DNA of 64,000 bases from the NCBI GenBank assembly GCA_021801925.1, contig JAKABH010000001.1, positions 7,964-71,963 on the forward strand, in the 5' to 3' direction. The notes under the pieces are model-generated. The model made no database searches, was not told the DNA's origin, and worked only from the letters and a program-made list of their open reading frames with translations. The position numbers were made by a program, and so were the translations under genes. Position 1 is the first letter of the stretch; each line of letters begins with the position of its first letter. The stretch comes from Thermoplasmata archaeon (GTDB lineage Archaea; Thermoplasmatota; Thermoplasmata; Lutacidiplasmatales; UBA184). This document shows positions 1 through 64,000 of the stretch, piece by piece.

Positions 1-2
1 TG

Positions 3-386
3 ATCCCGGGTTCGATCCTCCTCGTCGCCGGGTTTCTGTACCTATTCTTCCCCTCCTCGCTTCTCGACAGCTGGGTCGGCCCGCTGGCGATCGTGCTGGC
101 GGCCCTGCTGGCGACGGGGATCGAGATCCCGTACTACCGGTGGGTGGCCCCGATCCACCGGCCGATGAGCACCACGAGCGCCGGTCTGACGGGGGAGGAG
201 GCGACGGTGCTGGTCGCGACCGAGCCGAACACGCTCCGGGGCAAGGTCCGGGTCCGTTCCGAGGTCTGGTCGGCGACCTCGGCCGTCCCGATCCCGGTCG
301 GCACCCGCGTCAAGGTCGTCCACGGGGAGGGGGTTTCGCTCCGCGTGGTGCCGATCGATCCCCCCCCTCCGCCGCCGACCTCGTAG
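3..386 (+). CDS. NfeD-like membrane protein, 5'-truncated by window edge (TM segment plus C-terminal OB-fold domain); partner of stomatin
   Basis: Frame 3 is open from the window start and translates IPGSILLVAGFLYLFF...GIEIPYYRWV...VKVVHGEGVSLRVVPID. Hydrophobic N-part plus beta-rich C-part directly upstream of an SPFH gene, which is the classic NfeD-stomatin operon. Confidence 0.7.
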   Translation: MPGSILLVAGFLYLFFPSSLLDSWVGPLAIVLAALLATGIEIPYYRWVAPIHRPMSTTSAGLTGEEATVLVATEPNTLRGKVRVRSEVWSATSAVPIPVGTRVKVVHGEGVSLRVVPIDPPPPPPTS

Positions 387-440
387 GGAAAGCATAACAC
401 CCCCCCGCGGCTGCGGTCCTTCCGTCCGAGGACGTACACC

Positions 441-1703
441 GTGGACGCTGCGACCGCGACCCTCATCACCGTTGGGCTGTTTTTCTTCTTCCTGATCCTG
501 ATCGTCTTGCTCTACCGGGCGATCTACACGCTGCAGCCGTACCAGAACGGCATCCAGACGCTCTACGGATCGTACAAGCGGATCCTCAACCCGGGGTTCA
601 ACGTCGTGAGCCCGCTGTCGACGGTGATGAAGATCGACCTCCGTACCCAGGTCCTGGAGGTCCCCCGCCAGGAGGTCATCACCAAGGACAACTCCCCGAC
701 GAACGTCGATGCGATCATCTACATCAAGGTCGTCGACGCCCCGAAGGCGATCTTCCAGGTTCAGGACTACCACGTCGCCACGGTCGCCCTCGCCCAGACG
801 ACCCTGCGGTCGATCATCGGCGACATGGAGCTCGACGAGGTGCTCTACAACCGCGAGCGGATCAACACCCGGCTCCGGGACATCCTCGACGAGGCGACCG
901 ACAAGTGGGGCGTCCGCGTCGACGCGGTCGAGATCAAGGAGGTCGACCCGGTCGGTCCGGTCAAGGCGGCGATGGAGGAGCAGACCTCCGCCGAACGCCA
1001 GCGGCGGGCCGCGGTCCTGCGCGCGGACGGTGAGAAGCGGAGTGCGATCTTGGTCGCCGAGGGGAACAAACGGTCGCGCATCCTGCAGGCGGAGGGGGTC
1101 CGGCAATCCCAGATCCTCGAGGCCGAGGGGGCCCGGGTGGCGACGATCCTCGAGGCGCAGGGAGAGGCCCAGCGCCTGCGGATCCTCGCGCTCGGTGCCG
1201 GCGTCCTCGACTCGAAGGCGCTGACCGTCCTCTCGCTGGACACCGTCTCGAACCTGGGCAACGGACAAGCGACGAAGATCCTTTTCCCGTTCGAATTCTC
1301 GCGGATCGTGGAAGGGGCCGCCGAGTACCTTGGCGCGGGCCGGCAGGTCCCCGATCGCCCGCTCAACAGCCTATCCGAGCTCGAACACCAGGTCGGCACG
1401 ATGGACGAGATCTTGGGCCCGATCCCGAAGCAGGACGAGCTCATGAGCGAGATCCGCTCCATCGAGGAGGAGATCAAGGCCGAGACGGACGAGTCGACCG
1501 CCATGGCCGTCGGCGCCAAGTCCAAGGATTCCACGATCCCGGGTCTCCCCCAGCCGGACGTGGTCGCCCCGCCGCCCCCAGTGTCCCCCCCCGCGGGCCA
1601 CCCGGGCGCGGCGGCGCACCTGGTCCCCCCTCCGCCCCCGCCCGCATCGCCGGGCGCCCCCACGACCCCGGCGCGGCGACCCCCACCCCCCGAAGGGGCC
1701 TGA
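441..1703 (+). CDS. SPFH/band-7 (stomatin/prohibitin-like) membrane protein with Pro-rich C-terminal tail
   Basis: N-terminal TM (LITVGLFFFFLILIVLL), SPFH core (RTQVLEVPRQEVITKDN...VRVDAVEIKEVDP), coiled-coil EQTSAERQRRAAVLRAEGEKRS repeats, and a C-terminal PPPP low-complexity region. Confidence 0.9.
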   Translation: MDAATATLITVGLFFFFLILIVLLYRAIYTLQPYQNGIQTLYGSYKRILNPGFNVVSPLSTVMKIDLRTQVLEVPRQEVITKDNSPTNVDAIIYIKVVDAPKAIFQVQDYHVATVALAQTTLRSIIGDMELDEVLYNRERINTRLRDILDEATDKWGVRVDAVEIKEVDPVGPVKAAMEEQTSAERQRRAAVLRADGEKRSAILVAEGNKRSRILQAEGVRQSQILEAEGARVATILEAQGEAQRLRILALGAGVLDSKALTVLSLDTVSNLGNGQATKILFPFEFSRIVEGAAEYLGAGRQVPDRPLNSLSELEHQVGTMDEILGPIPKQDELMSEIRSIEEEIKAETDESTAMAVGAKSKDSTIPGLPQPDVVAPPPPVSPPAGHPGAAAHLVPPPPPPASPGAPTTPARRPPPPEGA

Positions 1704-1725
1704 ACGCCCGGGCCGATCCCGCCGC

Positions 1726-1734
1726 CTATAAGGA
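1726..1734 (+). promoter_or_regulatory. Candidate TATA box (CCTATAAGG) ~25 nt upstream of the crotonase ATG; suggests a leaderless transcript
   Basis: Isolated AT-rich octamer in 70% GC sequence at the archaeal -26 distance from the start codon. Confidence 0.4.
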
Positions 1735-1755
1735 GGCGGGGGGCTCCGCCTCCGC

Positions 1756-2550
1756 ATGGCATCCAACGTGCGGGTCGAGCGACGCGGAGCGGTCGAGGAA
1801 GTGCGGATCGCGCGCGCGGATCGGCTGAACGCGCTCGACGTGCCGACGTTCCGCGAGGTGCGCGCCGCGCTCCAGTCGGCCGCCCTCGACCGGGACGTCC
1901 GGTGCGTGCTGCTGACCGGCGACGGGCGGGCGTTTTCCGCCGGCGGGGACGTCGCCGCCATGGACGAGGCCCGGCAGCGGGGCGATCTGCCGAGACTGTT
2001 CCACGAACTCACCGGCGAACAGGAGTCGGCCGTCCGCGAAGTCGTCGGGATGCGGAAGCCGGTCGTCGCCGCCTTGCCCGGCGTCGCGGCCGGCGGCGGC
2101 TTCTCCCTGGCGCTCGCCGCCGACTGGAGGATCGGCTCCGAAGCGGCGGCGTTCGTGCCGGCGTTCCCCGGACTCGGCGCGGTCCCGGACGGGGGCCTTA
2201 CCTACTTCCTGCCCCACTACGTGGGGATCGGGCTCGCCCAGGAGATCCTGCTCACCAACGCCCGCCTGTCGGCCGACAGGGCGCGGGAGCTAGGGCTGCT
2301 GCACGAGATCGTCCCGTCGGCCGAACTCGGGGCGCGCGCCTGGGCGCGGGCGACAGAGTTCGCCGCCGGCCCGACGTTCGCCATCGGCTGGATGAAGCGG
2401 CTGATGCTCTCCGCCTTCTCGGGGAGCCTGGAATCGCAGATGATGCTCGAACGGCGGGGGGCGGTCGAGGCGGCCCGCGGCGCCGAACTGCCCGAGGGGA
2501 TCCGGGCGTTCCGGGAGAAGCGCCGGCCGACGTTCCCGCCCCCGCCGTGA
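1756..2550 (+). CDS. Enoyl-CoA hydratase/isomerase (crotonase) family protein
   Basis: Crotonase-fold motifs RADRLNALD, LLTGDGRAFSAGGDV, and the oxyanion-hole GGG FSLALAAD. Confidence 0.85.
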   Translation: MASNVRVERRGAVEEVRIARADRLNALDVPTFREVRAALQSAALDRDVRCVLLTGDGRAFSAGGDVAAMDEARQRGDLPRLFHELTGEQESAVREVVGMRKPVVAALPGVAAGGGFSLALAADWRIGSEAAAFVPAFPGLGAVPDGGLTYFLPHYVGIGLAQEILLTNARLSADRARELGLLHEIVPSAELGARAWARATEFAAGPTFAIGWMKRLMLSAFSGSLESQMMLERRGAVEAARGAELPEGIRAFREKRRPTFPPPP

Positions 2551-2557
2551 CGTTCGG

Positions 2558-3904
2558 CTATCGATCGGGCGTCGCCGAAAGCGGGGCGAGCGTGGGTCCC
2601 TCCCCGCCGAACGGGCGCACGATCCACGCCTCGAGCCGCCCCCGGACCGTCGGCCACTCCGGGGCGAGGATGCTGAAGTACTCGGAGGTGCGGTAGGTCT
2701 CCCCCTCGAGGCGCACGTGCTCCCGCAGCGCCCCCTCGGGCACGGCGCCGAGGCGCCGGATCGCCCGCTGCGAGCGCTCGTTCCGCCGGTCGGCCTTCAG
2801 CTGCACCCGATGGACCCGCTCCGTCTCGAACGCGTGGCGGAGCAGGAGGTACTTCGCCTCCGTGTTCACGGGCGTCCTCCAGACGGAGGGGTGGAGCCAG
2901 GTCCCGATCTCGACGCCGCGGTCGCCGCGACGGATGTCGAGATATCGGATCGTCCCGACCGTGCGGGGCGGGTCGCCGACCTGGACCACGAACGGGAGAA
3001 GCTCGCCCCGCGCCCGCTCCGCGAGAAACTCCTCCACGAGCCGGCGCATGGCGTCGGGGGAGTCCCCGTGCCGGATCCGCATGAACTCCCAGATCGCGGG
3101 ATCGGCGCCGGCGTCGATCAGCCCGGCCAGGTGCGAGGCCGCGAGCGGGACGAGCCGGACCCATCGTCCCCGGAGCTCGACGGCGTCGCGGAACGAGGTG
3201 GCGGGTAGTACCGTGACCGGTGGTCGGTCGCTCCCCGGCCCGACCGATCCGTCCGGGGCGGCCGGGGGGTAGGAGGAGGCCGCCCTCGGCGGGCGGGGGT
3301 TCCAGGGCCGTTCGAGCGCCGAGTCGAGCCGGGCGCGGGCGGCGGGCCACTCCGCCTCGAGCACGGCGAAGTAGGCGGTCGAGCGGTACGTGCCGTCGGC
3401 CCGCAGGGAATCGTCCCGCAACGTCGCCTCGCGGACGGCCCCGAGCCGCTCGATCGAGCGGAGGGCATCGAGGTCCCGTTCGTCGGTCCGGAACTGTACC
3501 CGGTGCGCCCGCTCCGTTTCGAACGCGTGGCCGAGCAGCAGCCGCGAAACTTCGATCTCCGCCGGCGAACCCTCCTCGGCCGGATCGAAGAGCGTCTCCC
3601 CGATCTCGACGACCCCGTTCGGACGGTCGATCGGACCGAAGCCGGTCGCGCCCAGGATCCGACCTCCCGTGCGGGAGCAAATCGCAACGACCTGGGCCCG
3701 TCCGGCGGCCTGTTCGGCCAGGACCGCCCGTATCGCCTCCGCGGCCCCGGCGCCCGTCCGACCGAAGCGGATCCAACCGGTCCGGACGATAGCGGGACCG
3801 CGCAGCAGGGCCGCCAACGGCTCGGCATGGTCGACCGACAACGGGACCAATTCCACGAACCGGCCGGTCAGGGCAAGCGGGGAGCGGAAGCTCGATTCGT
3901 CCAC
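2558..3904 (-). CDS. Tandem-duplicated GNAT (RimJ/RimL-like) N-acetyltransferase, two complete GNAT domains in one polypeptide
   Basis: Two repeats of the same architecture (L.LRPL..D...L...L.DP.V...W...LLLRHAFETERVHRVQ...N.RS.RA.ERLG), each ~200 aa. Confidence 0.75.
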   Translation of the reverse strand: MDESSFRSPLALTGRFVELVPLSVDHAEPLAALLRGPAIVRTGWIRFGRTGAGAAEAIRAVLAEQAAGRAQVVAICSRTGGRILGATGFGPIDRPNGVVEIGETLFDPAEEGSPAEIEVSRLLLGHAFETERAHRVQFRTDERDLDALRSIERLGAVREATLRDDSLRADGTYRSTAYFAVLEAEWPAARARLDSALERPWNPRPPRAASSYPPAAPDGSVGPGSDRPPVTVLPATSFRDAVELRGRWVRLVPLAASHLAGLIDAGADPAIWEFMRIRHGDSPDAMRRLVEEFLAERARGELLPFVVQVGDPPRTVGTIRYLDIRRGDRGVEIGTWLHPSVWRTPVNTEAKYLLLRHAFETERVHRVQLKADRRNERSQRAIRRLGAVPEGALREHVRLEGETYRTSEYFSILAPEWPTVRGRLEAWIVRPFGGEGPTLAPLSATPDR

Positions 3905-4000
3905 CCGGCCCCGAACGGGCGGGCGGCTAAAGCCCGGCGCCCCGGTCGCCGTCGAATCCGGGGGGCGTCACCGTCAGGAACCGAAGCGAATCCGGCAGGG

Positions 4001-4010
4001 CTTAAATAAC
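4001..4010 (+). promoter_or_regulatory. Candidate BRE/TATA (CTTAAATAAC) for the nuo operon
   Basis: Only AT-rich element in the 145-bp divergent intergenic region, ~45 nt upstream of the nuoA start. Confidence 0.45.
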
Positions 4011-4049
4011 GTGGAAGAGTCGCACGGGACGCTAGCGGTCTAGCCGGAG

Positions 4050-4424
4050 GTGGAGGCAGTGGAAGCAGGGGTCACAACCTTCCTGGTGTTCGTCGGGATC
4101 GCGGCCGTCTTCGGCGTTGGATCGATCGTCGCCAACCGGACCCTCGGCGCTCCCCCCCGCCGGTCGTACCTGCAGCGGACGACGTACGAATGCGGCGAGG
4201 AGGCGGAGGGGGAGGCGCAGATCGACTTCCCCACCCAGCACTACACGTTCGCGATCGTTTTCGTGGCGGTCGACGTCCTCGGCTTTCTGCTCGCCCTCTG
4301 GGGGCTCACCTTCCGGGGCGTCAACTCGAGCTGGTACCCGGTCTTCATCGCGCTGGCCTTCACCGCCCTAGCGGTCACGGGAATTTACTACGCGCTGAGC
4401 GGCGAAAAGCGGTGGGTCGTATGA
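4050..4424 (+). CDS. nuoA: NADH-quinone oxidoreductase subunit A
   Basis: 3-TM small subunit with NuoA/ND3 signature ([19 protein letters not shown]...[11 protein letters not shown]). Confidence 0.9.
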
Positions 4425-5044
4425 GCGCCCCGCCCGCCCCCCCGATGCCGCGAACCGCCGGATCGGCCGCCGAGGCGTATCGGCTCGAGGGGGAGCTCCC
4501 GATGGTCGAGCAGCCCGCGGTGCCGTTCGTCGAGATCGAGACGGTCCGGGCCCGCGAGTTCATCCCCGCCGCCAAGGAGGCGTTCGGCGCGCTGATCGCC
4601 GAGCAGGGGCAGGCGAAGCTGATCCGCCCGACGTTCAACTGGGCCGGCCGAAACTCGCTGTTCCCCCTCCACTGGGGCCTCGCCTGCTGCGCCATCGAGT
4701 TTGCCAGCGCCTTCTCCGCCCGATGGGACTCGGAGCGGTTCGGGATCGTCCCCCGTTCCTCCCCCCGGCAATGCGACCTCATGATCGTCAACGGCACCGT
4801 GACATGGAAGGTCGCCCACAAGCTCATCACCCTCTACGAACAGATGCCCGAACCGAAGTGGGTGATCGCGATGGGGAACTGCGCCACCGGCGGCGGGCCG
4901 TTCCGGACCGCCTACTCGGTCGTCCCCGGCGTCGACAAGCTCGTCCCCGTCGACGTCTACATCGCGGGCTGCCCGCCCCGGCCCGAGGCGATGATCGACG
5001 GGATCCTCCGACTGGAAGAACTGATCCGGGAGCGCCGGGAGTAG
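4421..5044 (+). CDS. nuoB: NADH-quinone oxidoreductase subunit B (N2 [4Fe-4S] cluster subunit)
   Basis: [13 protein letters not shown]...[11 protein letters not shown]...IAGCPPRPE. Start set at the ATG overlapping the nuoA stop (ATGA); the upstream Gly/Arg-rich part of the track ORF is rejected. Confidence 0.9.
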
Positions 5045-5073
5045 GGGCCGCGGCGCCGGCGCGGGGAGCGGAG

Positions 5074-5550
5074 ATGCAGTCGGACGACGTGGCCCGAACG
5101 GTCGCCGCCCAGATCGGCGAGCGCTTCCTCGGATTGGAGCCGTTTCCCCGGACCGCCGGGCGGCTCCGGTTCCGCTCGGAGGCGGCGCTGCCGCTCTTTC
5201 ACACCGTCAAGGAGCAGCTCGGCTTCCACCACCTGTCGATGGTCGGCGGGATCGACTGGGTGACGCATCGCGAGGTCTTCTACGTCGTCTGGTCGGACGA
5301 TCGCCGCCAGTACCTGCTCCTCTCCGCCGATCTTCCCGCCGCCGCACCGCACATCGAGTCGGCCGCCTCGGTCTGGCCGGCGGCGAACTGGCACGAGCGG
5401 GAGACGTGGGAGCTCGTCGACATCCAGTTCGACCACCACCCGGACCTGCGGCACCTCCTCCTCCCCGACGGCTACGAGGCCCACCCGCTGCTCCGCTCGT
5501 TCCAACTCCACGAGCCGGAGGAACTGGAGGTGAAGCAGCGCAGTGTCTGA
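5074..5550 (+). CDS. nuoC: NADH-quinone oxidoreductase subunit C (30-kDa subunit)
   Basis: NuoC/Nqo5 core (HLSMVGGIDW...FYVVWSDDRRQYLLL...ANWHERETWEL). Confidence 0.85.
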   Translation: MQSDDVARTVAAQIGERFLGLEPFPRTAGRLRFRSEAALPLFHTVKEQLGFHHLSMVGGIDWVTHREVFYVVWSDDRRQYLLLSADLPAAAPHIESAASVWPAANWHERETWELVDIQFDHHPDLRHLLLPDGYEAHPLLRSFQLHEPEELEVKQRSV

Positions 5551-6688
5551 GATGTGGATCAACATGGGGCCCCAGCACCCCATGACGCACGGCCTCTGGA
5601 ACCTCCGCGTGAAGATCGACGGGGAGCTCATCACCGACTGCGACCCCGAGATGGGCTATCTGCACCGCGGGATCGAGAAGATCAGCGAGGACCGGCACTA
5701 CAACGAGGTGATCACCCTCATGGACCGGACCTGCTACGTCGCGGGATTCGCGTGGGAGCACCTCTACGTCCTCGCCGCGGAGGAGGCGCTCCACATCCAG
5801 CCGCCCGAGCGGGCGGAGTACCTCCGCACCCTCTGCGAGGAGTTCCAGCGGATCGGCTCCCACCTCATGTGGTACGCCGCGTTCGTCCAGGACATCGGGC
5901 TGATGAGCCCGTTCCTCTACGGCATGCGCGACCGCGACCTGGTCCTCGACCTCTTCCAGAGCTACACCGGGGCGCGCATGACCTACGAGTACATGCGGGT
6001 CGGCGGGGTGCGCAACGACCTCCCGCCCGGCTTCACGGGCCACGCCCGCAAGGTCCTGGACTGGCTCAGCGACCGCTTCGTCGAATACGACCGGCTCTGC
6101 CTCGGCTCCGACATCTTCCGAAAGCGCTGCGACGGGCTGGGGGTCCTCTCCGCGGCCGACTGCGTCGCGACCGGCGTCACCGGGCCGATGCTCCGCTCCG
6201 CCGGCGTGAAGCGGGACGTGCGACGGGACCGGCCCTACGCGGCCTACCCGCAGCTCGACTTCGACGTCGCCGTCGCGGACGGGGCCGACGTGACCGCCCG
6301 CTACCTCGTGCGGATGGAGGAGATGCGGCAGTCGGTCCGCCTCCTCCGCCAGGTCCTGGACTGGCTCGACCACCACCCGGGCCCGGTCCTCGCGGATCGC
6401 CTCCCCCGGTGGCTCGGCGCCCCGTACGCCCCGGTCGGCAAGGAGGAGTACGTCCTCAAGCGGAACTACCCCAAGGGGGTCGGCTTCTCCTCCATCGAGG
6501 AGCCTCACGGGGAGGCGCAGGCCTACGTGGTGAACGAGGGATCCGAGCATCCGTACCGCGTGAAGTTCCGCTCCCCCGTCTTCGCGAACCTCTCCGCGAC
6601 GCGCCACTACCTGGTCGGCTACCGCGTCGCCGACATCCCGCCGATCATGGGCAGCGTCGACATCTGCGTCGGGGAGGTCGACCGGTAG
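5543..6688 (+). CDS. nuoD: NADH-quinone oxidoreductase subunit D (49-kDa subunit)
   Basis: MWINMGPQHP, GYLHRGIEK, and the C-terminal RSPVFANL. Start GTG 5543 or ATG 5552. Confidence 0.92.
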   Translation: MSEMWINMGPQHPMTHGLWNLRVKIDGELITDCDPEMGYLHRGIEKISEDRHYNEVITLMDRTCYVAGFAWEHLYVLAAEEALHIQPPERAEYLRTLCEEFQRIGSHLMWYAAFVQDIGLMSPFLYGMRDRDLVLDLFQSYTGARMTYEYMRVGGVRNDLPPGFTGHARKVLDWLSDRFVEYDRLCLGSDIFRKRCDGLGVLSAADCVATGVTGPMLRSAGVKRDVRRDRPYAAYPQLDFDVAVADGADVTARYLVRMEEMRQSVRLLRQVLDWLDHHPGPVLADRLPRWLGAPYAPVGKEEYVLKRNYPKGVGFSSIEEPHGEAQAYVVNEGSEHPYRVKFRSPVFANLSATRHYLVGYRVADIPPIMGSVDICVGEVDR

Positions 6689-6694
6689 GCGCCG

Positions 6695-7825
6695 ATGTCG
6701 AGCCTGTCGCTCTACGGGGTCTCCTTCGACCTCGTCCACCTCCTGCTCACGTCGATCGGCTCCGTCCTGCCGTACCCGCTCGACGCCTGGATCACCAACG
6801 GCACGCTCGTCCTCGTCCTCTCGGTCCTGGTCTTCGCCGCGATCCTCCTCGCCGCGAGCATGATCAACACCATCGTGCTGATCTGGTGGGAACGGAAGCT
6901 CCTCGGCCGCTTCATGGACCGGCGCGGCGCGATGCACGTGGGCTACGCGGGGCTCCTCCAGAACTTCGCGGACGGCCTCAAGCTGTTCCGCAAGCACACC
7001 TTCAAGCCGGCCGAGGCGGACACCCTCGGCTTCTTCTCGGGCCCCACCGCCTACATGGTCACGTCGATGATCCTCTTCGGCGTCCTGCCGATCTCCACGG
7101 GTTGGAACTCGGGGTCGCTCCCGCTGAGCCTGCTTCTTGCCCTCGCGATCTTCTCCTTCGCCCCGCTGTTCATCTTCGTCAGCGCGTGGTCGTCCAACAA
7201 CAAGTACTCCCTGATGGGCGGGATGCGCTCCGCCGCCCAGATGATCGCCTACGAGGTGCCGCTCCTGCTGGCGGTCGTCGCCGTCGTGATCGTCTCGGGG
7301 TCGTTCGACCTCACGACGATCGTCACGGAGCAGCAGAACTACTGGTTCTGGGGCCCGCTGTTCCTCGCGCTGGTCGTCTTCGTGGCGGGGATGCTCGCGG
7401 AGATGGAGCGGATCCCGTTCGACCTTCCCGAGGCGGAAGCCGAGCTCGTGGAGGGGTGGAACACCGAGTACGGCGGCATGCTGTTCGCCTTCTTCATGCT
7501 CGCCGACTACCTCCGCGGCCTGGTCGGGAGCTTCCTGGTCGTCCTCCTGTTCCTCGGGGGCTGGACGATGCCGAGCTGGGTGCCGGGGGCGCTCACCAAC
7601 TTCCCGCTCGCCGGGATCTTCTGGTTCTTGGTGAAGACCTACCTGGTCTTCGGGCTCTTCGTCTGGATCCGGGCGTCGCTGCCCCGGGTGCGGACCGACC
7701 AGTTGCTGCGCGTCGGCTGGAACCGGATGATCCCGCTGAGCCTGGCGGCGGTCTTCCTGGCCGCGGCGCTGGTGACCGTCAAGTGCCTCCCCGTCTTCGG
7801 CTGCCTGCCGTCCCCGGGGGTGTGA
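6695..7825 (+). CDS. nuoH: NADH-quinone oxidoreductase subunit H
   Basis: Polytopic membrane protein carrying NuoH/ND1 motifs (IWWERKLLGRFMDRRG, GLLQNFADGLKLF, EAEAELVEGWNTEYGGM). Confidence 0.92.
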   Translation: MSSLSLYGVSFDLVHLLLTSIGSVLPYPLDAWITNGTLVLVLSVLVFAAILLAASMINTIVLIWWERKLLGRFMDRRGAMHVGYAGLLQNFADGLKLFRKHTFKPAEADTLGFFSGPTAYMVTSMILFGVLPISTGWNSGSLPLSLLLALAIFSFAPLFIFVSAWSSNNKYSLMGGMRSAAQMIAYEVPLLLAVVAVVIVSGSFDLTTIVTEQQNYWFWGPLFLALVVFVAGMLAEMERIPFDLPEAEAELVEGWNTEYGGMLFAFFMLADYLRGLVGSFLVVLLFLGGWTMPSWVPGALTNFPLAGIFWFLVKTYLVFGLFVWIRASLPRVRTDQLLRVGWNRMIPLSLAAVFLAAALVTVKCLPVFGCLPSPGV

Positions 7826-7835
7826 GAGCCGACCG

Positions 7836-8615
7836 ATGACCGAACCGCTCACCGCGACCGAGAAGACGTCCGACAACCCGATCCTGTGGGTCGCGAAGCC
7901 GATGGTGACGGCCGCCCGCCAGTTCGCCCGGAGCCTGCTCCACCCGTCGACGGTCGTCTATCCGTTCGAGCGGCTCGAGGACCCCAAGTTCCGGACCGAG
8001 GTCGGGATCGAGTCCGGCAAGCCGATCGGGGTCGGGCCGATCTGGGACAACTACCGGGGGGTCCACGCGCTCAACATCGACACGTGCATCAGCTGCAACC
8101 TCTGCGCGTTCTCCTGCCCCGACCTGTGCATCGACATGGTGACGGTCCCGGGCGGCGATCCGAAGCATCCGAAGAAGTGCCCCCAGATCGACTACGGGAA
8201 GTGCAGCTACTGCGGCTTCTGCTCGGACGCCTGCCCCGAGGGATGCCTGTCGATGACGACCCGCTACGAGCTCTCCGTCCACTCGCGCCGGGAGATGGTC
8301 TTCCCGCCGGAGAAGCTGTTCGGGATCTACCAGCAGAAGCTCCCGATGAACCCGATCCGCGTCGAGCGGCCGGCGAACGAGGACCGCATCGTCCTCGAGC
8401 CGCCGCTGTGCATCGGATGCAACGCCTGTTCGCGGGACTGCCCGACGAACTGCATCACGATGATGGAGATCCCGAAGCCGGAAGCGAAACCCGGCGAGAA
8501 GCTGCCGAAGCGCATCTGGAAGGAGCCGGTGATCAACGACTCCGATTGCGTCCGGTGCGGCACGTGCATCAGCGTCTGCCCGAAGGAGTGTCTGTTCTGG
8601 GGGAGTCGGAAGTGA
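7836..8615 (+). CDS. nuoI: NADH-quinone oxidoreductase subunit I, extended form with four CxxCxxCxxxCP motifs (predicted 4 x [4Fe-4S])
   Basis: CISCNLCAFSCP, CSYCGFCSDACP, CIGCNACSRDCP, CVRCGTCISVCP; 259 aa versus ~170 aa for a canonical NuoI. Confidence 0.85.
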   Translation: MTEPLTATEKTSDNPILWVAKPMVTAARQFARSLLHPSTVVYPFERLEDPKFRTEVGIESGKPIGVGPIWDNYRGVHALNIDTCISCNLCAFSCPDLCIDMVTVPGGDPKHPKKCPQIDYGKCSYCGFCSDACPEGCLSMTTRYELSVHSRREMVFPPEKLFGIYQQKLPMNPIRVERPANEDRIVLEPPLCIGCNACSRDCPTNCITMMEIPKPEAKPGEKLPKRIWKEPVINDSDCVRCGTCISVCPKECLFWGSRK

Positions 8616-9100
8616 ACCTCGGGGAACTCGCGTTCCTCGCGCTCGCCGCCGTCGCCGTCGCGACGGCGCTCGCGGCGCTGCTCGTCCGCGAGCTCGTCCA
8701 CACGATCCTCTGGATCTCGGTCTTCTTTGTCGACCTCTCGGCGATCTACTTCCTCCTCGCCGCGCCGTTCCTGGGCGTCCTGCAGCTCGGCGTCTACGCC
8801 GGCGCCGTCACCGTCCTGCTCCTCTTCGGCATCATGGTGACGCGGAAGCGGATCTTCTCCCGGGAGGCCGCCGCCGGCCTCGGCCCGGTCCCGCTCGCCC
8901 TCGCGGCGGTGCTGGTCATCTTCCTCGTCTCCGCCGTCGGCCAACTCCCCGCGGGAACGACCCCCGTGACCGGCTACGACCCGTCGGCGCTCTCCGCGGC
9001 GCTGTTCGACACCTACGGCCCCTACCTGCTCCTCCTCGGGCTCGTCATGCTCGGCGGCGTCGCCGGGGCGATCTACCTCGTCCGGGAGGGCCGCGAGTGA
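8612..9100 (+). CDS. nuoJ: NADH-quinone oxidoreductase subunit J
   Basis: GTG start overlapping the nuoI stop; NuoJ-type membrane protein (LVHTILWISVFF...LGVLQLGVYAGAVTVLLLFGIMV). Confidence 0.8.
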   Translation: MNLGELAFLALAAVAVATALAALLVRELVHTILWISVFFVDLSAIYFLLAAPFLGVLQLGVYAGAVTVLLLFGIMVTRKRIFSREAAAGLGPVPLALAAVLVIFLVSAVGQLPAGTTPVTGYDPSALSAALFDTYGPYLLLLGLVMLGGVAGAIYLVREGRE

Positions 9101-9414
9101 CGACCCTTCCGGAGAGCGGCTTCCTGCTCCTCTCGGGGCTGCTGCTCGGGGTCGGGGTCTTCGGCCTGCTCACGCGCCGCAACTTCATCCTGGTCCTCAT
9201 CGCCCTCGAGATCGCGATGAACGCCACGATCCTCAACTTCGTCTACTTCGCGGCGTTCGCCCCGCACGCGGCCGGGCTCTCCGGCCAGGCGATCGCCGTC
9301 GTGCTGATCGGCTTCGCGGCGACCGAGGTCGCCGTCGGGCTCGCGATCGTGCTCGGCCTCAACCGCCTCAAGGGAACGATCGACGTCGCCCAGGGAAACC
9401 TCCTCAAGGAGTAG
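9097..9414 (+). CDS. nuoK: NADH-quinone oxidoreductase subunit K
   Basis: 105-aa 3-TM subunit (LIALEIAMNATILNFV...TEVAVGLAIVLGL). Confidence 0.9.
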   Translation: MTTLPESGFLLLSGLLLGVGVFGLLTRRNFILVLIALEIAMNATILNFVYFAAFAPHAAGLSGQAIAVVLIGFAATEVAVGLAIVLGLNRLKGTIDVAQGNLLKE

Positions 9415-9424
9415 GCACCGACCG

Positions 9425-11422
9425 ATGGACGCATTCCTCCTCCTCGACCAGTGGGCGTTCCTGATCCCGCTCCTCATGGTCGTCTCGTTCGCCCTCGTCG
9501 GCCTCTTCGGCACCCGCCTCCGCGCGCTGGAGTGGGGCGGGTGGGCCGCCGTCGGGATCGGGGGGATCGCCATGGTCCTCGGCGTCGGCATCGCCATCGG
9601 GGAGATGCTGCACCCCGGGACGTACGTGAACGCCCAGTACACCTGGCTGCACCTCGCCGGGACGCCGGGCCCGTTCCCGGAGGGGATCTCGCTCGTTGCC
9701 GGCACCCTGGTCGACCCGCTCTCGGCGCTGATGCTCCTGGTCGTCACGGTCGTGGGGTTCCTGGTCCTGCTCTACTCGATCGGCTACATGCACCATGATC
9801 GGGGCCTGCCCCGGTACTACGCCGAGCTGTCGCTGTTCCTCGCGGCGATGACCGGCCTCGTCCTGTCGAACAACCTCCTCGAGTTCTTCCTGTTCTGGGA
9901 ACTGGTCGGCGTCTGCTCGTACTTCCTCATCGGCTTCTACTACGAGAAGCCGAGCGCCGCCAGCGCGGCGAAGGAGGCGTTCCTCGTCACCCGCATCGGC
10001 GACGTGCTGTTCCTGCTCGGGATCTTCATCTACTTCTTCCACTTCGCGACGACCGGCCCGTCCGGCGGATGGGCCGCGAACGGCTTCGTCTTCGCCCACG
10101 GCACCTCGCCGTTCCTCCCGACCGGCTCGGTCGGCAGCTCGACGCTCCTCACGATCGCCGGCCTCATGATCCTGGGCGGCGCCGCCGGGAAGAGCGCCCA
10201 GTTCCCCCTCCACGTCTGGCTGCCGGACGCAATGGAGGGCCCGACGACCGTCTCCGCGCTGATCCACGCGGCGACGATGGTCGCGGCGGGCGTCTACCTG
10301 CTCGCGGTCACGAGCGTCTTCATCGGCTTCACCGCGACCGACCAGCTCGCGATCGTGGCGGTCGGCGGGTTCACGACCTTCTTCGCGGCGACGATGGCGG
10401 TCGTCCACCCGGACATCAAGCGGGTGATCGCCTACTCCACGATCAGCCAGCTCGGCTACATGGTGATGGCCGTCGGCGCCGGCTTCGCGATGGTCGGCCT
10501 CTTCCACCTCTTCACCCACGCCTTCTTCAAGGCGCTCCTGTTCCTCGCCGCCGGCTCGGTGATCCACGCCCTCGGCACGCAGGACCTGTTCAAGATGGGC
10601 GGGCTGCGCAAGCCGATGCGCGTCACGGGCACCGCCTTCGCCATCGGCGGCCTCGCCCTCGCCGGGATCCCGCCGTTCGCCGGGTTCTGGTCGAAGGACG
10701 ACATTTTGGGTTCGATGTACGGCGAGCTCGGGAGCCACCCGCTCTACTGGCCGTTCTGGATCCTGGCGCTCCTCGCCGTCTTCCTGACCGCCTACTACAT
10801 CTTCCGGGCCTGGTTCCTGGCGTTCGGCGGGAACGGTCCGCGCGACCCGACGCTCCCGCCGGCCCACGAGGGGTCGTGGGTGATGCAGGTCCCGCTCGTG
10901 ATCCTCTCGGGGATGGCGGTGTTCGGGGGCCTGTTGATCTTCGTCCCGGGGTTCCAGGGCCTGCTCCTGTACGGCGCCGGGGCCTCGGGGATCCCTCCGG
11001 TCTACGGGCCGACCGACCTCGCGCTCTCGGGGATCAGCGTGACGCTGGGCGCCGCGGGGATCGGGGTCGCCTACTGGCTGTGGGGGAACGGGCGGATCTT
11101 CGTCCTCCCCGAATCGAGCCCGCTCCAGCCGGTCCGGCGCCTGCTGCTGAACCGCTACTACCTGAAGGCCGCCTACGACTGGGTCGGGGCCCGGGCGGTC
11201 TACGGGATCGCCCGCGGGGCGGACTTCGTCGACCGGTACGTGATCGACGGCACCGTCCACGGCTTCGAGCGCGCCTTCGGCGCGGCGAGCGACCGGCTCC
11301 GGCGGGGCCAGACCGGCGTCGTCTCCGACTACGCCGCCTACGTCATCGCGGGGCTCCTCGGGGTCTTCGTCCTCCTCCTGCTGGTCGCGCCGTACCTGCT
11401 CGCCCACCTGGGAGGGACGTAG
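9425..11422 (+). CDS. nuoL: NADH-quinone oxidoreductase subunit L (antiporter-like)
   Basis: 665 aa with Mrp/NuoL signatures (FWELVGVCSYFLIGFYYEKPSA, HAATMVAAGVYLL, WSKDDILGS). Confidence 0.92.
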   Translation: MDAFLLLDQWAFLIPLLMVVSFALVGLFGTRLRALEWGGWAAVGIGGIAMVLGVGIAIGEMLHPGTYVNAQYTWLHLAGTPGPFPEGISLVAGTLVDPLSALMLLVVTVVGFLVLLYSIGYMHHDRGLPRYYAELSLFLAAMTGLVLSNNLLEFFLFWELVGVCSYFLIGFYYEKPSAASAAKEAFLVTRIGDVLFLLGIFIYFFHFATTGPSGGWAANGFVFAHGTSPFLPTGSVGSSTLLTIAGLMILGGAAGKSAQFPLHVWLPDAMEGPTTVSALIHAATMVAAGVYLLAVTSVFIGFTATDQLAIVAVGGFTTFFAATMAVVHPDIKRVIAYSTISQLGYMVMAVGAGFAMVGLFHLFTHAFFKALLFLAAGSVIHALGTQDLFKMGGLRKPMRVTGTAFAIGGLALAGIPPFAGFWSKDDILGSMYGELGSHPLYWPFWILALLAVFLTAYYIFRAWFLAFGGNGPRDPTLPPAHEGSWVMQVPLVILSGMAVFGGLLIFVPGFQGLLLYGAGASGIPPVYGPTDLALSGISVTLGAAGIGVAYWLWGNGRIFVLPESSPLQPVRRLLLNRYYLKAAYDWVGARAVYGIARGADFVDRYVIDGTVHGFERAFGAASDRLRRGQTGVVSDYAAYVIAGLLGVFVLLLLVAPYLLAHLGGT

Positions 11423-12895
11423 GTGTTCCCGATCCTCTCCGCGGTGCTCGCGACGCTGCTCGTCGGCACCGTGCTCACGTTCCTCTCGGGGAAGTCGGCC
11501 CGCTGGGTCGCGCTCGCGACGTCGTTCGTCTTCCTCGCGGAGGTCGCCTACCTGCTGCTCCAGTTCCCCGGCTGGGCCGGGTTCGCGGGCGGCGTCCCCC
11601 AGTTCGCCGACGGGGAGTCGTATGCGTGGATCCACCTCGGCTGGCTGCAAGTGAACTACACGCTCGGGATCGACGGGATCTCGCTCGTCCTCCTGGTCCT
11701 CACGGCGATCCTCCAGCTCGCCACGGTCGTCTACTCCTGGGGCGAGACGAAGAAGCCCGCGGCGTGGTTCGGGCTGCTCCTCCTGACCTGCCTCGGCTGC
11801 GTCGGGGTCTTCGTCGCGCTGGACGTCCTCCTCTTCTTCCTCTTCTGGGAGGCGGTCCTCGTCCCGATGTTCTTCATCATCGGCTACTGGGGCGGCCCCC
11901 GCCGGCGGTACGCCGCGATCAAGTTCTTCGTCTACACCCACGTCGCGTCGATCGTCATGCTCGTGGGGCTGCTCGCCCTCGTCTTCTACTCCCACGCGAC
12001 GAGCTTCGACTACGCGAGCGTCTACGCCGCCGCCCCGTCGCTCTCCGTCGTCACGCAGGCGTTCCTGTTCCTGTCGCTCTTCTTCGGCTTCGGCGTCAAA
12101 TTCCCGATCGTCCCGTTCCACACCTGGCTCCCCGACGCCCACGTCGAGGCCCCGACCGGCGGCTCCGTCCTGCTCGCGGGGCTCCTGCTCAAGCTCGGGG
12201 GCTACGGGCTGATCCGGTGGGCGGTGTTCGTCCTGCCGAACGGCTTCCACGAGGTGCAGCCGGTCCTCTTCGTCGTCGCGTTCGCCTCGATCGCCTGGGG
12301 ATCGGTCGTCTCGCTGGCCCAGCGGGACCTCAAGCGGATGGTCGCCTTCTCCTCGATCAACCACATGGGGATCGTGCTGCTGGCGATCGCCGTCGGCTCG
12401 TCGCTCGGTCTCCTGGCGGCGGTCCTCCTCATGTTCGCCCACGGGATCGTGAGCGCGCTGTTGTTCATGTCGTCGGGCAGCGTGCACCACACGTTCGGCA
12501 CCCGCGACATCGCCTCGGTCGGCGGGATCACCCCCCGCACCCCGGTGCTCGCGACGATGATCATGATCGGCTCGCTCGCGTCGCTCGGCCTCCCGTGGCT
12601 CATCAGCTTCCCCGCCGAATTCACGGCGCTGCTCGCCACCTGGGACCGGCTCGCCTACTGGGTCCTGCTGCCGCTCGGGATCCTCGTCGTCACCGCCGCC
12701 TTCTACATCTGGATGATGCAACGGATGCTGTTCGGCCCCGAGAAGGGGATCCCCGAGTCGGCGCACGACCTGCCGGCCTACGAGACCGTCGGGATGGGGA
12801 TCCTCGCCGCCGCGGCGATCGTCTTCGGCGTGCTGCCGTTCCTCCTCGTGAACCTGATCACCGCCTCGCCGATCCGCGTCTTCCCGGGGGTGTGA
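11423..12895 (+). CDS. nuoM: NADH-quinone oxidoreductase subunit M
   Basis: GTG start; NuoM motifs (LLFFLFWEAVLVPMFFIIGYWGG, FPIVPFHTWLPDAHVEAPT). Confidence 0.9.
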   Translation: MFPILSAVLATLLVGTVLTFLSGKSARWVALATSFVFLAEVAYLLLQFPGWAGFAGGVPQFADGESYAWIHLGWLQVNYTLGIDGISLVLLVLTAILQLATVVYSWGETKKPAAWFGLLLLTCLGCVGVFVALDVLLFFLFWEAVLVPMFFIIGYWGGPRRRYAAIKFFVYTHVASIVMLVGLLALVFYSHATSFDYASVYAAAPSLSVVTQAFLFLSLFFGFGVKFPIVPFHTWLPDAHVEAPTGGSVLLAGLLLKLGGYGLIRWAVFVLPNGFHEVQPVLFVVAFASIAWGSVVSLAQRDLKRMVAFSSINHMGIVLLAIAVGSSLGLLAAVLLMFAHGIVSALLFMSSGSVHHTFGTRDIASVGGITPRTPVLATMIMIGSLASLGLPWLISFPAEFTALLATWDRLAYWVLLPLGILVVTAAFYIWMMQRMLFGPEKGIPESAHDLPAYETVGMGILAAAAIVFGVLPFLLVNLITASPIRVFPGV

Positions 12896-12899
12896 CGGG

Positions 12900-14483
12900 G
12901 TGGTGGCGTTCTCGTCGTTCGTCGGCCCGTTCGTCCCCGAGCTGCTGCTGCTCGGCGGCATGCTCCTCGTCCTGCTGCTGGACGTCCTCGGCGTCCGCCG
13001 CAACGAGACGCTCGCGACGGTCGCGCTCACCGCCCTCGCGCTCGCCTTCCTCTCGATCCTCGGCGACCTCGGCTTCGCCCCGCTCGGCGTCCTCGCGACG
13101 GTCGGCCCGGGCGCCCTGAACGTCGCCCCGGCGGCCGGCGCGGCGCCGCTCTACCACCTGACGTCGTTCGGCCTCATCTTCCAGGCGATCTTCCTGGTCG
13201 CCGCGCTGCTGGTCGTCCTCGCCTCCTCGAGCCGCCCGAGCGGCGAGCGCGGCGCGCCGATCTTCTACGGGCTCCTGCTGCTCGCGACGGTCGGGATGCT
13301 GCTCGTCGCCGTCGCCTCCGACCTCATCTTCCTCCTCCTCGCGGTCGAGGTCGTGGGCGTCCCGTCGTACCTGCTGGTCGCCTACCGGCGGGGGGAGGCG
13401 CGGTCGATGGAGGCGGCGATGAAGTTCTTCATCGTCGGCGCCCTCTCCACCGTGCTGTCGTTCTACGGCGCCTCGCTCCTCTTCGGCGCCTACGGATCGA
13501 CGAACCTGTTCGTGATCCACGCGGCGGCCGCCAGCGTCGGGACGCCGGTCCTGGTCCTCGTGGGCTACGGGTTCCTCCTCGCCGGCCTCGCCTTCAAGGT
13601 CACCCTCGTGCCGTTCCACGCCTGGGCCGTCGACGTCTACGACGGGGCCCCGACCGACGTGACGGCGTTCCTCGCCGGCGGGACGAAGAAGATCGGGCTG
13701 TTCGCCTTCTTCCTGGTCTTCCTCGGACCGGTCCTCCTCGTCCACCCCGCGACCGCCGGGGCGTCCCCGTTCGGCGGCGGGCCGCTCGACCTCGGCCCGA
13801 CCCTCTCGATCGCCCTCGGCGTCATCGCCGTGCTGACGATGACCGTCGGCAACCTGCTCGCGCTCCTCCAGAAGGAGATGAAGCGGATGCTGGCCTATTC
13901 GTCGATCAGCCAGGCCGGCTACATGCTGATCGGCGTGACGATCGGCACCGCCCCGGCGCTCACCGGGGCGACCCTCCAGATCCTCGCGCATGTCCTGATG
14001 AAGGGCGGGGCGTTCCTCGTCGTCGCCGGTGTCGCGGGCCTCGGGATCGGTCCGCTGATCGACGACTGGAAGGGGCTCGGCGTCCGCCGCCCGCTGCTCG
14101 GCGCCGCCTTCGCCCTGATGCTCCTCTCCCTCGCCGGCGTGCCGCTCACCATCGGCTTCGTCTCGAAGTTCGTCCTCTTCTCGTCGGCCGTCCAGGCCCA
14201 GGGATGGTTCATCTGGCTCGCCGTCGCGGGGCTCCTCAACAGCGCCCTCTCGGTCTTCTACTACGCCCGCGTCCTGAAGGTGATGTACTTCGATCGGACG
14301 GATCCGATCGCGGCGATCGAGGCCCCGCCCGCGAGCGGCTTGGGCGCGGGCGGCTTGGGCTACGGCCGGGCGGCGGCGATCGGCCTCGCCGCCGTCCTGA
14401 TCGTGGGGATCGGCCTCTACCCGCAGCCGATCCTCGGCGCGATCCAGTCGGCCGCCCAGCACTTCCTCCTCACCGGAGTGTAG
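12900..14483 (+). CDS. nuoN: NADH-quinone oxidoreductase subunit N
   Basis: NuoN motifs (LLLAVEVVGVPSYLLVAYRR, KVTLVPFHAWAVDVYDGAPT, AYSSISQAGYMLIG). Confidence 0.9.
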   Translation: MVAFSSFVGPFVPELLLLGGMLLVLLLDVLGVRRNETLATVALTALALAFLSILGDLGFAPLGVLATVGPGALNVAPAAGAAPLYHLTSFGLIFQAIFLVAALLVVLASSSRPSGERGAPIFYGLLLLATVGMLLVAVASDLIFLLLAVEVVGVPSYLLVAYRRGEARSMEAAMKFFIVGALSTVLSFYGASLLFGAYGSTNLFVIHAAAASVGTPVLVLVGYGFLLAGLAFKVTLVPFHAWAVDVYDGAPTDVTAFLAGGTKKIGLFAFFLVFLGPVLLVHPATAGASPFGGGPLDLGPTLSIALGVIAVLTMTVGNLLALLQKEMKRMLAYSSISQAGYMLIGVTIGTAPALTGATLQILAHVLMKGGAFLVVAGVAGLGIGPLIDDWKGLGVRRPLLGAAFALMLLSLAGVPLTIGFVSKFVLFSSAVQAQGWFIWLAVAGLLNSALSVFYYARVLKVMYFDRTDPIAAIEAPPASGLGAGGLGYGRAAAIGLAAVLIVGIGLYPQPILGAIQSAAQHFLLTGV

Positions 14484-14486
14484 CGC

Positions 14487-15587
14487 ATGGAGCGCGTCGA
14501 CGTGATCGTCGTCGGCGCCGGGCCGGCCGGATCGTCCGCCGCCCGGGCGGCGGCGGAAGGGGGCGCCCGCACCCTGCTCCTCGACCATCGGACCGAGCTC
14601 GGGCACCCGGTGCAGTGCGGGGAGTTCGTCCCGACCCCCGCGGAGCTCGCCGACCTGTTCGACTGCCCCGACCTCATCCAACGGGCGTTCGATCTCCCGC
14701 CGGAGACGATCCTGCGGTCGACCCGCTACATGTCGTGCGTCTCCCCCTACGGGCACCGGTTCCGCTTTCCCCTCGCGGGGGCGACCGTCTCGCGCCGGTC
14801 GTTCGACAAGGCGCTCGCCTACCGGGCCGAGGGGGCGGGGGCGGAACTGCGGTTCCCCCTCGGGGTCACCCGGGTCCAGGGGTCGACCGTCCGGACCGCG
14901 GACGGGGAGGAGATCGAGGGGCGGGTCGTCATCGGCGCCGACGGGCCGCTGTCGATCGTCGCCCGTTCGGTCGGCCAGCCCCGCCCGCGGACCCTCTACC
15001 GGATGATCACCGCCACCGTCGACGGGGGACTGGACGACGAGATCGACCTCTTCTTCGGCCGGGACGCCCCCGGCGGATACGCCTGGGCGTTCCCGCGGGC
15101 CCACGACCTGAACGTGGGGCTCGGGGTGACGCGGATCCCCCGCGGCCGCTCGCTCGGCGGGCTGCTCGACCGGTTCCTCGCCCACCGGGGGTTCGGCCCC
15201 GCCCGGGAGCCGACCCGCTGGTGGGTCCCGATCGGGACCCCGCCCGACTCCCTCGTGCACGGGCCGATCCTCCTCGCGGGCGATGCGGCGCAGCTCGTCA
15301 TGGCGACGAACGGCGGCGGCATCCCGACGGCGATGCTCAGCGGCTGGCTCGCCGGGGAGGCGGCGGCGCGGACGATCCGGGACGGGACGCCGCTCGCCGC
15401 CTACGACACGGCGTGGCGCTCGGCGCTCTACGGACCCCTCGCCCGGGCGGCGGCGATCCAGGCGTGGAGCGACCCGTATACCGTCTTCGACCCCGTCCTG
15501 GCCCTCGGAATGCGCTATATCGGTGCGCGCGGTCTCGACGCCATGATGCGGCTGCGCTGGCCCGGGCGCCGGGGGGTCGAGGCATGA
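14487..15587 (+). CDS. FAD-dependent geranylgeranyl reductase family protein (digeranylgeranylglycerophospholipid/polyprenyl reductase)
   Basis: GxGxxG FAD motif (VIVVGAGPAGSSAARAAAEGG) and GGR-family core (HPVQCGEFVP, GADGPLSIVARSVG, GYAWAFPR, LLAGDAAQLV). Starts 4 nt after the nuoN stop. Confidence 0.85.
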   Translation: MERVDVIVVGAGPAGSSAARAAAEGGARTLLLDHRTELGHPVQCGEFVPTPAELADLFDCPDLIQRAFDLPPETILRSTRYMSCVSPYGHRFRFPLAGATVSRRSFDKALAYRAEGAGAELRFPLGVTRVQGSTVRTADGEEIEGRVVIGADGPLSIVARSVGQPRPRTLYRMITATVDGGLDDEIDLFFGRDAPGGYAWAFPRAHDLNVGLGVTRIPRGRSLGGLLDRFLAHRGFGPAREPTRWWVPIGTPPDSLVHGPILLAGDAAQLVMATNGGGIPTAMLSGWLAGEAAARTIRDGTPLAAYDTAWRSALYGPLARAAAIQAWSDPYTVFDPVLALGMRYIGARGLDAMMRLRWPGRRGVEA

Positions 15588-16633
15588 GCGCCGCCCGGAC
15601 CCCGGTCGATGCCTCCCTCGAGACGATCGTCCAGCAGACGCTGCGCAACGCCGCCGCCGACTCCCTCGTCGAGCTGGCCCCGACGCTGGTGCGCGATCTC
15701 ACCGAGATCGACTGGCGCGTCGCCGAGGTCCTGGGCTCGACCTACGCGCAGCTCACCGAGGCGGCGCGCTACGCCTGCTCGACCGGCGGCAAGCGGGTCC
15801 GCCCGCTCCTGATGGCCGTCGCCCACCGGGCGCTCGGGTCGGAGACGACGCAACCGATCCACTCCCTCGCGGCGGCGTTCCAGCTGATCCACACGGCGAC
15901 GCTCGTCCACGACGACGTGATCGACCACGCCGAGACCCGACGGGGCCGTCCGTCGATGCCGCGCGCCTTCGGCATCCCGCTCGCGATCGTCTCGGGCGAC
16001 TACCTCTTCGTCCGCGCCTTCGAGCTCGCCGCGGAGTACCCCCGCTCGATCATCATGCGGTGCGGGGAGGCGTGCGCCGACCTGGTCGAGGGGGAGGTCC
16101 TCCAGGAGGCGTCCCGGTTCGATCTCTCCAGCGGCCGCGACCACTACTTCCGGGTGATCGAGCGGAAGACGGCGGCGATCATCGCCGCGGCGCTCACGTC
16201 GGTCGCGGAGATCGCCGCCGCGGGCCCCGCGGTCGTCGACGCCCTCCAGGGATACGGGCGGGCCCTGGGGCTCGCCTTCCAGATCCGGGACGATCTCCTC
16301 GACGTCTACGGCGACCCCGACCTCCTGGGAAAGCCGCTCTTCGGGGACCTCCGGGAGGGGAACCCGACCCTCCTCTCCCTCGAGACGTATGCCCGGCTCG
16401 ACCCCCGCCACCAGGCGGAGTTCGAGCGGCTGTTCCAGCTCCGCCGCAAGCGGGCGAAGCACCTCCTGCGGCTCCGCGACTTGACCCAGATGACGGACGC
16501 GTCCGACGTCGTCGCCCGCGAGGCGACCGACTGGGTCGACCGCGGGATCCACTGCCTCGAGGCGCTGCCGAACGGGCCGTACCGCCGCCTATTGGAACAG
16601 CTCGCCCGCGGCGCGGCCGCGCGGCGGTTCTAG
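15584..16633 (+). CDS. idsA: Polyprenyl synthetase (GGPP/longer-chain prenyl diphosphate synthase, IdsA-like)
   Basis: FARM and SARM aspartate motifs (LIHTATLVHDDVIDHAETRRG and FQIRDDLLDVYGD). ATGA overlap with the GGR stop. Confidence 0.88.
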   Translation: MSAARTPVDASLETIVQQTLRNAAADSLVELAPTLVRDLTEIDWRVAEVLGSTYAQLTEAARYACSTGGKRVRPLLMAVAHRALGSETTQPIHSLAAAFQLIHTATLVHDDVIDHAETRRGRPSMPRAFGIPLAIVSGDYLFVRAFELAAEYPRSIIMRCGEACADLVEGEVLQEASRFDLSSGRDHYFRVIERKTAAIIAAALTSVAEIAAAGPAVVDALQGYGRALGLAFQIRDDLLDVYGDPDLLGKPLFGDLREGNPTLLSLETYARLDPRHQAEFERLFQLRRKRAKHLLRLRDLTQMTDASDVVAREATDWVDRGIHCLEALPNGPYRRLLEQLARGAAARRF

Positions 16634-16696
16634 CGGCCGCGACTTGAGGGAAAACTACAAGTCCCCTCCCCCGGATCGACCCGCCGGTTCGGGGCC

Positions 16697-17146
16697 ATGG
16701 GCAGCACATCGACCGCGGGGGGCGGCGCCGCCCCCGTCTCCTTCGACCGCCTCCCCGCGCCGTGGCGGCCCGAGTCGACGCGCCCGAAGCTGCCGATCGG
16801 CGTCGCCGTCGTCTCGGTGCTGATCAGCGGCCTCGCCATCGTCCTCATCCTGGGCGGGGCGCTCTACCTCCTGGACCAGTTCGGCTCGAATGCGATCCCG
16901 TCGGCCCTCGACCTGTTCCCGTCGATCGATCTGCTGGGCTCGGCGATCCTCCTGCTCCTCGGGGTCGCCCTCCTCGCCATCGCCACCGCCCTCTGGCGCC
17001 AGGAGACGTGGGCCCTCTGGACGACCCTCGTCCTGGTCTTCGGCGCCACGGTCTACCTGTTCTTCACCGGGTCGATCACCGTCCTCTTCGTCCTGATGAT
17101 CGTCCTGTTCGTCTACCTGCTCGCCTGCCGCCGGTACTTCTATTGA
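16697..17146 (+). CDS. Hypothetical small membrane protein (4 predicted TM helices)
   Basis: Hydrophobic segments (VAVVSVLISGLAIVLILGGALYLL, AILLLLGVALLAIATALW, LVLVFGATVYLFF, VLFVLMIVLFVYLLA). No recognisable domain. Confidence 0.55.
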   Translation: MGSTSTAGGGAAPVSFDRLPAPWRPESTRPKLPIGVAVVSVLISGLAIVLILGGALYLLDQFGSNAIPSALDLFPSIDLLGSAILLLLGVALLAIATALWRQETWALWTTLVLVFGATVYLFFTGSITVLFVLMIVLFVYLLACRRYFY

Positions 17147-17958
17147 CCCGCTTCCTGTTGGCCCAGCTCGCCCCGATCCCGGGCGATCCCGCGGCGAACA
17201 TCGACCGCCTCTCCGCCCTGCTCGACGGTCGCGAGGGGGAGGTCGCGATCGCCCCGGAGCTGTTCCTCTCGGGGTACCGGATCGGCGACCGGTTCCATCA
17301 GATCGCGCTGCGACCGGGCGACGGGCCGTGGAGCGCGCTCCAGCGCCTGGCCCGCGCCCACGGGACGACCGTGATCGCCGGGGCGCCGATCGCCTCCCCC
17401 GAGCGGAAGGGGGAGCTCCAGAATGCGGCGCTCGTCGTCGCCCCGTCGGGGGACGTCACGATCCAGGGGAAGCGGTATCTGCCCACGTTCGGGCCGTTCG
17501 AGGAGGGGGTGCCGTTCACCCCGAGCGACCGGAGCCGGCCCCTTCCCCTCGGAGCCCATCGGGCCGGGATCGCGATCTGCTACGACACGTTCTTCCCCGA
17601 GGTGTTCCGCGGACTCGCCCTCGCCGGCGCCGACCTCCTCGTCGTCCTCTCCGCCTCGCCGGTGACGAGCGGGCCGCTCTTCGAGAAGCTCCTACCGGCG
17701 CGGGCGATCGAGAACGGGCTGCCCGTCGTCTACGTCAACCGCGTCGGGGTCGAGGACGGGATCGTCTTCGGGGGCGGCTCGGGGGCGTGGGACCCCCGGG
17801 GGGAGCGGCGGCCGACGGAGGAGATCCCGGACCCCCGCCTTCACCCGGAGGAGCGCCTCCTCGGGGTCGAGATCGACCTCGAGGAGCCGGCCCGCTGGCG
17901 GCCGTTCCGACCGGTGCTGCGGGACGTCGCCCAGCGGCCCCCGCCGTCCGAGCCGTGA
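17143..17958 (+). CDS. Carbon-nitrogen hydrolase (nitrilase/CN-hydrolase superfamily) protein
   Basis: Catalytic triad context (E in [11 protein letters not shown] in GKRYLPTF, C in [11 protein letters not shown]). TTG start overlapping the upstream stop is inferred. Confidence 0.75.
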
Positions 17959-17986
17959 CGGGCGACCGTTCGGGTGGAACGCGGCC

Positions 17987-17996
17987 CTTATAGGGG
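17987..17996 (+). promoter_or_regulatory. Candidate TATA box (CCTTATAGGG) for top6B
   Basis: Sits ~26 nt upstream of an in-frame GTG at 18017 that gives the conserved Top6B N-terminus ([23 protein letters not shown]), suggesting a leaderless mRNA. Confidence 0.45.
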
Positions 17997-18007
17997 GCGC
18001 GGAACCC

Positions 18008-20035
18008 GTGCGGTCGGTGGCCCCCCCCTCGATCGCCCAGCAACTCGCCGCGAAGCAGCGGGAGATCTCGGTCGCCGAGTTCTTCGAGCGGAACCGCCAG
18101 ATCCTGGGGTTCGACAACCCGCAGCGCTCCCTGCTCACGACCGTCAAGGAGGCGGTCGACAACAGCCTCGACAGCTGCGAGGAGGCGCGGATCCTCCCCG
18201 AGGTGACCGTCCAGATCGCGAAGGAGGGGGAGGACCGGCTGCGGGTCACGATCGACGACAACGGCCCGGGGATCCTCCGCCGGGAGATCCCGAACGTCTT
18301 CGCCCGGCTGCTCTACGGCTCCCGGTTCCACTCGAACCGCCAGGCCCGTGGTCAGCAGGGGATCGGCATCAGCGCCGCGGTGCTGTATGCCAACCTGACG
18401 ACCGCCCGCCCGGCGAAGATCGTCTCGAAGATCGAGGAGGAGGAGGCGGCCCACGTCCTCGAACTGTTCCTCGACACCCAGAAGAACCAGCCGAGGATCG
18501 TCTCCGAGGACGTCCTGCTCTGGGACCGCCCGCACGGCACGAAGGTCGAGCTGGTCCTGCGGGCCCGCTACGTCCGCGGCCGCCAGTCGCCGTACGAGTA
18601 CCTCCGCGGCACCGCGATCGTGAACCCGCATGCCCGCATCCTCCTGATCGAGCCGGACGGGACCCGGGTGACGTTCGAGCGGGCGACGACCGACCTCCCG
18701 CCGATCGCGAAGGAGACCCTCCCCCACCCGTACGGGCTCGAGCTCGGGGAGCTCGGGTATTTCCTGAAGTCGACGAAGCGGCCGACCCTCGGCGAGTTCC
18801 TGGCCAAGGATCTCCAGGGGGTCTCCGCCCGCGCCGCCCGGGAGGTCCTCGCCCAGTGCGCTCTGCCGGCGAACCGGCCCCCCTCCTCCGTCCACAGCGA
18901 GGAGCAGGAACGGCTGCTCACCGCCCTCCACGGGGCCGCCCTGATCGCCCCGAGCGGGGACTGCCTCTCGCCGATCGGATCGATGCTGATCAAGCGGGGG
19001 CTCCGGAACGTCCTCGGGGACGTCCGACCGGAGTTCTACGCCCCGCCGGTGAGCCGCCCGCCGAAGGTCCGCGCCGGCTTTCCGTTCATGGTCGAGGTCG
19101 GGATCGTCTACGGCGGGGCGCTCCCCCCGGACCAGCCGGTGCAGATCCTTCGGTTCGCGAACCGGGTGCCGCTCCTCTTCCAGCAGGGGGCGTGCGCCAT
19201 CACGAACGCGATCTCGAACCTCGACTGGCGGCGGTACGGCCTCGACCAGCGGGGCGGCTCGGGCCTCCCGAGCGGGCCGGCGCTGATCCTGGTCCATGTC
19301 GCCTCCACCAAGATCCCGTTCACCAGCGAGGCGAAGGAGGCGGTCGCCGAGGACCCCGAGATCGACCGGGAGGTGACCCTCGCCCTCCAGGTCGCCGCCC
19401 GCCACCTGCGGACCCACCTCTCCCGCCGGACCCGGCGCGACCTCGCCGGGGCGAAGTTCGAGATCATCCTCAAGATCCTGCCGAAGCTCGCCGAGAAGAC
19501 GAGCCACCTCACGGGGAAGCCGGTCCCCGATCTTACGCCCGTGATCACCCGGATCATGGACGTCGTGAACCTCGAGGCCGCCGTGAGCCGGGACGCGAGC
19601 GGCGTGCACGTCGCCGTCGAGGCCGTGAACTATACGCCCCGCGCTCGCGTCCTCGAGCTGTTCGCGGAGATCCCGCCCGAGGCGATGGCCGGCGCCACGT
19701 TCGATCCGGCCCCCGACGGGACCGATCCGGCCCTCGGCCGCGCCTGGTGGACCCTTTCGAAGCTGCCGCCGAACGGACGGACGAAGCTCGCCCTCACGTT
19801 CCCCCCGAAGACCGACCTGGACGCCGCGGACCTCGACTGGTACGTGGCGGGGGTCGACGAGGCGCACCTGCTCGGCGCGGACCCGCTGCCGGGCGACTGG
19901 GACGTCCGCCTCCCGCGGACGATCGTGGAGGCGGCGGAGGCCGCCGCCGCGGAAGGGGCGCCGGCGGACGGGGCGGAGGAGGAGGTGGATTACGATGCCG
20001 CGGAATCGAGCGCCGGCGCCAGCGACGACGAGTGA
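18008..20035 (+). CDS. top6B: DNA topoisomerase VI subunit B
   Basis: GHKL ATPase motifs ([46 protein letters not shown]) plus transducer domain. The functional start is probably GTG 18017. Confidence 0.92.
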
Positions 20036-21134
20036 CGAGGAGGAGACCGCCGTCCGGGCGGATGCTCTCCGGCCGACCCTCGAGCTCGCCGAGCAGATCT
20101 GGAACCAGCTGGACGCCGGGGAGATCCCCCGGATGCGGCTGCCGCTGCGGACCAAGCAGAACCTCGAGTTCCGCATGCGGGAGGGGGTCTGGAAGCTCGG
20201 CCGCCAGATGGGGACCCGGAGCGCCCGCAAGCTCGACGGCGCGCTGATGCTGCTGCGGACGTTCTACCTCGTCGACTTCATCAACGAGATGGCGAAGTCG
20301 AAGAAGACGTCGACCCTCCGGGAGCTCTACTACATCAGCGAAGCCTGGCAGGAGGCGAAGTTCCACAGCGAGGACGAGTCGAACCTCCTCATCGAGGACC
20401 TGGAGGTGCTCTGCCAGCGCCTGCGCGAGGACTTCCGCCTGCACCCGGAGGAGAACGGCGCCTCCGTCCTCGGGGACCTCACGATCAAGGAGCGGAACCG
20501 CAAGGGGATCGTGAAGACGATCAACTGCCGCGACGACGTCGGGGACGGAGGCTACGCCCTCCCGTTCAACGTCGAGAAGGGGAAGATCGAGTTCGTGAAG
20601 ACGAGCGCCAAGTTCGTCATCGCGATCGAGTGCGGCGGCATGGTCGACCGCCTCGCCGAGAACGGCTTCGACGAGCAGTACGACGCGATCCTGATCCACC
20701 TCAAGGGCCAGCCGGCCCGCTCGACGCGGCGGTTCCTGCGCCGGGTCACCGAGGAGCTCAAGCTGCCCGTCGTCGTCTTCACCGACGGCGACCCCTGGTC
20801 GTTCCGCATCTACGCGAGCGTCGCCTACGGGGCGATCAAGACGGCCCACCTGTCGTCGTACCTCGCCACCCCGTCCGCGGAGTTCCTCGGGGTCACCGCC
20901 TCCGACATCGAGAACTACGATCTCCCGTCCGACCACCTGTCGGAGCAGGACGTCCGGGCGCTGCAGGCCGAGCTGACCGACCCCCGCTTCGGGACGGCGG
21001 AGTGGCGCTCGGAGATCGAGCTCATGCTCAAGAACGGCAAGAAGGCGGAGCAGCAGTCGCTCGCGAAGTACGGGCTCAACTACGTCACCGAGCACTACCT
21101 GCCCGAGAAGCTCGCCGAGATGGGCGTGCTGTGA
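19995..21134 (+). CDS. top6A: DNA topoisomerase VI subunit A (Spo11 homologue)
   Basis: 5Y-CAP/Toprim motifs ([13 protein letters not shown] with active-site Tyr, [30 protein letters not shown]). Overlaps the top6B 3' end by 41 nt. Confidence 0.92.
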
Positions 21135-21141
21135 CGGCGCC

Positions 21142-22362
21142 CTACGGGTAGATCTTCAGCCCGGTCCGCCGTTCGATGTCGCGGATCGCCTCGAGGGAGG
21201 CGGTGCGCTCGCCGTGCGGCACGTGCCCGGACGGATCCGCCTCGATCGCGACGACGAGCGCCCGGAGGTGGTCGAAGACCCGGTCGGTCGCCAGGTCCGC
21301 GGTGAGGTCGAGCCGCACGCCGTCCGCGACCTCCCGGGCCCGCAGCCGGCCGACGCGACCCCCCGCGCCGGGACGGAGCCAGGCGGCGAGGGTCCGACGG
21401 AGGTGCCGCCATTCCCCCGCGGCGCGCCGGAGGCCCTCCGTGCTCCAGTGGAACCGCTCCGTGAGCGGCGAGCCCAGGAGGTACCACCGCAGGGCGTCCG
21501 GGCCGACGTCGCGCAGCGCGACCCGGAGCGGGACCAGGTTCCCGCGCGACTTCGACATCTTCGAGCCGTCCCAGAGGACGAGGCCCGGGTGGACGAAGAT
21601 CTTCGCGAACGGGCGGCGGTCGAGCGCGAGGGCGATCTCGTTCTCGGCGTAGTGGTGGGGGAAGATGAGATCGGTCCCGCCGCCGTGGATGTCGACGGGG
21701 AGCCCGAGGAGATCGTTCGCCATCGCGTAGCACTCCAGGTGCCAGCCGGGGGTCCCCCGGCCCCACGGCCCCGGCCAGGAGGGGCGCGGCGGCTCCTGCC
21801 GCTTCCAGACCATGAACTCCCCGGCCGCCCCGTCCCCCAGCGGGAACGGGTGGCCGGGTTCGCGGACCGCGTGCGCCGCGAGATCGGCGGCCGTCGCGAA
21901 GTTGACCCCCTTCGGCCGGGCCGGAGGGGTGTAGAGCCACTCGGAGCCCTGCTGGCGGACCCGGCCGGTGCGGGCGAGCCGGCGGGCGACCTCGGTCATC
22001 TGGGGGACGTAGTCGCTCGCCCGCGGGCGATGGTGGGGCGCCAGGAGGCGGAGCGCGTGGAGATCGCGAAGGAACCCCGCCTCCTCCCGGAGGGCGAGCG
22101 CCCGCCAGGAGAGGCCGAGCTCCGCCGCCCGGGCATCGATCTTGTCCTCGAAGTTCGTGACGTTCATCACGTGGCGGACGGGGATCCCCTCCGCCTCCAG
22201 ATGCCGCCGGACGAGGTCGAAGAAGAGGTAGGTCCGGGCATGGCCGACGTGGGCCCCGTCGTAGACGGTCGGCCCGCAGACGTACATCGTGAGCGGGCGG
22301 CGGAGGCGACGCGGTACGGGGACCGCGCGGCCGGAAAGGGTGTCCCGGAGCAGAAGGTCCAT
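21142..22362 (-). CDS. cysS: Cysteinyl-tRNA synthetase (compact, 406 aa)
   Basis: Class-I HIGH-type motif (MYVCGPTVYDGAHVGHAR), PGWHLECYAMA zinc/cysteine-binding signature, KMSKS loop. Confidence 0.85.
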   Translation of the reverse strand: MDLLLRDTLSGRAVPVPRRLRRPLTMYVCGPTVYDGAHVGHARTYLFFDLVRRHLEAEGIPVRHVMNVTNFEDKIDARAAELGLSWRALALREEAGFLRDLHALRLLAPHHRPRASDYVPQMTEVARRLARTGRVRQQGSEWLYTPPARPKGVNFATAADLAAHAVREPGHPFPLGDGAAGEFMVWKRQEPPRPSWPGPWGRGTPGWHLECYAMANDLLGLPVDIHGGGTDLIFPHHYAENEIALALDRRPFAKIFVHPGLVLWDGSKMSKSRGNLVPLRVALRDVGPDALRWYLLGSPLTERFHWSTEGLRRAAGEWRHLRRTLAAWLRPGAGGRVGRLRAREVADGVRLDLTADLATDRVFDHLRALVVAIEADPSGHVPHGERTASLEAIRDIERRTGLKIYP

Positions 22363-22458
22363 CGCCGGACCGCTCCTCGCCCCGGGCCCCTTAACCCTTT
22401 GCGTCCCGGCGCCCGGGGGTTAGCTTGATTTGGGCCGCCTCCGTGACGGAGCGCTGCG

Positions 22459-22695
22459 ATGGAGACGGTGTTCCTGCTGGTCGAGACCGAGGTCGGGGAG
22501 CTCGAGGCGGTGCTCGAGCGGATCCGCGCGGTCCCGGGCGTCACCGAGGTCCAGGCGGTGACCGGCCCGTTCGACCTGATCGTGAAGGTCCAGGCGGCGC
22601 ACCTCAACGCGGCGCTCGACACGGTCGTCCACAAGATCCGGCGGGTCCCCGGGATCAAGGCGACCGAGACGCTCGTCACGGTGGCGGGCGGCTGA
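22459..22695 (+). CDS. Stand-alone Lrp/AsnC C-terminal (RAM) domain protein, 78 aa
   Basis: ETVFLLVETEVGELEAVLERIRAVPGVTEVQAVTGPFDLIVKV matches the AsnC ligand-binding beta-alpha-beta-beta-alpha-beta fold. No HTH present. Confidence 0.7.
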   Translation: METVFLLVETEVGELEAVLERIRAVPGVTEVQAVTGPFDLIVKVQAAHLNAALDTVVHKIRRVPGIKATETLVTVAGG

Positions 22696-22782
22696 GGGCG
22701 GGGCTCCCGCGGCGGGACCGCTCCCGAACGCCCCCGGTTCGGGGGGGTGCCCGTCCCGAGAGGGGATCGCCCCCCGGGTGGA

Positions 22783-22792
22783 GGTAAATACC
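22783..22792 (+). promoter_or_regulatory. Candidate TATA (GGTAAATACC) ~25 nt upstream of the bcp ATG
   Basis: A near-identical CGTAAATACC lies at the same distance upstream of the DUF2203 gene (44359-44368). Confidence 0.45.
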
Positions 22793-22811
22793 GTCGGGCA
22801 GCTCCCGAGGC

Positions 22812-23249
22812 ATGGTCGCCGTCGGAGATCCCCTGCCGAAGTTCGCCGCTGCCGATCAGGACGGAAAGCCGTTCTCGTCCGACTCCCTGCGCGGAAAGGC
22901 CGCCGTCGTCTACTTCTATCCGGCCGCCGACACGCCGGGCTGCACCATCGAGGCGAAGGGGTTCCGCGACGAGCTCCCGAAGTACCGCGCGAAGGGGATC
23001 GAGGTCGTGGGGATCAGCGTCGACGACTGCCCCGCCCAGAAGGCGTTCGCGACGAAGTACGGCCTCGGCTTCACGCTCGTCTGCGACCCCCAGCGGGAGG
23101 TCGCGAAGGCGTTCGGGGTCCTGAACCCCCGCGGCGTCGCCCGGCGGGTCACGTTCCTGGTCGGCAAGGACGGGAATATCGCCGAGGTCGTGGACACGTC
23201 GTCGGCCGACACCCACCTCGCCCGCGCCCGGGCCCGCTTCCTGAGCTGA
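22812..23249 (+). CDS. bcp: Peroxiredoxin, Bcp-type thiol peroxidase (AhpC/TSA family)
   Basis: VVYFYPAADTPGCTIEA peroxidatic-Cys motif. 145 aa. Confidence 0.88.
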   Translation: MVAVGDPLPKFAAADQDGKPFSSDSLRGKAAVVYFYPAADTPGCTIEAKGFRDELPKYRAKGIEVVGISVDDCPAQKAFATKYGLGFTLVCDPQREVAKAFGVLNPRGVARRVTFLVGKDGNIAEVVDTSSADTHLARARARFLS

Positions 23250-26200
23250 TCAGCGCGGGAGCGACCCCGGCGGCGCACCGGCAGGCGCGGCTTCGTCCGC
23301 CGACGGCGACGGGGGAGCCGGGGCCGCCCGGCCCCCGTTCCTCCCGGAGAAGGTCCACGCCCGGTCCCCGAGCACCTGGAGCGCCGCCGGGACCAGGAAC
23401 GTCCGCACGACCATCGCGTCGAGCACGACCGCGATCGCCACCGAAAACCCGATCGCCCGGATCAGCGTGAACTCCCCGACCAGCAGTGCGCCGAACGCGC
23501 TCGCCAGGATGATCGCCGCCGCCGTGATGATCCCGCCGGTGCGGCCGACCGCCGTCACGATCGCTTCGCTCGCCGAGCGCCCCTTGACCCGCTCCTCCCG
23601 GACCCGGGTGAGCAGGAAGATGTTGTAGTCGATCCCGAGACCGAGGATCAGCAGGAAGAGGATCGTCCGCACGTAGAAGAACAGCGGAAAGCCGAGCAGC
23701 TCCTGGAAGACGAGGTAGGTCAGCGCCCACGCCCAGGTGATCGACAGGCCGATCGTCGCGATCGCCATCGCCGCGATGATCCACGACCGGAGGACCCCGA
23801 TGAGGACGACGAGCAGGCCGACGGAAACGGCGACGATCAGGATGTCGGTCGCGGTGGCGGTCTCGTCGGCGAGGTCCCCGATCACCGGCGCGCCGCCGCC
23901 GAAGGCCAGGTGGGTCACGGCCGGGTGGGTCGATGCGTAGGTGCCAAAGCTCGCGGCCACCGCACGGACCGCCGCGACGGACGGGGCCGACAAGCCGGTG
24001 GTCGTCGGCTCGAGCGAGAGGAGCACCGTCCGCCCGTCGGAGCCGACGAAGCCGCCGAGGAGGCCCAGCAGGTTCTCCCGGGGGGCCGCCGGGAGCGACG
24101 CGAGGCCGAGCCACTCCGACAGCGGCGCCCCGTACGGGCCGACCGGCGACTGGACGACGGCGATCCCGGACGTATTCGCCGCGATCGAGGTGAGCGTCGC
24201 GAGGTCGGTGAACTCGGTGGCGTTGCTCTCGTTCCCCGCCACGAGGGGGCTCTGGAACGTCACGAGCGCGAACGAGGGGGTCGCCGACCCGTTGCCGAAG
24301 TGCTGGTAGTAGACGGCGAGCCCGTCCGACGCCGGGTGCCCGCTCGGCAGCTGCCCGTAGAAGTCGTAGGCGAGCGGGACCTGCACGGCGACGTAGGCGA
24401 GCGGCACGCTCACGAGCAGCAGGATCCCGAGGACGGCCCACGGGCGGCGCTGCGTCAGTCGGCCGACCCGGTAGAAGTAGGTCCGCTCCCCCCGGATCCG
24501 CGCGTTCGCCCGTTCCGCCCGGCGCCGGAACCGCTCCCCGTGATCCGGCCAGAAGATGCGCGGACCGAGAAGCTTCAGGAACGCCGGGACGAGGGTCAGG
24601 GAGAGGAGGATCGTGAGGAGGATGGCGACGGAGAGGACGCGCCCCCAGTCGGAGAGCAGGGCGACCCCGCTGAACGTGAGGGCGAGGGTCGCGATGATCG
24701 CCGTCGACCCGCTCGTGGCGACCGACTGACCGGCCCAGCCGAGCGACTGCTCGATCGCCTCGTCGGAGGAGCGCCCCTTGAGGAGTTCCTCGCGGTAGCG
24801 GGCGACCAGGAAGATCGAGTAGTCGGTGCCGACCCCGAGGACAAAGACCTCCTCCAGGGTCAGGGAGGTCGTGTCGACGGCCCCGAAGAGCTTGCCGACG
24901 AGGATCGTCGCCCCGAGGGCGAGCGTGAGCGCGATCCCGAGGCCCGCGAACGTGACGACCGGCGTCAGCGGGGAACGGAAGTAGAGCATCGCGATCACGA
25001 GCAGGAGGCCGATCGTGAGCGGGAGGACCAGCGCGAGGGAGTCGTTGACCACCGAGTTCGTGAGCTGGTCGAGCGGGGCGCTGCCCGTCTGGTAGTAGGC
25101 GATCGAGTGGGTCGCGTCCGCGGCGGCGAGGATCGGCGGCACGAGGGTGCCGATCCGGCCGAGATCGGCGTAGACCGGCGAGCCGCCCGAGGCGTTGGTG
25201 GCGGAGTCGGAGATCGTGAACGAGACCTGGATGAGGGACGCCGTCCCGGCGGCGTCGACGTAGGCCGTCCGCACCGCGTACGGGACGGGGAGGGGTTCCG
25301 ACGCGAGCGTCGCGTTCGCGACGGTCGCATTCGCCCATGCGGAGGCCGACGCGGCCGGGGCTGTCCCGTTCGGGAACGCCGACCAGACCGTCTCCATCCA
25401 CGCGGTCGGGTAGCCGACCTCGGGGGCGAGCACGCCGGCGGCGACGGCCCGCTGGGCGGTCGCGTTCGCGGCCGTGGCGAAATCGAGCCCGACGAGCACC
25501 GCGGAGAGGACCGGGAGCGCGGACGGAGAGGGAGCGAGCTGCGGCAAGAGCGGCGCCTCCTGGGCCCGGACCACGGCGGCCGCGCACGTAGCCACGGTGC
25601 CGGGGTCGGCGGCGCAGGCGGCGGAGCCGTTGAATCCCGCCGGGGATCCTCCGTAGCCGTCGTAGAACGCCGCGAGCACCGCGAGGGCGGCGGAGTTGTT
25701 GGCGAACGACGACTCGGTCGCCCGGTACGCCGGGTAGTTGATCGAGGAGAGGTTCCCGCTCCGGCCCGCCGCGAGGGCCGACCAGGTCGCCAGATACGCG
25801 GTCGGCGGTCCCCAGACGAGCGCCGCGGAGTCGTTGACGGCGGACAGGAGCGGTGCGGACCCGCTCTGGGCGGCGCGGATCGCCCCCGCCGCGATCTGCA
25901 CCTGGCCGGCGAGGTAGCCGGCGTAGGCGGTGTAGACGCTCGAGATCGAGGCGACGTCCGAGAGGCTTCGATCCGACTCGAGCGCGGCGGTGATCCGCAG
26001 GATCACCCCCTGGCCGTTCGCGTCCGTCAGATTCGGGCCGACGAACAGCAGGGTCGCGGCGGCGCCGCCCGTCTGGTTCGGGAAGAGACGCGCGAGTTCG
26101 GCGTCGGCGACCGCGCTCGGGGCCGTGGCGGGAAGCGTTTCGGTCGAGTTCGTGGTGACGGAATTGAGGAGCGGCAGGAACGGGACGACGACCACCAGCA

Positions 26201-26309
26201 GGGCGACCCAGAAGACGATCGGGTACCACGGGTGCCGGACGATCCCGCGGGCGAGCCGGCCGAACAGCCGCGCCCCGGCGGTCGGATGGTCGCGGACGTC
26301 GCCCGTCAC
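23250..26309 (-). CDS. MMPL/RND-superfamily membrane transporter (two 6-TM bundles with two large extracytoplasmic domains)
   Basis: 1019 aa. Duplicated TM blocks (GVGTDYSIFLVARYREEL; GLGIDYNIFLLTRVREE) typical of the MMPL family, separated by large Ala/Thr-rich soluble domains. Confidence 0.8.
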   Translation of the reverse strand: MTGDVRDHPTAGARLFGRLARGIVRHPWYPIVFWVALLVVVVPFLPLLNSVTTNSTETLPATAPSAVADAELARLFPNQTGGAAATLLFVGPNLTDANGQGVILRITAALESDRSLSDVASISSVYTAYAGYLAGQVQIAAGAIRAAQSGSAPLLSAVNDSAALVWGPPTAYLATWSALAAGRSGNLSSINYPAYRATESSFANNSAALAVLAAFYDGYGGSPAGFNGSAACAADPGTVATCAAAVVRAQEAPLLPQLAPSPSALPVLSAVLVGLDFATAANATAQRAVAAGVLAPEVGYPTAWMETVWSAFPNGTAPAASASAWANATVANATLASEPLPVPYAVRTAYVDAAGTASLIQVSFTISDSATNASGGSPVYADLGRIGTLVPPILAAADATHSIAYYQTGSAPLDQLTNSVVNDSLALVLPLTIGLLLVIAMLYFRSPLTPVVTFAGLGIALTLALGATILVGKLFGAVDTTSLTLEEVFVLGVGTDYSIFLVARYREELLKGRSSDEAIEQSLGWAGQSVATSGSTAIIATLALTFSGVALLSDWGRVLSVAILLTILLSLTLVPAFLKLLGPRIFWPDHGERFRRRAERANARIRGERTYFYRVGRLTQRRPWAVLGILLLVSVPLAYVAVQVPLAYDFYGQLPSGHPASDGLAVYYQHFGNGSATPSFALVTFQSPLVAGNESNATEFTDLATLTSIAANTSGIAVVQSPVGPYGAPLSEWLGLASLPAAPRENLLGLLGGFVGSDGRTVLLSLEPTTTGLSAPSVAAVRAVAASFGTYASTHPAVTHLAFGGGAPVIGDLADETATATDILIVAVSVGLLVVLIGVLRSWIIAAMAIATIGLSITWAWALTYLVFQELLGFPLFFYVRTILFLLILGLGIDYNIFLLTRVREERVKGRSASEAIVTAVGRTGGIITAAAIILASAFGALLVGEFTLIRAIGFSVAIAVVLDAMVVRTFLVPAALQVLGDRAWTFSGRNGGRAAPAPPSPSADEAAPAGAPPGSLPR

Positions 26310-26339
26310 GGCCGCGCCGTAGAGCGCGCCAACATAACC

Positions 26340-27311
26340 CTACTGGGCGGGCGAAGCGGCCGGCGGGGCGTGGCCCGTCCGCCAGAGGGTCGGATAGGCC
26401 GCCGGGTCGACGAAGACCCGGGTCCCTTCGACGACCCAGCCGTGCCGTACCTCCCCCATCTCTTTCGATCCCCGGCGCGCGAGGCCGGTGGCGATGAGCG
26501 TTCCGTCCCGCGTCACGAGCGCGACGCGGGCCCCGGCGGAGAACGGGGTCGGGAGCGCGAGGATCCCGCCCTTGGCGAGGCCGGCGCCGTGGGCAACGGC
26601 GCTCGCCGCCCCGTCCTTGAGGACGATCGTGGGAAACTCCCCCCAGACCTCGGCGATCGGATGCAGGAGCGCGAGCAGGGGGGCCGTCTCGCCCGATCGG
26701 GCGACGGCGACGGCGTCGGCCAGCGTCGTGAGCGGGACCGCCCGGCTCTCGTCGAACGGGCCGGTCCCGACCCGGCGCAGCTCCTCGAGGTGGCCGCCGG
26801 TGCCGAGCGCCTCGCCGAGATCGACGGCCAGGGTCCGGACGTACGTCCCCGAGTCGGCGGTGAGGTCGAGGAGGACCCGCGCGCCGTCGACCTCGACGAC
26901 CTCGAGACGGTGGATCGTGCGGACCCGACGCTCCCGCTTGACGGCGGAGCGGACCGGCGGGGTCTGGTAGATCGGGCCCGTGAACTCCCGCACAACGCGG
27001 TCGAGCGCGGGGCGCGCCACGGGGGCGTGGAGGTTGATCGCGGCGACGTACCGCTTCGGGAACTCGAGCACGAGCGGGAGGAGCTTCAACGCGGGGCCGA
27101 ACCCGACCCAGAGGAGCCCCGAGACGTTCGGGTCCAACGTCCCGGCGTGGCCCGCGAGCCGGACCCCGAGGAGGTCCCGGGCCCACGCGGTGACCTGGTG
27201 GGACGAGGGGCCTCGGGGCTTGTCGATGAGGAGGAACGCCCCGGCGGCGATCCGGGCCTCCACGTCCGGGGGGAGCGGCGGGGTCGGAGCGGCCCCCGCG
27301 GCGGCGCTCAC
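26340..27311 (-). CDS. cbf5: tRNA pseudouridine synthase Cbf5 (H/ACA RNP catalytic subunit, TruB family) with PUA domain
   Basis: LLIDKPRGPSSHQV, GHAGTLDPNVSGLL (catalytic Asp), C-terminal PUA (VVLKDGAASAVAHGAGL). Start taken as a GTG overlapping the cmk stop (GTGA); the track ORF extends further upstream. Confidence 0.85.
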   Translation of the reverse strand: MSAAAGAAPTPPLPPDVEARIAAGAFLLIDKPRGPSSHQVTAWARDLLGVRLAGHAGTLDPNVSGLLWVGFGPALKLLPLVLEFPKRYVAAINLHAPVARPALDRVVREFTGPIYQTPPVRSAVKRERRVRTIHRLEVVEVDGARVLLDLTADSGTYVRTLAVDLGEALGTGGHLEELRRVGTGPFDESRAVPLTTLADAVAVARSGETAPLLALLHPIAEVWGEFPTIVLKDGAASAVAHGAGLAKGGILALPTPFSAGARVALVTRDGTLIATGLARRGSKEMGEVRHGWVVEGTRVFVDPAAYPTLWRTGHAPPAASPAQ

Positions 27312-27853
27312 GGCCGCTCCGCGTCCGCCGCGCGCAGGAAATCGACGATCCGCCGGGTGACCTCTTCCGGCGGGAGCGCGGTCGAGTCGACCGACAGGTC
27401 GCACGGCTCCGAATCCGGATCGAGGTCGTAGAAGCGTCGGTACCGCGCCCGTTCGCTCTCCGCGCGCTCCCGGATCCGGCGGCGCGCTTCGTCAAGCGAC
27501 TGGCCGTCCCGCGCCGCGACCCGCCGCGCCCGCTCCGCCTCGTCGGCGGTGACGACGATCGCGTAGACCGGCGTGCCGCGGCGCCGGCAGAGCGCCGCCT
27601 GCACCCGCCCGTCCAGCACGAACCCGGGGCGGGCGAGGCGCTGCATCGCGTCGTCGAGCCCCCGGTCGACCTCGGGATGGCTCTCGGCGTACCGTCCGAA
27701 CGCCTCCACGTCCATCCCGCGGGCCCGCGCCTCCGCCCGGAACGCGTCCCCCGCCGAGCGGTAGTCGAGCGCGAGGGCCGCGGCGACCCGACGCCCCGCC
27801 GTCGATTTCCCGCTGCCCGGAGGGCCGCCGATCGCGACGACCCGCCCGATCAC
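27308..27853 (-). CDS. cmk: Cytidylate kinase (archaeal type)
   Basis: P-loop VVAIGGPPGSGKST. Short archaeal Cmk architecture. GTG start overlapping the upstream stop. Confidence 0.8.
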   Translation of the reverse strand: MIGRVVAIGGPPGSGKSTAGRRVAAALALDYRSAGDAFRAEARARGMDVEAFGRYAESHPEVDRGLDDAMQRLARPGFVLDGRVQAALCRRRGTPVYAIVVTADEAERARRVAARDGQSLDEARRRIRERAESERARYRRFYDLDPDSEPCDLSVDSTALPPEEVTRRIVDFLRAADAERP

Positions 27854-28776
27854 GACGCGCCCCCGGTCCCCGCGGGGATCGGAGTCGCCGGCGTCACCCG
27901 GTGCTCCCGGGCGTAGCGCCGGACCCAGAAGTGCTTCAGGATCCGCCGGAAGACGAGCGAGAACGGCACCGTGTAGAGCGAGAAGATGGCGAACCACCAG
28001 GGGATGCCGGCGGTCGGGGAGATCGAGATCACGAACTTCATGAGATCGATGTGCCCCCCGTTGAGCTGGATCGTCTGCTGAACGGCGCTCGCGCTCTGGA
28101 TCACGAGGCCGACCCAGGTGTACATCAGGATGAGCATGAAGTAGGTGATCGCCATCCCCTTGAACTGGGCGATCGACACCTCGCTCGACATCCTCGTGAT
28201 CCGCTCCTGATGGGGGCGCAGGGCGGCGATCCGGTCCTTCTTCCCGGAGCGGATCGCCTCCATCTGGACCTTGCGGAAGGCGCTGCTCCACTTCTGGACC
28301 TTCGCGGTCTTCACCCAGTCGGTCGTGTAGTTGTAGGCGAACGCCGTCACGACCATCTCGATCGCCCCGGCGATCGCCATCGTCGCGAACAGGTGGTTCG
28401 ACGAGAAGCCGATCAACGAATAGAGCGGCCCGCCACCGGACGGGCAGACCGGGCTCGCCGGTGCTACCGCATACGTTCCGAGATAGCAGGCGATCCCGTT
28501 CCGCGTGGAGGTGTCGAACAGCATCAGGAGCCCCAGGAGGCCCAGGAAGACGATGATGAACGTCGAGAACTTGAACGTCGGCCGGGGGGCGGTCGGCCGG
28601 GGCGGGGCGGCGGCCGCTTCCGCGGGCTCGGCCGGACCGCTCTCCGAGGCCCCTACGTCCGCCGTCGGCTCGAGGGCGAGCGGGGACTCCGCCGCGCCGG
28701 CGGTAAGCTCGCTCTCCTCGGGGCCATCCCCGCCCCCGGGGGCGCCGGAAGGAAGCGGGGCGCCGCCGTCGGGCAT
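27850..28776 (-). CDS. DUF106-family membrane protein (archaeal YidC/Oxa1/EMC3-like insertase, Mj0480 homologue) with N-terminal acidic/Pro-rich extension
   Basis: Conserved position between secY and cmk. 3-TM core with amphipathic coiled-coil (KVQKWSSAFRKVQMEAIRSGKKDRIAALRPHQERITRM). Confidence 0.65.
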   Translation of the reverse strand: MPDGGAPLPSGAPGGGDGPEESELTAGAAESPLALEPTADVGASESGPAEPAEAAAAPPRPTAPRPTFKFSTFIIVFLGLLGLLMLFDTSTRNGIACYLGTYAVAPASPVCPSGGGPLYSLIGFSSNHLFATMAIAGAIEMVVTAFAYNYTTDWVKTAKVQKWSSAFRKVQMEAIRSGKKDRIAALRPHQERITRMSSEVSIAQFKGMAITYFMLILMYTWVGLVIQSASAVQQTIQLNGGHIDLMKFVISISPTAGIPWWFAIFSLYTVPFSLVFRRILKHFWVRRYAREHRVTPATPIPAGTGGAS

Positions 28777-28777
28777 C

Positions 28778-30544
28778 CTACGACTCCCCTCCGAGGAAGC
28801 GACGGAGCAGCGGGTTGATCTCCATCAGCTGCTCGCGGCCCATCGCCTCGTAGAGGTTGATCAGGATCCCGACCATGAGCAGCACGCCGGTGCCGCTCGC
28901 ATTGCCGAGCGTCCCGATAAGGTCGGCCCCCGCGGCGAGCGCCCCGACGGCGGCGCCGCTGATGACCGTGATGACGGGGATGTACCGCTCGAGGACCCGA
29001 CGCAGCACCCGCGGCTCGCGCCGGAATCCGGGGATCTGCATCCCGGACGCCTCGATCTGGCGGGCGACCGCCTCCGGCCCCATGTTCGTCGTCTGGATCC
29101 AGAACTTCGCGAAGAGGATCGACCCGCCGACCATGGCGCCGAAGAAGACGACGACGTGGATCAGCCCCTGCCACCAGGTGTGGTTGTACAGGAACGACGA
29201 GTACGTCTGGTAGTTGAGGATCGGGAGCAGCCACGACTCGAGGCCGTTCACCGTCGACAGGTAGTAGGCGCCGCCGGAGATCGGTTGGGTCTGGCTCACG
29301 CCGGTACTGGCGGCCGCGGCCGCGCTTGGGTAGCCGCCGACCCACCACTGGTGCCCGAGGAGGGGAAAGCGGGAGAGGGCCCCGTTCGACCAGAGCAGGA
29401 TCGTGAAGAGGGAGACGTTGGCGAGGAGCGCGCTCATCAGGATGACGGGAATGTTGGAGGCGTAGATCAGCCGGAGCGGGTAGCGGCCGCGGGCCCCCCG
29501 CGCCTCGGCGTGGGAGAGCGGCAGCTCGATGCGCGTCGATTCCGTCCAGGCGACGAGGAAGAAGATCGCGGCGGTGCCGACCAGGGCGACGATCGGGTTC
29601 GGCTGCCGCAACAGCACCTGCTCCCAGCCGCCCCCGGCCATGCTGCTCGCCGAATAGTGGGTGAGGAACCAGATCGTCTTCGGGATCGTGCCGCTCGGCG
29701 GATTGAGCGCCGAGATCGGCGACGACGGCGTGCCGGGAAGCCAGTTGAGCGTCCCCTGGACGATCTGCTGCGAGACGCCGGCCGCGATGAACAGCGAGAT
29801 CCCGCTGCCGATCCCCCACTTCGAGACGACCTCGTCCATGAGGAAGACCAGGTAGCTCCCGAAGACGAGCTGGGCGATGATGATCGTGTTCGCGAGCAGG
29901 AGCCCGTTGCCGGGGGAGGCGGCGCCGAGGGTCGTGACGAACGACGCCGAGGGCGTGACGTAGCCGAAGACCTGGGGGACCGCCTCCACCAGGATCATCG
30001 CGATGACCAGGACCTTCTGGGTCCCCTGGTACATCCCCTTGTCCTCGTCGTCGGTGAGGTCGAGGTTGATGATCTTCGCCCCGGTGAACAGCTGCATGAT
30101 GATCGACCCGGTGACGATCGGGCCGATCCCGAGATCCATGAGCGTCCCCTGGGCGCCCGCGAGGATCGCGCGGTAGCTGGCGAAGAGGTCGATGACGGTC
30201 GCCTGGTCGACGCCGAAGAGGAAGATGTTCGTGAGCAGGAAGTAGAGGAGCAGGACCCCGATCGTCCAGAACAGCTTCGTCCGGAAGTGGACGTGGCCCT
30301 TCGGCTGGGTGACCGCGGGCATGCGCGTCGTGAGCGGCTTGAGGCCGTACAGCTTGGAGCGGGAGCCGCTGTAGGAGAGGCCGAGATAGAGGACGCCGAG
30401 GACGACCGCGATCGAGGCGCCGATGACGATGAACCCGACCAGGGTCGGCGCGGTCCAGAACCAGACGACCGCGAGCAGGACCGCGCCCAGGACCGCGAGC
30501 GGGATCGCCCAGCGCGGGTCCCGTGGGATCTCCTCGTCCGCCAT
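28778..30544 (-). CDS. secY: Protein translocase subunit SecY (long form, 588 aa)
   Basis: SecY N-terminal signature (KGHVHFRTKLFWTIGVLLLYFLLTNIFLFG) begins ~55 aa into the ORF. Ten TM core, plug and lateral-gate regions, with loop insertions. Confidence 0.9.
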   Translation of the reverse strand: MADEEIPRDPRWAIPLAVLGAVLLAVVWFWTAPTLVGFIVIGASIAVVLGVLYLGLSYSGSRSKLYGLKPLTTRMPAVTQPKGHVHFRTKLFWTIGVLLLYFLLTNIFLFGVDQATVIDLFASYRAILAGAQGTLMDLGIGPIVTGSIIMQLFTGAKIINLDLTDDEDKGMYQGTQKVLVIAMILVEAVPQVFGYVTPSASFVTTLGAASPGNGLLLANTIIIAQLVFGSYLVFLMDEVVSKWGIGSGISLFIAAGVSQQIVQGTLNWLPGTPSSPISALNPPSGTIPKTIWFLTHYSASSMAGGGWEQVLLRQPNPIVALVGTAAIFFLVAWTESTRIELPLSHAEARGARGRYPLRLIYASNIPVILMSALLANVSLFTILLWSNGALSRFPLLGHQWWVGGYPSAAAAASTGVSQTQPISGGAYYLSTVNGLESWLLPILNYQTYSSFLYNHTWWQGLIHVVVFFGAMVGGSILFAKFWIQTTNMGPEAVARQIEASGMQIPGFRREPRVLRRVLERYIPVITVISGAAVGALAAGADLIGTLGNASGTGVLLMVGILINLYEAMGREQLMEINPLLRRFLGGES

Positions 30545-30569
30545 GTGGCCGAATTGGACCCGGTGACCG

Positions 30570-30577
30570 ATTTATAT
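30570..30577 (-). promoter_or_regulatory. Candidate TATA box (TTTATATA on the minus strand) ~26-30 nt upstream of the secY start
   Basis: gatttatatagtc is the only AT-rich element in the 68-bp rpl15-secY spacer. Confidence 0.5.
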
Positions 30578-30612
30578 AGTCTGCGGGCGGATTCCGACGG
30601 CGCGGGCCCCGG

Positions 30613-31050
30613 TCAGGCCGATCCGGCGCGCTCGCCCGGCGGCTCGGCCAGCACGGTCACCTTCTCCGCCGCGTGCCGGCTCGCGTGGGCGACGAAGACC
30701 CGCCAGGCGTAGGCGGTCTCGCCCCCGCCCAAGAGCCGGTCGACCCCGGCCTTCGCGAGGTCGGCGACCATCGTGTCGCCGACACGGACGACGGCGCCCG
30801 CCGCCTCGAGGGTCGGGACGAAGGCGTCGAGCTCGCCGACGTTCAGCGAGCGGGGCCGGGCGACAATGTTGGCCGGCCGCTTGAAGCCGTGCCGTCCGAA
30901 GTGGTCCGGCGCGTAGATCAGCATCGACTTGAACTTGTATTTGTGGAGCCCGGCGTTCCCGCGGCCGCCCTGCTTGCCCGCGCCGCGGCCGGCCTTGATC
31001 CCGCGGCCGTGCGTGCGCAATCCCCGGAACTTCCTCGTGCGACTCGGCAT
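30613..31050 (-). CDS. rpl15: 50S ribosomal protein L15 (uL15)
   Basis: RKFRGLRTHGRGIKAGRGAGKQGGRGNAG. Confidence 0.92.
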   Translation of the reverse strand: MPSRTRKFRGLRTHGRGIKAGRGAGKQGGRGNAGLHKYKFKSMLIYAPDHFGRHGFKRPANIVARPRSLNVGELDAFVPTLEAAGAVVRVGDTMVADLAKAGVDRLLGGGETAYAWRVFVAHASRHAAEKVTVLAEPPGERAGSA

Positions 31051-31059
31051 CGACTTCCC

Positions 31060-31518
31060 TCACACCATCTTGCGGACGAGATCGTTGACCGCCTTGCCCC
31101 GGTACCCGAGGGCTCCGCCGAGGCCGAACGGACGCTTGGTCGACCGCCAGCCGCCCTTCGGCGCCTTCAGCCGGAACAGGGGGCGGATCCCGGGGACCGG
31201 GGGAAGCCCGTGCTCGACCACCGAGGTGGCGAGCTCGGTCAGGTCCTTCGCGGGAAGCTCGGTCCCGAACGCGGCGTCGGCCAAGCGACCGCCCGCGGTG
31301 GTGACGCCGCGCTCCCGGAGCAGCAGGCCGACCGTCTCGGGATCGGCCTCGCCCCAGGTGATGTACCCCTGGGTGCGGATGAGCATCCCGCGGTACTCGG
31401 GAGACTCCGGCACGACCGTGGCGTGGTTCGGCCGGGTGAGATGCAGGTAGCGGAGCGTCTCCACGATCTCGCGGTTGACGTGGACCGTCCCGCGGACGCG
31501 GACGACCATCCACGCCAT
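31060..31518 (-). CDS. rpl30: 50S ribosomal protein L30 (uL30)
   Basis: MVVRVRGTVHVNREIVETLRYLHL. Confidence 0.9.
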   Translation of the reverse strand: MAWMVVRVRGTVHVNREIVETLRYLHLTRPNHATVVPESPEYRGMLIRTQGYITWGEADPETVGLLLRERGVTTAGGRLADAAFGTELPAKDLTELATSVVEHGLPPVPGIRPLFRLKAPKGGWRSTKRPFGLGGALGYRGKAVNDLVRKMV

Positions 31519-32448
31519 CTAGGCCCCTCCCGACGGGGGACCCCGTCGTCCCGGGCCGCCGCCCGCCGGCGGCGCTCCGGGGCCGCGACCCGGACCGCCG
31601 CGCCCCGGAGGTCCACCGCGCCCCGGGGGTCCGCCGCGCCCCGGGCCGCCCCGGCCCGGTCCGCCGCGCCCCGGCCCTCCGCGGCCGCGGCCACGGCCCC
31701 GGCCGCCCATCGGGCGGGCCCCTTCCTCCTTGGGGGGAAGGATCGACGTGCCGATCGGTCCGCGGACGATCTTGAGCCGCTCGGCGTCGGCCGGACGGAC
31801 CTTGAGCTCGGAGAGCGCCACCAAGGCGCCGTAGGCGGCCTGGGCGTAGTTGACGGTCGTCTTCGTGTGGCCGTCGGTGTACCCCCAGGCGTCGGTGATC
31901 CCCGCGAACCGGAGGACGGGCTTCGCCACGTCCCCGACCGCGAGCCCCACCCCGCGCGGGGCGGCGCGGAACTTCACGACGACCGAGCCGGTGTGGCCGA
32001 CGACCTCGAACGGGACGCTGTGCGGCCGCCCGCAGCCGCATTCCCAGCTGCCGCAGCCCCGCAGGACGGAGACGATCCCGAGCTTGGCGCGGTCGATCGC
32101 CCGGCGGATCGTCGGACCGACCTCGCGGCCCTTCGCCCGGCCGAGTCCGACGAAGCCGTCGCCGTTCCCGACGACGACCGTGACGGCGAACTTGAACCGG
32201 CGGCCGGAGTCGGTCATCCGCTGGACCATGTTGACGTCCAGGACCTCGTCGTGGAGACCCGGGAGGAGCTTGTCGACGATCTGCGGCTCGCGGAGCGGCA
32301 GGCCGGTGGCGAGCGCCTCGGCCATCGTCTTGATCTCGTCGGCCGCAACGCGCTTGCCGAGCTCCGTCCGCGGAACCCACGGCGGGGCGGGCGCGGCGCT
32401 GCCGAACCCTCCGGGCCCGCGGGACGGACCGGCGACCGCGCCGCTCAT
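31519..32448 (-). CDS. rps5: 30S ribosomal protein S5 (uS5) with ~75-aa C-terminal Gly/Arg/Pro repeat tail
   Basis: uS5 core ([33 protein letters not shown]) followed by [42 protein letters not shown]. Confidence 0.9.
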
Positions 32449-32969
32449 GCCGCCTCCCGACGAGCGGCGAGCGACGCGAGCTGCTGCTTGTAGGCCTCGA
32501 GCGGGCGCGGAAGCGGCTTAGGCAGGTGGCTGCCGCCGAGCCGGTCCGCCGTCGGGAACCCTTCCTCCCCGTGGGGGATGTCGACCCCCGCGTCGAGAAG
32601 TCCCTTCAGCGCCGCCGACAGGCGGCCGCCGGCGGTCGGACGCCGGACGCCGAGATCGAGGACCGCCGCCTCGGTACCGGATGCCTTCGCCCGGAGCCCC
32701 GCCAGGTAGGCGGTGAGGTAGGCCGCGGGCGTCGAGGAGAGGCTCGTCGCGGGGAAGGCGATCCCCCCGAGCTCGCCGGAATCGGCCATCGCCAGGACCC
32801 GGTCGCCGGTGGGGTCGAAGTCGACGAGCGAGACCCGCACCCGGCGGGCGGAGAGACGCACGACCGCCCGCGGGCGGCCGGACTGCAACAGCTTGCGGCG
32901 GACCCGGTAATCGGTCCGGCCCTCGCGGCGGCGCCGGAAGTGGACGCGGTAGCGCGGGCCGTCGCTCAT
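32445..32969 (-). CDS. rpl18: 50S ribosomal protein L18 (uL18)
   Basis: [22 protein letters not shown]. Confidence 0.9.
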
Positions 32970-33427
32970 GCCTTCGCCTCCGGTACGTGGCCGGCGAGGC
33001 GCAGGTTCTGGAGGAGGTGCGCCCGGCTGCGGAACATGCCGCCCTTGGCGCGACGGTAGAACTCGCGGTAGACCGCCGGCGGGATCTTCTTCCCGTCCCG
33101 CAGCTCGCGCAGGAGCGCCCGCTGGGCTCGGATGCGCCGCATCCACCGGTCCTTGCGGGGAAGACGGGAGGCCGGGGAGCCGCGGCGGGAGCCGGGTCCC
33201 TGGTGTCGGCCGCGGGCGACCTCGGCGGCGTGCCGCCGGGCCCGGGCCCGCGACGTCCCCTGGATCGGATGGCGGCGAATGACCCCGGCCTTGATCGCGC
33301 CCCGGACGTCGTTCCGCGTGACCGCGTCGGCGAGATCCTCCTGGCTGGTCGGATCGAGGAAGACGCGGCCCTCCCCGCACTTCAGGAGATCGGCGGCGAG
33401 GCGGCGCTGGTTCGAAAGGTCCGGCAT
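32966..33427 (-). CDS. rpl19e: 50S ribosomal protein L19e (eL19)
   Basis: MPDLSNQRRLAADLLKCGEGRVFLDP. Confidence 0.9.
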   Translation of the reverse strand: MPDLSNQRRLAADLLKCGEGRVFLDPTSQEDLADAVTRNDVRGAIKAGVIRRHPIQGTSRARARRHAAEVARGRHQGPGSRRGSPASRLPRKDRWMRRIRAQRALLRELRDGKKIPPAVYREFYRRAKGGMFRSRAHLLQNLRLAGHVPEAKA

Positions 33428-33429
33428 CG

Positions 33430-34023
33430 TCACTCCTCCCCGGCCGTCTGGATCGGGTTCAGGACCCGGACGCCCCGCTGGCGGGCGGTCTCCTCGAGAC
33501 CGAGCCGGCGTCGGGTACCGACCGTCCGCGCGATGACGGCGGCCTGGAGCTTCGGGTCGAGCGCCTCGATCTCGGCCTCGTTGTGGACGAGGACGGGTCG
33601 GTAGCCACTGGGGGCAAGCCCGCGGACCCGCGCCGGCGAACCGTAGCCGATGGAGACGATCTCGGCGCGGTAGCCGTAGTGGCGCCGCTGCTTCGACTGG
33701 AGTCCGCGGGGGCGGCGCCACGCACCGTCCCGGCCGATCCGATAGTAGCGGTTCGCGGCCTGACGCCCGAAGACGGGCCGCCGGCGTCGGATCTGCCGTC
33801 GGGTGCGCAGGAGCGTCACGACCTCCGGGGCGAGCGACGGGTGCTTCGGCGCGGCCGTCGGCGCGGCGCCCTTCGTCGCGGCCGGGGCGGCGGCAGGGGC
33901 CGGGGCCGAACCGGCGGTCGGCGCCGCCGCCGTCGGGGCGGCGCGGGCGGGCCGGCTCGAGGCGGCCGGGCGACCCCGCGGCTTCGCGGGGGCCGGTGCG
34001 GGGGTCGACGGTTCGTCGGCCAT
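33430..34023 (-). CDS. rpl32e: 50S ribosomal protein L32e (eL32) with ~60-aa Ala/Pro-rich N-terminal extension (alternative GTG start possible)
   Basis: eL32 core (RRRRPVFGRQAANRYYRIGRDGAWRRPRGLQSKQR). Confidence 0.85.
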   Translation of the reverse strand: MADEPSTPAPAPAKPRGRPAASSRPARAAPTAAAPTAGSAPAPAAAPAATKGAAPTAAPKHPSLAPEVVTLLRTRRQIRRRRPVFGRQAANRYYRIGRDGAWRRPRGLQSKQRRHYGYRAEIVSIGYGSPARVRGLAPSGYRPVLVHNEAEIEALDPKLQAAVIARTVGTRRRLGLEETARQRGVRVLNPIQTAGEE

Positions 34024-34025
34024 CG

Positions 34026-34586
34026 TCAGTTCGCCTCCTTCACGTGGGCCCGCTCGACGAGATAGATCCCGTCCTGGAAGACCCGGGGATCGTAGTTGCG
34101 GATGCGCGTCGTCCGCTCGATGTTCGCCGCGCTCTGGCCGACCTGCTCGATGTCGGTGCCGGAGAGGATCACGAACTCCCCCTCGACCTGGGCCTTCGTG
34201 CCCGGCCGCAGCAGGGAGGTCCGGGGGTACTTCTCGCCGAGGAAGTTCTCGATGACGAGCGACTCGCCCTTCACGGCGACCTTCATCGGGAAGTGCGCCG
34301 CCACGACCTTCATCTTCGCCTCGACCCCGAGGGTGAGACCCCGCCCGACGTTGCGGACGTGGGCGACCCACGTCCCGAGGAGCGCCTGGGCCTCCTTCCG
34401 GTTCGGCGGCAGGCGCAGCGTGAGGGTGACGGTCGTCCCGTGCACGGCGAGGTCCAGGATGTCCCCCGGGAACGGCCGGACGACCGAGCCGAGCGGCCCC
34501 TTGGCGACGAGCTCCCGCCCGCGGACGGTGAGCGAGACCCCCTTCGGGATCGACACGGTGGCGGAACGGCGGGGTTCAGTAGACAT
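34026..34586 (-). CDS. rpl6: 50S ribosomal protein L6 (uL6)
   Basis: Two-domain uL6 (VSIPKGVSLTVRGRELVAKGPLG). Confidence 0.92.
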   Translation of the reverse strand: MSTEPRRSATVSIPKGVSLTVRGRELVAKGPLGSVVRPFPGDILDLAVHGTTVTLTLRLPPNRKEAQALLGTWVAHVRNVGRGLTLGVEAKMKVVAAHFPMKVAVKGESLVIENFLGEKYPRTSLLRPGTKAQVEGEFVILSGTDIEQVGQSAANIERTTRIRNYDPRVFQDGIYLVERAHVKEAN

Positions 34587-34965
34587 AGGCGAGCAGCCGA
34601 CCCCCGATCTTCTTTTCCCGCGCCTCGAGGTGGGAGAGGACGCCCTGGTTCGTGGAGAGGACGAGCAGGCCGAAATCCTGCGCCGGCAAAAAGCGGGATT
34701 CGTACCGCTCCAGCCGGTCGTGCGCGACCGCGACGCGCGGCTTGATGACGCCGCAGGAGTTGATGCGGCGGGAGAGCACGACCTCGTAGCGGCCGCCCCG
34801 GCCGTCCGGGACGAACGTGAACTCCTGGATGTAATCGTGTTCCCGGAAAAGCCGGAGGACCTCCGCGATCAGCCGCGAGGTCGGGTGGACGGCCGCCGTC
34901 GGGTGGCCCTCCCGGTCGGCGTGGCGGATCGTGACCAGGGCGTCGTTGAGCAGATCCTGTTGCAT
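34576..34965 (-). CDS. rps8: 30S ribosomal protein S8 (uS8)
   Basis: LNDALVTIRHADREGH...VLSTNQGVLSHLEAREKKIGGRLLAYVY. Confidence 0.92.
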   Translation of the reverse strand: MQQDLLNDALVTIRHADREGHPTAAVHPTSRLIAEVLRLFREHDYIQEFTFVPDGRGGRYEVVLSRRINSCGVIKPRVAVAHDRLERYESRFLPAQDFGLLVLSTNQGVLSHLEAREKKIGGRLLAYVY

Positions 34966-34978
34966 CGACCGGAACCTC

Positions 34979-35125
34979 CTACTGGTACTTCTGGAACCCG
35001 AGGTCGACCGCGACCTCGCGGAAACACTGGCGACAGAGATGGAGGCCGTAGCGCCGGACGATCCCGCGCTTGCGATCGCACCGCAGGCACCCGACCTTCC
35101 GCCCGAACTGCTTCTTCGGTTTCAT
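34979..35125 (-). CDS. rps14: 30S ribosomal protein S14 type Z (uS14, zinc-binding, 48 aa); not in the supplied ORF track
   Basis: Hand translation of the minus strand: [48 protein letters not shown] (CxxC...CxxC). Sits at the expected position between rpl5 and rps8. Confidence 0.88.
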
Positions 35126-35139
35126 CGATCCCTCCCCGC

Positions 35140-35700
35140 TCAGTCGAGCAGCGTCACCCCGAAGGTGGCGGTCAGGAACGCCCGCGTCTCCTCGCGCGTG
35201 GCGCGGAGCGCCGGCGGCAGCGGACGGGACTGCACCCGGCGTTGGCGGACGCGGAAGCCGGCGCGGCCGAGCTCGACCGCGACGTCCATGCCGTGGATGC
35301 CGATCGCCGGATCGTACTTCATCCCCTCGAAGTCGGTGTAGTCGGCGACCCCGAACGAGAAGTTCCCGTTCCGGTCGATCGACTCGCTGTCGAGCTGGCG
35401 GTCCCGGGCGTCGAACGCCCGCCGAAGAAAATCGTGGGCGACCGCGCCGCGGAGGGTCACTTTGGCGCCGATCTCCTGGCCCTTGCGGATGCCGAAATCC
35501 CGGTTCGTGGAGTGGGCCCGGGTGCTGACGGGCTTCTGGTGCGTCACCATCTGGAGGACCCGCTCGGCCTTCGTCCGGGCGTCGCCGGATTCGCCGACCC
35601 CCGCGTTCACGACGATCTTGATGACCCGGATCGCCCGCATCCCGGCGGGGAGCGTCGGCGGCGGGACGGCGGGGGCCGCGGCGGAAGCGGGGGCGCTCAT
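35140..35700 (-). CDS. rpl5: 50S ribosomal protein L5 (uL5)
   Basis: [17 protein letters not shown]...[12 protein letters not shown]. Confidence 0.9.
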
Positions 35701-36413
35701 CGGTCGATCGCCTCCGCGATCGTCACTTCGGGGTTCTTCTGGCCGACGACGAACACGTACTCCTTCGTGGTGGAGAACCCTTCCGCGAAGTGCACGAGGT
35801 TCGGCTGCGAGGAGTTCCGGACTTCGACCCGATCGACGCGCGCCAGCTGCCCGACATGGGAGCCCCCCGCGACGAAGGCGAGCGCGCCCGGGGCGAGCTT
35901 GAGGTGGTCGACGACCTTCTGGCCGGGAACCTCGATCTTGAGCGAGTCCCCGACGCGGTAGGCGACGTTCGCCGCCACGCGCACGTTGCGGCCGTCGTGC
36001 AGCGTCACGGCGAGGCGCCCGCTCGGGAGCGAGTGCTTCCGGCGGACCTGGCCGATCTTGACGCCGGCCTCGGTGGAGGGGATGCGGACGAGCACGAGCT
36101 TCCCCCGTCCGTTCTTCACCATCCGGTAATGGGCGTCCGTCGGGGCGGCGAGCGAAAGGGTGTCCATGAGCCCGACGCCGCGGTCGAGGTCGGTGACGAT
36201 GCGGCCGTCCAGACGGACCGATCCCTGCCGCGCCAGGATCCGGGCCTCGCGGGCGCTCCGGGCGACGCCCAGCAGATCGCGCAGCACGATCTGCAGCGGC
36301 ACGGACTGCTCCTGGGGGTGAGGGCCCGGCGCCGGCCGCTTGACCCACTTCGTCCCCTTGCGGGGGATCGTCCAGGCCCGCGGCGCCGCGCCGCGCTTGA
36401 GACGGAACGTCAT
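35697..36413 (-). CDS. rps4e: 30S ribosomal protein S4e (eS4)
   Basis: S4/KOW architecture ([29 protein letters not shown]). Confidence 0.9.
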
Positions 36414-37024
36414 GCCGATCCCTCCTCGGCGGGCGTCGGCCGCGTCCCCGAGCGGCCCCGCTTCGCCTTCGCCGGCGGGGGGGTCGGCTCGGCGGGCGCG
36501 GTCGGGGCATCCGCGGAATCCTCGGCGTCGGGCTCCTCCGCGTCGTCGTCGTCGTCCGCCCGATCCGGCGTCTCCGGTACGGGTGCGGCCGGGCCCGCGG
36601 GCGAGGGGAGGGCCCCGTCGGCGCCCTCGGGGGCCTCGCCCCGCTCCGCCGGCGTGAGGTCCTCCTCGCGGACCTTGAGCGCCTCGCGGCGCCAGGCGTC
36701 GGCGAGGTTGAGACGGACCAACAGGAGGTGGTTGGTGCGGATCGGCAGCGGCTTGAGCTTCTCCTCGCCGCTCTTGAGCGTCACGTTGTCGAGCGTCACG
36801 GAGTAGCCCCGGCGATCGACCTTCGCGACGCGCTCCTCCCGGCCGACGAAGCTGCCCCGCATCACGAGGACCGTGTCGCCCTTGCGGACCGGTAGCGAGC
36901 GGCGGTGGAACCGGCCGCGCAGCTCGCGGGAGAGCGGGACCGTCATCCGGCGCCGGCGGGCGAACGAGTCGGCGTCGTAGACGGCGCGGCGCTGGCGACG
37001 GGGGGAGTGGGGGGAGAGCGACAT
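36410..37024 (-). CDS. rpl24: 50S ribosomal protein L24 (uL24) with ~85-aa acidic/Pro-rich C-terminal extension
   Basis: KOW core (RKGDTVLVMRGSFVGREERVAKVDRR) followed by a DDDDDAEEPDAEDSAD tail. Confidence 0.88.
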   Translation of the reverse strand: MSLSPHSPRRQRRAVYDADSFARRRRMTVPLSRELRGRFHRRSLPVRKGDTVLVMRGSFVGREERVAKVDRRGYSVTLDNVTLKSGEEKLKPLPIRTNHLLLVRLNLADAWRREALKVREEDLTPAERGEAPEGADGALPSPAGPAAPVPETPDRADDDDDAEEPDAEDSADAPTAPAEPTPPPAKAKRGRSGTRPTPAEEGSA

Positions 37025-37034
37025 GGACCTTCCT

Positions 37035-37433
37035 CTAGATGATGATCGACGAGGCGGCGGCGACCCGCGGCCAGCGCTCGGCGGCCTCCTTCGCCACCGG
37101 GCCCTTGATCTGGGATCCCTTGAGCTCGCCGGTCTCCGTGGTGATGACGGCGGCGTTGTCCTCGAACATCAGCCGCGTCCCGTCGGCGCGGTGGACCGGG
37201 GAGCGGGAACGTACGATGACGGCGTGCAGCACCTGGCGGCGCATCTCGGGGGTCCCCTTCTTCACGCTGACGATGACGAGGTCGGCGATCCCCGCGCGGG
37301 GGTAGCGGCGGTGGGTGCCGTGCCAGTTGCGCACGGCAATGATCTCGACGATCTTCGCGCCGGTGTTGTCGACGCAGTCGAGCCGCGCCCCCTTCGGGAG
37401 GCCGCGTCCGCGGTGGCCGGCGAGCCCCTTCAT
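37035..37433 (-). CDS. rpl14: 50S ribosomal protein L14 (uL14)
   Basis: [17 protein letters not shown]...VIVRSRS. Confidence 0.92.
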
Positions 37434-37873
37434 GCCGATCCCTCCCCCGGCGTCCGCGCCGCCGGGGCGGCGTCGTCGGCGAGCGGCGACGGATCCTCGC
37501 CCACGACCTTGCGGGCCGCTTCGCCGAGATCCTCGACAATGCAGAACGACACGAGCTTCGAGAGCGGGCGGGTCTCCGCGATGCGGACGCGGTGTCCGAC
37601 CGGAATGTTGAGGCACGGCGGGGCGTGCGCCAGGTAGCGCCGGCGCCGCTTCTCGTAGCGCTCGTACTTCGGCACGAAATGGAGGAGCGTACGCTCGACG
37701 ACGGCGGTGCGCTGCATCGCCGTCGAGACGACCGTCCCCTCGAGGACCTGGCCCCGCACGGGGAGCCGGCCGTGGAACGGGCAGTGCCGGTCGTCGCAGC
37801 GCGCCTTCGGGGCCCGGACGTCGAGACCGATGTCCCGGGCGCGGCGGGCGGACGGCGTACGGGTCGGACTCAT
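37430..37873 (-). CDS. rps17: 30S ribosomal protein S17 (uS17)
   Basis: [43 protein letters not shown]. Confidence 0.9.
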
Positions 37874-38193
37874 CGATACCTCCGAGGACCGCCGGCGAGG
37901 AGTCGCTTCGTGCGGTCTTCCGGGCGCACGCGAAGGACCTCGCCACTTAAGGGTAACTCTCGGCCGGCGAGGGCGATCGTACCGGCGAGCCGCCGCTTCG
38001 GCACGGCGACCGGTCGCGCGCGGCCGGCGACGCGGACCCAGAGCATCGAAAGCGATTCGTCGACGATCGTGCCGGCCACGGGCTCTTGGAGGCCGGGGCC
38101 GGCGGGGATGCGGACTTCGGCGCCGAGGATCTCCCCGGCGAGGGCGGTCCGCTCCGTCGGGCGAAGCTCGAAACCGATCGCGGCGCGCGCCAT
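37870..38193 (-). CDS. rnp1: Ribonuclease P protein component 1 (Rpp29/Rnp1, Sm-like)
   Basis: Conserved location between rpl29 and rps17 in archaeal r-protein operons. Sm-like beta pattern ([15 protein letters not shown]...[12 protein letters not shown]). Confidence 0.65.
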
Positions 38194-38214
38194 CGTGGTC
38201 GTGCTCCTCCCGCG

Positions 38215-38448
38215 CTAGCTCCGCGCCGCGCCGCTTCCCCGGCGGGCCGCGAGCTGGCGCTCGCTCAGCACGGTGAGCGACCGGGCGACGTTCGTCCGGA
38301 GCGCCCGCATCCGGCCGGGGCTCGGCGGCGCCCCGCCCATCGCGGCGATGCCGCGTTCGCGCAGGAGATCGTTCTCCGCGTCGGCGATGCGGCGACGCAG
38401 GTCCTCGTCCGAGAGGGCCCGCAGATCCTTCATACGGAGCAGCGTCAC
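38215..38448 (-). CDS. rpl29: 50S ribosomal protein L29 (uL29)
   Basis: MKDLRALSDEDLRRRIADAENDL. Confidence 0.88.
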   Translation of the reverse strand: MTLLRMKDLRALSDEDLRRRIADAENDLLRERGIAAMGGAPPSPGRMRALRTNVARSLTVLSERQLAARRGSGAARS

Positions 38449-39140
38449 GAAGCCTCCGGCGGGAGAGGGCCGGCGATCGGCGCCACCGCGGCCGCGTCGG
38501 CGTCGACGACGGGGGGCAGTTCCACCGGCGGGGCGGCGCGGGGCGTCGCGCCCTTCACCACGATCTCGTCGGGGAGCTTCGAGTCGGCGCGCATGATCCA
38601 GACGGAGACGCCGATGACGCCGGGCTTGAGGCGGGCCTGGTAGAACCCCTTCTCGACCCAGAGATGGACCGCTTCGCCGCAGTACTTGATCGTCCCCGCC
38701 TTGAACCGCTCGGTGCGGTGCCGCTCGCCGGTGAGCTTCCCCGAGAGGATCACCTGGCAGCCGCGGGCCCCGCCTTCCATGATGCGGCGGACGGTCGAAT
38801 GCCCGGCGCGGCGGAAGTGCCAGCCGCGCTCCAGGGTCGAGGCGAGCTTCTCGCTCATCAGCTGGGCGTTGAGGCTCGGGGCCCGCTCCTCCTGGACCTC
38901 GATCTGCGGGTTGTCGAGCTGGAAGCGGGCGTGGATCTCCTCGGTGAGCCGCTTGATGAGCTCGCCGCGGTGGCCGATCAGGATCCCCGGCCGCTCGCAG
39001 ACGAGCGTGACGCGGGTCCCCATCGGGGTGCGGGTGATCTCGAGGCCGCCGAAGCCGGCGCGGGCGCTCTCCTGGACCAGGAAATCCTTGAGGAGGACGC
39101 GGCGCGTCGCCTCCTGGATCACCTTCCGTTCCGCGCTCAT
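38445..39140 (-). CDS. rps3: 30S ribosomal protein S3 (uS3)
   Basis: KH domain (ITRTPMGTRVTLVCERPGILIGHRGELIKRL) and S3-C domain. Confidence 0.92.
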   Translation of the reverse strand: MSAERKVIQEATRRVLLKDFLVQESARAGFGGLEITRTPMGTRVTLVCERPGILIGHRGELIKRLTEEIHARFQLDNPQIEVQEERAPSLNAQLMSEKLASTLERGWHFRRAGHSTVRRIMEGGARGCQVILSGKLTGERHRTERFKAGTIKYCGEAVHLWVEKGFYQARLKPGVIGVSVWIMRADSKLPDEIVVKGATPRAAPPVELPPVVDADAAAVAPIAGPLPPEAS

Positions 39141-39595
39141 GCCGCCTCCGCGCGCTCGGCCAGAACGAGCTCCACGTTCGTCGTCTGCTCGTGCCAGGCG
39201 GTCCCGCGCCCGTGGGCGCGGGGCATCGTCGCCTTGCGGATCCGGCCGCGGCCGCTCGCCGCGACCTTGACGAACAACCGGTCGGTGTCGAGGCCCTCGT
39301 ACTCCGCGTTCTCCCGGGCGTTGCGCAGGAGCTGGAGGACGGTCCGGGCGACCTTCTTCGGATACCGCCCGGGACCGATTCCCTTCTTGTGGGCGACCTC
39401 CTGGTTGTAGCGGCGGAACGGAACGGCCCGGCGGAGCGCGACGACCTCCTCCAGGAACGTCTCCGCGCGGTCGACCGGGAGCCCCCGGATCGCGTTCAGG
39501 ACCTCGTAGGTCTTCTTCGGCGACATCGGGACCTCGATGCCCCGCGACCGGGCGACGGCGACTCCCGCTTCCGGCTGGTACGTGTAGCCTCGCAT
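39137..39595 (-). CDS. rpl22: 50S ribosomal protein L22 (uL22)
   Basis: SPKKTYEVLNAIRGLPVDRAETFLEEV. Confidence 0.9.
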   Translation of the reverse strand: MRGYTYQPEAGVAVARSRGIEVPMSPKKTYEVLNAIRGLPVDRAETFLEEVVALRRAVPFRRYNQEVAHKKGIGPGRYPKKVARTVLQLLRNARENAEYEGLDTDRLFVKVAASGRGRIRKATMPRAHGRGTAWHEQTTNVELVLAERAEAA

Positions 39596-39605
39596 CCGAT
39601 CGTCC

Positions 39606-40031
39606 TCACTTGAGCGGCATGAACTTCGACGACCGCGTGGCGCCGACGCCGGGTCCGGAGTGCTTCTCGAAGCGGCGGGTGAGGGCGAACTCGCCGAGGT
39701 AGTGCCCGATCATCTCGGGGCGCACCTCGACCTCCTTGAACTCCTTGCCCGTGTGGACGGCGACGCGTCGGCCGACGTGCTCGGGGAGGAGTATCGCTTC
39801 CCGGACGTGGGTCCGGACGACCTTGTCTGCCGGGGTCGACCGCATCCGCTCGAGGAAGCGGGAGACCTCCGCGTTGAACCCCCGGCGGATCGAGCGGCGC
39901 GTCCGGGCGCTGGCGATCTTCCCGAACTCCTCGAGGGAGAGCTTCTGCAGCTCGGGGAGCGGGAGCCCCCGGTAGGTGAACTCCCGCTTCCGGCGGGCCT
40001 CGACCTTCTTGGTGCGGCGCGCCTTCGGCAT
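39606..40031 (-). CDS. rps19: 30S ribosomal protein S19 (uS19)
   Basis: EFTYRGLPLPELQKLSLEEF...AVHTGKEF...GHYLGEFALTRRFEKHSGPG. Confidence 0.9.
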   Translation of the reverse strand: MPKARRTKKVEARRKREFTYRGLPLPELQKLSLEEFGKIASARTRRSIRRGFNAEVSRFLERMRSTPADKVVRTHVREAILLPEHVGRRVAVHTGKEFKEVEVRPEMIGHYLGEFALTRRFEKHSGPGVGATRSSKFMPLK

Positions 40032-40768
40032 CAGGCCCCTCCGCGCGACCGCTCGGCGCGGCGCTGCCGCTTCTTGCGGGCAGAACGGGAGAAACGGCCG
40101 ACCTTCGCTCCCGGCCACGTCCCGCTCGACACCGTGCTCGGGCGGCCGACGTGCTGGTGGGCCCCGCCGCCGAACGGATGGTTGACCGGGTTCATCGCGA
40201 CCCCGCGGACCTTGAAGGCGGGCCGCGCGAGCGAACGGGTCCCCCAGACCTTCTTCCCCGCCTTGATGATCGGCCGCTCCAGGCGGCCCGAGCCGCCCAG
40301 GGCCCCGACCTCGGCCCGGCAGGTTTCGAGCAGGCGCTTGAACTGGCCGCTCGGGAGCTGGATCGTCACCTCGCCCGCCGCGTGGGCGGTGACGAGCGCG
40401 CTCGCCCCGGCGGAGCGGACCAGCCGGCCGCCGTCGAACGGCTTGACCTCGATGTTGGAGACGAGCGTCCCGTCCGGGATCTTCGACAGGGGCAGGATCG
40501 ATCCCCGATCGACCTTCCCCTCGTGGAACGCGACCGAATCGCCGGTGGCGATCCCGGCGGGAGCGAGGATGCGGACGGTCGAGCCGTCCGGGGCGGCGAC
40601 CTCGGCGACGGGGGCGGTGCGGCCCGGTGCCTGGAGGATCGCGGTGACCCGGCCGTCGCCGACGAGGGTCGCCGAAGGATGGTAGATCGGACCGTGATGG
40701 CGGTGGCTCGGGGATCGGTACGTCGCCGTGCCGGCCCCGCGGCGGCGGGAGATGATCCGCTTGCCCAT
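40031..40768 (-). CDS. rpl2: 50S ribosomal protein L2 (uL2)
   Basis: GRNAHGRITSRHRGGGHK-type core (AMNPVNHPFGGGAHQHVGRPSTVS). Confidence 0.92.
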   Translation of the reverse strand: MGKRIISRRRGAGTATYRSPSHRHHGPIYHPSATLVGDGRVTAILQAPGRTAPVAEVAAPDGSTVRILAPAGIATGDSVAFHEGKVDRGSILPLSKIPDGTLVSNIEVKPFDGGRLVRSAGASALVTAHAAGEVTIQLPSGQFKRLLETCRAEVGALGGSGRLERPIIKAGKKVWGTRSLARPAFKVRGVAMNPVNHPFGGGAHQHVGRPSTVSSGTWPGAKVGRFSRSARKKRQRRAERSRGGA

Positions 40769-41031
40769 CAGAACACCCCCGCCCGGCTGCCGATATCCTC
40801 GGCCGAGAACTCCTTCTGGAAGCGCACCGTGGCGATCTTGCCGGTGCGGACGATCTTCGTGTTGACCTTGAGGACCCGGCACTGGTAGGTCTCTTCGACG
40901 GCCCGCTTGATCTCGGCGCGCGTCGCCCGGTGGTCGACGACGAACTCGAGCTTGTTCATCCGCTCCATCTCGTCCATCGCCTTTTCGGTCACGTAGGCAT
41001 GCAGAATGATGCGGTGGCGGAGTTCGGTCAT
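40768..41031 (-). CDS. rpl23: 50S ribosomal protein L23 (uL23)
   Basis: RIILHAYVTEKAMDEMERMNKLEFVVDHRATRAEIKRAVEE. Confidence 0.9.
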   Translation of the reverse strand: MTELRHRIILHAYVTEKAMDEMERMNKLEFVVDHRATRAEIKRAVEETYQCRVLKVNTKIVRTGKIATVRFQKEFSAEDIGSRAGVF

Positions 41032-41861
41032 GCGCTCGTTCCTCCCGTGAGGCGGGCTTCGAGCCGACGAAGGGCCGCGTGGGAGAAGAGGGTCAACCGA
41101 CCGGCATCGCCGCCCGGGGCGAGATGCTCGGTCGACAGGCGGTCGGCCGGCACGATGTCGATCCCCGAGAGGTTGCGGAAGCCGCGCGCGCGGTCCGCCC
41201 GGCTCGTGACGAGCAGCACGCTGCGGGGCACGCGGCGGCCGCGGCCGCGCCGACGGGCCCGTCCGGCCTTCAGCGTGACGCCGTCCCGCGCCCGCTCGAC
41301 ATCTTCCCAGAGGTGAAGGCGTTCGAGCAGGGCGCGCGCATCCTGGGCGGTGCCGATCTCCTCGATCGGGTCGTCCACGACGACCGGCAGATGGAGCTTC
41401 TCGGGGACGGCATGGCCCCGGGCCCCGAGCAGCTCCGCCTCCCGGGTCGCGGCGAGCGCGGAGGCGAACGCCAGTCGGGCCTCGCGGCGGTTGATCTTCT
41501 TCGTCCAGATCCGGTCGACCCGGGGGGGATGCGCCTGGCCGCCGCCGACGGTGTTCGGGGCCTGGGCGCCGCGGTTCGACTCCATGAGGCGCGGGGTTCG
41601 AGAGACGCCGCGGCCCTTCCCCGACCACTCCACCGAGTGGCGGCGCCCGGCCGTCAGCGAGGTGCCGTACGGTTGGCGTCGGTGGGATTGGGCGGCGACG
41701 ACCGCCCGCCGGACCAGATCCGGCCGCAGCGGTGCCGAGAACTCGATCGGAAGCAGGACCGTCGTCGAGTGGGGCGTCCCGTCGACCCCCACGAGATGGA
41801 CCCGGTGGTGCGGCGCCGCATGTTCCGCGCCCCCGACCGGGGCGCCGGCCGATTCTGCCAT
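41028..41861 (-). CDS. rpl4: 50S ribosomal protein L4 (uL4)
   Basis: uL4 core (HLVGVDGTPHSTTVLLPIEFSAPLRPDLVRRAVVAAQSHRRQPYG). Confidence 0.9.
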   Translation of the reverse strand: MAESAGAPVGGAEHAAPHHRVHLVGVDGTPHSTTVLLPIEFSAPLRPDLVRRAVVAAQSHRRQPYGTSLTAGRRHSVEWSGKGRGVSRTPRLMESNRGAQAPNTVGGGQAHPPRVDRIWTKKINRREARLAFASALAATREAELLGARGHAVPEKLHLPVVVDDPIEEIGTAQDARALLERLHLWEDVERARDGVTLKAGRARRRGRGRRVPRSVLLVTSRADRARGFRNLSGIDIVPADRLSTEHLAPGGDAGRLTLFSHAALRRLEARLTGGTSA

Positions 41862-41863
41862 CG

Positions 41864-42862
41864 TCACGCCCCCTGCTTCGACCGGGTGCTCAGGTAGCGG
41901 ATGTCGACCTTGTCGACGGCCGCGACGTGGCTGCGGATCGGCGTGCGGAACCGGAGCAGGCGCTTCGCCGGACCGGGGACCGAGCCGTGGAGGAGGATGC
42001 ACGCCGTGCGCACGTCCCCGTAGTGGGGGAACCCGCCGGCGGGCGTGATCGGATCGGCCCGCGGGTCCTTCACCACCCGGAGGACGCGGAGGTTGAACTG
42101 CGTCCGGCGGTGGTACCCCTGCTGGCCGGCCTGCGGGATGCGGTACGACACGAAGCTCGGATTGTGGGGCCCGAGCGTCCCGATCATCCGCCGGTGCTTC
42201 GAGTTCTTGCGCGGCTGGAGCTTCACGCCCCACCGCTGGATGTGCCCCTGGAACCCGAACCCCTTCGTGACGCCGAGCACGTCCAGGAACTCCCCTTCCT
42301 TCGCCAGCTGCTCGGCGGAGAACTCCTTCCCCAGGGCCGCGAGGGCGAAGTCGCGCCGCTCCTCGAGGCCATCGCCGGCCACGCGGACCTCAAAGACGGT
42401 CGGCGTCTTCGATCCGACCCCCGTGATGAGGTGGGGCTGGGTGTGGACGAGAAGGCGGACGTCGTCCGCCGCCGTCCGGCCGAACCGGTCGAGCGCCTCC
42501 TTGGAGCTGCCCGGATGCGTCGGGACCCGGCGGTCGAGCTCGGCCACGTTCGACCCGTGCCAGACCTCGGCGACGACGCGACGGCCGTACGGGCCGCGGG
42601 CGTAGAGCCGGGCGCCGACGACCCGCAACGGCGGCACCTCGACGATCGTGACGGGGACCGAGACCTCCTGGCCGGCGGTCGTCGACCGCTTGCGGTAATC
42701 GACCATGAAGGCATGGGTCATCCCGACCTTGAAACCGGCGAACCCCTCGAGCGCGGGGCTCTTGCCGGTCGTCGCCCAGGTCCGTACGCGGGGGAGCGGG
42801 CGGGCGGAACGCGAGCGGGGTGAATAGGCGAGGGAACCTCGCCGGGGACGATGCCGTGCCAT
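41864..42862 (-). CDS. rpl3: 50S ribosomal protein L3 (uL3)
   Basis: HRPRRGSLAYSPRSRS...FKVGMTHAF...FQGHIQRWG. Confidence 0.92.
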   Translation of the reverse strand: MARHRPRRGSLAYSPRSRSARPLPRVRTWATTGKSPALEGFAGFKVGMTHAFMVDYRKRSTTAGQEVSVPVTIVEVPPLRVVGARLYARGPYGRRVVAEVWHGSNVAELDRRVPTHPGSSKEALDRFGRTAADDVRLLVHTQPHLITGVGSKTPTVFEVRVAGDGLEERRDFALAALGKEFSAEQLAKEGEFLDVLGVTKGFGFQGHIQRWGVKLQPRKNSKHRRMIGTLGPHNPSFVSYRIPQAGQQGYHRRTQFNLRVLRVVKDPRADPITPAGGFPHYGDVRTACILLHGSVPGPAKRLLRFRTPIRSHVAAVDKVDIRYLSTRSKQGA

Positions 42863-42911
42863 GGGTCGATGGGGGGTCCTGCCTCCGGTGGGAGCGGGGG
42901 AGAAAGGTACC

Positions 42912-42919
42912 CTATATAA
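42912..42919 (-). promoter_or_regulatory. Candidate TATA box (CTATATAA / TTATATAG) ~50 nt upstream of the rpl3 start; likely promoter of the r-protein operon
   Basis: ggtaccctatataacgg is the only AT-rich element in the 190-bp intergenic region. Confidence 0.45.
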
Positions 42920-43050
42920 CGGCTCCTCGGTTTTTCGCCGGACGGCCGAACGGAACGGACGCGCAACGGCGCGGCGGGGCCCCGCTCCTCGAACGCGCGC
43001 GTAGAGGGAGGCCGCGGCCGAACCGGCCGGCCCGGGCGACCCGAACGATT

Positions 43051-44322
43051 ATGCGGAGGGAGCCGCTCGGCGCCGGCCGGATGGCGATCGGAACCGACGC
43101 GCCCGTGCCGCTGTCGGCGATCGAGGCCGCCGCGGAGCGGATCCGGCCCCACGTCCGTCGCACGCCGCTCGTCCGGGCCCCGCCGTTCCCGGACCTGCCG
43201 GATGTTCCGATCTATCTCAAGCTCGAGAACCTGCAGACGACCGGGTCGTTCAAGCTGCGCGGCGCGCTCAACAAGATCCTTGGGCTCTCCGACGCCGACG
43301 CCGCCCGGGGCGTCGTCGCCGCCTCCGCGGGGAACCACGCCCAGGGGGTGGCGTGGGCCGCCCGGGCCCGGGGGATCCCGGCGACGATCGTCATGGCCGA
43401 GACGGCCTCCCCCCTCAAGGTCAGCCGGACCCGGGCGCTCGGGGCCGAGGTGATCCTCTTTGGCGCGGACTATGACGAAGCCCACGACCGCTCCGTCCAG
43501 ATCGCCCGGGAGGAGCGCCGGGCCTACATCCATCCGTTCGACGATCCCGAGGTGATCGCCGGTCAGGGGACGGTCGGGCTCGAGATCGTCGACGAGCTGC
43601 CGGACGCGGCGCTGGTCGTCGCCGGCGTCGGCGGGGGGGGACTCCTCGCGGGGATCGCGAGCGCGCTGCGGGGTCGCGGCAGCCGCGCCCGGATCCTCGG
43701 CGTGCAGCCGACCGGTGCGGACACGCTGCGCGCCTCGCTCCGCGAACAGCGGGTCGTCGTCGGCCCGCGTCCGTCGACGTTCGCCGACGGCCTTGCCACC
43801 CGGCACGTCGGCGACCTGCCGCTGCGGATCCTCGCCCGGGCGGACGCCGAGGCGATCGCGGTCGACGACCGCGCCATCGCGCGGGCGACGTTCTCGCTGC
43901 TCGACCGGGCGAAGCTGCTCGCCGAGGGAGCCGGGGCGATCCCGCTCGCCGGCCTGCGCGCCGACCCCGGTCGGATCGGCAGCGGACCGGTGGTCCTCGT
44001 GATCAGCGGGGGCAACCTGGACGCCTTCACCCTCGACCGGATCCTCTTCCTCGGCCTCGCGGCGGAGGGTCGGCTGCTCCGACTGCGCGGCAGCGTCCGG
44101 GACGTACCGGGCCAGCTCGAGCGGTTCCTCGGCGTCGCGCGGGGCGAGGCGGCGAACGTCCGGCAGATCCGGCACGACCGGGAGGCGCCCGATCGGCCCC
44201 CGGGCGAGGTGACCGTCGAGCTCGAGCTCGAGGTGCGGGACGCCGACCACGGGAACGCGGTCGAGGCGGCCTACCGGAGCCAGGGGTGGCCGGTCGAACG
44301 GATTCCCCTGGGGGGCGGATGA
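43051..44322 (+). CDS. Threonine dehydratase / serine-threonine ammonia-lyase (PLP fold-type II) with C-terminal ACT-like regulatory domain
   Basis: PLP-lysine motif (ENLQTTGSFKLRGA), SAGNHAQGVA, glycine loop (GVGGGGLLAGI). Alternative start at 43081. Confidence 0.85.
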   Translation: MRREPLGAGRMAIGTDAPVPLSAIEAAAERIRPHVRRTPLVRAPPFPDLPDVPIYLKLENLQTTGSFKLRGALNKILGLSDADAARGVVAASAGNHAQGVAWAARARGIPATIVMAETASPLKVSRTRALGAEVILFGADYDEAHDRSVQIAREERRAYIHPFDDPEVIAGQGTVGLEIVDELPDAALVVAGVGGGGLLAGIASALRGRGSRARILGVQPTGADTLRASLREQRVVVGPRPSTFADGLATRHVGDLPLRILARADAEAIAVDDRAIARATFSLLDRAKLLAEGAGAIPLAGLRADPGRIGSGPVVLVISGGNLDAFTLDRILFLGLAAEGRLLRLRGSVRDVPGQLERFLGVARGEAANVRQIRHDREAPDRPPGEVTVELELEVRDADHGNAVEAAYRSQGWPVERIPLGGG

Positions 44323-44358
44323 ACGGGCCGCGGCCGGTTACCCGGGACCCATCGCCCC

Positions 44359-44368
44359 CGTAAATACC
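44359..44368 (+). promoter_or_regulatory. Candidate TATA (CGTAAATACC) ~28 nt upstream of the DUF2203 ATG
   Basis: Same GTAAATACC element as upstream of bcp. Implies a leaderless transcript. Confidence 0.45.
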
Positions 44369-44391
44369 CCCGCCGGTCTAGGTACCGTGCG

Positions 44392-44883
44392 ATGGCGCGT
44401 GCGCCGGCCGCCCCCGAACCCGATCTTCCCCAGCCGTCCCGGCTGTGGACGGCCGCCGAGGCGAACCGCCGGCTCCCCCAGCTCGAGGAGCTCCTGCCGC
44501 GCCTCAAGACCTGGGCCCTCCGCCTCGCCGAGGTCCACGCCGAGATCGCCCGCCTCACCGCCTTCTGGGGCCCCGAGGTCGACGCGCCCGACCATGTCGA
44601 CCACGAGCGGAAGTCGCAGCTCGACCTCGAGGAGCACCACCTCCACCAGCGCCTGGAGGAGGCGGTCGCCGCACTCCGTCGCGACGGGATCGAGGTGAAG
44701 GACCTGGAGCACGGGCTCGTCGACTTCTACGGCCTCGTCGGCGGGGAGCTGGTCTTCCTCTGCTGGCGGGCGCCGGAGACGGACGTCGCCTTCTTCCATC
44801 CGCTCGACAGCGGGTTCCGCGGCCGCCGCCCCCTGCCCGCCCACCTCCGCGCCGCGCCGGCCGGGGCCCGCGACGGGGCCTAG
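44392..44883 (+). CDS. Hypothetical protein (DUF2203-like)
   Basis: 163-aa soluble protein (WTAAEANRRLPQLEELLPRL...GIEVKDLEHGLVDFYGLVGGELVFLCWRAPE). Family assignment is from memory, moderate confidence. Confidence 0.5.
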   Translation: MARAPAAPEPDLPQPSRLWTAAEANRRLPQLEELLPRLKTWALRLAEVHAEIARLTAFWGPEVDAPDHVDHERKSQLDLEEHHLHQRLEEAVAALRRDGIEVKDLEHGLVDFYGLVGGELVFLCWRAPETDVAFFHPLDSGFRGRRPLPAHLRAAPAGARDGA

Positions 44884-45719
44884 GGCGCCCCGGCTTCGGG
44901 GAAGCGCCCGTCGTCGAGCCGCCGGGCGCCCCGGACGTACCGTCCGAAGTCGACGGGGGCGAGCCCGAGGGCGACCCGGAAGTCGTTCGCCGAATCGGGC
45001 GCGAATCCCGCGTAGTGGTTGTTGAAGAAGACGTACGACGGCCGCACGAGGTCGTCCGCGGCCCGAAGGCGCGCCGCCCAGCGCTCCGTCTCCGCCCGCC
45101 GGTCGACCCGGACCTCCCCGAGCCGCTCGGGGGGGATCGTGTCGTGGTCGCCGATGAACCGCAGGTAAACGAAGTCGGCGGTCCGCCACGGAGGCACGTC
45201 GAGATAGGAGAGGTACGACCAGGTCAGCGCGATCGCCCGGTCGCCCAGCCGACGCGCGAGCGCCGCGCCGGCCTCGCCGCGGTACCAGCCGGCGTCCCGC
45301 AGCTCGATCGACCAGGCGACCTCCGGCGCGAGCGCCTCCAACAGATCGTCGAGGAACCGCTCCGAGCGCCCCGGTCGGAACCCCGGGGAGAACTGCAGCA
45401 GGATCGGGCCGAGCTTCGGGCCGAGCCGGCCCGCGAGCCGGACGAACTCCGCCAGTCCGGCGCGATCCGGACCGCGCCGGGGATCGAGCAGCTCCCGCGG
45501 GCACTTGAGGGCAAAACGGAACCCCTCGGGGGTCTTCCGCCGCCAGCCGTCGACCACCGACGGCGCCGGGGGCCGATAGTAGGTGGCGTCGACCTCCACC
45601 GTGTCGTAGAGCCGGGCGTAGACGCCCAGCCGGTCGCTGTCGGGGGTGCCGGGGCGGTAGACCCGGCCCCACCAGGCGTCGGCGGTCCAGGAGCAGGTGC
45701 CGATCCGCACCTCCGCCAT
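44880..45719 (-). CDS. DUF72-family protein (YecE/UPF0759-like TIM-barrel)
   Basis: VRIGTCSWTADAWWGRVYRP...YARLYDTVEVDATYYRPP...FVYLRFIGDHD. Confidence 0.7.
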   Translation of the reverse strand: MAEVRIGTCSWTADAWWGRVYRPGTPDSDRLGVYARLYDTVEVDATYYRPPAPSVVDGWRRKTPEGFRFALKCPRELLDPRRGPDRAGLAEFVRLAGRLGPKLGPILLQFSPGFRPGRSERFLDDLLEALAPEVAWSIELRDAGWYRGEAGAALARRLGDRAIALTWSYLSYLDVPPWRTADFVYLRFIGDHDTIPPERLGEVRVDRRAETERWAARLRAADDLVRPSYVFFNNHYAGFAPDSANDFRVALGLAPVDFGRYVRGARRLDDGRFPEAGAP

Positions 45720-45748
45720 CGGACCGACCCCGGGGACCCCCGCCGCCG

Positions 45749-46669
45749 CTACGCGGCCGCGGGGCCGCTCTGGAGGAGCTGGAGGGCCCGCAGGGCGATC
45801 GCCACCGCGCCCAGCCCGGCGCCGACCCCGACGGCGAGGAGGAGCAGCGGGAACGGGGAGGCGAGCGACAGGTCGAGGAGGGCGATCGGGGCGAAGAGCC
45901 CTGCGCCGCCGCCGACGATCCCGAGGGCGGGCCGGTCGGCGCGGATCGTCCGCAGCGCGGCGTAGACGGCGAGACCCGCCACGAGCAGGAGGACGAGGAT
46001 TCCCGCCGCGATCGCCGCGACGAACTGCTCCAGGTTCGGGAACGGCGTGAGCGCTACGGTCGTCGCGTTGGCGCCCGTCCCGCGGGCGAGCTCGACCGCG
46101 ATGCCGGTCGCCCCCGCCGAGAAGACGGTCGAGACGAACGCCTGCACCGTCACCGGGGAGTACCCGGGCGCCTGGACGAGGATCGCCAGGCCCCCGGTCG
46201 GCAGCCCGGCGATCGAGAACGTCCCGTCCGCGGCGGCGGCGGTCGTGCGGACCGGACCGGTCTCGGGCGTGACGGTCACCGTCGCGCCGACGGCCGGGAC
46301 GACCGCCCCGGAGGGCGTCGTGAGGTCGACCGTGCCCGAGGCGACGAACCGGCCGGGCTCGGGGGCGAGCACCGCGTAGTAGCCGAACAGGCCGGCGACA
46401 ACGACCGCGAGGAGCGTGACGCCGAACAGCGCCCCCGCGGCGATCCGGCGGGCCGACCAGCGCGGCACGCGCGGCGGCCTAAGCGCGGGGTAAAGTTCGG
46501 GTTGGACCTCCCAGGTATACAGCGGCGGGGGGTCGCGGGGGACGACCGCCGGGATCGGACGATGGCAGGTCGGGCACGGGAGCCACTGGGTCGGCGGATA
46601 CGGCGCGAGGACGGCGCGCACCGGCGTGCCGCACGCCGGACACCGGATCGAGACGGCGGGGCCGACCAT
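45749..46669 (-). CDS. Membrane protein with N-terminal double zinc ribbon, carboxypeptidase-regulatory-like beta domain and 3 TM segments
   Basis: CPACGTPV...CPTCHRPIP; TM; Ig-like GTVDLTTPSGAVVPAVGATVTVTPETG...DGTFSIAGLPTGGLAILVQAPGYSP; then 2 TM. Start placed at an internal Met because the upstream part of the 498-aa ORF is Arg/Gly junk. Confidence 0.55.
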   Translation of the reverse strand: MVGPAVSIRCPACGTPVRAVLAPYPPTQWLPCPTCHRPIPAVVPRDPPPLYTWEVQPELYPALRPPRVPRWSARRIAAGALFGVTLLAVVVAGLFGYYAVLAPEPGRFVASGTVDLTTPSGAVVPAVGATVTVTPETGPVRTTAAAADGTFSIAGLPTGGLAILVQAPGYSPVTVQAFVSTVFSAGATGIAVELARGTGANATTVALTPFPNLEQFVAAIAAGILVLLLVAGLAVYAALRTIRADRPALGIVGGGAGLFAPIALLDLSLASPFPLLLLAVGVGAGLGAVAIALRALQLLQSGPAAA

Positions 46670-46702
46670 CCGGTCCGCGGGAGCCGCCCGAAGGTCATAT
46701 CG

Positions 46703-47338
46703 TTGCGGCGGGCGTTCGGGAAGCCGCACTTCCACGTCATCGGGCTGGACGACGGCGCGTTCCGCCGCGGGGACCGATGGGCGCCGGTCGCCGCCGTCCT
46801 GCTCGCCGTGCCGGCGCGCGTCGAGGCGATCCGGATCGGGCGGGTGCGCGTCGACGGAACGGACGCCGCGGAGGTCCTCGCGGCGCTCGTGAGCCGCCTC
46901 CCCGGCCGGGCGAGCGCGCGGGCGGTCCTGCTCGACGGGGCGGTCGTCGGCGGCTTCAACGTCGTCGACCTCGACAGTCTTCACCGCGCGCTCGGCGTTC
47001 CCGTCGTCGCCGTGACGGCCCGGGCGCCCGATTTCGGCGCGATCCGGACGGCGCTCGAGCGCGGGTTCCCCCGCGACGCGGAGCGGCGGTACCGGCTTCT
47101 TTCCGCGCACCGGCTCACCGCCGTTCCCGGCGCCGCCTCCCCCGTGCGGATCGCGGTCGTCGGCTGCCTCCGTGCGGAGGCGGCGGCGCTCGTGCGCCGC
47201 ACGATCGTCGAGGGCCACACCCCCGAGCCGATCCGCCTCGCCCACCTCGTCGCCTCGGCGGCGGCGCCCCCCTTGCCCTCGACACGAACCGTTAAGGAGC
47301 CCGTCCGCCGTCGTCCCCGGCGCGGGCCTGTAGCTTAG
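46703..47338 (+). CDS. DUF99-family protein (UPF0215, endonuclease-V-like fold)
   Basis: FHVIGLDDGAF...RIGRVRVDGTDAAEVLAALVSRL...LLDGAVVGGFNVVDLDSLHRALGVPVVAV. TTG start inferred; the 3' end overlaps the tRNA-Arg 5' end. Confidence 0.6.
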   Translation: MRRAFGKPHFHVIGLDDGAFRRGDRWAPVAAVLLAVPARVEAIRIGRVRVDGTDAAEVLAALVSRLPGRASARAVLLDGAVVGGFNVVDLDSLHRALGVPVVAVTARAPDFGAIRTALERGFPRDAERRYRLLSAHRLTAVPGAASPVRIAVVGCLRAEAAALVRRTIVEGHTPEPIRLAHLVASAAAPPLPSTRTVKEPVRRRPRRGPVA

Positions 47339-47430
47339 CTCGGACGAAGCACTGGCCTTCTAAGCCAGGGAACTCGGGTTCAAAGGCCGGGGCGGCCCCC
47401 CCGCCCCGGCAGAGACTCCCGACAGGCCCG
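47324..47430 (+). tRNA. tRNA-Arg (anticodon TCT) with a putative 32-nt intron in the T-loop (between positions 59 and 60)
   Basis: Acceptor GGGCCTG/CAGGCCC (7 bp), D-stem GCTT/AAGC, anticodon stem CTGGC/GCCAG with loop CTTCTAA, T-stem TCGGG/CCCGA, T-loop TTCAAA[...]T. The insertion 47385-47416 (GGCCGGGGCGGCCCCCCCGCCCCGGCAGAGAC) contains a 10-bp GC hairpin. No encoded CCA. Confidence 0.6.
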
Positions 47431-47434
47431 TCCG

Positions 47435-48499
47435 CTACCCCCGGTCGACCTCGGCGGCGCAGCGGTCGCAGAGGAGGCCGTGCGGGTCGGGGCCGAGCGG
47501 GGTGCCGCAGAGCGGGCAGGTCGCCCGCGCGTCGGCCGCGGCGATCAGCTCCTGCACGCTCGTCCGCAGCGCGGGGTTCGCGTTCGCGGCCGAAGACTCG
47601 GGCCGGGGCGATTCCCCCGGCGCGGCGGGGAGGAGCGCGTCCAGGCGCGCCCGGTAGACGCCGGTCCGGCGGTCGAAGGCGACGACCCCGCGCGCCGCGA
47701 GCCCCTGCAGCGCGGAGTCGATGAGCTCGCGGACGCCCCCGAAGACGTGGGCGACCTCGATCGCCGTGAGGCCGTTCGATTCCACGATCGTCGGGAGGAG
47801 GCGGGCGGCGAGCAGCGGGACCTCCCCGCGGCCGGTCCACTGGTCGACGTACCACCCGACGCGCGCGGGGCGGACGACCCGGCGGGCCGGCGCCAATCGA
47901 CCGGCCCGGGGATCGGCAAGGAGGAGCGACCGGACGAGATCGAGTTCGTAGATCACCCGCTCCTCCGGATAGTAGGCGAGCACCGCCACCCCGAACGGCA
48001 GCAGGCCCCGCTGCCGGCACGCCGCCACCCCCTCGGGGAGGCTCCGCAGCAGCGTCGGGAGGGTGACCCGCGGCCCGCCCGCCGCCGCCCGGTCCTCCTC
48101 GGCTCGGGAGCGGGGCAGGTAATGCTCCCGGAGGAGGAACCGGGCGATCGTGCGCGCCGGCGGGGCCCCCGCGTCGGAGACGATCTCGGCGCTCCCGTCC
48201 TCCGCGAAGACGGCGGCGGCGAGCGGCCGCAGGAACGCCCACGCCGGCCCGGCCTCGGGCGGGTCGTCGAGCCGCAGCTCGAGCGGGCCGGCCGGCGGGG
48301 CCTCGCCGCGGAGCAGATCGTAGAAGGAGCCGACCTGCCGGCCCCCCGCGCGGAGATGGAACGAGCCGATCGGCGTCCGCCGCCGGGCCAAGAATTCCTC
48401 GTAGGCCCGGCCGAGCGCCCGTTCGGAGTAGACGTCGTGGCGGTCGCCGGCCCGTTCGCGGGCGAGCGGCTGCAGATCAGCGAGCGCGACGGCGGCCAT
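47435..48499 (-). CDS. Hypothetical protein with winged-helix-like region and C-terminal C4 zinc ribbon
   Basis: Ends CPLCGTPLGPDPHGLLCDRCAAEVDRG. The central TIVESNGLTAIEVAHVFGGVRELIDSALQGLAARGVV resembles a wHTH. Start at MAAVALADL, 23 nt inside the GT4 3' end; the track's longer ORF is rejected. Confidence 0.45.
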   Translation of the reverse strand: MAAVALADLQPLARERAGDRHDVYSERALGRAYEEFLARRRTPIGSFHLRAGGRQVGSFYDLLRGEAPPAGPLELRLDDPPEAGPAWAFLRPLAAAVFAEDGSAEIVSDAGAPPARTIARFLLREHYLPRSRAEEDRAAAGGPRVTLPTLLRSLPEGVAACRQRGLLPFGVAVLAYYPEERVIYELDLVRSLLLADPRAGRLAPARRVVRPARVGWYVDQWTGRGEVPLLAARLLPTIVESNGLTAIEVAHVFGGVRELIDSALQGLAARGVVAFDRRTGVYRARLDALLPAAPGESPRPESSAANANPALRTSVQELIAAADARATCPLCGTPLGPDPHGLLCDRCAAEVDRG

Positions 48500-49685
48500 C
48501 GGGGCTCCGGGCCTCGAGGAGATGCGCGTAGAGGCTGATAAAGCGCCGGGCCATGGCGTCGAGCGAGCCGGTGCGGACGACCTGCTCCCGCCCCCGCGCG
48601 GCGAGCCGCCGGCGGGCGGCCGGGTCCCCGACCAGCTCGGCGAGGACGGCGGAAAGCGCCCCCGGGCTCCGCACGGCCGCGCGCCGCCCGGTCTCCCCGT
48701 CGACGACGAGCTCGGCGGCGCCGCCGTCGTCGGGAGCGATGACCGCCGCGCCGCACGCCATCGCCTCGAGCAGGGCGATGCTCGAGGTGTCGCTCGTCGA
48801 CGGCAGCACGAAGACGTCGCTCTGGCCGAGGAGCGCCGGCTTCTCCTCCTCCGCAACGGGACCGAGGTAGCGGACGCGGCCCGAAAGCCGCGGATCGTCG
48901 CGCAGGCGGGCGCGGACCCGTGCCTCCTCGGGACCGACCCCCCCGACGACCCCGACGACCTCCCCGGTCGTCGCGAGCTCGGCGACCGCGTCCAGGAACC
49001 GGTGGATCCCCTTGTCGACGGTGAGCCGACCGAGGTAGGTGACGAGCGGCCCCCCGCCGAGCCCGCAGCGGGCCCGCCAGTCGGGGGCGGCGATCCCGGG
49101 GCGGAACCGCTCGACGTCGATGCCGTTCGGGACGACCTCCACCGCCCGGCGGAACGGCTTGCGGACGCTCCCCTCGAGGTCGGCGCGGGCCGCCGCGGAC
49201 GGGGCGGTCGCCACGTCGCACCGCCAGTAGAGGCCGAGGTTCCACCACCAGGCGACGCGGAAGAACTGGGGAACGAGCAGCTTCGGCGGCACCGCCTCCG
49301 CCATCGCCCGCAGGTTCGTGTGGAACGTCCCGACCAGCGGGCGGCCGAAGCGCCGGGCGGCGAGGAAGCCGGCGCTGCCGAGGCCCCCGGGCGTGTGCAC
49401 GTGGATCACGTCCGCCGCCGCGGCGCCGCGGGCCCGCCGCGCGGCGGCCCACGGGAAGACCGGCCACCGGTACTGACCGTAGAGGGGGACCGGCACGCTG
49501 CGGAAGCGGGTGACGGCGACGCCGTCGATCTCCTCCTCGCCGTATCCCGGGCCCGTGACGGCCTGGGGCGCGAAGACCCGTACGCGGTGGCCCAGGCCGA
49601 CCAGGCGGCGGGCGAGCGCCCCGGTGACCTGGGCGACCCCGTCCTGCATCGGGGGGTACGAGTCCGTGAAGAAGGCGATCTCCAT
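48477..49685 (-). CDS. Glycosyltransferase family 4 (GT-B, group 1)
   Basis: N-terminal MEIAFFTDSYPPMQDGVA, donor-binding C-domain (LGRLTVDKGIHRFLDA...SDVFVLPSTSDTSSIALLEAMACGAAVIAPDDGGAAELV). Confidence 0.88.
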   Translation of the reverse strand: MEIAFFTDSYPPMQDGVAQVTGALARRLVGLGHRVRVFAPQAVTGPGYGEEEIDGVAVTRFRSVPVPLYGQYRWPVFPWAAARRARGAAAADVIHVHTPGGLGSAGFLAARRFGRPLVGTFHTNLRAMAEAVPPKLLVPQFFRVAWWWNLGLYWRCDVATAPSAAARADLEGSVRKPFRRAVEVVPNGIDVERFRPGIAAPDWRARCGLGGGPLVTYLGRLTVDKGIHRFLDAVAELATTGEVVGVVGGVGPEEARVRARLRDDPRLSGRVRYLGPVAEEEKPALLGQSDVFVLPSTSDTSSIALLEAMACGAAVIAPDDGGAAELVVDGETGRRAAVRSPGALSAVLAELVGDPAARRRLAARGREQVVRTGSLDAMARRFISLYAHLLEARSPDGRRRAR

Positions 49686-49773
49686 CCGCCCCGGCTCCGG
49701 CCCGGACGGGGTCGAGGGGGGTTCGTATGCTTATGGGTCCTCGGGCACGGCCCCGGCGGGGGCCCGCCGCCGC

Positions 49774-50553
49774 TCAGAGGACCGACTGGAACGCCCGCTC
49801 GAGCCGGCTCGCGTCCTTGGCGTCGAGCGCGCGGGGGTCGAACGAGACGATCAGCGCCGAGCCGGTGTCGCGGACCTGGCCGACGAGCCAATGGACGAAC
49901 CGCTGGACGACGTCGAGGGAATGTTCGGTCGCGAGGTACTCGAGGGCGTCTACGTAGACGAGCGCGCCGCCGGCCGCCTCCGTCGGCGCCCGCAGCTGCC
50001 CGCCGATCTCCCCCGGCGTCGGGGGACCGCCCCCGCCGCCCGGTTCGCCGACCGCGATCTCGACCCGCCGCTCGGGCCCGAGGCCCTCCACCGCCGGGGG
50101 ATGGAGGGAAACGAAGGCGACCCGCGGGAAGGCGGCGGCGCCGTCGCGCAGGAGCTCGAGCGACCGGGCCGGCCGTTCCTCGCGCACGAGCACGGTGCGG
50201 CCCGGCCCGATCTTCGGGGCGGGGGGCGGCGCCGGGACGCCGAGCGGGGCCACCCACGGTCGCGTGGCGGTCGGGGGCCGGAAGAGGCTTCCCCACGACG
50301 GGCGGCTCGGGGGGGCGATCATCGCCCGCCGCTTCGCTTCGACCTCCTCGGAGAGGCGCGCGAGCCGGCCCTCGATCAGCATCCGGAGCTCGGCGGCCGT
50401 GTGGCCCCGCGAGGCGTGGCCGAGGACCTCCCGGAGGGCGCTGCGGACCCCTTCCTCGTAGCCGGCGGCGTACGTCCGGGCATACTCCTGGTCGGGGGCG
50501 TCGTCCTCCGCCGGCCGGCGCTCGGCGCCGTCCCGGCGCGGCCCGTCGTTCAC
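49774..50553 (-). CDS. DUF835 domain protein
   Basis: C-terminal DUF835-like block (ALVYVDALEYLATEHSLDVVQRFVHWLVGQVRDTGSALIVSFDPRALD). GTG start overlapping the DUF35 stop (GTGA); the upstream Arg/Gly-rich part of the 402-aa ORF is rejected as shadow sequence. Family call is from memory. Confidence 0.5.
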   Translation of the reverse strand: MNDGPRRDGAERRPAEDDAPDQEYARTYAAGYEEGVRSALREVLGHASRGHTAAELRMLIEGRLARLSEEVEAKRRAMIAPPSRPSWGSLFRPPTATRPWVAPLGVPAPPPAPKIGPGRTVLVREERPARSLELLRDGAAAFPRVAFVSLHPPAVEGLGPERRVEIAVGEPGGGGGPPTPGEIGGQLRAPTEAAGGALVYVDALEYLATEHSLDVVQRFVHWLVGQVRDTGSALIVSFDPRALDAKDASRLERAFQSVL

Positions 50554-51041
50554 GCCGTCGTGCGGTCGGCGCCGGTCGGCGCCGACGCGACGGCCCGCTC
50601 CGTCCGTCGGGGCGGGAGGGCCGATCCGTTCCCGGGCTCCACCGGGGCGAACTTGTAGCCGTAGTGGATCACGCCGGCCTTCCCTTCCTCCCGCAGCTTG
50701 CGGAACGTCGCCCGGACCGAAAGGCCGATGCGGACGGACGCCGGGTCGACGTCGACGACCTGGCCGGTAAGGATCGGTCCCTCGACGGTCTTGACCAGCG
50801 CCACGACGTAGGGGACCTGCATCTCGAACCCCTCGGCCGCCTCGTGGACGACCGTGTAGGAGAAGACGGTCCCCTCGCCGCCCAGCTGGAACGGGGCCAT
50901 CTGGGCGAGCGTCTCGCGGTGGTGGGGACAGGCCGGGCAGACCGCGCGCGGGGGGAAGTAGACGGTCCCGCAGCGGCCGCACTTCGATCCGCCGAGGTTG
51001 TACCGCCGGGGGGTCTCGCGCCAGAAACGTGCGATCGACAT
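50550..51041 (-). CDS. DUF35 (Zn-ribbon plus OB-fold) protein, scaffold partner of the thiolase/HMG-CoA synthase complex
   Basis: Rubredoxin-like CGRCGTVYFPPRAVCPACPH followed by OB fold (GEGTVFSYTVVHEAAEGFEMQVPYVVALVKTVEGPILTG). Conserved gene triad with thiolase and HMGS. Confidence 0.85.
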   Translation of the reverse strand: MSIARFWRETPRRYNLGGSKCGRCGTVYFPPRAVCPACPHHRETLAQMAPFQLGGEGTVFSYTVVHEAAEGFEMQVPYVVALVKTVEGPILTGQVVDVDPASVRIGLSVRATFRKLREEGKAGVIHYGYKFAPVEPGNGSALPPRRTERAVASAPTGADRTTA

Positions 51042-51049
51042 GGCCCCTC

Positions 51050-52219
51050 CTAGTTCACCCGCTCCAGCAGGTGGACGACGCTCGTGGCCCCGGTGCCGCC
51101 GACGTCGTGGGCCAAGCCGAGGGTCGCGCCGGCGACCTGGCGCTCCTTCGCCTCGCCCCTCAGCTGCCGGACGATCTCGACGACTTGGGCGACCCCGACG
51201 GCCCCGAACGGCCGTCCCTGGGCCTTGAGGCCCCCGGACGGGTTCACGACGGTCCGCCCGCCCGGCCCGAAGCCGCCGGCCTCGAACGCCGGGCCCCCCT
51301 GCCCCTTCTCCGCGAAGCCGAGGTCCTCGAGCGCGAGAAGCGCGCTGATCGTGTAGGCGTCGTGGATCTCCGCGACCCGCACGTCGGCCGGGGCGCGCCG
51401 CGCCCGCGCGAACGCTCGGCGCGCCGCCGCCGCCGTGGCCGCGAGCGCGGTGATGTCGGCGCGGTGCTGGACCGCCATCGTGTCCGAGGCGACCTCGCTC
51501 GCCGCGATGCGGATCGGCGAATCGGTGTGGCGGCGCGCGACCTCGAGGGGACCCAGGACGACCGCCGCGGCGCCGTCGGAGAGCGGGGCGCAGTCGAGCA
51601 TCCCGAGCGGCTCGGCGACCGGGGCGGCGCCGACGACCTGCTCGACCGACAGCCGGTTGCGGTAGTGGGCGAGCGGGTTCTTCCCCGCCATCTCGTGGTC
51701 GTGGACCGCGACGCGGGCGAGCTGCTCGCGCGTCGTCCCGTAGTCGTGCATGTGGCGCCGGGCGATGAGCGCCCAGAGCGCGGGCAGGGTCGCCCCGAAG
51801 ACGACCTCCCACTCGTGGTCGGCCGTGGCGCTCGCGATCTGGTTCGCGGTCGCGTCGGCGACGTCCGTCATCTTCTCCGCCCCGCCGACGACGACGTAGT
51901 CGTACAGTCCGCTCGCCACGGCGAGGTATCCTTCGTGGAGCGCGAGGGCGCCCGAGGCGCCGCCGCCCTCGACGCGGATCGCCGGCAGGTGGCGGCCGAC
52001 GAGCCCCGCGTAGTCGAGGATGAGCGGGGCGATGTGCTCCTGCGAGAGGAGCGAGCCGGACGCCATGTTGCCGAGGTAGAGCGCGTGGACGTCCCCGCTT
52101 CCGAGCTTCGCGTCGACGAGCGCCTCGAGGCCCGCCTCGATCCCGATCTCGCGGAACGAGCGGTCCCACAGCTCGCCGAACTTCGTCTGGCCGACGCCCA
52201 GGACGGCGACCTCGCGCAT
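51050..52219 (-). CDS. Acetyl-CoA C-acetyltransferase (archaeal thiolase)
   Basis: VAVLGVGQTKFGEL, active-site region NPSGGLKAQGRPFGAVGV, YDYVVVGGAEKM. Confidence 0.9.
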   Translation of the reverse strand: MREVAVLGVGQTKFGELWDRSFREIGIEAGLEALVDAKLGSGDVHALYLGNMASGSLLSQEHIAPLILDYAGLVGRHLPAIRVEGGGASGALALHEGYLAVASGLYDYVVVGGAEKMTDVADATANQIASATADHEWEVVFGATLPALWALIARRHMHDYGTTREQLARVAVHDHEMAGKNPLAHYRNRLSVEQVVGAAPVAEPLGMLDCAPLSDGAAAVVLGPLEVARRHTDSPIRIAASEVASDTMAVQHRADITALAATAAAARRAFARARRAPADVRVAEIHDAYTISALLALEDLGFAEKGQGGPAFEAGGFGPGGRTVVNPSGGLKAQGRPFGAVGVAQVVEIVRQLRGEAKERQVAGATLGLAHDVGGTGATSVVHLLERVN

Positions 52220-52221
52220 CG

Positions 52222-53274
52222 TCAGCTCCCTCCCATGTGGATCTTCCCCCGGAACTTCGCGTAGACGGCGTAGGGGATCTCGACGCCGGGGTCGAGGTAC
52301 TGCTGGACCGGCGCCCCGAACGAACGGTCGTACCGGTCGATCTCGTCGGTCACCTCGAGGTCGAAGGCGTCGGAGCCGGCGCCGGACCCGTAGCCGACGA
52401 CCAGGATCCGTTCGTCCGGCCGGGCGTGGTCGAGGACGTTCGCGAGCCCGATCAGCGACGCGCCGGAGTAGGTGTTGCCGATGTACGGCGTCACGAGCCC
52501 ATAGCGCATCTGCGCGTCGGTGAACCCGAGCTGCTTGCCGACCCGCTGCGGGAACTTCCCGTTCGGCTGGTGGAAGACGACGTGGGCGTAGTCGGCCGGG
52601 CCGGTCCCCTCGGCCTCGAACATCTGGCGGGCGCACTCCGTCACGTGGCGGAAGTAGGCCGGCTCGCCGGTGAAGCGGCCGCCGTGGCTCGGGTACCGCT
52701 GCCCCTCCCGCCGCCAGAAATCGGGCGTGTCGGTCGTGTAGGAGAGCGTCCGGCGGACCCGCGCCAGCATGCGCTCCCGGCCGATCACCAGCGCGGCGCC
52801 GCCGGCGCTGGCGGAGTACTCGAGCGCGTCCCCCGGCGCCCCCTGCGAGGTGTCGGTCCCGATCGCGACGCCGTAGCGGACCATCCCCGCGCCGACGAGG
52901 CCGAGGCACGTCTGGACCGCCGCGGTGCCGGCCTTGCAGGCGAACTCGAAGTCCGCCGCGGTGAGGTTCGGGGTCGCCCCGACCGCCGAGGCGACGACGG
53001 TCGCGGTCGGCTTGACCGCGTAGGGATGCGACTCCGAGCCGACGTAGATCGCGCCGATCTGCTGCGGGTCGATCCCTCCGCGGACGAGCGCGACGCGCAG
53101 GGCCTCCGTCGAGATCGTGATCGTGTCCTCGTCGGGCGCGGGCACGCTCTTCCGGAGCACGTTCAGGCTCTGTCCCATCCCCTCGCCGTCGGCGCCCCAG
53201 ACCCGCCCGATCTCGGTCGGCGTGATCCGATACCGCGGTACATAGACCCCGTAGCTCACGATCCCTGCGTCCAT
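52222..53274 (-). CDS. Hydroxymethylglutaryl-CoA synthase (archaeal type)
   Basis: [25 protein letters not shown] (catalytic Cys), [28 protein letters not shown]. Confidence 0.9.
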
Positions 53275-53299
53275 CGTTCCCTCCCTCCGTGGTGTGTTC

Positions 53300-53977
53300 C
53301 TACAGTGCTTCGAGACGTTCCAAGAGCGCCGGCGCCTGCAGCGGCGTCGACAGCAGGGGGATGTTCTCCACCTCCGAGAGGCGGATCGCGAGCGGGTCGA
53401 CCCGGCCCGGCGCCGCGAAGACGACCGCCGCCGGCTTGAGCGGATGGGCGCGGATGGCGACCATCGGGGAGCGGCCGAACTTCACGTTGGAGAAGATCAA
53501 CGCCCGCTGGGTCGTCCAGCCGTAGACCTCGACGAACCGCGAGGCGTCGATGGAGAGGATCGCCCGCGGCGCGTCGAGCACGGTGAAGCCGTGGAGGTCG
53601 CGGTGGAGGTCGACGCGGCTCACGGGGCGGGCGTCGAGCTGGTCCGCGAGCGACTTCAGCGGGATCGCGACGGCGAACTCCCGCATCCCGAGGATCCCGT
53701 CGGAGTGGGCCCGTACGCCGAGCCGCTGCCCGACCTTGCTGCCGTGCTGGGCGTCGACGGCGAGGAGGGCATCGACATACCGCCGGATGAAGCCGGCGCC
53801 CGGGCTCGCCCGCCGCTCCGACTCGTAGTCGGAGATCACCGACGGCACCGTCGTGAGGTGCTGGGCGAGGTCCCGCTGCGAGATGCCGAAATCCTCGCGC
53901 CACTTGCGGAGCGTGCGCCCCGGGTGGGGGGACAGGACGACCTCCCCCGCGATCTTCTCGCGGATCTCCGCGTCCAC
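53300..53977 (-). CDS. XRE-family HTH transcriptional regulator with ~140-aa C-terminal effector domain
   Basis: HTH_XRE ([34 protein letters not shown]). GTG start. Directly upstream of the HMGS-thiolase-DUF35 module on the same strand. Confidence 0.6.
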
Positions 53978-54000
53978 GGTTGCCGCCGAGCGAGCCCCGG

Positions 54001-54007
54001 TATAAAG
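54001..54007 (-). promoter_or_regulatory. Candidate TATA box (CTTTATA on the minus strand) 24 nt upstream of the regulator start
   Basis: ggtataaaggcc; leaderless geometry. Confidence 0.45.
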
Positions 54008-54070
54008 GCCTAGGCTTGCTGTCGGTGTACGGGCTCGACAGCCGCCGAACCCTCTCCCGGCCGGGAGGAG

Positions 54071-54175
54071 TGGACTGGGCGAGATTCCCCGGCCCGGGGC
54101 GTGCGGCCCCGGGACCCTTTGAACTCGCGACCTCTACCTTGCCAAGGTAGCGATCTTCCGCTGATCTACCAGCCC
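54071..54175 (-). tRNA. tRNA-Ala (anticodon GGC) with G3:U70 identity pair and a putative 33-nt T-loop intron
   Basis: Minus-strand sequence GGGCTGGTAGATCAGCGGAAGATCGCTACCTTGGCAAGGTAGAGGTCGCGAGTTCAAA[GGGTCCCGGGGCCGCACGCCCCGGGCCGGGGAA]TCTCGCCCAGTCCA. All four stems pair, anticodon loop is TTGGCAA, and the acceptor 3' strand CCAGTCC gives the G3:U70 wobble. Confidence 0.6.
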
Positions 54176-54362
54176 ACCGGTCGGTCGGACGCCCGGTGCA
54201 GGATAAAATCTTCTCGGCCGCCGCCCCCGCCCGGACGGCCTCGGGTGGCCGCGGCCCCGGGGCGCTCCGTCCGGGGCCGCATCGGGGGCCGCTCCCGCCG
54301 ACCGGCCCTCGACCGGACGCTCCGGCCAAACCCTTATCCCTCGCCGCCGGCTCCGCCGGCCG

Positions 54363-54719
54363 ATGCCCGAGAGCGGCTCGAGCGAGCCGATCGACCTGGT
54401 CGTCCGGAGCGCCCGCGACCTGTTGCGGCCCGAGGAACTGCTGCGCGAGGCGACGCGCGATCTTGTGAAGGAGGAGATCCGCCACCACCTGGAGAAGACG
54501 CTCCGGGACGATCCGAAGCTCGCCCGGGACCTGCGCGACGCCGTCCGGGACCTCTTGGAGGCGCGCGCGCGGGAGTATGCGGCGGTGCTGCGCGTCGGCG
54601 CCGCGACCGCCCGGCTGGGCCTCTCCGCGCTTCCCCCCGACGTGCGGCGGTCGCTGACCGAGGACGTGGTGAAGTTCCTCTCCCAGGAGATCGGCAACAT
54701 CGCGGAGCGGACGCTCTAG
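54363..54719 (+). CDS. Small all-helical hypothetical protein (118 aa), probable partner of the downstream PAC2-family protein
   Basis: Charged heptad-like helices (LLREATRDLVKEEIRHHLEKTLRDDPKLARDLRDAVRDLLEARAREYAAVL). Stop lies 2 nt before the PAC2 start. Confidence 0.5.
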   Translation: MPESGSSEPIDLVVRSARDLLRPEELLREATRDLVKEEIRHHLEKTLRDDPKLARDLRDAVRDLLEARAREYAAVLRVGAATARLGLSALPPDVRRSLTEDVVKFLSQEIGNIAERTL

Positions 54720-54721
54720 CG

Positions 54722-55537
54722 ATGCCGGCGCTCGCGGCGGACCAGGTCAAGATCTACGAGATCAAGCGGGTCGACGTCGAGGGGGCGATCGTCATCGACG
54801 GCTTCCCGTCCGTCGGCCTCGTGAGCTCGATCGTCGCGAACTACCTCATCGACACGCTCGAGATGGAGCAGATCGGCATCGTGGAGTCGCCGGCGTTCCC
54901 CACCGTCTCGCTCGTCCGCAACGGCAACCCCCAGCACCCGGTCCGGATCTACGCCGGCCGCCCCCCGGCCGACCGCGCCGGGCGCGGCGCCGACAAGATC
55001 GTCGCCTTCGTCTCCGAGTTCCACCCCGCCCCCGCGATCATCCACCCGCTCGCCCACTCGATCCTCGATTGGGTCCAGGAGCAGCGCTGCTCGCTGCTCG
55101 TCTCCCCGGAGGGGCTCAGCGTCGAGGCCGATCCGCACCGCGCGAAGAGCCGGGGGACCCGCCTGCACGACGTGAAGGTCTACGGCGTCGCGAGCACGCG
55201 CAAGGCCCGCGAGCTGTACATCGAGCCGAACATGATCCCGTTCGCGGAGGGGGTCATCACCGGCATCGCGGGCGTGCTGCTCAACGAGGGCCGCCGCCGC
55301 GGCTTCGACGTCCTCACGTTCCTCGCCGAGGCGCAGGCGGACTACCCGGACGCCCGCGCCGCGGCGAAGGTGATCGAGACGATCAACGCGATCCTCCTCC
55401 GGACCCCGCTCGACCCCGTGCCGCTCTACGCCGAGGCCGGGCGGATCGAGCAGCAGCTCCTCTCGATCCAGCGCCACGCCGCCGAGCGGGCGCGGCCGGA
55501 CGACGGCGCGAACCCGTCCCCGCCGATGTACCGGTAG
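54722..55537 (+). CDS. PAC2-family proteasome assembly chaperone / activator (PbaA/PbaB-like) with C-terminal Hb-Y-X motif
   Basis: PAC2 signature (GAIVIDGFPSVGLVSSIVANYLID). Polypeptide terminates ...SPPMYR (M-Y-R). Confidence 0.75.
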   Translation: MPALAADQVKIYEIKRVDVEGAIVIDGFPSVGLVSSIVANYLIDTLEMEQIGIVESPAFPTVSLVRNGNPQHPVRIYAGRPPADRAGRGADKIVAFVSEFHPAPAIIHPLAHSILDWVQEQRCSLLVSPEGLSVEADPHRAKSRGTRLHDVKVYGVASTRKARELYIEPNMIPFAEGVITGIAGVLLNEGRRRGFDVLTFLAEAQADYPDARAAAKVIETINAILLRTPLDPVPLYAEAGRIEQQLLSIQRHAAERARPDDGANPSPPMYR

Positions 55538-56750
55538 GCGGCAGCCGCGCCAGCAGCTCCCGCACCCCCGCGACCAGCGCGTCGGCGTCCTCGGGCCGGT
55601 TGTAGAGGTAGAACGACGCGCGGACGTTCCCCGCGAGGCCCCGCTCGGCGTACCAGGAATGGACGCAGTGCCGCCCCGACCGGACCATCACCCCCGACGC
55701 CTCGTCGAGGAAGAGCGCCGCGTCGTGCGGATCGATCCCCTGGAGCGTGAACGCGACGAGCGTCGGCCGGGCCGCGGGGTCGGCCGGACCCAGGAGCTGG
55801 ACCCGCGGCTCGTCGGCGAACGCCCGCGAGACGCGCTCGTTGAGCGCCCGCTCGTGGGCGGCCATCTCCGCCGGGTCGAGACGCGCGAGGTAGTCGAGGG
55901 CCGCACCGGCGCCGACGATCCCCGCGTAGTTCTGCAGGCCCGCCTCGAAACGGTGGGGCGGGGGGCGGAGCTCGTGGTCGGCGAGCGTGCTCCAGGCGAC
56001 CGTCTCGCCGCCGACCAACAGCGGCCTCAGCTCGCCGAGGCGGCCGGGGGCCGCCGCGAGGACCCCGGTGCCGGTCGGCCCCAGCATCTTGTGCCCCGAG
56101 ACGGCGTAGTAGTCGACCCCCAACCGGTCGACCGCGACGGGGGCGTGGGGCGCGGCCTGGCAGCCGTCCAACAGGACCCGGGCCCCCCGGTCGTGCGCCC
56201 GCTCGACGATCTCCGCGACCGGCAGCGTCCGCCCGTCGAGGTTGGAGGTGTGGAAGAGGCTGACGAGCCGGACGCCCCGGGCGAGCCGCTCGTCCAGGGC
56301 GTCGCCGTCGAACCCGCCTCCGTCGTCGAGCGGCAGGATCTCGAGGCGGATCCCCCGCTCGGCGGCGAGGCGCTGCCAGACGATCAGGTTCGAGTTGTGC
56401 TCCCGGTCCGAGACGAGGACCCGGTCCCCCCGCCGCCAGGCGAGCCCCTGACCGACCAGGTTGATCGCCTCGGTCGAGTTCCGGACGAAGACGATCCGCT
56501 CGGCCTCCCGGACCCCCAGCCGGCCGGCGAAGGCGGTGCGGGTCGCTTCGTAGCGGCGCCCGACCTCCTCCGCGAACCGGTGGAGGCTGCGCCCGGCGCA
56601 GCCGGGGAAGTCGCGATAGTACGACGCCATCGCGTCCACGACCGCCTGCGGGACGAGCGACATGCACGCCGAATCGAGATAGACCGGGGCGAAACCGTCG
56701 TCCCGGCGCCGCAGCGCCGGAAAGTCGGCGCGGCAATCGGCGAGGCTCAC
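55383..56750 (-). CDS. Cysteine desulfurase / class-V aminotransferase (SufS/CsdA-like)
   Basis: PLP-Lys (YYAVSGHKMLGPTGTGVL), catalytic-Cys loop (RSGRHCVHSW). GTG start overlapping the M20 stop. The last ~50 aa are an Arg-rich tail that is probably a read-through to the next stop. Confidence 0.8.
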   Translation of the reverse strand: MSLADCRADFPALRRRDDGFAPVYLDSACMSLVPQAVVDAMASYYRDFPGCAGRSLHRFAEEVGRRYEATRTAFAGRLGVREAERIVFVRNSTEAINLVGQGLAWRRGDRVLVSDREHNSNLIVWQRLAAERGIRLEILPLDDGGGFDGDALDERLARGVRLVSLFHTSNLDGRTLPVAEIVERAHDRGARVLLDGCQAAPHAPVAVDRLGVDYYAVSGHKMLGPTGTGVLAAAPGRLGELRPLLVGGETVAWSTLADHELRPPPHRFEAGLQNYAGIVGAGAALDYLARLDPAEMAAHERALNERVSRAFADEPRVQLLGPADPAARPTLVAFTLQGIDPHDAALFLDEASGVMVRSGRHCVHSWYAERGLAGNVRASFYLYNRPEDADALVAGVRELLARLPPTGTSAGTGSRRRPAAPARRRGAGSRGAAARSARPRRRAARGRAGSGGGSR

Positions 56751-57943
56751 GGAGCCCCCCGCTGGAGCCCCTCCGCCGCGGCCGCGAGCGTCGCGGCGCC
56801 GACCACGAGCGCCCGCTCGTCCGGGGCGAACGTGGCCGAGTGGAGGCTCGCCCCGTCCCCGGGTTTCCCGACGCCCAACCGGAGGAACGTCCCCGGCACG
56901 TGCTCGAGGTATCGGGCGAAATCCTCGGCGCCCATCATCGGCTGGGCGATCGCCTGGACCCGCGCCCGCCCGAACTCGCGCTCGAGCGCGGCGACGACCG
57001 TGCGCGTCGCCCCCGGCTCGTTGACGACCGCGGGGTAGCCGTGGACGTAGTCGATCCGCACCGTCGCCCCCAGGCTCGCCGCGAGCATCCGGACGCGGCG
57101 CCGCAACGCCGACTCCATCAGCGCCCGCGTCGGGGCGGAGAGCGTCCGCACGGTCCCCTCCAGCACCACCTCGTCCGGCAGGATGTTGTTCCGCGTTCCC
57201 CCGTGGATCTGCCCCACGCTGACGACCGCCGGATCGAGGGGGTCGCGGACCCGGCTGACGAGCGCCTGCAGTCCGACCACGATCTCGCTCGCCACGACGA
57301 TCGCATCCGGTCCCTGCTGCGGGGTCGCCGCGTGCCCGCCCCGGCCCCGCACGCGGATGCGGAAACGATCGGCGGCCGCCATCATCGGGCCGGCCCTCCA
57401 ACCGACCGTCCCGAGCGGTACCCCCGGGAAGACATGCTGCCCGACCACGAAATCGACCGTCGGGTCGCGGAGGCATCCCTGCTCGATCAGCGGCCCGGCC
57501 CCGCCGACCTCCCCGTCCTCCTCCGCCGGCTGGAAGATCAGTTTCACCGGGCCGCCGAGCGGGCGCGGAGGGCGCAGGAGGATCGCCGCGGCGCCGAGGA
57601 GGCTCGCGAGGTGGACATCGTGGCCGCAGGCGTGCATCCGGCCGGGCGTCTTTGAGGCGAACGGGAGCCCGGTCCGCTCGGTGACGGGGAGGGCGTCCAT
57701 GTCGGCGCGGAGGGCGACGACCGGACCGGGGCGGTCGGCCCCGATCAGCCCGACGACCCCGTATCCCCGTTCGAAGGTGCGGTACGGGATCCCGAGGCTC
57801 TGGAGCGCGGCGACGATCTTCTCGCGGGTCCGCCCCTCCTCGTTCGACAGCTCCGGGTCGGCGTGGAAGGCGGTCCGCCACGCCCGCATCGCGGGGAGCG
57901 CCCGTCGCGCGAGCGGGCTCCACGGCTCCCACGACGGGGCCAT
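56747..57943 (-). CDS. M20D-family amidohydrolase (N-acyl-amino-acid / hippurate hydrolase-like)
   Basis: Metal-binding motifs (MHACGHDVH, IFQPAEEDGEVGGAG, GGHAATPQ). Confidence 0.8.
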   Translation of the reverse strand: MAPSWEPWSPLARRALPAMRAWRTAFHADPELSNEEGRTREKIVAALQSLGIPYRTFERGYGVVGLIGADRPGPVVALRADMDALPVTERTGLPFASKTPGRMHACGHDVHLASLLGAAAILLRPPRPLGGPVKLIFQPAEEDGEVGGAGPLIEQGCLRDPTVDFVVGQHVFPGVPLGTVGWRAGPMMAAADRFRIRVRGRGGHAATPQQGPDAIVVASEIVVGLQALVSRVRDPLDPAVVSVGQIHGGTRNNILPDEVVLEGTVRTLSAPTRALMESALRRRVRMLAASLGATVRIDYVHGYPAVVNEPGATRTVVAALEREFGRARVQAIAQPMMGAEDFARYLEHVPGTFLRLGVGKPGDGASLHSATFAPDERALVVGAATLAAAAEGLQRGAP

Positions 57944-57954
57944 CGGCGGGCGAA

Positions 57955-58746
57955 CTACGGTTTCGATATAACGCGCGTCGCGCCGCCGCGGGGCCGCGTC
58001 CGTCGCCGCGCCCCGCTCCGGAGGACCGCGCGGGCGACCCCGGCGAGCGGGCGGTACGAGCCGATCTCGTCGACGGCGGGACGTGCCGGGCGCGGGGCCC
58101 CGAACCGGTTGAACCAGACCGGTCGGATCCCGGCCGATCTCGCGCCGAGGACGTCGTTCGCCCAGGAGTCGCCGACCATCACCGCGTCCCTGGCCCGGAC
58201 CCGGGCGGCGCGCAGCGCCGTCTCGAAGATCGACCGGTCCGGCTTCTCGGCCCCGACCGCCTCGGAGACGACGAGCGGGTCGATCTCGCCCCGGATCCCG
58301 AGGAACCGGAGTTTGCGCTCCTGCTCCGCGACCTGGTTGTTCGTGATGACGCCGACCGGGTGGCTCCGGGCGAGCCAGCGCACCAGCGGCACCGCCCCTG
58401 GCACCGGGCGTCGGCGACGGAGGTAGGCGCGGCGGTAGGCGCGCGAGAGGCGCCAGCCTTCCTCTTCGGTCGCGGTCCAGCCGGCCCGTTCCGCCAGCCG
58501 GCGGAACCGCTCGGCGCGGGCGGCGTCGTACGCCTCCCGAGGGGCGCCGACGTACCCGAGGGTCTGGTCGGTGCGATGCAGCTCGGCCTGGTACTCCCGC
58601 CAGAGCCGGTCGAGCGGGAGCCGGCGGAACCCCGGCTCGTCCCGCCGGAGCTCGCCGAGCGCCGCGCGGCACGTGAGGGCGTGATCGAACAGCGTGTCGT
58701 CCAGGTCGAAGAACACGGTGGTCGGCTTCGGCGCCCGGCCGGTCAC
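57955..58746 (-). CDS. HAD-superfamily hydrolase
   Basis: Motif I FFDLDDTLFD, motif II VITNN, motif IV VGDSWANDV. Confidence 0.75.
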   Translation of the reverse strand: MTGRAPKPTTVFFDLDDTLFDHALTCRAALGELRRDEPGFRRLPLDRLWREYQAELHRTDQTLGYVGAPREAYDAARAERFRRLAERAGWTATEEEGWRLSRAYRRAYLRRRRPVPGAVPLVRWLARSHPVGVITNNQVAEQERKLRFLGIRGEIDPLVVSEAVGAEKPDRSIFETALRAARVRARDAVMVGDSWANDVLGARSAGIRPVWFNRFGAPRPARPAVDEIGSYRPLAGVARAVLRSGARRRTRPRGGATRVISKP

Positions 58747-59719
58747 AGACCCTCACCAGCCCCCCCCGCACTAAACGCCGTCGTCCCGGCGCGTGCAGGG
58801 GTCGGCCGTCCCCGGTTTCGGGAGGGCCGGTCGGACCGGGTCGGTCGGTGGATCGGGGGGGGTTCTGTCCCGGGCTCACCCCCGCGGCAGAGCGACACGG
58901 GCCAGACCCTGACCGTGGACGGAGGCGGTCGCCGGCCCTACCGGTCGGGAGGGCCTGGAAGCACGAAGAACGGGACGGGCGCGGGGGAGCCTCCGACCCC
59001 ATCGGAGTCGTTGGTCCGTGGGGGTTTGCCGACGGCCCCCTCGGTCGGGGCCCTGTCGGGAGCCCCCCTAGGAGGCGGGAGATGGCTCCGTCTAGCGTCG
59101 GGGAGGGAGACCGGAAGTGGTACGAGGACGGCCGTCCCCCTCAACGACCGCCCGTGCCCCGAGCGAGGTCTCCCCGCCGGCTCCGAAGCCGCCGTGGGAT
59201 CCCACCATCTGCCGCCAGGGAACCGGCTCGAAGTTCGGGGTCGGAAGGCCGGTCGGGAGCCGGCACGTCGGCCAGGAGATCCCGAATCCCCCGGCATCGG
59301 TCGCTCGAAGGGAGGCGGCTCGGATCCCCGACTGCCCGCCGAACCGGTTCCACTACCGTCCCCGCCCCCAGGATTGGCCTTCGCTCCGCGCGGCCGCTTC
59401 CCACTGCCCGGCCGGTTCGAGCCGGTTACGTTCGACCATACATCGGGGCCGGCCCAACCCACCTGTCCCCACGACGTCGGTCGCCGTCGCTCCCTCGGCC
59501 CGCGCAGCTACGATCTCCTCGCGCGATCCCCTTCGCTCGCCGATCGCACATCGCGGCTCCCTCACCGGGGCGGCGACCCCCGTTCTCCCCAGGTTCCCCC
59601 CGGGGGCACGGCGCGCTTACCGGCCGCGCCGCTCTCGGGGTCAAAACGGGTCGGGGGCGCGGGCTCGAGGAGCGGGTTTCGCGCGTGGCCCGGGGCCCCG
59701 GCGAGGCGACGCGCGGGCC

Positions 59720-62209
59720 TCAGGAGGCCGGCGGCCGACGCCGCGCGAGGAGGACGATTCCGATCGCCGTGATCGCGACCGCGACGGCGACCCCGGCCAG
59801 GAGGACTCCCGTCGACCACGGAATCCCCGAGGCGCCGGCCCCGCGGGGGGGTGGGCCCACCGCCGTGAGCGAGTACGGGGTCCCCGGGGCGCCGCCGACG
59901 GTGACCGTGCCGGCACCGAAGGTGACGGTGTAGCCGGGAGGCACGGTGAAACGGATCGAATAGGTCCCGTTGGGCAGGTCGATCGTGACCGCGTCGGTGA
60001 CGGACGTCGCGGTGCGGTTGAAGCCCGTGGTCGAGTTCGTGGCCGTGACGTTCCATCGGGAGCCGTTCGGCAGGCCGAACTCTACGAACACCACGGGGTA
60101 CGACTGCGGCTGGAAGGAGACCGGGACCGTGACGTTGGTGCCGTTGACCGGGACGGAACCCGAACTGTTCGTCACGTACCCGGTGACGGCGAGCACGACG
60201 TAGGTGTACGTGCCGTTGGGTTCCGAGAAGTTCACCGTCGGCGTCGAGGAGGTCGCGAGCGTCCCTCCGATGGCGATCCCCCATCCGGTCCCGTTCGGGA
60301 GGCCCGATTCATGGAACGTCAATCGGTAGGTCGCATTCACTCCCGCCGGAGCGCACCGGATCGACACCGTCTGGTTCGCTCCGGCGACGGAGAGGAGACC
60401 CTGCGCCGGGGTCGCGGTATACCCGTACGGGACGCCCACGCTGAACCGGTACGACCCGTTGGTGAGCGACGCGATGAGCGTGGTTCCGCTGGTCACGAGC
60501 GGGCCGATTCCCCCGCCGACCGTGACGCTCCATGCCGTACCGTTGGGGAGTCCCTGTTCGATCCAGGCGACGCCGTACTCGGGGACCGATTCGAACGTGA
60601 CATTGTAGGTGACGGGCGCCCCCGCGACGACGAAGGTCCCCGTCGGCACCGTCGCCGCCCACCCGTAGGGGGCCCCGACCGCGAAGGAGTACGATCCGTT
60701 CCGCAGCCCCACTTCGGCGGGCTGGGAGCCCGAGGGGCTCGCGGCCACCAGCAGCCCGGAGATGGTAACGTTCCACGATAGGCTGGACGGGAGGCCGGTT
60801 CCGAAGAAGCTGACCGGGTAGGTCGGGGGCCGGGGTCCCAGGAACACCGTGCACTCGAACGTCGCGTTCGCCGTGTTGGTGACGCAGAGGTCACCGGTGT
60901 TGGGGTCGTAGGCGACCCCCGACGGGTCCAGGTTGAGGACCGTCCGCACGGTGTCGTTGGCCGGGTCGATGGCCACGAGCGCGAGGGCGCCTCCCCCGAC
61001 CCAGATGAGGCCGTCGGCCCCGTCGTAGGCGATCCCCTGGAGGTCGAGGCTTCCGAGCGCGGGGTCGGAGACGGAGATGTTCGTCACGCTCGCCGTGGAC
61101 GAACCGGAGATCACCGACACGTTCTGGCCCGCCTCGTCCGAAACAAAGACGGTATCGGTCTGGTTGTCGACCGCGACCCCGTACGGGCCCGCCGGGGTGG
61201 GGTCGGTCCGCACGACTCGGTTCGTCGCCCCCGAGATCACCGATACGTTGGCGGAGCCGTGGTTCGCCACGTAGACGTCTCCGGTCGCGGCGTCGACCGC
61301 CACGCCGACGGGGTTGGAGCCGACCGGCACGGAGGCGACGACCCGGAAGGTGGAGGCGTTGATCACCGTGACATTGTTCGAGGCATTGTTCGCGACGTAG
61401 ACTTCCTGATCGACCGGGTCGTAGGCCACGCCCCGGGGCTGGGCTCCGACCGGGACCGTCGCGATCGGATGCGCCATCGTGCCGGACAGCACGCTCACGT
61501 TCCCGGATCCGGAGTTCGTGACGAAGATGGCGCCGGACCCGTTGTCGTAGGCCACCCCGAACGGATCGGTCCCGACCGGGATCGTCGCCTCGACGACCGG
61601 TACGTAGCTGAAGTTGCCGGGAACGATGTCCACCCCGGAAGGGGCCACGGCGACGTAGAAGGAGCGATCCGCGAGGTCGTACGCCAGCCAGGCCGGGGTG
61701 GACGGAAACCCTCCCGAAGAGGAGTGGGTGCCGAGCGCGAGGGTGGCCAGACGGCGACCGAACCCCGAAGAAGCGGGGGGCGAGCCCGCCGACCGACCGA
61801 CCGCGGCCCCCTCCCCCCCGGCCGCGACGGCGGCGCCCGGCGAAGGCCGCTGCAAGGAGGGGGCATGGGAAACCGAGGAACCACCCGACACGGCCACCAG
61901 CGCCGCGACGACAAGGACGGCGAGCACCCCCGCCACCCAAGGGCGGGGGCGCAGTCCGTTCCCGCTTCGCCCGCGATCTACTCCTTCGGGATGAGAACGG
62001 TCGAGCACGGCTCCCTCGAGGGAAGGGACGGCCCAATCGCGCATCAACCTTGCCCCATGGCGCCGATCGTTAGGCTCCGGGGGTATCAACCCTTGTCCAC
62101 CACACGGCGTGGGGATTTGACCGGGACGCCCTGGGCGTTCCGGCCCTAGTATCGTCTCTGTCGCTCGAATTTTGTCTCGGCACGCCGTCAGCATTTCGTT
62201 TCCTCCCAA
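59720..62209 (-). CDS. Cell-surface glycoprotein: signal peptide, YVTN-type beta-propeller repeats, four tandem ~85-aa GLPxGTxW modules, C-terminal TM anchor with RRRPP
   Basis: Repeated YVTN-like blades (VGSNPVGVAVDAATGDVYVANHGSANVSVISG). 4x [FE]xxGLPxG[ST]xWxV...NG[ST]YxFxV...GY modules. About 40 N-x-S/T sequons. C-terminal GVLLAGVAVAVAITAIGIVLLARRRPP. The true start is probably an internal Met before the hydrophobic segment at aa ~90-110. Confidence 0.7.
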   Translation of the reverse strand: MGGNEMLTACRDKIRATETILGPERPGRPGQIPTPCGGQGLIPPEPNDRRHGARLMRDWAVPSLEGAVLDRSHPEGVDRGRSGNGLRPRPWVAGVLAVLVVAALVAVSGGSSVSHAPSLQRPSPGAAVAAGGEGAAVGRSAGSPPASSGFGRRLATLALGTHSSSGGFPSTPAWLAYDLADRSFYVAVAPSGVDIVPGNFSYVPVVEATIPVGTDPFGVAYDNGSGAIFVTNSGSGNVSVLSGTMAHPIATVPVGAQPRGVAYDPVDQEVYVANNASNNVTVINASTFRVVASVPVGSNPVGVAVDAATGDVYVANHGSANVSVISGATNRVVRTDPTPAGPYGVAVDNQTDTVFVSDEAGQNVSVISGSSTASVTNISVSDPALGSLDLQGIAYDGADGLIWVGGGALALVAIDPANDTVRTVLNLDPSGVAYDPNTGDLCVTNTANATFECTVFLGPRPPTYPVSFFGTGLPSSLSWNVTISGLLVAASPSGSQPAEVGLRNGSYSFAVGAPYGWAATVPTGTFVVAGAPVTYNVTFESVPEYGVAWIEQGLPNGTAWSVTVGGGIGPLVTSGTTLIASLTNGSYRFSVGVPYGYTATPAQGLLSVAGANQTVSIRCAPAGVNATYRLTFHESGLPNGTGWGIAIGGTLATSSTPTVNFSEPNGTYTYVVLAVTGYVTNSSGSVPVNGTNVTVPVSFQPQSYPVVFVEFGLPNGSRWNVTATNSTTGFNRTATSVTDAVTIDLPNGTYSIRFTVPPGYTVTFGAGTVTVGGAPGTPYSLTAVGPPPRGAGASGIPWSTGVLLAGVAVAVAITAIGIVLLARRRPPAS

Positions 62210-62561
62210 CGCCTCCGTCCGCTTTCGCGGCCGGGAAATGGATCGACCGGGCTCGGCCCTCGGGCTGTCGGCTCCCGTAGGCTCGGCGGGCCCGCCGGTG
62301 CCTTTCTCACGCTGGCTCGGCGACGGCTTCTCGGAGGGCGGCGCGCCGCTCCTGGGCTGGCGCCAGCCGGGTCATCGGTAGCTACAATACGGAGCCGAGA
62401 TCGGGGTGCGAACCGCCACGCTGCCGCACTCGTTCGATAAGCGCCTGAACCTTGGCGATCTCGGATTCGACGTTGGAGATCTTTGCTCGTTCGGTCGGGG
62501 TCATGCTGGGCCCCTCCATGGAGAGTTGGGCGACCCGCCGGCGCCCCAAATCCACACGCTT

Positions 62562-63302
62562 ATGTTCGGTTCTCGTTACCGCACCCCGATGGAGGGTGCG
62601 CGGGAGCCCCCAAAGACCGAGGGCGTCCTGCTCCTCGATCTGCCCCCCACGAACCAGCCCGGCGCGTTCCCCCGAGAACTCCTTCCCGGCGGCGAGCGAA
62701 TCCTGTTCGAAGCCCATCCTTCCCTGCTCGGGCTCTACGCGGGCCGGATCGTCCTCATCCTTCTGCTGCTTCCGCTCTTCATCTACGTCATCGTTGGACT
62801 GCCGACCAACTTCTTCGGATACTTCGTGGTCGGCCTGCTGCTGTTCCTGTTGGTGTATCTCGTGCTGCTCCAGCGAGCCGAAGCCTTCGCCATGACGGAC
62901 TCGCGGGTCATCGCGGTGCGAGGGGTCCGGCATGGGAGATTCGTCGAGGCCCGCTACGAGGAGGTGCAGAACATGACCCTCGTGCCCGGATGGTCGGGAG
63001 GGATCCGCTTCGATGGGACCCCCCCGAACGCCCCGACCAACTTCCTGGGGGGCCGGAAATTCGCGAAGACCGTCGAGTGGCGTGCCCTCCCTCAAGCCCC
63101 GCGGGTCTACGCCTTTGTCCAGGAGGCCTTTGCCTTGCACAGCTACCAGAGTGCCCAACGCGGGCTCCGGGAGATGCTGCAGGCCAAGATGCACGAGGAT
63201 CGGATCCCGTGTGCGTACTGCCGAACGTTGGTCGATATCCGGACCGTCGACTTCGGGTCGCCGAAGTGCCCGAGTTGCGGCGCCCCGCTGGCGGGTGCGT
63301 GA
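62562..63302 (+). CDS. Membrane protein with bacterial-PH-like (DUF304/YdbS-type) domain fused to a C-terminal C4 zinc ribbon
   Basis: Two-TM hairpin (IVLILLLLPLFIYVIVGLPTNFFGYFVVGLLLFLLVYLVLL) followed by a beta-rich domain (FAMTDSRVIAVRGVRHGRFVEARYEEVQNMTLV). Ends CAYCRTLVDIRTVDFGSPKCPSCGAPL. Start 62562 or 62589. Confidence 0.55.
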   Translation: MFGSRYRTPMEGAREPPKTEGVLLLDLPPTNQPGAFPRELLPGGERILFEAHPSLLGLYAGRIVLILLLLPLFIYVIVGLPTNFFGYFVVGLLLFLLVYLVLLQRAEAFAMTDSRVIAVRGVRHGRFVEARYEEVQNMTLVPGWSGGIRFDGTPPNAPTNFLGGRKFAKTVEWRALPQAPRVYAFVQEAFALHSYQSAQRGLREMLQAKMHEDRIPCAYCRTLVDIRTVDFGSPKCPSCGAPLAGA

Positions 63303-63306
63303 GCCG

Positions 63307-64000
63307 ATGACGCCGCTCGAGGGACCCATCTCCCCTCTCGTCCGCGGCCGGCGACCCATCGCCGCAGCGGCCTGGGCGGCGGTCGTAATCGTCGCCGCCT
63401 GTCTCGGCGCCCTCGCCGTGCATCCGGCCTCCGGAGCCTCCCCGCCCTCCGGAGTGAGCACCGACTACACGTCGAATGGGGTGTCGCCGCCGGCGGTCGC
63501 CTACACCGCAACGGCGTACGATCCGGCGGATGGATACGTGGTCATGTTCGGGGGGCTGGACGTCAACTACCACCCCACTCCGTACACCTGGGTCTTTGCC
63601 CGGGGCAACTGGACGAATCTCACCGGAATCGTTGGGTCGGCGCCCCCGCCGCTGTATGGCGCCGGAGCCGCCTACGACCCGCAATTGGGGGAGGTGATCC
63701 TGTACGGAGGATGCCTCAACTCCGGGTGCACGGTCGTCTCGGATGCGACGTGGGCGTACGCCCACGACCGCTGGACGAACATCACGGCCCAGGTCGGCGC
63801 TGCTCCGGCGGCGCGCGGGCGAACGATGATGACGTACGACGGGCGGCTCGGAGAAATCCTGATGTTCGGGGGCCTCGGTTCCTCGAACGTCATACTGGAC
63901 GACACCTGGCTGTTCAACGGAACGTGGACCCCGTTCGCCAACGGGTCGTCCCCATCCCCACCCACCCTCGCGGGGGCCGGAATGGCTTACGATGCCGCCC
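63307..64000 (+). CDS. Kelch-repeat (galactose-oxidase-like beta-propeller) secreted/membrane-anchored protein, 3'-truncated by window edge
   Basis: Hand-translated open frame not in the ORF track: N-terminal signal/TM (AAAWAAVVIVAACLGALAV), then repeated blades (YDPADGYVVMFGG, YDPQLGEVILYGG, YDGRLGEILMFGG, DDTWLFNGTW). Confidence 0.65.
   Translation, partial: MTPLEGPISPLVRGRRPIAAAAWAAVVIVAACLGALAVHPASGASPPSGVSTDYTSNGVSPPAVAYTATAYDPADGYVVMFGGLDVNYHPTPYTWVFARGNWTNLTGIVGSAPPPLYGAGAAYDPQLGEVILYGGCLNSGCTVVSDATWAYAHDRWTNITAQVGAAPAARGRTMMTYDGRLGEILMFGGLGSSNVILDDTWLFNGTWTPFANGSSPSPPTLAGAGMAYDAA

Follow-up and report, generated by a model that had tools for sequence, protein, structure and literature searches.

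The way in which electrons enter the complex-I-type enzymes of archaea and bacteria that have no NADH head is a long-standing question. For the cyanobacterial enzyme the answer had to await cryo-EM of the ferredoxin-bound complex, and the ferredoxin site of NDH-1 is built from the extra small subunits NdhS, NdhV and NdhO, not from extra clusters. Cyanobacterial and chloroplast NDH-1 have a headless core of 11 homologous subunits without NuoEFG, with ferredoxin as the established donor (entry 6l7o, Fd-NDH-1L). The Fpo-like complex of the Methanomassiliicoccales (fpoABCDHIJKLMN, with neither FpoF nor FpoO) is a second headless system. In the description of its genes, fpoI was listed without comment, FpoF and FpoO were noted as missing, and a parallel was drawn with the ferredoxin-using enzyme of Methanosaeta (PMC4153887). 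A 2020 review treats this complex as headless and ferredoxin-dependent, with HdrD as the assumed partner (PMC7374477), and a study cited there, Kroninger et al. 2019, reports according to its title that the Methanomassiliicoccus enzyme oxidises reduced ferredoxin. Another archaeal group, the Lutacidiplasmatales, has been described as possessing complexes III and IV and as leading an aerobic or facultative life; its complex I is never discussed (PMC9287336).

The operon described here, found in a 64-kb stretch of archaeal DNA (the window, meaning the whole stretch at its full length), has the same gene order as the Methanomassiliicoccales complex. Subunit I of the latter has the same long four-motif form (245-253 aa), the same polyprenyl synthase and geranylgeranyl-reductase-like genes are located downstream, and both hosts belong to Thermoplasmatota. 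The two systems differ in that the window host is a member of a high-GC lineage from soil and acid habitats, described as aerobic or facultative (PMC9287336), whereas the other hosts are methanogens; the acceptor of the window complex is presumably a quinone feeding complexes III and IV, in contrast to HdrD/heterodisulfide in the Methanomassiliicoccales. Like NDH-1, the window complex has a headless 11-subunit core, but NDH-1 keeps a two-cluster NdhI, unlike the window NuoI. Canonical NuoI/Nqo9/NDUFS8 (TYKY) and Methanosarcina FpoI share with the window NuoI the core profile, the fold, the N-terminal helix, and the position between nuoH and nuoJ; they consist of 130-220 residues and bind two clusters, whereas the window NuoI adds ~100 residues and two cluster sites. 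Such a doubled subunit I is mentioned neither in the evolutionary surveys of complex I (PMC3144371, PMC4758237) nor, for FpoI, in the Methanomassiliicoccales papers (PMC4153887, PMC7374477). We found no published description of a four-cluster subunit I; an earlier remark in the literature is possible.

The nuo operon and the long form of NuoI

A preliminary description of this DNA had reported an 11-subunit nuoABCDHIJKLMN operon in which a NuoI of ~259 aa contains two complete 2x[4Fe-4S] domains, with no NuoEFG or FpoF-like module in the window. All of this stands: the translation, the four motifs and the Pfam Fer4 matches agree on NuoI, Pfam confirms all ten neighbours, and the lack of an input module is borne out by the six-frame scan, tblastn and Pfam, the flanks of 83 related loci being likewise devoid of one. 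The 11 genes extend over positions 4050-14483 of the forward strand, with short overlaps typical of co-translation, and are directly followed by two genes of isoprenoid type:

4050..4424 (+), nuoA; Pfam Oxidored_q4, E=1e-14
4421..5044 (+), nuoB, subunit of the N2 cluster; Pfam Oxidored_q6, E=9e-29
5074..5550 (+), nuoC; Pfam Complex1_30kDa, E=3e-29
5543..6688 (+), nuoD; Pfam Complex1_49kDa, E=3e-83
6695..7825 (+), nuoH; Pfam NADHdh, E=1e-99
7836..8615 (+), nuoI, long form with four [4Fe-4S] motifs; motif scan, Pfam, NCBIfam
8612..9100 (+), nuoJ, its start overlapping the nuoI stop; Pfam Oxidored_q3, E=1e-20
9097..9414 (+), nuoK; Pfam Oxidored_q2, E=1e-19
9425..11422 (+), nuoL; Pfam Proton_antipo_N and Proton_antipo_M
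11423..12895 (+), nuoM; Pfam Proton_antipo_M, E=2e-69
12900..14483 (+), nuoN; Pfam Proton_antipo_M, E=2e-59
14487..15587 (+), geranylgeranyl-reductase-like flavoprotein, directly downstream of the operon; Pfam GGR_cat/FAD_binding_3
15584..16633 (+), polyprenyl synthase; Pfam polyprenyl_synt, E=1e-62

The nuoI gene translates to 259 residues, from an ATG start to a TGA stop, the latter sharing bases with the GTG at which nuoJ begins (GTGA). The protein contains four complete CxxCxxCxxxCP motifs, and thus 16 cysteines (translation and six-frame scan), and Pfam recognises four Fer4 stretches that make up two dicluster domains. Its parts, in order along the chain, are:

7836..8039 (+), N-terminal region, residues 1-68; amphipathic helix at 15-35 (AF2 helix; the rest of the region is of low confidence)
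8040..8318 (+), canonical NuoI core, residues 69-161, motifs 1 and 2 (TIGR01971 match; Foldseek superposition)
8085-8120 (+), motif 1, C84-P95
8202-8237 (+), motif 2, C123-P134
8319..8402 (+), linker, residues 162-189, in which a helix gives way to a variable and mostly acidic segment (AF2 helix 158-167; pLDDT 54 at 171-180)
8403..8612 (+), extra C-terminal 2x[4Fe-4S] module, residues 190-259, motifs 3 and 4 (NCBIfam, shuffle test)
8409-8444 (+), motif 3, C192-P203
8547-8582 (+), motif 4, C238-P249

In the six frames of the 64-kb window these are the sole ferredoxin-type motifs in credible frames, the one further match being antisense to nuoM. Since the pattern is unique in credible frames of the window and is kept in 80/80 related genomes, it is real and not a product of chance. 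A public protein (P0001) is 99% identical to the window NuoI; PGAP names the long forms only as '4Fe-4S binding protein'.

The subfamily model of NuoI, TIGR01971, scores 118.2 bits on the window protein, against a cut-off of 113.05, and covers residues 69-161 only; the second, C-terminal module (residues ~190-259) is therefore the extra one. The species-level equivalog models of NuoI reach 52-95 bits, with cut-offs of 135-457, whereas the FpoI model NF040612 (80.2 bits, cut-off 180) and the FwdF model NF042909 (48.5 bits, cut-off 375) both remain below threshold. The protein is thus a NuoI by its profile score, by two motifs with the long insert between them, by the N-terminal helix, and by its position between nuoH and nuoJ, which recurs in the 83 related loci, but it departs from the family rule of exactly two [4Fe-4S] clusters per subunit in that its sequence contains four motifs. 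It does not belong with the Methanosarcina-type FpoI, as its score on that model is below the cut-off and FpoF and FpoO are both absent from the window. Motifs 1 and 2 of the core correspond to clusters N6a/N6b of complex I, and the ligand motifs predict that the subunit as a whole carries four occupied [4Fe-4S] clusters. In the N-terminal region, Pro37, Thr39, Tyr42, Pro43 and Glu45 are conserved across the long forms, whereas the linker, with a mean net charge of -5.5 across the family, is among the less conserved parts.

In the AF2 model of full-length NuoI, based on an alignment of 86 sequences (mean pLDDT 78.8, pTM 0.66), both modules are folded confidently (pLDDT 84-95) and part of the linker is weak; by segment, pLDDT in the extra module is 75-92. 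A model of residues 70-259 based on 137 sequences has a pLDDT of 84.5 and a pTM of 0.74. In Foldseek searches, the first module superimposes on chains of NuoI, NDUFS8 and NdhI at 2.6-3.5 Å over ~100 residues, and no solved chain matches both modules in a single geometry. Among solved structures there is no long NuoI; the nearest chain by sequence, 6u8y_N, is subunit N of the membrane-bound sulfane reductase of Pyrococcus.

Tandem 2x[4Fe-4S] modules like those of the window NuoI are also present in polyferredoxins and wire subunits (FwdF, MvhB, EhaP, as well as HycB, which accompanies HycF in formate hydrogenlyase), and the principle is the same, a cluster chain lengthened next to a NuoI homologue. 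The FwdF NCBIfam model and PDB chain 5t5i_F align across both modules of NuoI (residues 77-253). In those systems, however, the wire forms a polypeptide of its own or belongs to a far longer chain, whereas the added module of the window protein derives from NuoI itself, and the arrangement of the FwdF modules differs from that in the AF2 model, with Foldseek aligning FwdF to both modules over ~195 columns only at an rmsd of ~25 Å. A score below the cut-off, the presence of two modules only, and a geometry that cannot be superposed place the window protein outside the polyferredoxins of the FwdF/MvhB type.

Absence of a linked input head and the acceptor side

Outside nuoI, the six-frame scan of the 64-kb window detected no CxxCxxC motif in any genuine reading frame. 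Searches with NuoE, NuoF and NuoG of E. coli (tblastn) gave no match in the window or in the 83 related loci, whereas the NuoH and NuoI controls matched in 84/84 sequences. Pfam scans of 20 neighbouring gene products identified housekeeping genes of an ordinary kind and no member of the NuoE/F/G or FrhB/FpoF families, and FpoO is also absent from the window; the remaining genes of the window, mainly those of the ribosomal-protein cluster, were identified by eye alone. In the window and the 83 loci, 1.46 Mb in all, the four-motif NuoI is the only ferredoxin-type ORF, and in the 83 related loci, whose flanks amount to 1.4 Mb, no NuoE/F/G or FpoF-like gene lies within 10 kb of the operon. By its gene content, nuoABCDHIJKLMN without nuoEFG or fpoF in the window and in the flanks of the 83 loci, the complex is of the headless kind.

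In the ancestral (LCA) columns of Supplementary Data 8 of PMC9287336, the ancestor of the Lutacidiplasmatales is reconstructed without nuoE/F/G and with nuoC/D and korAB, the latter being a 2-oxoacid:ferredoxin oxidoreductase, and nuoG is scored 0 in every genome column covered, all of these being placed before those of the Lutacidiplasmatales. The KO calls of this reconstruction are imperfect, since nuoH and nuoI also score 0 there. The ancestral columns also score nuoI (K00338) as missing from all order-level ancestors, suggesting that the KEGG assignment overlooks the long form. Reconstructions of Thermoplasmatota metabolism can for this reason score complex I as incomplete.

The acceptor side of the complex looks like a quinone (or phenazine) site of the complex-I/Fpo type and not like that of a hydrogenase, judging from the tandem-cysteine N2 ligands of NuoB (LACCAIEF, together with GNCA and GCPP in the translation), from the His/Tyr pair of NuoD, and from the adjoining polyprenyl synthase gene. 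The histidine in GPQHPMTHG and the tyrosine in RTCY of NuoD, which contact the quinone in solved enzymes, are the equivalents of His38/Tyr87, according to the alignment with NdhH, and cyanobacterial NdhH is also the best solved homologue (6hum_H, E=1.9e-86). Only two vestigial cysteines remain in NuoD at the former positions of the NiFe ligands, a trait described for Fpo and for 'ancestral' Nuo complexes (PMC4758237).

Distribution and origin of the extra module

When one genome per species was scanned, 119 genomes proved to encode a close relative of the window NuoI; 80 of them were retained, with 77-89% identity in the best-matching segment. The titles of 77 of these 80 read 'Thermoplasmata archaeon', the others being 'Candidatus Lutacidiplasmatales archaeon', 'Methanobacteriota archaeon' and 'bacterium'. 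Their sources are soil, peat and acid environments, and the AcS/SubAcS MAGs from the work on the Lutacidiplasmatales are among them. The window has a G+C content of ~72%, and it comes from an uncultured, high-GC soil archaeon of the Thermoplasmata that is close to Ca. Lutacidiplasmatales. Its remaining genes comprise a ribosomal-protein/SecY cluster, topoisomerase VI, an MMPL transporter, one tRNA-Arg, and an archaeal thiolase/HMG-CoA synthase/DUF35 trio.

All 80 retained relatives are 258-263 residues long and keep the four CP motifs and all 16 cysteines. Across the 81 sequences, the mean consensus fraction is 0.926 in the extra module and 0.933 in the canonical core, with 46/70 and 59/93 invariant positions, respectively; the N-terminus and the linker are looser. 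As the cysteines are kept in 80/80 relatives and the conservation equals that of the core, the extra module is not a decoration, and the alignments show it to be under strong purifying selection. Conserved basic residues of the extra module (Arg200, 98%; Arg226, 99%; Lys218/219, ~75%) are a possible docking patch, although this is a weak supporting detail, with the patch modest and the whole module net negative on average.

A wider search, in which HMMER was run exhaustively against 1.84 billion representatives before a profile search, retrieved long subunit-I proteins of 235-305 aa that cover the whole query at 27-45% identity. About 200 of the retrieved proteins or protein clusters contain the four motifs, and in sets of 14 to 86 long forms, which share 27-45% identity with the query, none of the 16 cysteines varies. 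All names attached to the long forms belong to Thermoplasmata, Thermoplasmatota, Methanomassiliicoccales, Ca. Methanoplasma, Methanomethylophilaceae, and unclassified Euryarchaeota/Methanobacteriota. On the evidence of these alignments, the four-motif subunit I is phylum-wide in Thermoplasmatota, including gut methanogens, and is not special to the window. Two distant members (L081 and L083) have the long subunit I in complete 11-gene operons and a third (P0085) in a nuoABCDHI block with subunit I as its last gene; none of these three loci has nuoEFG or fpoF beside it. In L081, a Methanomassiliicoccales MAG, the polyprenyl synthase and reductase genes follow fpoN, as in the window. Short subunit-I proteins also occur within the phylum (for example P0034, P0037 and P0040), and in P0034 and P0037 an unstructured Lys-rich tail is found where the second module would be.

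When the extra module alone is compared with 18,950 NCBIfam families, the best matches are models of NuoI (NF004546, 8e-14; TIGR01971, 1e-10), which points to duplication of NuoI's own module. Modules 1 and 2 align with a score of 122, compared with 53.5 +/- 11 for shuffles in which the cysteines were fixed (z = 6.2), and this alignment spans both motifs as well as the long insert between them. Moreover, E. coli NuoI matches each related locus twice in tblastn, the second match being the extra module. The similarity between the sequences thus identifies the extra module as a tandem internal duplicate of the cluster-binding module of NuoI.

Two other origins are excluded. Fusion with a foreign clostridial-type ferredoxin is contradicted by the isolated module, which best fits models of NuoI and shares the long inter-motif insert of that subunit, and an artefact of assembly or gene calling, with two ORFs fused, is contradicted by 80 independent genomes and ~200 protein clusters that agree in length and architecture.

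The mean identities of modules 1 and 2, within as well as between lineages, are all 31-39% and are dominated by the Cys and Pro ligands. In a crude neighbour-joining tree of the cores, the long forms are not monophyletic, with 18/86 short forms inside their MRCA, among them FpoI of Methanosarcinales, and the core of the window NuoI groups with archaeal FpoI of Methanosarcinales, ANME-2 and Methanoperedens. The history of the extra module probably includes losses, but with such identities and such a crude tree we claim no number of gains or losses.

Proposed electron entry through the extra module of subunit I

We lean, by little more than an even balance, toward the view that the duplicate module lengthens, by two clusters within the subunit itself, the wire through which electrons enter a ferredoxin:quinone oxidoreductase. 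The amphipathic N-terminal helix of NuoI would sit on NuoH, the two-cluster core module would hand electrons to N2 in NuoB, and the C-terminal duplicate would bind two further [4Fe-4S] clusters. Because the complex probably has no head that oxidises NADH or F420H2, the surface at which NuoI meets NuoG in canonical complex I would be left free, and it is this surface that the extra module would most likely occupy, serving as a built-in landing site for a soluble protein donor of low potential. Electrons would pass from the donor through the two extra clusters to N6a, N6b, N2, and then the quinone. The likely donor would be ferredoxin that has received its electrons from 2-oxoacid:ferredoxin oxidoreductases; its place on the extra module could be taken by a partner enzyme in other lineages. 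Ferredoxin is the obvious candidate since 2-oxoacid:ferredoxin oxidoreductases are reconstructed for the lineage, no N-module is linked to the operon, and the orthologous enzyme of the methanogens is reported to use it. The position of the extra clusters on the electron path, ferredoxin as the donor and a quinone as the acceptor are what we infer from these comparisons.

Ferredoxin is also regarded as the donor of other headless complexes, namely cyanobacterial NDH-1 and the Fpo of Methanothrix, whose subunit I has the normal two clusters; the extra domain is therefore not needed for that chemistry. The preliminary description had taken the domain as a sign of electron uptake from ferredoxin and had likened the complex to the archaeal Fpo-like enzymes. 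The likeness proved to be close, as the Methanomassiliicoccales complex, described as ferredoxin-dependent (PMC7374477, PMC4153887), has its genes in the same order and a subunit I doubled in the same way. The argument from the domain to the donor survived in part: it gains from the ferredoxin dependence described for the orthologous headless complex and loses from the headless complexes that do without such a domain. The contrary prospect, that the extra motifs are a common decoration in close NADH-dependent relatives, was not borne out by the searches.

One alternative is that the extra clusters are an adaptor to a partner redox enzyme encoded elsewhere and do not receive electrons from free ferredoxin. 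Precedents exist in HycB and CooF, which connect group-4 hydrogenases, through their subunit-I homologues, with formate or CO dehydrogenases. Both modules resemble consecutive modules of FwdF, an inter-enzyme wire, in sequence and local fold, and the partner could be HdrD in the Methanomassiliicoccales and a different dehydrogenase in the aerobic Lutacidiplasmatales. The conservation of the extra module in lifestyles as different as those of methanogens and aerobes agrees with such an adaptor, yet it is difficult to think of one partner that methanogens and aerobic heterotrophs would share, and no candidate gene is linked to the operon in the 83 loci. HdrD, in the model that includes it, is the acceptor, expected near the quinone-site end and not at subunit I. 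We therefore regard an adaptor of this type as unlikely.

Conserved clusters that are off the electron pathway do exist in complex I, N7 in NuoG being an example, and this counts against the extra module being part of a wire. The module could instead be a structural or protective cap over the NuoG-facing surface of NuoI, which would protect N6a against solvent or oxygen and lend stability to the arm, with its own clusters off the path like N7. In an 11-subunit enzyme that surface is exposed, as established structures of complex I indicate, and the Lys-rich tail that replaces the module in the close relatives P0034 and P0037 means that the module is dispensable to the complex. All eight ligand cysteines, both prolines of the CP motifs and several neighbouring residues are, however, invariant at an overall identity of 27-45%, which points to functional clusters, whereas a simple cap needs no two intact clusters; a capping role thus appears decidedly unlikely.

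To our knowledge, enzymes that contain FpoF or NuoEFG always use a two-cluster subunit I, which speaks against a conventional input module (FpoF for F420H2 or a NuoEFG-like one for NADH) encoded elsewhere in the genome, with the extra module as its interface. With nuoE/F/G scored 0 for the Lutacidiplasmatales ancestor in the ancestral columns of Supplementary Data 8 of PMC9287336, and with the same long FpoI in Methanomassiliicoccales genomes that have no fpoF (PMC4153887), this explanation is very improbable.

Returning to the entry wire, a subunit I with its own two-cluster extension, present from acid-soil aerobes to gut methanogens, offers a concrete and testable hypothesis for the entry site. 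A broader proposal, which we advance tentatively and with less than even confidence, is that the four-cluster subunit I may be the ancestral built-in electron-entry module of the complex-I-type enzymes of Thermoplasmatota, doing the job performed elsewhere by NuoEFG, FpoF or NdhS/V/O. If so, it would represent a fourth, previously unrecognised way of feeding the complex I core, and would settle the docking site of ferredoxin (or HdrD) on the much-debated Fpo-like complex of the Methanomassiliicoccales.

The Lys-rich tails of the short relatives are a further, weak supporting detail for ferredoxin as the donor. FpoI of Methanothrix is likewise said, after Welte and Deppenmeier in 2011, to have a Lys-rich tail.

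Subunit I in annotation and in related operons

The long NuoI carries in the NCBI pipeline only the label "4Fe-4S binding protein", and in the ancestral gene-content reconstruction of the Lutacidiplasmatales study (PMC9287336, Supplementary Data 8), K00338 (nuoI) is 0 in all order-level Thermoplasmatota ancestors, yet nuoC/D is 1. The variant therefore seems to escape standard annotation, with the consequence that complex I appears incomplete there.

Two short relatives of subunit I from Thermoplasmatota metagenomes, P0034 (176 aa) and P0037 (208 aa), have at their C-terminal end a Lys-rich tail, e.g., ...YKKAKMEKKFTTMSQGKVASKKE, in place of the second module. Their nearest relatives are the long forms P0024 and P0028. 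The tail may be another way to dock an acidic donor, or a remnant of loss.

In one distant Thermoplasmatota lineage, represented by the 143-kb contig of the long form P0085 (ENA ERZ27297570), the operon is split. Its order is nuoABCDH followed by a 302-aa long nuoI and then by unrelated genes, so nuoJKLMN must be elsewhere. NuoH (477 aa) and NuoC (215 aa) of this locus are both longer than their counterparts in the window.

The probable quinone site of NuoD

5543-6688: nuoD, with the quinone-binding His in GPQHPMTHG and the Tyr in RTCY

NuoD retains one cysteine adjoining the quinone-site Tyr (RTCY) and another in the C-terminal DICVGEVDR. Both are vestigial NiFe-ligand positions, 86 and 403 in Thermus numbering; vestigial cysteines at these positions are a trait of Fpo and of "ancestral" Nuo (PMC4758237). 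The closest solved homologue of this subunit is the cyanobacterial NdhH, and not any bacterial NuoD.

Isoprenoid genes downstream of the operon

14487-16633: geranylgeranyl-reductase-like flavoprotein and polyprenyl synthase, directly 3' of nuoN

The same flavoprotein/synthase pair, in swapped order compared to the window, is located 3' of fpoN in a Methanomassiliicoccales MAG (L081, 16621-18715). The gene link between the complex and the synthesis of isoprenoids (quinone side-chain or lipid) is conserved across very different lifestyles.

Other genes in the window

47324-47401: tRNA-Arg(TCT), adjoining the 354-aa ORF
47435-48499, minus strand: 354-aa ORF whose coding signal is strong
50550-53259, minus strand: tightly clustered archaeal trio made up of a DUF35-type zinc-ribbon/OB protein, thiolase, and HMG-CoA synthase
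59720-61648, minus strand: 642-aa protein with NHL/YNCE-type beta-propeller repeats

A Pfam search with the 354-aa ORF returned no family at E<=1e-5; its C-terminal region includes a CPLCG...CDRC pair that is zinc-ribbon-like. The thiolase/HMG-CoA synthase/DUF35-type trio is responsible for the initial reactions of mevalonate synthesis and thereby for the start of the mevalonate pathway. The 642-aa protein, with numerous N-x-S/T sequons and a membrane anchor at the C terminus, is probably a glycosylated surface protein.

Follow-up and report, generated by a model that had tools for sequence, protein, structure and literature searches.

Inserts at T-loop position 59/60 in two tRNA genes of a GC-rich Thermoplasmata archaeon are very probably protein-spliced introns

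Here we describe two tRNA genes of a Thermoplasmata archaeon, one for tRNA-Arg(UCU) and one for tRNA-Ala(GGC), each interrupted in the T-loop between nucleotides 59 and 60. We conclude that both inserts are very probably archaeal protein-spliced tRNA introns at this non-canonical position, and that they represent one instance of a clade-wide system. A sequence-only reading of the same DNA had pointed to T-loop introns processed by the splicing endonuclease, and this proposal is supported by the fit of the junctions, by other tRNAs carrying the insert and by the orthologues; the splicing itself, and with it the excision of both inserts, is what we infer from sequence and predicted structure. 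The two genes lie in a 64-kb stretch of DNA (the window, at its full length), across which an Rfam search at a permissive E<=1 returned two tRNA matches only. Since no other RNA-like match appeared in the 64 kb, both tRNA genes of the window are interrupted. The same search, together with the small size of the inserts (32-33 nt), excludes a group I or group II ribozyme core.

At ~72% GC, the window carries genes for topoisomerase VI subunit B and an archaeal SecY, together with a Nuo operon and an HMG-CoA synthase/thiolase pair; its host is clearly an archaeon. Several uncultured-archaeon MAGs have contigs encoding the identical NuoH, which is also present in assembly GCA_027315755.1. The nearest species-level relatives carry the title 'Thermoplasmata archaeon', and two of them, AcS1-3 and AcS13-54, belong to Candidatus Lutacidiplasmatales, the former TMEG group, with ~69% GC and an origin in acidic forest soil (PMC9287336). 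The host is a GC-rich soil member of the Thermoplasmata, probably within the Lutacidiplasmatales. A haloarchaeal affiliation, suggested at first sight by the high GC and a DUF7504 match, was rejected in view of these relatives. The paper on this order makes no mention of tRNA introns (PMC9287336).

The tRNA-Arg(UCU) gene occupies 107 nt on the plus strand (47324..47430), with the discriminator G at 47430 and no encoded CCA; ARAGORN and Rfam both start a tRNA at 47324. From 47324 it reads GGGCCTG TA GCTT AGCTCGGACGA AAGC A CTGGC CTTCTAA GCCAG GGAAC TCGGG TTCAAA GGCCGGGGCGGCCCCCCCGCCCCGGCAGAGAC T CCCGA CAGGCCC G, where GGCCGGGGCGGCCCCCCCGCCCCGGCAGAGAC is the insert. The 5' exon (47324..47384, positions 1-59) carries the anticodon TCT at 47359-47361 and the 5' strand of the T-stem at 47374-47378. 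The proposed 32-nt intron follows at 47385..47416, and the 3' exon (47417..47430) comprises U60, the 3' strand of the T-stem (47418-47422), the 3' strand of the acceptor and G73. The sequence-only reading had described a class-I tRNA fold with a T-loop insert and, inside the insert, a perfect 10-bp GC hairpin. Both descriptions agree with what we observed: a 7-bp acceptor, a D-arm, an anticodon arm with U33, a variable loop and the T-stem TCGGG/CCCGA, and a hairpin of GCCGGGGCGG/CCGCCCCGGC closing a 5-nt loop (47386..47410), which is supported by both fold and covariation. The full 107-nt locus folds with z = -3.5 against shuffles. When 47385-47416 is excised in silico, the 75-nt product folds as a cloverleaf, and our scanner combined with ARAGORN calls it tRNA-Arg(tct). 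Upstream of the gene, at -32 to -27, TTAAGG (47292..47297, plus strand) is a candidate archaeal TATA-like box with a putative promoter role.

The tRNA-Ala(GGC) gene lies on the minus strand (54071..54175, 105 nt), with G3:U70, the anticodon at 54143-54141 and the discriminator A at 54071. Its 58-nt 5' exon (54118..54175) ends in TTCAAA, the insert follows at the same T-loop position as in tRNA-Arg, and the 3' exon covers 54071..54084; the locus folds with z = -3.9. The earlier claim that both genes share one architecture and position holds, while that of equal length does not: the tRNA-Ala intron (GGGTCCCGGGGCCGCACGCCCCGGGCCGGGGAA, 54085..54117) has 33 nt (54117-54085) against 32, because its hairpin (54116-54091) contains one extra bulged U. 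The spliced form is called tRNA-Ala(ggc), 73 nt, by the scanner and ARAGORN. A second candidate TATA-like box of putative function, TTTTAT, is located at -33 to -28 of this gene (54203..54208, minus strand).

Both interrupted genes confuse standard annotation. ARAGORN calls tRNA-Arg from 47324 but stops at 47401, and the Rfam match to this gene is just above threshold, with part of the insert taken for the 3' half. For tRNA-Ala, Rfam again scores just above threshold, skipping the T-arm and misaligning the 3' half. The prediction that standard tRNAscan runs would miss or mis-call both genes is too strong about missing them; ARAGORN (for tRNA-Arg) and Rfam (for both) do mis-call them. As these tools truncate or misalign the genes, counts of the tRNAs in such MAGs can be wrong if the caller lacks an archaeal mode that allows for introns. 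The archaeal mode of tRNAscan-SE 2.0 checks every candidate for bulge-helix-bulge (BHB) introns at any position (PMC8450103), so genes of this kind may already be correctly annotated somewhere without comment.

Using the canonical BHB geometry (PMC4090602), we noted that the T-arm, with its 5-bp stem and 7-nt loop, is built like the anticodon arm, so that an insert after loop nucleotide 6 is the counterpart of a 37/38 intron. The proposed layout takes the T-stem as the outer helix; A58, A59 and intron nucleotide 1 as the 5' bulge; U54-A57 paired with intron positions -3 to -6 as the central helix; intron positions -2 and -1 with U60 as the 3' bulge; and a hairpin beginning at intron nucleotide 2, paired with -7, as the inner helix h'. 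In tRNA-Arg, U54 U55 C56 A57 (47379..47382) would face AGAG (47411..47414) through U·G, U-A, C-G and A·A, flanked by the 5' bulge of A58, A59 and G (47383..47385) and the 3' bulge of A, C and U60 (47415..47417). In tRNA-Ala, the central pairs are U·G, U·G, C-G and A·G, with the 3' strand GGGG at 54090-54087 and the 3' bulge of A, A and U60 at 54086-54084. The BHB motif that the earlier reading proposed looking for at the junctions can thus be laid out in both genes. With three standard central pairs plus A·A or A·G, the helix is near-strict; a strict hBHBh' motif, with four standard central pairs, is absent from both window genes and present in four tRNA-Gln and three tRNA-His sequences of related genomes.

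An alignment of 83 distinct T-arm-plus-insert sequences supports this layout. It fits 83 of 83, and every slid register scores far lower. The paired share of cells is 89.8%, a value that none of 500 shuffles reached (72.2% for the shuffles), and the covariation score is 0.48 against 0.18. The T-stem is paired in 100% of cases, with four of its five pairs covarying, and the base of the hairpin in 89.8%, with five of six covarying (for example, i3:-8 is CG in 34, GC in 30 and GU in 12 sequences). Unguided, RNAalifold predicted the T-stem and the hairpin (from columns 13:41), and the central helix, which is weak, was absent from this prediction and from the single-sequence energy fold. Pairs 54:-3, 55:-4 and 56:-5 are standard in all 83 sequences, a count to be read with the fact that the search pattern imposed part of this 3'-end consensus on the metagenome matches; they are also standard in 18 of 18 pattern-independent sequences. 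The fourth pair, 57:-6, is non-standard in 76 of 83, usually A·G. It becomes G-C in the four distinct tRNA-Gln sequences, all of which have G57, and A-U in three tRNA-His, and at the level of the aligned sequences this switch is covariation at the predicted place. A58, A59 and U60 are invariant, and intron position -2 is A in 83 of 83.

The insert is also widespread among related genomes. We scanned 185,579 species-representative genomes with a pattern spanning the D-arm, anticodon loop and T-loop start of this tRNA-Arg; because the pattern stops there and does not require the insert, intron-less genes could match too. All four matching Thermoplasmata species had near-identical exons and a 31-32 nt insert at the same site, and an intron-less copy of this tRNA-Arg, which the earlier reading had wanted checked, was found in none of the 185,579 genomes. 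The tRNA-Arg inserts of these four species have diverged in sequence and kept their self-pairing. In metagenome contigs, a generic pattern for the junction matched at 106 places, 79 of which became normal tRNAs after in-silico excision at 59/60, all with a perfect 5-bp T-stem: Arg(UCU) 32, Ala(GGC) 25, His 6, Met 5, Asn 4, Leu(UAG) 2 and three Ser species 5. Sixteen of the remaining 27 had poor stems, as expected of chance matches.

A pattern-free scanner recovered both window genes, added tRNA-Gln(CUG) and further Arg and Ala genes, and listed 102 candidate sites. We discarded three as false, without hairpin and tail (L078 Gly, the sole tRNA-Gly call; L090 Asn; L103 Ser-gga), which left ~99 sites and 10 confirmed tRNA species with a 59/60 insert. 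The search for further such tRNAs suggested by the sequence-only reading was hence productive, and its view that chance is unlikely is upheld by conservation of the insert across species and across many tRNA species. As in the window, several contigs carry interrupted Arg and Ala genes together, and the clade also has one D-loop intron and two-intron tRNA-Leu genes. ARAGORN with option -i, run on this high-GC DNA, called many spurious tRNAs whose 'introns' ranged from hundreds to thousands of nucleotides, among them false Arg(CCG) calls in L010, L081 and L065.

Uninterrupted tRNAs occur on the same or related contigs, and presence can be reciprocal: some contigs have the intron in Asn and lack it in the Met(CAU) recovered for them, while L087 has it in Met and lacks it in Asn. 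In related Thermoplasmatota MAGs of 63-66% GC, a 75-nt Arg(UCU) and a Ser(GCU) are both uninterrupted, and the T-loop of this Ser(GCU), TTCAAAT, is the exact loop that excision at 59/60 would yield. Across related MAGs, uninterrupted Arg(UCU), Ser(GCU) and Met(CAU) agree in length and T-loop with what splicing would produce. Such lineage-specific presence and absence at one site (Asn versus Met; Arg, Ser) suggests recent gain or loss. It would also suit another origin, in which a small palindromic mobile or repeat element had been copied into these sites, or integration had left scars there, and the genes are decaying pseudogenes. tRNA genes are hotspots for mobile DNA, and in one relative an IS630-type element splits a tRNA-Arg copy that is flanked by a low-GC island. 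We consider this origin extremely improbable, as the 59/60 inserts share no sequence beyond what T-loop pairing needs, show no terminal repeats or target duplications, and sit at the same exact phosphodiester bond in all 10 tRNA species. Moreover, the exons are under strict purifying selection while the insert covaries, no copy of this tRNA-Arg without the insert was found in the species-representative genomes, and the candidate promoter boxes are conserved. Upstream of 36 distinct tRNA-Arg(UCU) genes, an A/T-rich box at ~-30 to -26 is conserved against a ~70% GC background. The corresponding conserved element of 25 distinct tRNA-Ala(GGC) genes is GTTTATCC, which a purine-rich GGAAGG precedes. 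These A/T-rich boxes lie ~25-34 nt before the genes, as expected for archaeal TATA/BRE promoters.

The element in the split tRNA-Arg copy (L010) is a genuine IS630-type insertion: its ends are inverted, it is bordered by a TA duplication and it encodes a DDE_3 transposase, in contrast to the 59/60 inserts.

If the inserts were instead retained, the mature tRNAs would bear an extra hairpin arm rising from the T-loop between 59 and 60. The five-nucleotide T-loop motif does not include nucleotides 59 and 60, so that extra sequence between them might be sterically tolerated, and the hairpin is very stable. Retention would nonetheless leave unexplained why the 3' end of the intron keeps its complementarity to U54-C56 in 83 of 83 sequences and changes to C opposite G57, since such pairing competes with the mature T-loop fold, and equally why there are two symmetric 3-nt unpaired stretches and an invariant A at -2. 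The uninterrupted tRNAs of related MAGs, with the same anticodons, function without any such arm. Retention is accordingly very unlikely in our judgement.

A further alternative accepts splicing and places it in another register (such as 58/59 with a shifted 3' cut), or assigns it to a novel or relaxed-specificity enzyme that does not rely on strict BHB recognition. Because the junction is A-rich, some alternative pairs of cuts would leave a 7-nt T-loop that is just as valid; A·G predominates at the fourth central pair; and the D-loop intron and two-intron tRNA-Leu genes of the clade are features that elsewhere in archaea go with broad-specificity enzymes (PMC3239211). Set against this, the 3-4-3 layout with a cut after the second bulge nucleotide gives 59/60 on both strands at once, the uninterrupted Ser(GCU) of a relative has precisely the loop TTCAAAT, and the EndA proteins recovered from GC-rich Thermoplasmatota are of the ordinary two-repeat α'2 type, none of them tied to an intron-bearing contig. 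We regard this alternative, too, as highly improbable.

We favor BHB-guided excision at 59/60, and our model suggests how it would proceed. The T-arm of the pre-tRNA would fold into the T-stem as outer helix, a 3-nt bulge, a 4-position central helix, a second 3-nt bulge and the inner hairpin. EndA would then cut between A59 and intron nucleotide 1 and between the last intron nucleotide and U60, at sites predicted by analogy with the canonical BHB (PMC4090602): 47384/47385 and 47416/47417 in tRNA-Arg, and 54118/54117 and 54085/54084 in tRNA-Ala. An RtcB-type ligase would join the exons, giving a 75-nt tRNA-Arg(UCU) with the predicted junction ...GGGUUCAAA/UCCCGA.... Only once the exons are joined could the T-loop take shape, receive its modifications and dock on the D-loop. 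We place CCA addition after splicing because the genes do not encode CCA. As the intron would block the elbow between T-loop and D-loop, splicing probably precedes elbow-dependent steps, and the order of the pre-tRNA processing steps becomes testable.

Position 59/60 is a documented site of non-canonical BHB introns (PMC3239211, PMC4090602). In ARMAN-2 it is used in pre-tRNA-Cys(GCA) and in pre-tRNA-Pro(GGG), which has introns at both 53/54 and 59/60, and the site is said to coincide with the main places of intron insertion in archaea that have (αβ)2 enzymes (PMC3239211, PMC4090602). The introns described here share with those of ARMAN-2 and of Crenarchaeota/Thermoproteales the T-loop site, the short structured intron, the T-arm-based bulge-helix-bulge, the spread over several tRNA species per genome and the occurrence of some two-intron tRNAs. 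They differ in their host, a GC-rich soil or peat clade of Thermoplasmata and not a member of DPANN or Crenarchaeota. They differ also in uniformity: nearly all cases use one site with a near-strict motif, whereas ARMAN-2 and Thermoproteales have introns at many positions, often with relaxed hBH/HBh' motifs, and ε2 or (αβ)2 enzymes in place of the α'2 EndA found in relatives of our host. Canonical 37/38 introns, such as that of Haloferax volcanii tRNA-Trp, offer the same plan: the arm has a 5-bp stem and a 7-nt loop, the intron follows loop nucleotide 6, the central helix forms between loop nucleotides 1-4 and the intron 3' end, and the stem is the outer helix (PMC4090602). Unlike them, the present introns sit in the T-arm and pair with the universally conserved UUC(R) and not with the anticodon, which is why their 3' ends are nearly the same (CGGRRAV) across tRNA species. 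Intron gain by transposition in Thermoproteales (PMC3239211, ref. 29) likewise produces lineage-specific presence and absence at one site, but the shared intron ends in our case are explained by T-loop pairing.

The 59/60 site is thus already known; in the literature that could be searched, what is new is the Thermoplasmata host lineage. According to reviews, tRNA introns of Euryarchaeota, whose endonucleases are α4 or α'2, are single and canonical in position (PMC4090602, PMC4033280), the exceptions M. kandleri and ARMAN-2 having other enzyme types. We found no report of non-canonical tRNA introns in Thermoplasmata, in a literature of incomplete coverage. We see the interest of the system as moderate, lying in its lineage, in how many tRNA species are affected and in the question of the type of processing enzyme. 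The clade, which has a D-loop intron and two-intron tRNA-Leu genes besides 59/60 introns in at least 10 tRNA species, offers a further test of the co-evolution of intron position and enzyme type, especially informative if its enzyme is α'2.

Regarding this enzyme, a tblastn search with M. jannaschii EndA (a query identical to PDB 1A79) found no endA in the window or in 0.88 Mb of collected sequence, and the best 120 matches of the EndA homologue searches came from low-GC or unrelated lineages only. An exhaustive HMMER search and a further profile search reached two-repeat α'2-type EndAs of 305-390 aa in GC-rich Thermoplasmata relatives within the Thermoplasmatota. None of the six EndA contigs examined carries a T-loop-intron tRNA, and the four EndA loci L116-L119, compared by BLAST, showed no overlap with the intron-bearing contigs; two of the α'2 EndA lineages have an uninterrupted Arg(UCU) or Ser(GCU). 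EndA of classical Thermoplasma (T. acidophilum) is also of the α'2 type, with narrow specificity (PMC6379350). We tentatively hypothesize, as a possibility we think somewhat doubtful, that an order-level clade of Thermoplasmatota placed introns in the T-loops of many tRNAs, and in a D-loop at one or more sites, while keeping a narrow α'2 EndA, by copying the BHB geometry of the anticodon arm to the T-arm, or alternatively that its EndA has an unrecognised change broadening its specificity. If α'2 was kept, this would break the textbook link of non-canonical introns with broad-specificity (αβ)2 or ε2 enzymes, and 'arm mimicry' would be a route of intron spread. The neighborhood of EndA in these GC-rich Thermoplasmatota is conserved, with the genes for CysRS, a ~351-aa protein, EndA, an LTD-domain protein and a class-I aminoacyl-tRNA synthetase (Pfam tRNA-synt_1b).

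A tRNA-Leu(UAG) carrying two inserts is located at ~1240-1440 on the + strand of the compared contig L019 and was found on four further contigs (L068, L072, L085 and L108). On these five contigs, a tRNA-Gln(CUG), which itself has the T-loop intron, lies directly upstream. One insert of tRNA-Leu(UAG) occupies position 59/60, while the second, of ~24-30 nt, lies in the D-loop and reads ...CTCGGCCAA ↓ hairpin + GG(C/U)C A(G/A) ↓ CGAGG... (arrows, predicted splice sites). This D-loop insert has its own 3-4-3 bulge-helix-bulge layout, in which GGCC pairs with GG(C/U)C and the bulges are AA↓N and AR↓C. The hairpins of the D-loop inserts have sequences wholly unlike each other, and pairing is kept in all of them. 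Because tRNA-Leu(UAG) carries both a 59/60 and a D-loop insert, the clade has more than one predicted non-canonical intron site, and some of its tRNAs contain two predicted introns.

We also observed reciprocal intron presence between lineages (contigs L053, L096, L106 and L113 versus L050, L087 and L090). In some contigs the intron is in tRNA-Asn(GUU) and the adjoining tRNA-Met(CAU) is uninterrupted, while in L087 tRNA-Met(CAU) has the intron and tRNA-Asn(GUU) is uninterrupted. In this comparison, the T-loop of the uninterrupted genes is TTCGAAT (G57); that of intron-bearing genes is TTCAAA↓T (A57), with tRNA-Gln as the exception.

In one metagenomic copy of tRNA-Arg(UCU), on the - strand of contig L010 (6381-7559), an IS630-type element of ~1.2 kb interrupts the variable loop and splits the gene. 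The element encodes a DDE_3 transposase, has the inverted ends CTGACCACTG…CCGGTGTCAG and is associated with a TA duplication. Comparison with the intact allele in L059 revealed that the T-loop intron is identical in both. Directly downstream of the split gene lies a low-GC island (L010 ~2400-6340; ~57% GC versus 70-72%), bounded by the direct repeat TCCCGACAGGCCCGCT, whose start coincides exactly with that of the tRNA-Arg 3' exon. Ahead of the far copy of this repeat is GAGCTTCAAGCG, a sequence similar to a degenerate T-arm without an intron. From these sequence features, the island has the appearance of an integrated element, with an attachment core that stops at the intron boundary. Neither of its two large ORFs had a Pfam match.

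A sequence conserved across contigs L052 (~1799-1836), L079 and L095 fits the generic 59/60 junction pattern, and its 5-bp 'T-stem' is perfect, but nothing tRNA-like was found upstream of it; it is probably a chance match within a conserved gene. On high-GC DNA, ARAGORN with the intron option called tRNAs with 'introns' of 125-2900 nt, both in the window (41392-41595, 32699-33104, 53415-53972 and 15093-17356) and on L001-L005 and other contigs. These calls are artefacts, since Rfam gave them no support, and within the window this held up to a threshold of E<=1.

The neighbourhood of the tRNA splicing endonuclease gene, endA, is conserved in GC-rich Thermoplasmatota (contigs L116 and L118-L124). 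The order is CysRS (opposite strand), a ~351-aa protein, EndA, an LTD-domain protein, a small ORF, a class-I aminoacyl-tRNA synthetase (Pfam tRNA-synt_1b) and a transglutaminase-like protein. On these contigs, the stop of the gene for the ~351-aa protein, which had no confident Pfam match, overlaps the endA start.

Finally, the tRNA genes have short A/T-rich boxes at about -34 to -25 (window 47292-47297 and 54203-54208; same positions in L006-L115), with purine-rich stretches ahead of the boxes. These candidate promoter boxes are highly conspicuous against the otherwise ~70% GC genome and could be used to define a candidate promoter consensus for this uncultured clade.

Follow-up and report, generated by a model that had tools for sequence, protein, structure and literature searches.

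A tRNA-Ala(GGC) gene with a probable bulge-helix-bulge intron in the T loop, at position 59/60, in high-GC Thermoplasmata

The window analysed here (the whole stretch of DNA, 64,000 nucleotides long) very probably carries a functional, single-copy-type tRNA-Ala(GGC) gene of high-GC soil Thermoplasmata whose T loop is interrupted by a protein-spliced bulge-helix-bulge (BHB) intron between standard positions 59 and 60. We base this assignment on the comparison of sequences. A preliminary description had placed a minus-strand tRNA-Ala(GGC) in a gap between protein genes, and all of the elements that it named were recovered, namely G3:U70, the D stem GAUC/GAUC, the anticodon loop UUGGCAA, the T stem GCGAG/CUCGC and the GC hairpin. 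The gene is laid out as follows:

54175..54071, minus strand: tRNA-Ala(GGC) gene, a complete class-I tRNA with one interruption, read from the sequence
54118..54175, minus strand: exon 1, 58 nt, standard positions 1-59 without position 17
54123-54118, minus strand: end of exon 1, T-loop bases U54 U55 C56 A57 A58 A59
54085..54117, minus strand: intron, 33 nt between positions 59 and 60, GGGTCCCGGGGCCGCACGCCCCGGGCCGGGGAA
54071..54084, minus strand: exon 2, 14 nt, consisting of U60, CUCGC, CCAGUCC and the discriminator A73

The 5′ half of the tRNA comprises the acceptor strand GGGCUGG, UA, the D arm GAUC-AGCGGAA-GAUC and a single G. The middle contains the anticodon arm CUACC-UUGGCAA-GGUAG (anticodon GGC), the variable region AGGUC, the T-stem strand GCGAG and UUCAAA. 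The insert is followed by U, CUCGC, CCAGUCC and A, and CCA is not encoded in exon 2. The predicted exon-exon junction joins ...GCGAGTTCAAA to TCTCGCCCRGTCCA. The 105-nt RNA folds with a z of −4.1 relative to shuffled sequences.

ARAGORN, run on the window, does not call the tRNA-Ala gene, and the Rfam tRNA model matches only its 5′ part (54175-54120), with 29.1 bits, barely above the gathering score of 29. Both results would fit a non-functional locus, either a decaying tRNA pseudogene or a gene disrupted by insertion (e.g., a mobile-element remnant or an integration scar). When the 33 nt are removed in silico, ARAGORN calls a 72-nt tRNA-Ala(ggc) with its 7-nt T loop restored. The tool also mishandles a second gene of like design, a tRNA-Arg(UCU) with the following layout:

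47324..47384, plus strand: exon 1 of tRNA-Arg(UCU), 61 nt, with the 3′ end TTCAAA
47385..47416, plus strand: intron of tRNA-Arg(UCU) at 59/60, 32 nt
47417..47430, plus strand: exon 2 of tRNA-Arg(UCU), consisting of U60, CCCGA, CAGGCCC and G73

ARAGORN makes a single call in the window, for a 78-nt tRNA-Arg(tct) at 47324-47401 (plus strand), and this call is wrong: intron bases are taken as a false 3′ half, in place of the 3′ strands of the T arm and acceptor stem, and the true gene ends at 47430. Spliced in silico, the gene is called as a 75-nt tRNA-Arg(tct), again with a 7-nt T loop. ARAGORN lengths for the orthologous tRNA-Arg genes range from 74 to 80 nt because intron sequence serves as the false 3′ half. 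With introns allowed, ARAGORN produced numerous calls in this GC-rich DNA whose introns would measure hundreds to thousands of nucleotides, and we judged these calls to be false positives. Common tRNA finders thus overlook the essential tRNA-Ala(GGC) and mis-call tRNA-Arg(UCU), and genomes of this lineage, which is abundant in acid soils and peat, can therefore look as if they were without a decoder for a very common codon.

The orthologues argue against a non-functional locus. A scan of species-representative genomes gave 80 loci from UBA184 / Lutacidiplasmatales-like Thermoplasmata, among them UBA184, UBA61 and a ‘Candidatus Lutacidiplasmatales’ MAG. The interrupted tRNA-Ala(GGC) is present in all 80 (counting the copy in L049, truncated where its contig ends), and at least 120 metagenome contigs carry it too. 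In the species loci it sits 100–200 nt upstream of the regulator gene and is always interrupted after TTCAAA. We aligned 80 distinct tRNA-Ala sequences (A1) and 51 distinct tRNA-Arg sequences (A2). Exon columns are nearly invariant in both alignments, while the neighbouring regulator protein differs by up to ∼19% across the 80 species and by up to ∼29% in the metagenome loci. In A1 all cloverleaf stems are 100% paired, which speaks against relaxed constraint, and the alanine identity set is complete, with G3:U70 in 80/80 and an invariant anticodon GGC and A73. Every exon 2 column is invariant except the partner of position 5. Here the acceptor pair 5:68 is C:G in 76 sequences and U:A in four, including that of the window, a compensatory change that spans the intron.

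The gene is also preceded by a conserved promoter:

54203..54216, minus strand: tRNA-Ala promoter, with a TATA box TTTTAT at 54208-54203 (−33 to −28) and a purine-rich BRE-like GAGAAGA just upstream

Among 165 distinct orthologous upstream sequences, A/T reaches 87–97% at −31 to −29 against a background of ∼15–20%. The conserved TATA element spans −31 to −28, with the core motifs GTTTAT, ATTTAT and GCTTAT. A conserved TATA element ∼30 nt upstream supports the predicted transcription of the minus strand. A scan of the window for bacterial promoters and terminators found nothing, as expected for an archaeon.

Codon usage indicates a demand for the tRNA. In eight window genes GCC makes up 193 of 398 alanine codons, roughly half, so a tRNA with the anticodon GGC is needed. 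The same genes use AGA for none of their 210 arginine codons, and tRNA-Arg(UCU) thus serves a rare codon. An intact allele of tRNA-Ala(GGC) is absent from the metagenome collection, though GCC is a major codon: a spliced 40-mer representing the intronless allele had no match in 241 million metagenome records. By comparison, tRNA-Ala exons separated by a gap of 8–38 nt gave at least 120 metagenome matches, with inserts of 27–36 nt and none shorter among the matches listed. The intron therefore appears to be fixed in the lineage. Given in addition the precise structure and spacing of the insert (described below) and the like design of tRNA-Arg, we consider a pseudogene or disrupted gene extremely improbable. 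The preliminary description had likewise argued for genuine T-loop introns over decayed pseudogenes, and it is strongly supported by the constancy of the exons, the covariation of the hairpin, the BHB core common to both inserts and the conserved TATA element.

The insert itself behaves quite differently from the exons that flank it. It is 28–35 nt long in A1 and different in nearly every species, and its length spans 27–36 nt across the species genomes and the metagenome matches listed. Positional statistics for the Ala intron were drawn from 80 + 108 distinct orthologous introns, the 108 coming from metagenomes. RNAalifold recovers a consensus hairpin from the divergent Ala inserts of A1. 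Compensatory changes on both sides occur at 9/9 hairpin pairs in Ala and 9/10 in Arg, and the observed covariation scores were reached by 0/500 column shuffles. Paired cells amount to 94% (Ala) and 95.7% (Arg), compared with 32–54% (Ala) and 32–53% (Arg) when the partners are slid by 1–3 columns. The loop sequence of the hairpin and the length of the insert drift freely, and the structure is kept. Drift can also be seen among near-identical strains. L002 (2804-2907) and L004 differ from window positions 54085-54117 by a 1-nt deletion in the intron hairpin (GGGTCCGGGG versus GGGTCCCGGGG), and the regulator protein and tRNA exons are identical; the difference is evidently population-level indel drift in the intron.

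No C/D-box guide RNA and no group I/II core was found in the insert, which is 27–36 nt long and lacks a conserved loop sequence. Rfam finds only tRNA in the tRNA-Ala region apart from a weak match to the C/D-box sRNA sR40 (54059-54114, plus strand; 19 bits against a gathering score of 50, E = 0.22). This match lies on the strand opposite the tRNA-Ala intron, scores below gathering and was treated as chance.

The spacing of the insert is that of an archaeal splice motif. Exactly 7 nt per strand separate the T stem from the first pair of the inner helix h′ in 163 of 167 Ala sequences and 62 of 64 Arg sequences. The seven on the 5′ strand are U54 U55 C56 A57 A58 A59 and the first intron base; those on the 3′ strand comprise a first group of four intron bases, a further two intron bases and U60. 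Each set of seven accounts for four helix positions and one 3-nt bulge, the 3-4-3 spacing of the archaeal BHB motif. In the window the Ala intron divides as follows:

54117, minus strand: i1 (G), third base of the 5′ bulge
54116-54091, minus strand: i2-i27, GC hairpin h′
54090-54087, minus strand: i28-i31 (GGGG), H strand facing A57, C56, U55 and U54
54086-54085, minus strand: i32-i33 (AA), first two bases of the 3′ bulge, of which U60 is the third

Both 59/60 and the canonical intron position 37/38 lie six bases after a 5-bp stem, making 59/60 the T-arm structural counterpart of 37/38.

The intron strand of the central helix H is constrained in the way that pairing would require. In the 80 Ala sequences, the intron base facing U54 is G in 48 and A in 32, and the base facing U55 is A in 67 and G in 13. 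The base facing C56 is G in 80/80 Ala and 51/51 Arg sequences, and the pairs with U54, U55 and C56 are kept in 51/51 Arg sequences. A57 faces G in 78/80 Ala sequences and in ∼97% of high-GC sequences, with which it forms no standard pair. The 51-sequence Arg set and the 108 metagenome Ala introns repeat the same H-strand constraints. A ViennaRNA fold of the T arm plus intron does not predict helix H and leaves a 7 × 7 internal loop in its place. As thermodynamic folding does without this short helix, we relied on spacing and covariation instead.

These constraints bear on whether the insert is removed at all. It always forms a stable hairpin, as would be expected if it were kept and the mature tRNA carried an extra hairpin arm out of its T loop. 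The T loop of tRNAs has a conserved 7-nt fold and contacts the D loop, and an arm of 28–36 nt would break both the fold and the contact. Moreover, the conserved insert positions are exactly those that pair with U54-C56 and set the two 3-nt bulges, whereas insert length and loop sequence drift freely. Conservation only where the motif is built points to a splice motif and not to an arm, and we regard a retained arm as very improbable.

The motif in the window departs from the strict BHB form. U54 and U55 each face G, C56 pairs with G, and A57 faces G. A57 is unpaired in 79/80 Ala and 51/51 Arg sequences. With A57 facing G and only three standard pairs, the motif is near-canonical and not strict 3-4-3. 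Three contigs of lower GC content (57–60%) show its strict counterpart in the 3′ halves of their tRNA-Ala(GGC) genes:

L138:7445-7518, minus strand: 3′ half of tRNA-Ala(GGC) on a lower-GC contig
L159:518-591, plus strand: 3′ half of tRNA-Ala(GGC) on a lower-GC contig
L091:6205-6280, plus strand: 3′ half of tRNA-Ala(GGC) on a lower-GC contig

Each carries a 34–36-nt intron at 59/60 whose 3′ end reads ...UGAG-AC/AU, with UGAG facing UUCA and a U opposite A57. This U pairs with A57 to give a perfect 4-bp central helix, and thus a strict hBHBh′ in the same register. Their inner helix contains AU pairs (UGAAG.../...CUUCA). These contigs have no adjacent homologue of the regulator; their neighbours are a PCNA-like gene, a thiolase gene and a KaiC-like gene. 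For the thiolase, identity to any named protein stays below 67% (‘Euryarchaeota archaeon’, 65%; ‘Thermoplasmata archaeon’, 55–59%). Contigs with another neighbourhood share the intron, which may accordingly predate the Lutacidiplasmatales-like group or extend beyond it.

The strict motif of the low-GC relatives sets the register and the splice point at 59/60. The Ala intron of the window ends in AA, so junctions at 57/58, 58/59 and 59/60 would give the same mature product; the putative junction is placed at 59/60 by the orthologues and the motif geometry. The registers 57/58 and 58/59 were rejected, as they need G53 in the central helix, break the T stem, and fit only loci whose intron ends in A.

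The tRNA-Arg(UCU) intron follows the same plan. It consists of G, a hairpin GCCGGGGCGG-CCCC-CCGCCCCGGC, the H strand AGAG and a final AC. Its exon 2, TCCCGACAGGCCC, is identical in 51/51 orthologues, with a discriminator that is G in 50 and A in one. The two inserts had been described as sharing both position and length; the position, 59/60, is indeed the same, and the lengths agree only approximately (33 nt in Ala and 32 nt in Arg). A common BHB core, which had been suggested as a point to check, was found: its 5′ end reads G-G and its 3′ end C-G-G-R-R-A-N, with G-R-R pairing with C56-U55-U54. The Ala and Arg introns are alike only at these motif-determined ends. Similarity between them is not significantly greater within a genome than between genomes (permutation p = 0.076), and we see no sign of recent copying from one to the other.

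A splice-and-rescan search for a third tRNA with a 59/60 intron over 2.26 Mb of sequence gave Ala and Arg only. Two further matches, with ‘introns’ of 58 nt and 67 nt, are implausible and were taken as chance. Uninterrupted tRNAs do occur in related loci (Met(CAT) in L035 and Arg(CCG) in L154), and so not every tRNA of these organisms is disrupted. Both 59/60 introns appear to be old and fixed across the lineage. The lack of intron loss could reflect retention by selection, for example if the intron shields part of the T arm from integrating elements.

The surrounding DNA is unremarkable for its presumed host. Lutacidiplasmatales are the TMEG group of acid soils and peat, with a GC content of ∼69% and genomes of ∼2.1 Mb (PMC9287336). 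The G+C content of the window is 67–77%. The HTH regulator adjoining tRNA-Ala (53300-53977, minus strand) has an identical counterpart among the proteins of MAG GCA_027377315.1 and shares 79–91% identity with proteins named ‘Thermoplasmata archaeon’. The window also encodes a nuo operon, topoisomerase VI, a CysRS-like enzyme, an MMPL transporter, Cbf5, Cmk, SecY, a large ribosomal-protein operon, a mevalonate-pathway trio and a PAC2 protein, and is ordinary archaeal core genome. On the far side of the tRNA gap, what had been described as a ‘PAC2 pair’ is instead one PAC2 protein and an uncharacterised 118-aa ORF (54363-54719, plus strand). This ORF is divergent from tRNA-Ala, lies immediately before the PAC2 gene and has no Pfam match; its position is conserved in related contigs. 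In L004 (1-3000), as compared with L001-L003, a 271-aa PAC2 gene is missing between an aminotransferase gene and the 118-aa ORF, and the upstream region carries an isocitrate/isopropylmalate dehydrogenase gene instead, a local rearrangement beside the tRNA-Ala locus.

Three further genes of the window were noted. A 107-aa ORF between the L29 and S17 genes of the ribosomal-protein operon (37870-38193, minus strand) has a weak match to the RNase P/MRP subunit p29 (23 bits, below the Pfam cut-off of 27). The interval between L29 and S17 is the usual archaeal place of p29, a tRNA-processing protein. The ribosomal protein S5 gene (31519-32448, minus strand) encodes 309 aa, with the S5 N- and C-terminal domains at residues 65–215, preceded by ∼64 residues and followed by ∼95 unmatched C-terminal residues. 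A Cbf5-type pseudouridine synthase (26340-27404, minus strand) with TruB_N, TruB_C_2 and PUA domains is encoded downstream of SecY and Cmk. SecY-Cmk-Cbf5 is the usual archaeal gene order, and the Cbf5 family is known to act on T-loop U55 in archaea; nothing ties this Cbf5 to the introns.

We propose the following course of events for the tRNA-Ala intron. The gene would be transcribed from its own TATA/BRE promoter ∼30 nt upstream. In the precursor, the T stem (49-53:61-65) would form the outer helix h, U54-U55-C56(-A57) would pair with intron G-R-R(-G) to form the central helix H, and the GC hairpin of the intron would form the inner helix h′. The 5′ bulge would consist of A58-A59 and the first intron base, and the 3′ bulge of the last two intron bases and U60. 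EndA, the presumed splicing endonuclease, would cut after the second base of each bulge, that is, after A59 and before U60. An RtcB-type ligase would then join the exons and restore the 7-nt loop UUCAAAU, which presumably folds and is modified thereafter. We infer cleavage, ligation and the order of the steps by analogy with established archaeal tRNA introns (PMC4090602, PMC3239211).

Gene annotation of the window with Pfam, tblastn with the M. jannaschii EndA (100% identical to PDB 1A79) and an HMM of five EndA catalytic domains run against all ORFs of 208 loci and the window revealed no EndA gene, either in the window itself or in the 2.26 Mb of related loci. ‘Cluster II’ Euryarchaeota, Thermoplasmata included, are reported to have only α′2-type endonucleases, which are strict for BHB motifs (PMC5829648, PMC4090602). 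A variant of the splicing reading would accordingly invoke a real intron processed by a non-standard EndA of broadened specificity, with a specificity loop or another subunit type. The A·G opposition at A57 in ∼97% of high-GC sequences would fit such an enzyme, and the literature ties non-canonical introns to EndAs with extra loops and lists Thermoplasmata as having the strict α′2 type (PMC5829648). The 3-4-3 spacing is nevertheless intact and the low-GC relatives carry the strict motif, and an ordinary enzyme may therefore suffice. In addition, BHB recognition by archaeal EndA does not depend on the mature domain of the tRNA (PMC3239211). We hold a broadened EndA to be possible yet rather unlikely.

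We put forward a wider proposal only tentatively and with doubt: that an order-level Thermoplasmata lineage keeps two ancient, fixed introns at 59/60 in which the motif departs systematically from the strict form (A57·G). If true, either α′2 endonucleases tolerate an off-site, imperfect BHB in vivo or the specificity of the endonuclease broadened independently in this lineage; the latter would add another, independent example to the known coevolution of tRNA genes with their endonuclease.

Position 59/60 is listed among the non-canonical intron positions (PMC4090602), so the kind of intron found here is known. One close parallel is ARMAN-2 (Ca. Micrarchaeum acidiphilum), which has 59/60 introns in pre-tRNA-Cys(GCA) and pre-tRNA-Pro(GGG), that of pre-tRNA-Cys being cleaved in vitro by its own ε2 EndA (PMC3239211). 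The insertion point is the same, the splice motif is likewise built on the T stem, and the motif of ARMAN-2 tRNA-Pro is a strict hBHBh′ (PMC3239211). However, the ARMAN-2 tRNA-Cys intron is 13 nt long with a relaxed hBH that lacks an inner helix, whereas the Thermoplasmata introns measure 27–36 nt, include both bulges and form a long inner hairpin. The hosts differ as well: ARMAN-2 belongs to DPANN, has an ε2 enzyme and has 56% of its tRNA genes disrupted (PMC3239211), whereas at least two other tRNA genes are uninterrupted in loci related to the window.

A second comparison is with the introns of Thermoproteales and other Crenarchaeota (Marck & Grosjean 2003, Sugahara 2008 and Fujishima 2010, as summarised in PMC4090602). 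As far as that summary goes, these are also protein-spliced BHB introns at many positions including 59/60, with intron sequence that is free outside the motif, and standard finders likewise miss or mis-call the genes (PMC4090602). By the same summary they occur alongside (αβ)2 endonucleases, in genomes with many introns and with recent transposition between tRNAs; the Thermoplasmata introns, in contrast, show no excess within-genome similarity (p = 0.076) and appear old and fixed. tRNAscan-SE 2 models non-canonical introns mainly from Crenarchaeota and Thaumarchaeota (PMC8450103), and the paper describing Lutacidiplasmatales does not mention tRNA introns (PMC9287336).

Relative to a 5-bp stem and a 7-nt loop, the canonical 37/38 intron has an identical geometry. 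In both, the stem of the arm serves as the outer helix, the intron pairs with four bases of the loop, the cut falls six bases past the stem and the next loop base becomes the third base of the 3′ bulge. The two differ in that the 37/38 intron interrupts the anticodon arm and the Thermoplasmata 59/60 intron the T arm, where the pairing loop bases U54-U55-C56-A57 are universally conserved, such that only the intron strand can vary. The distinct intron variants, ∼190 for Ala and 64 for Arg, form a natural data set on what the presumed splicing enzyme tolerates: three pairs plus A·G, a fourth bulge base of any kind and hairpins whatever their sequence. With them, one enzyme and one substrate would suffice for a direct test of the proposed coevolution of intron position with endonuclease specificity. 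New relative to these known systems are the lineage that hosts the introns, their apparent fixation across the order in two tRNAs, and the A57·G that is conserved. Stable non-canonical introns are thereby extended to a euryarchaeal group for which the reviews consulted describe only canonical 37/38 introns and strict endonucleases.
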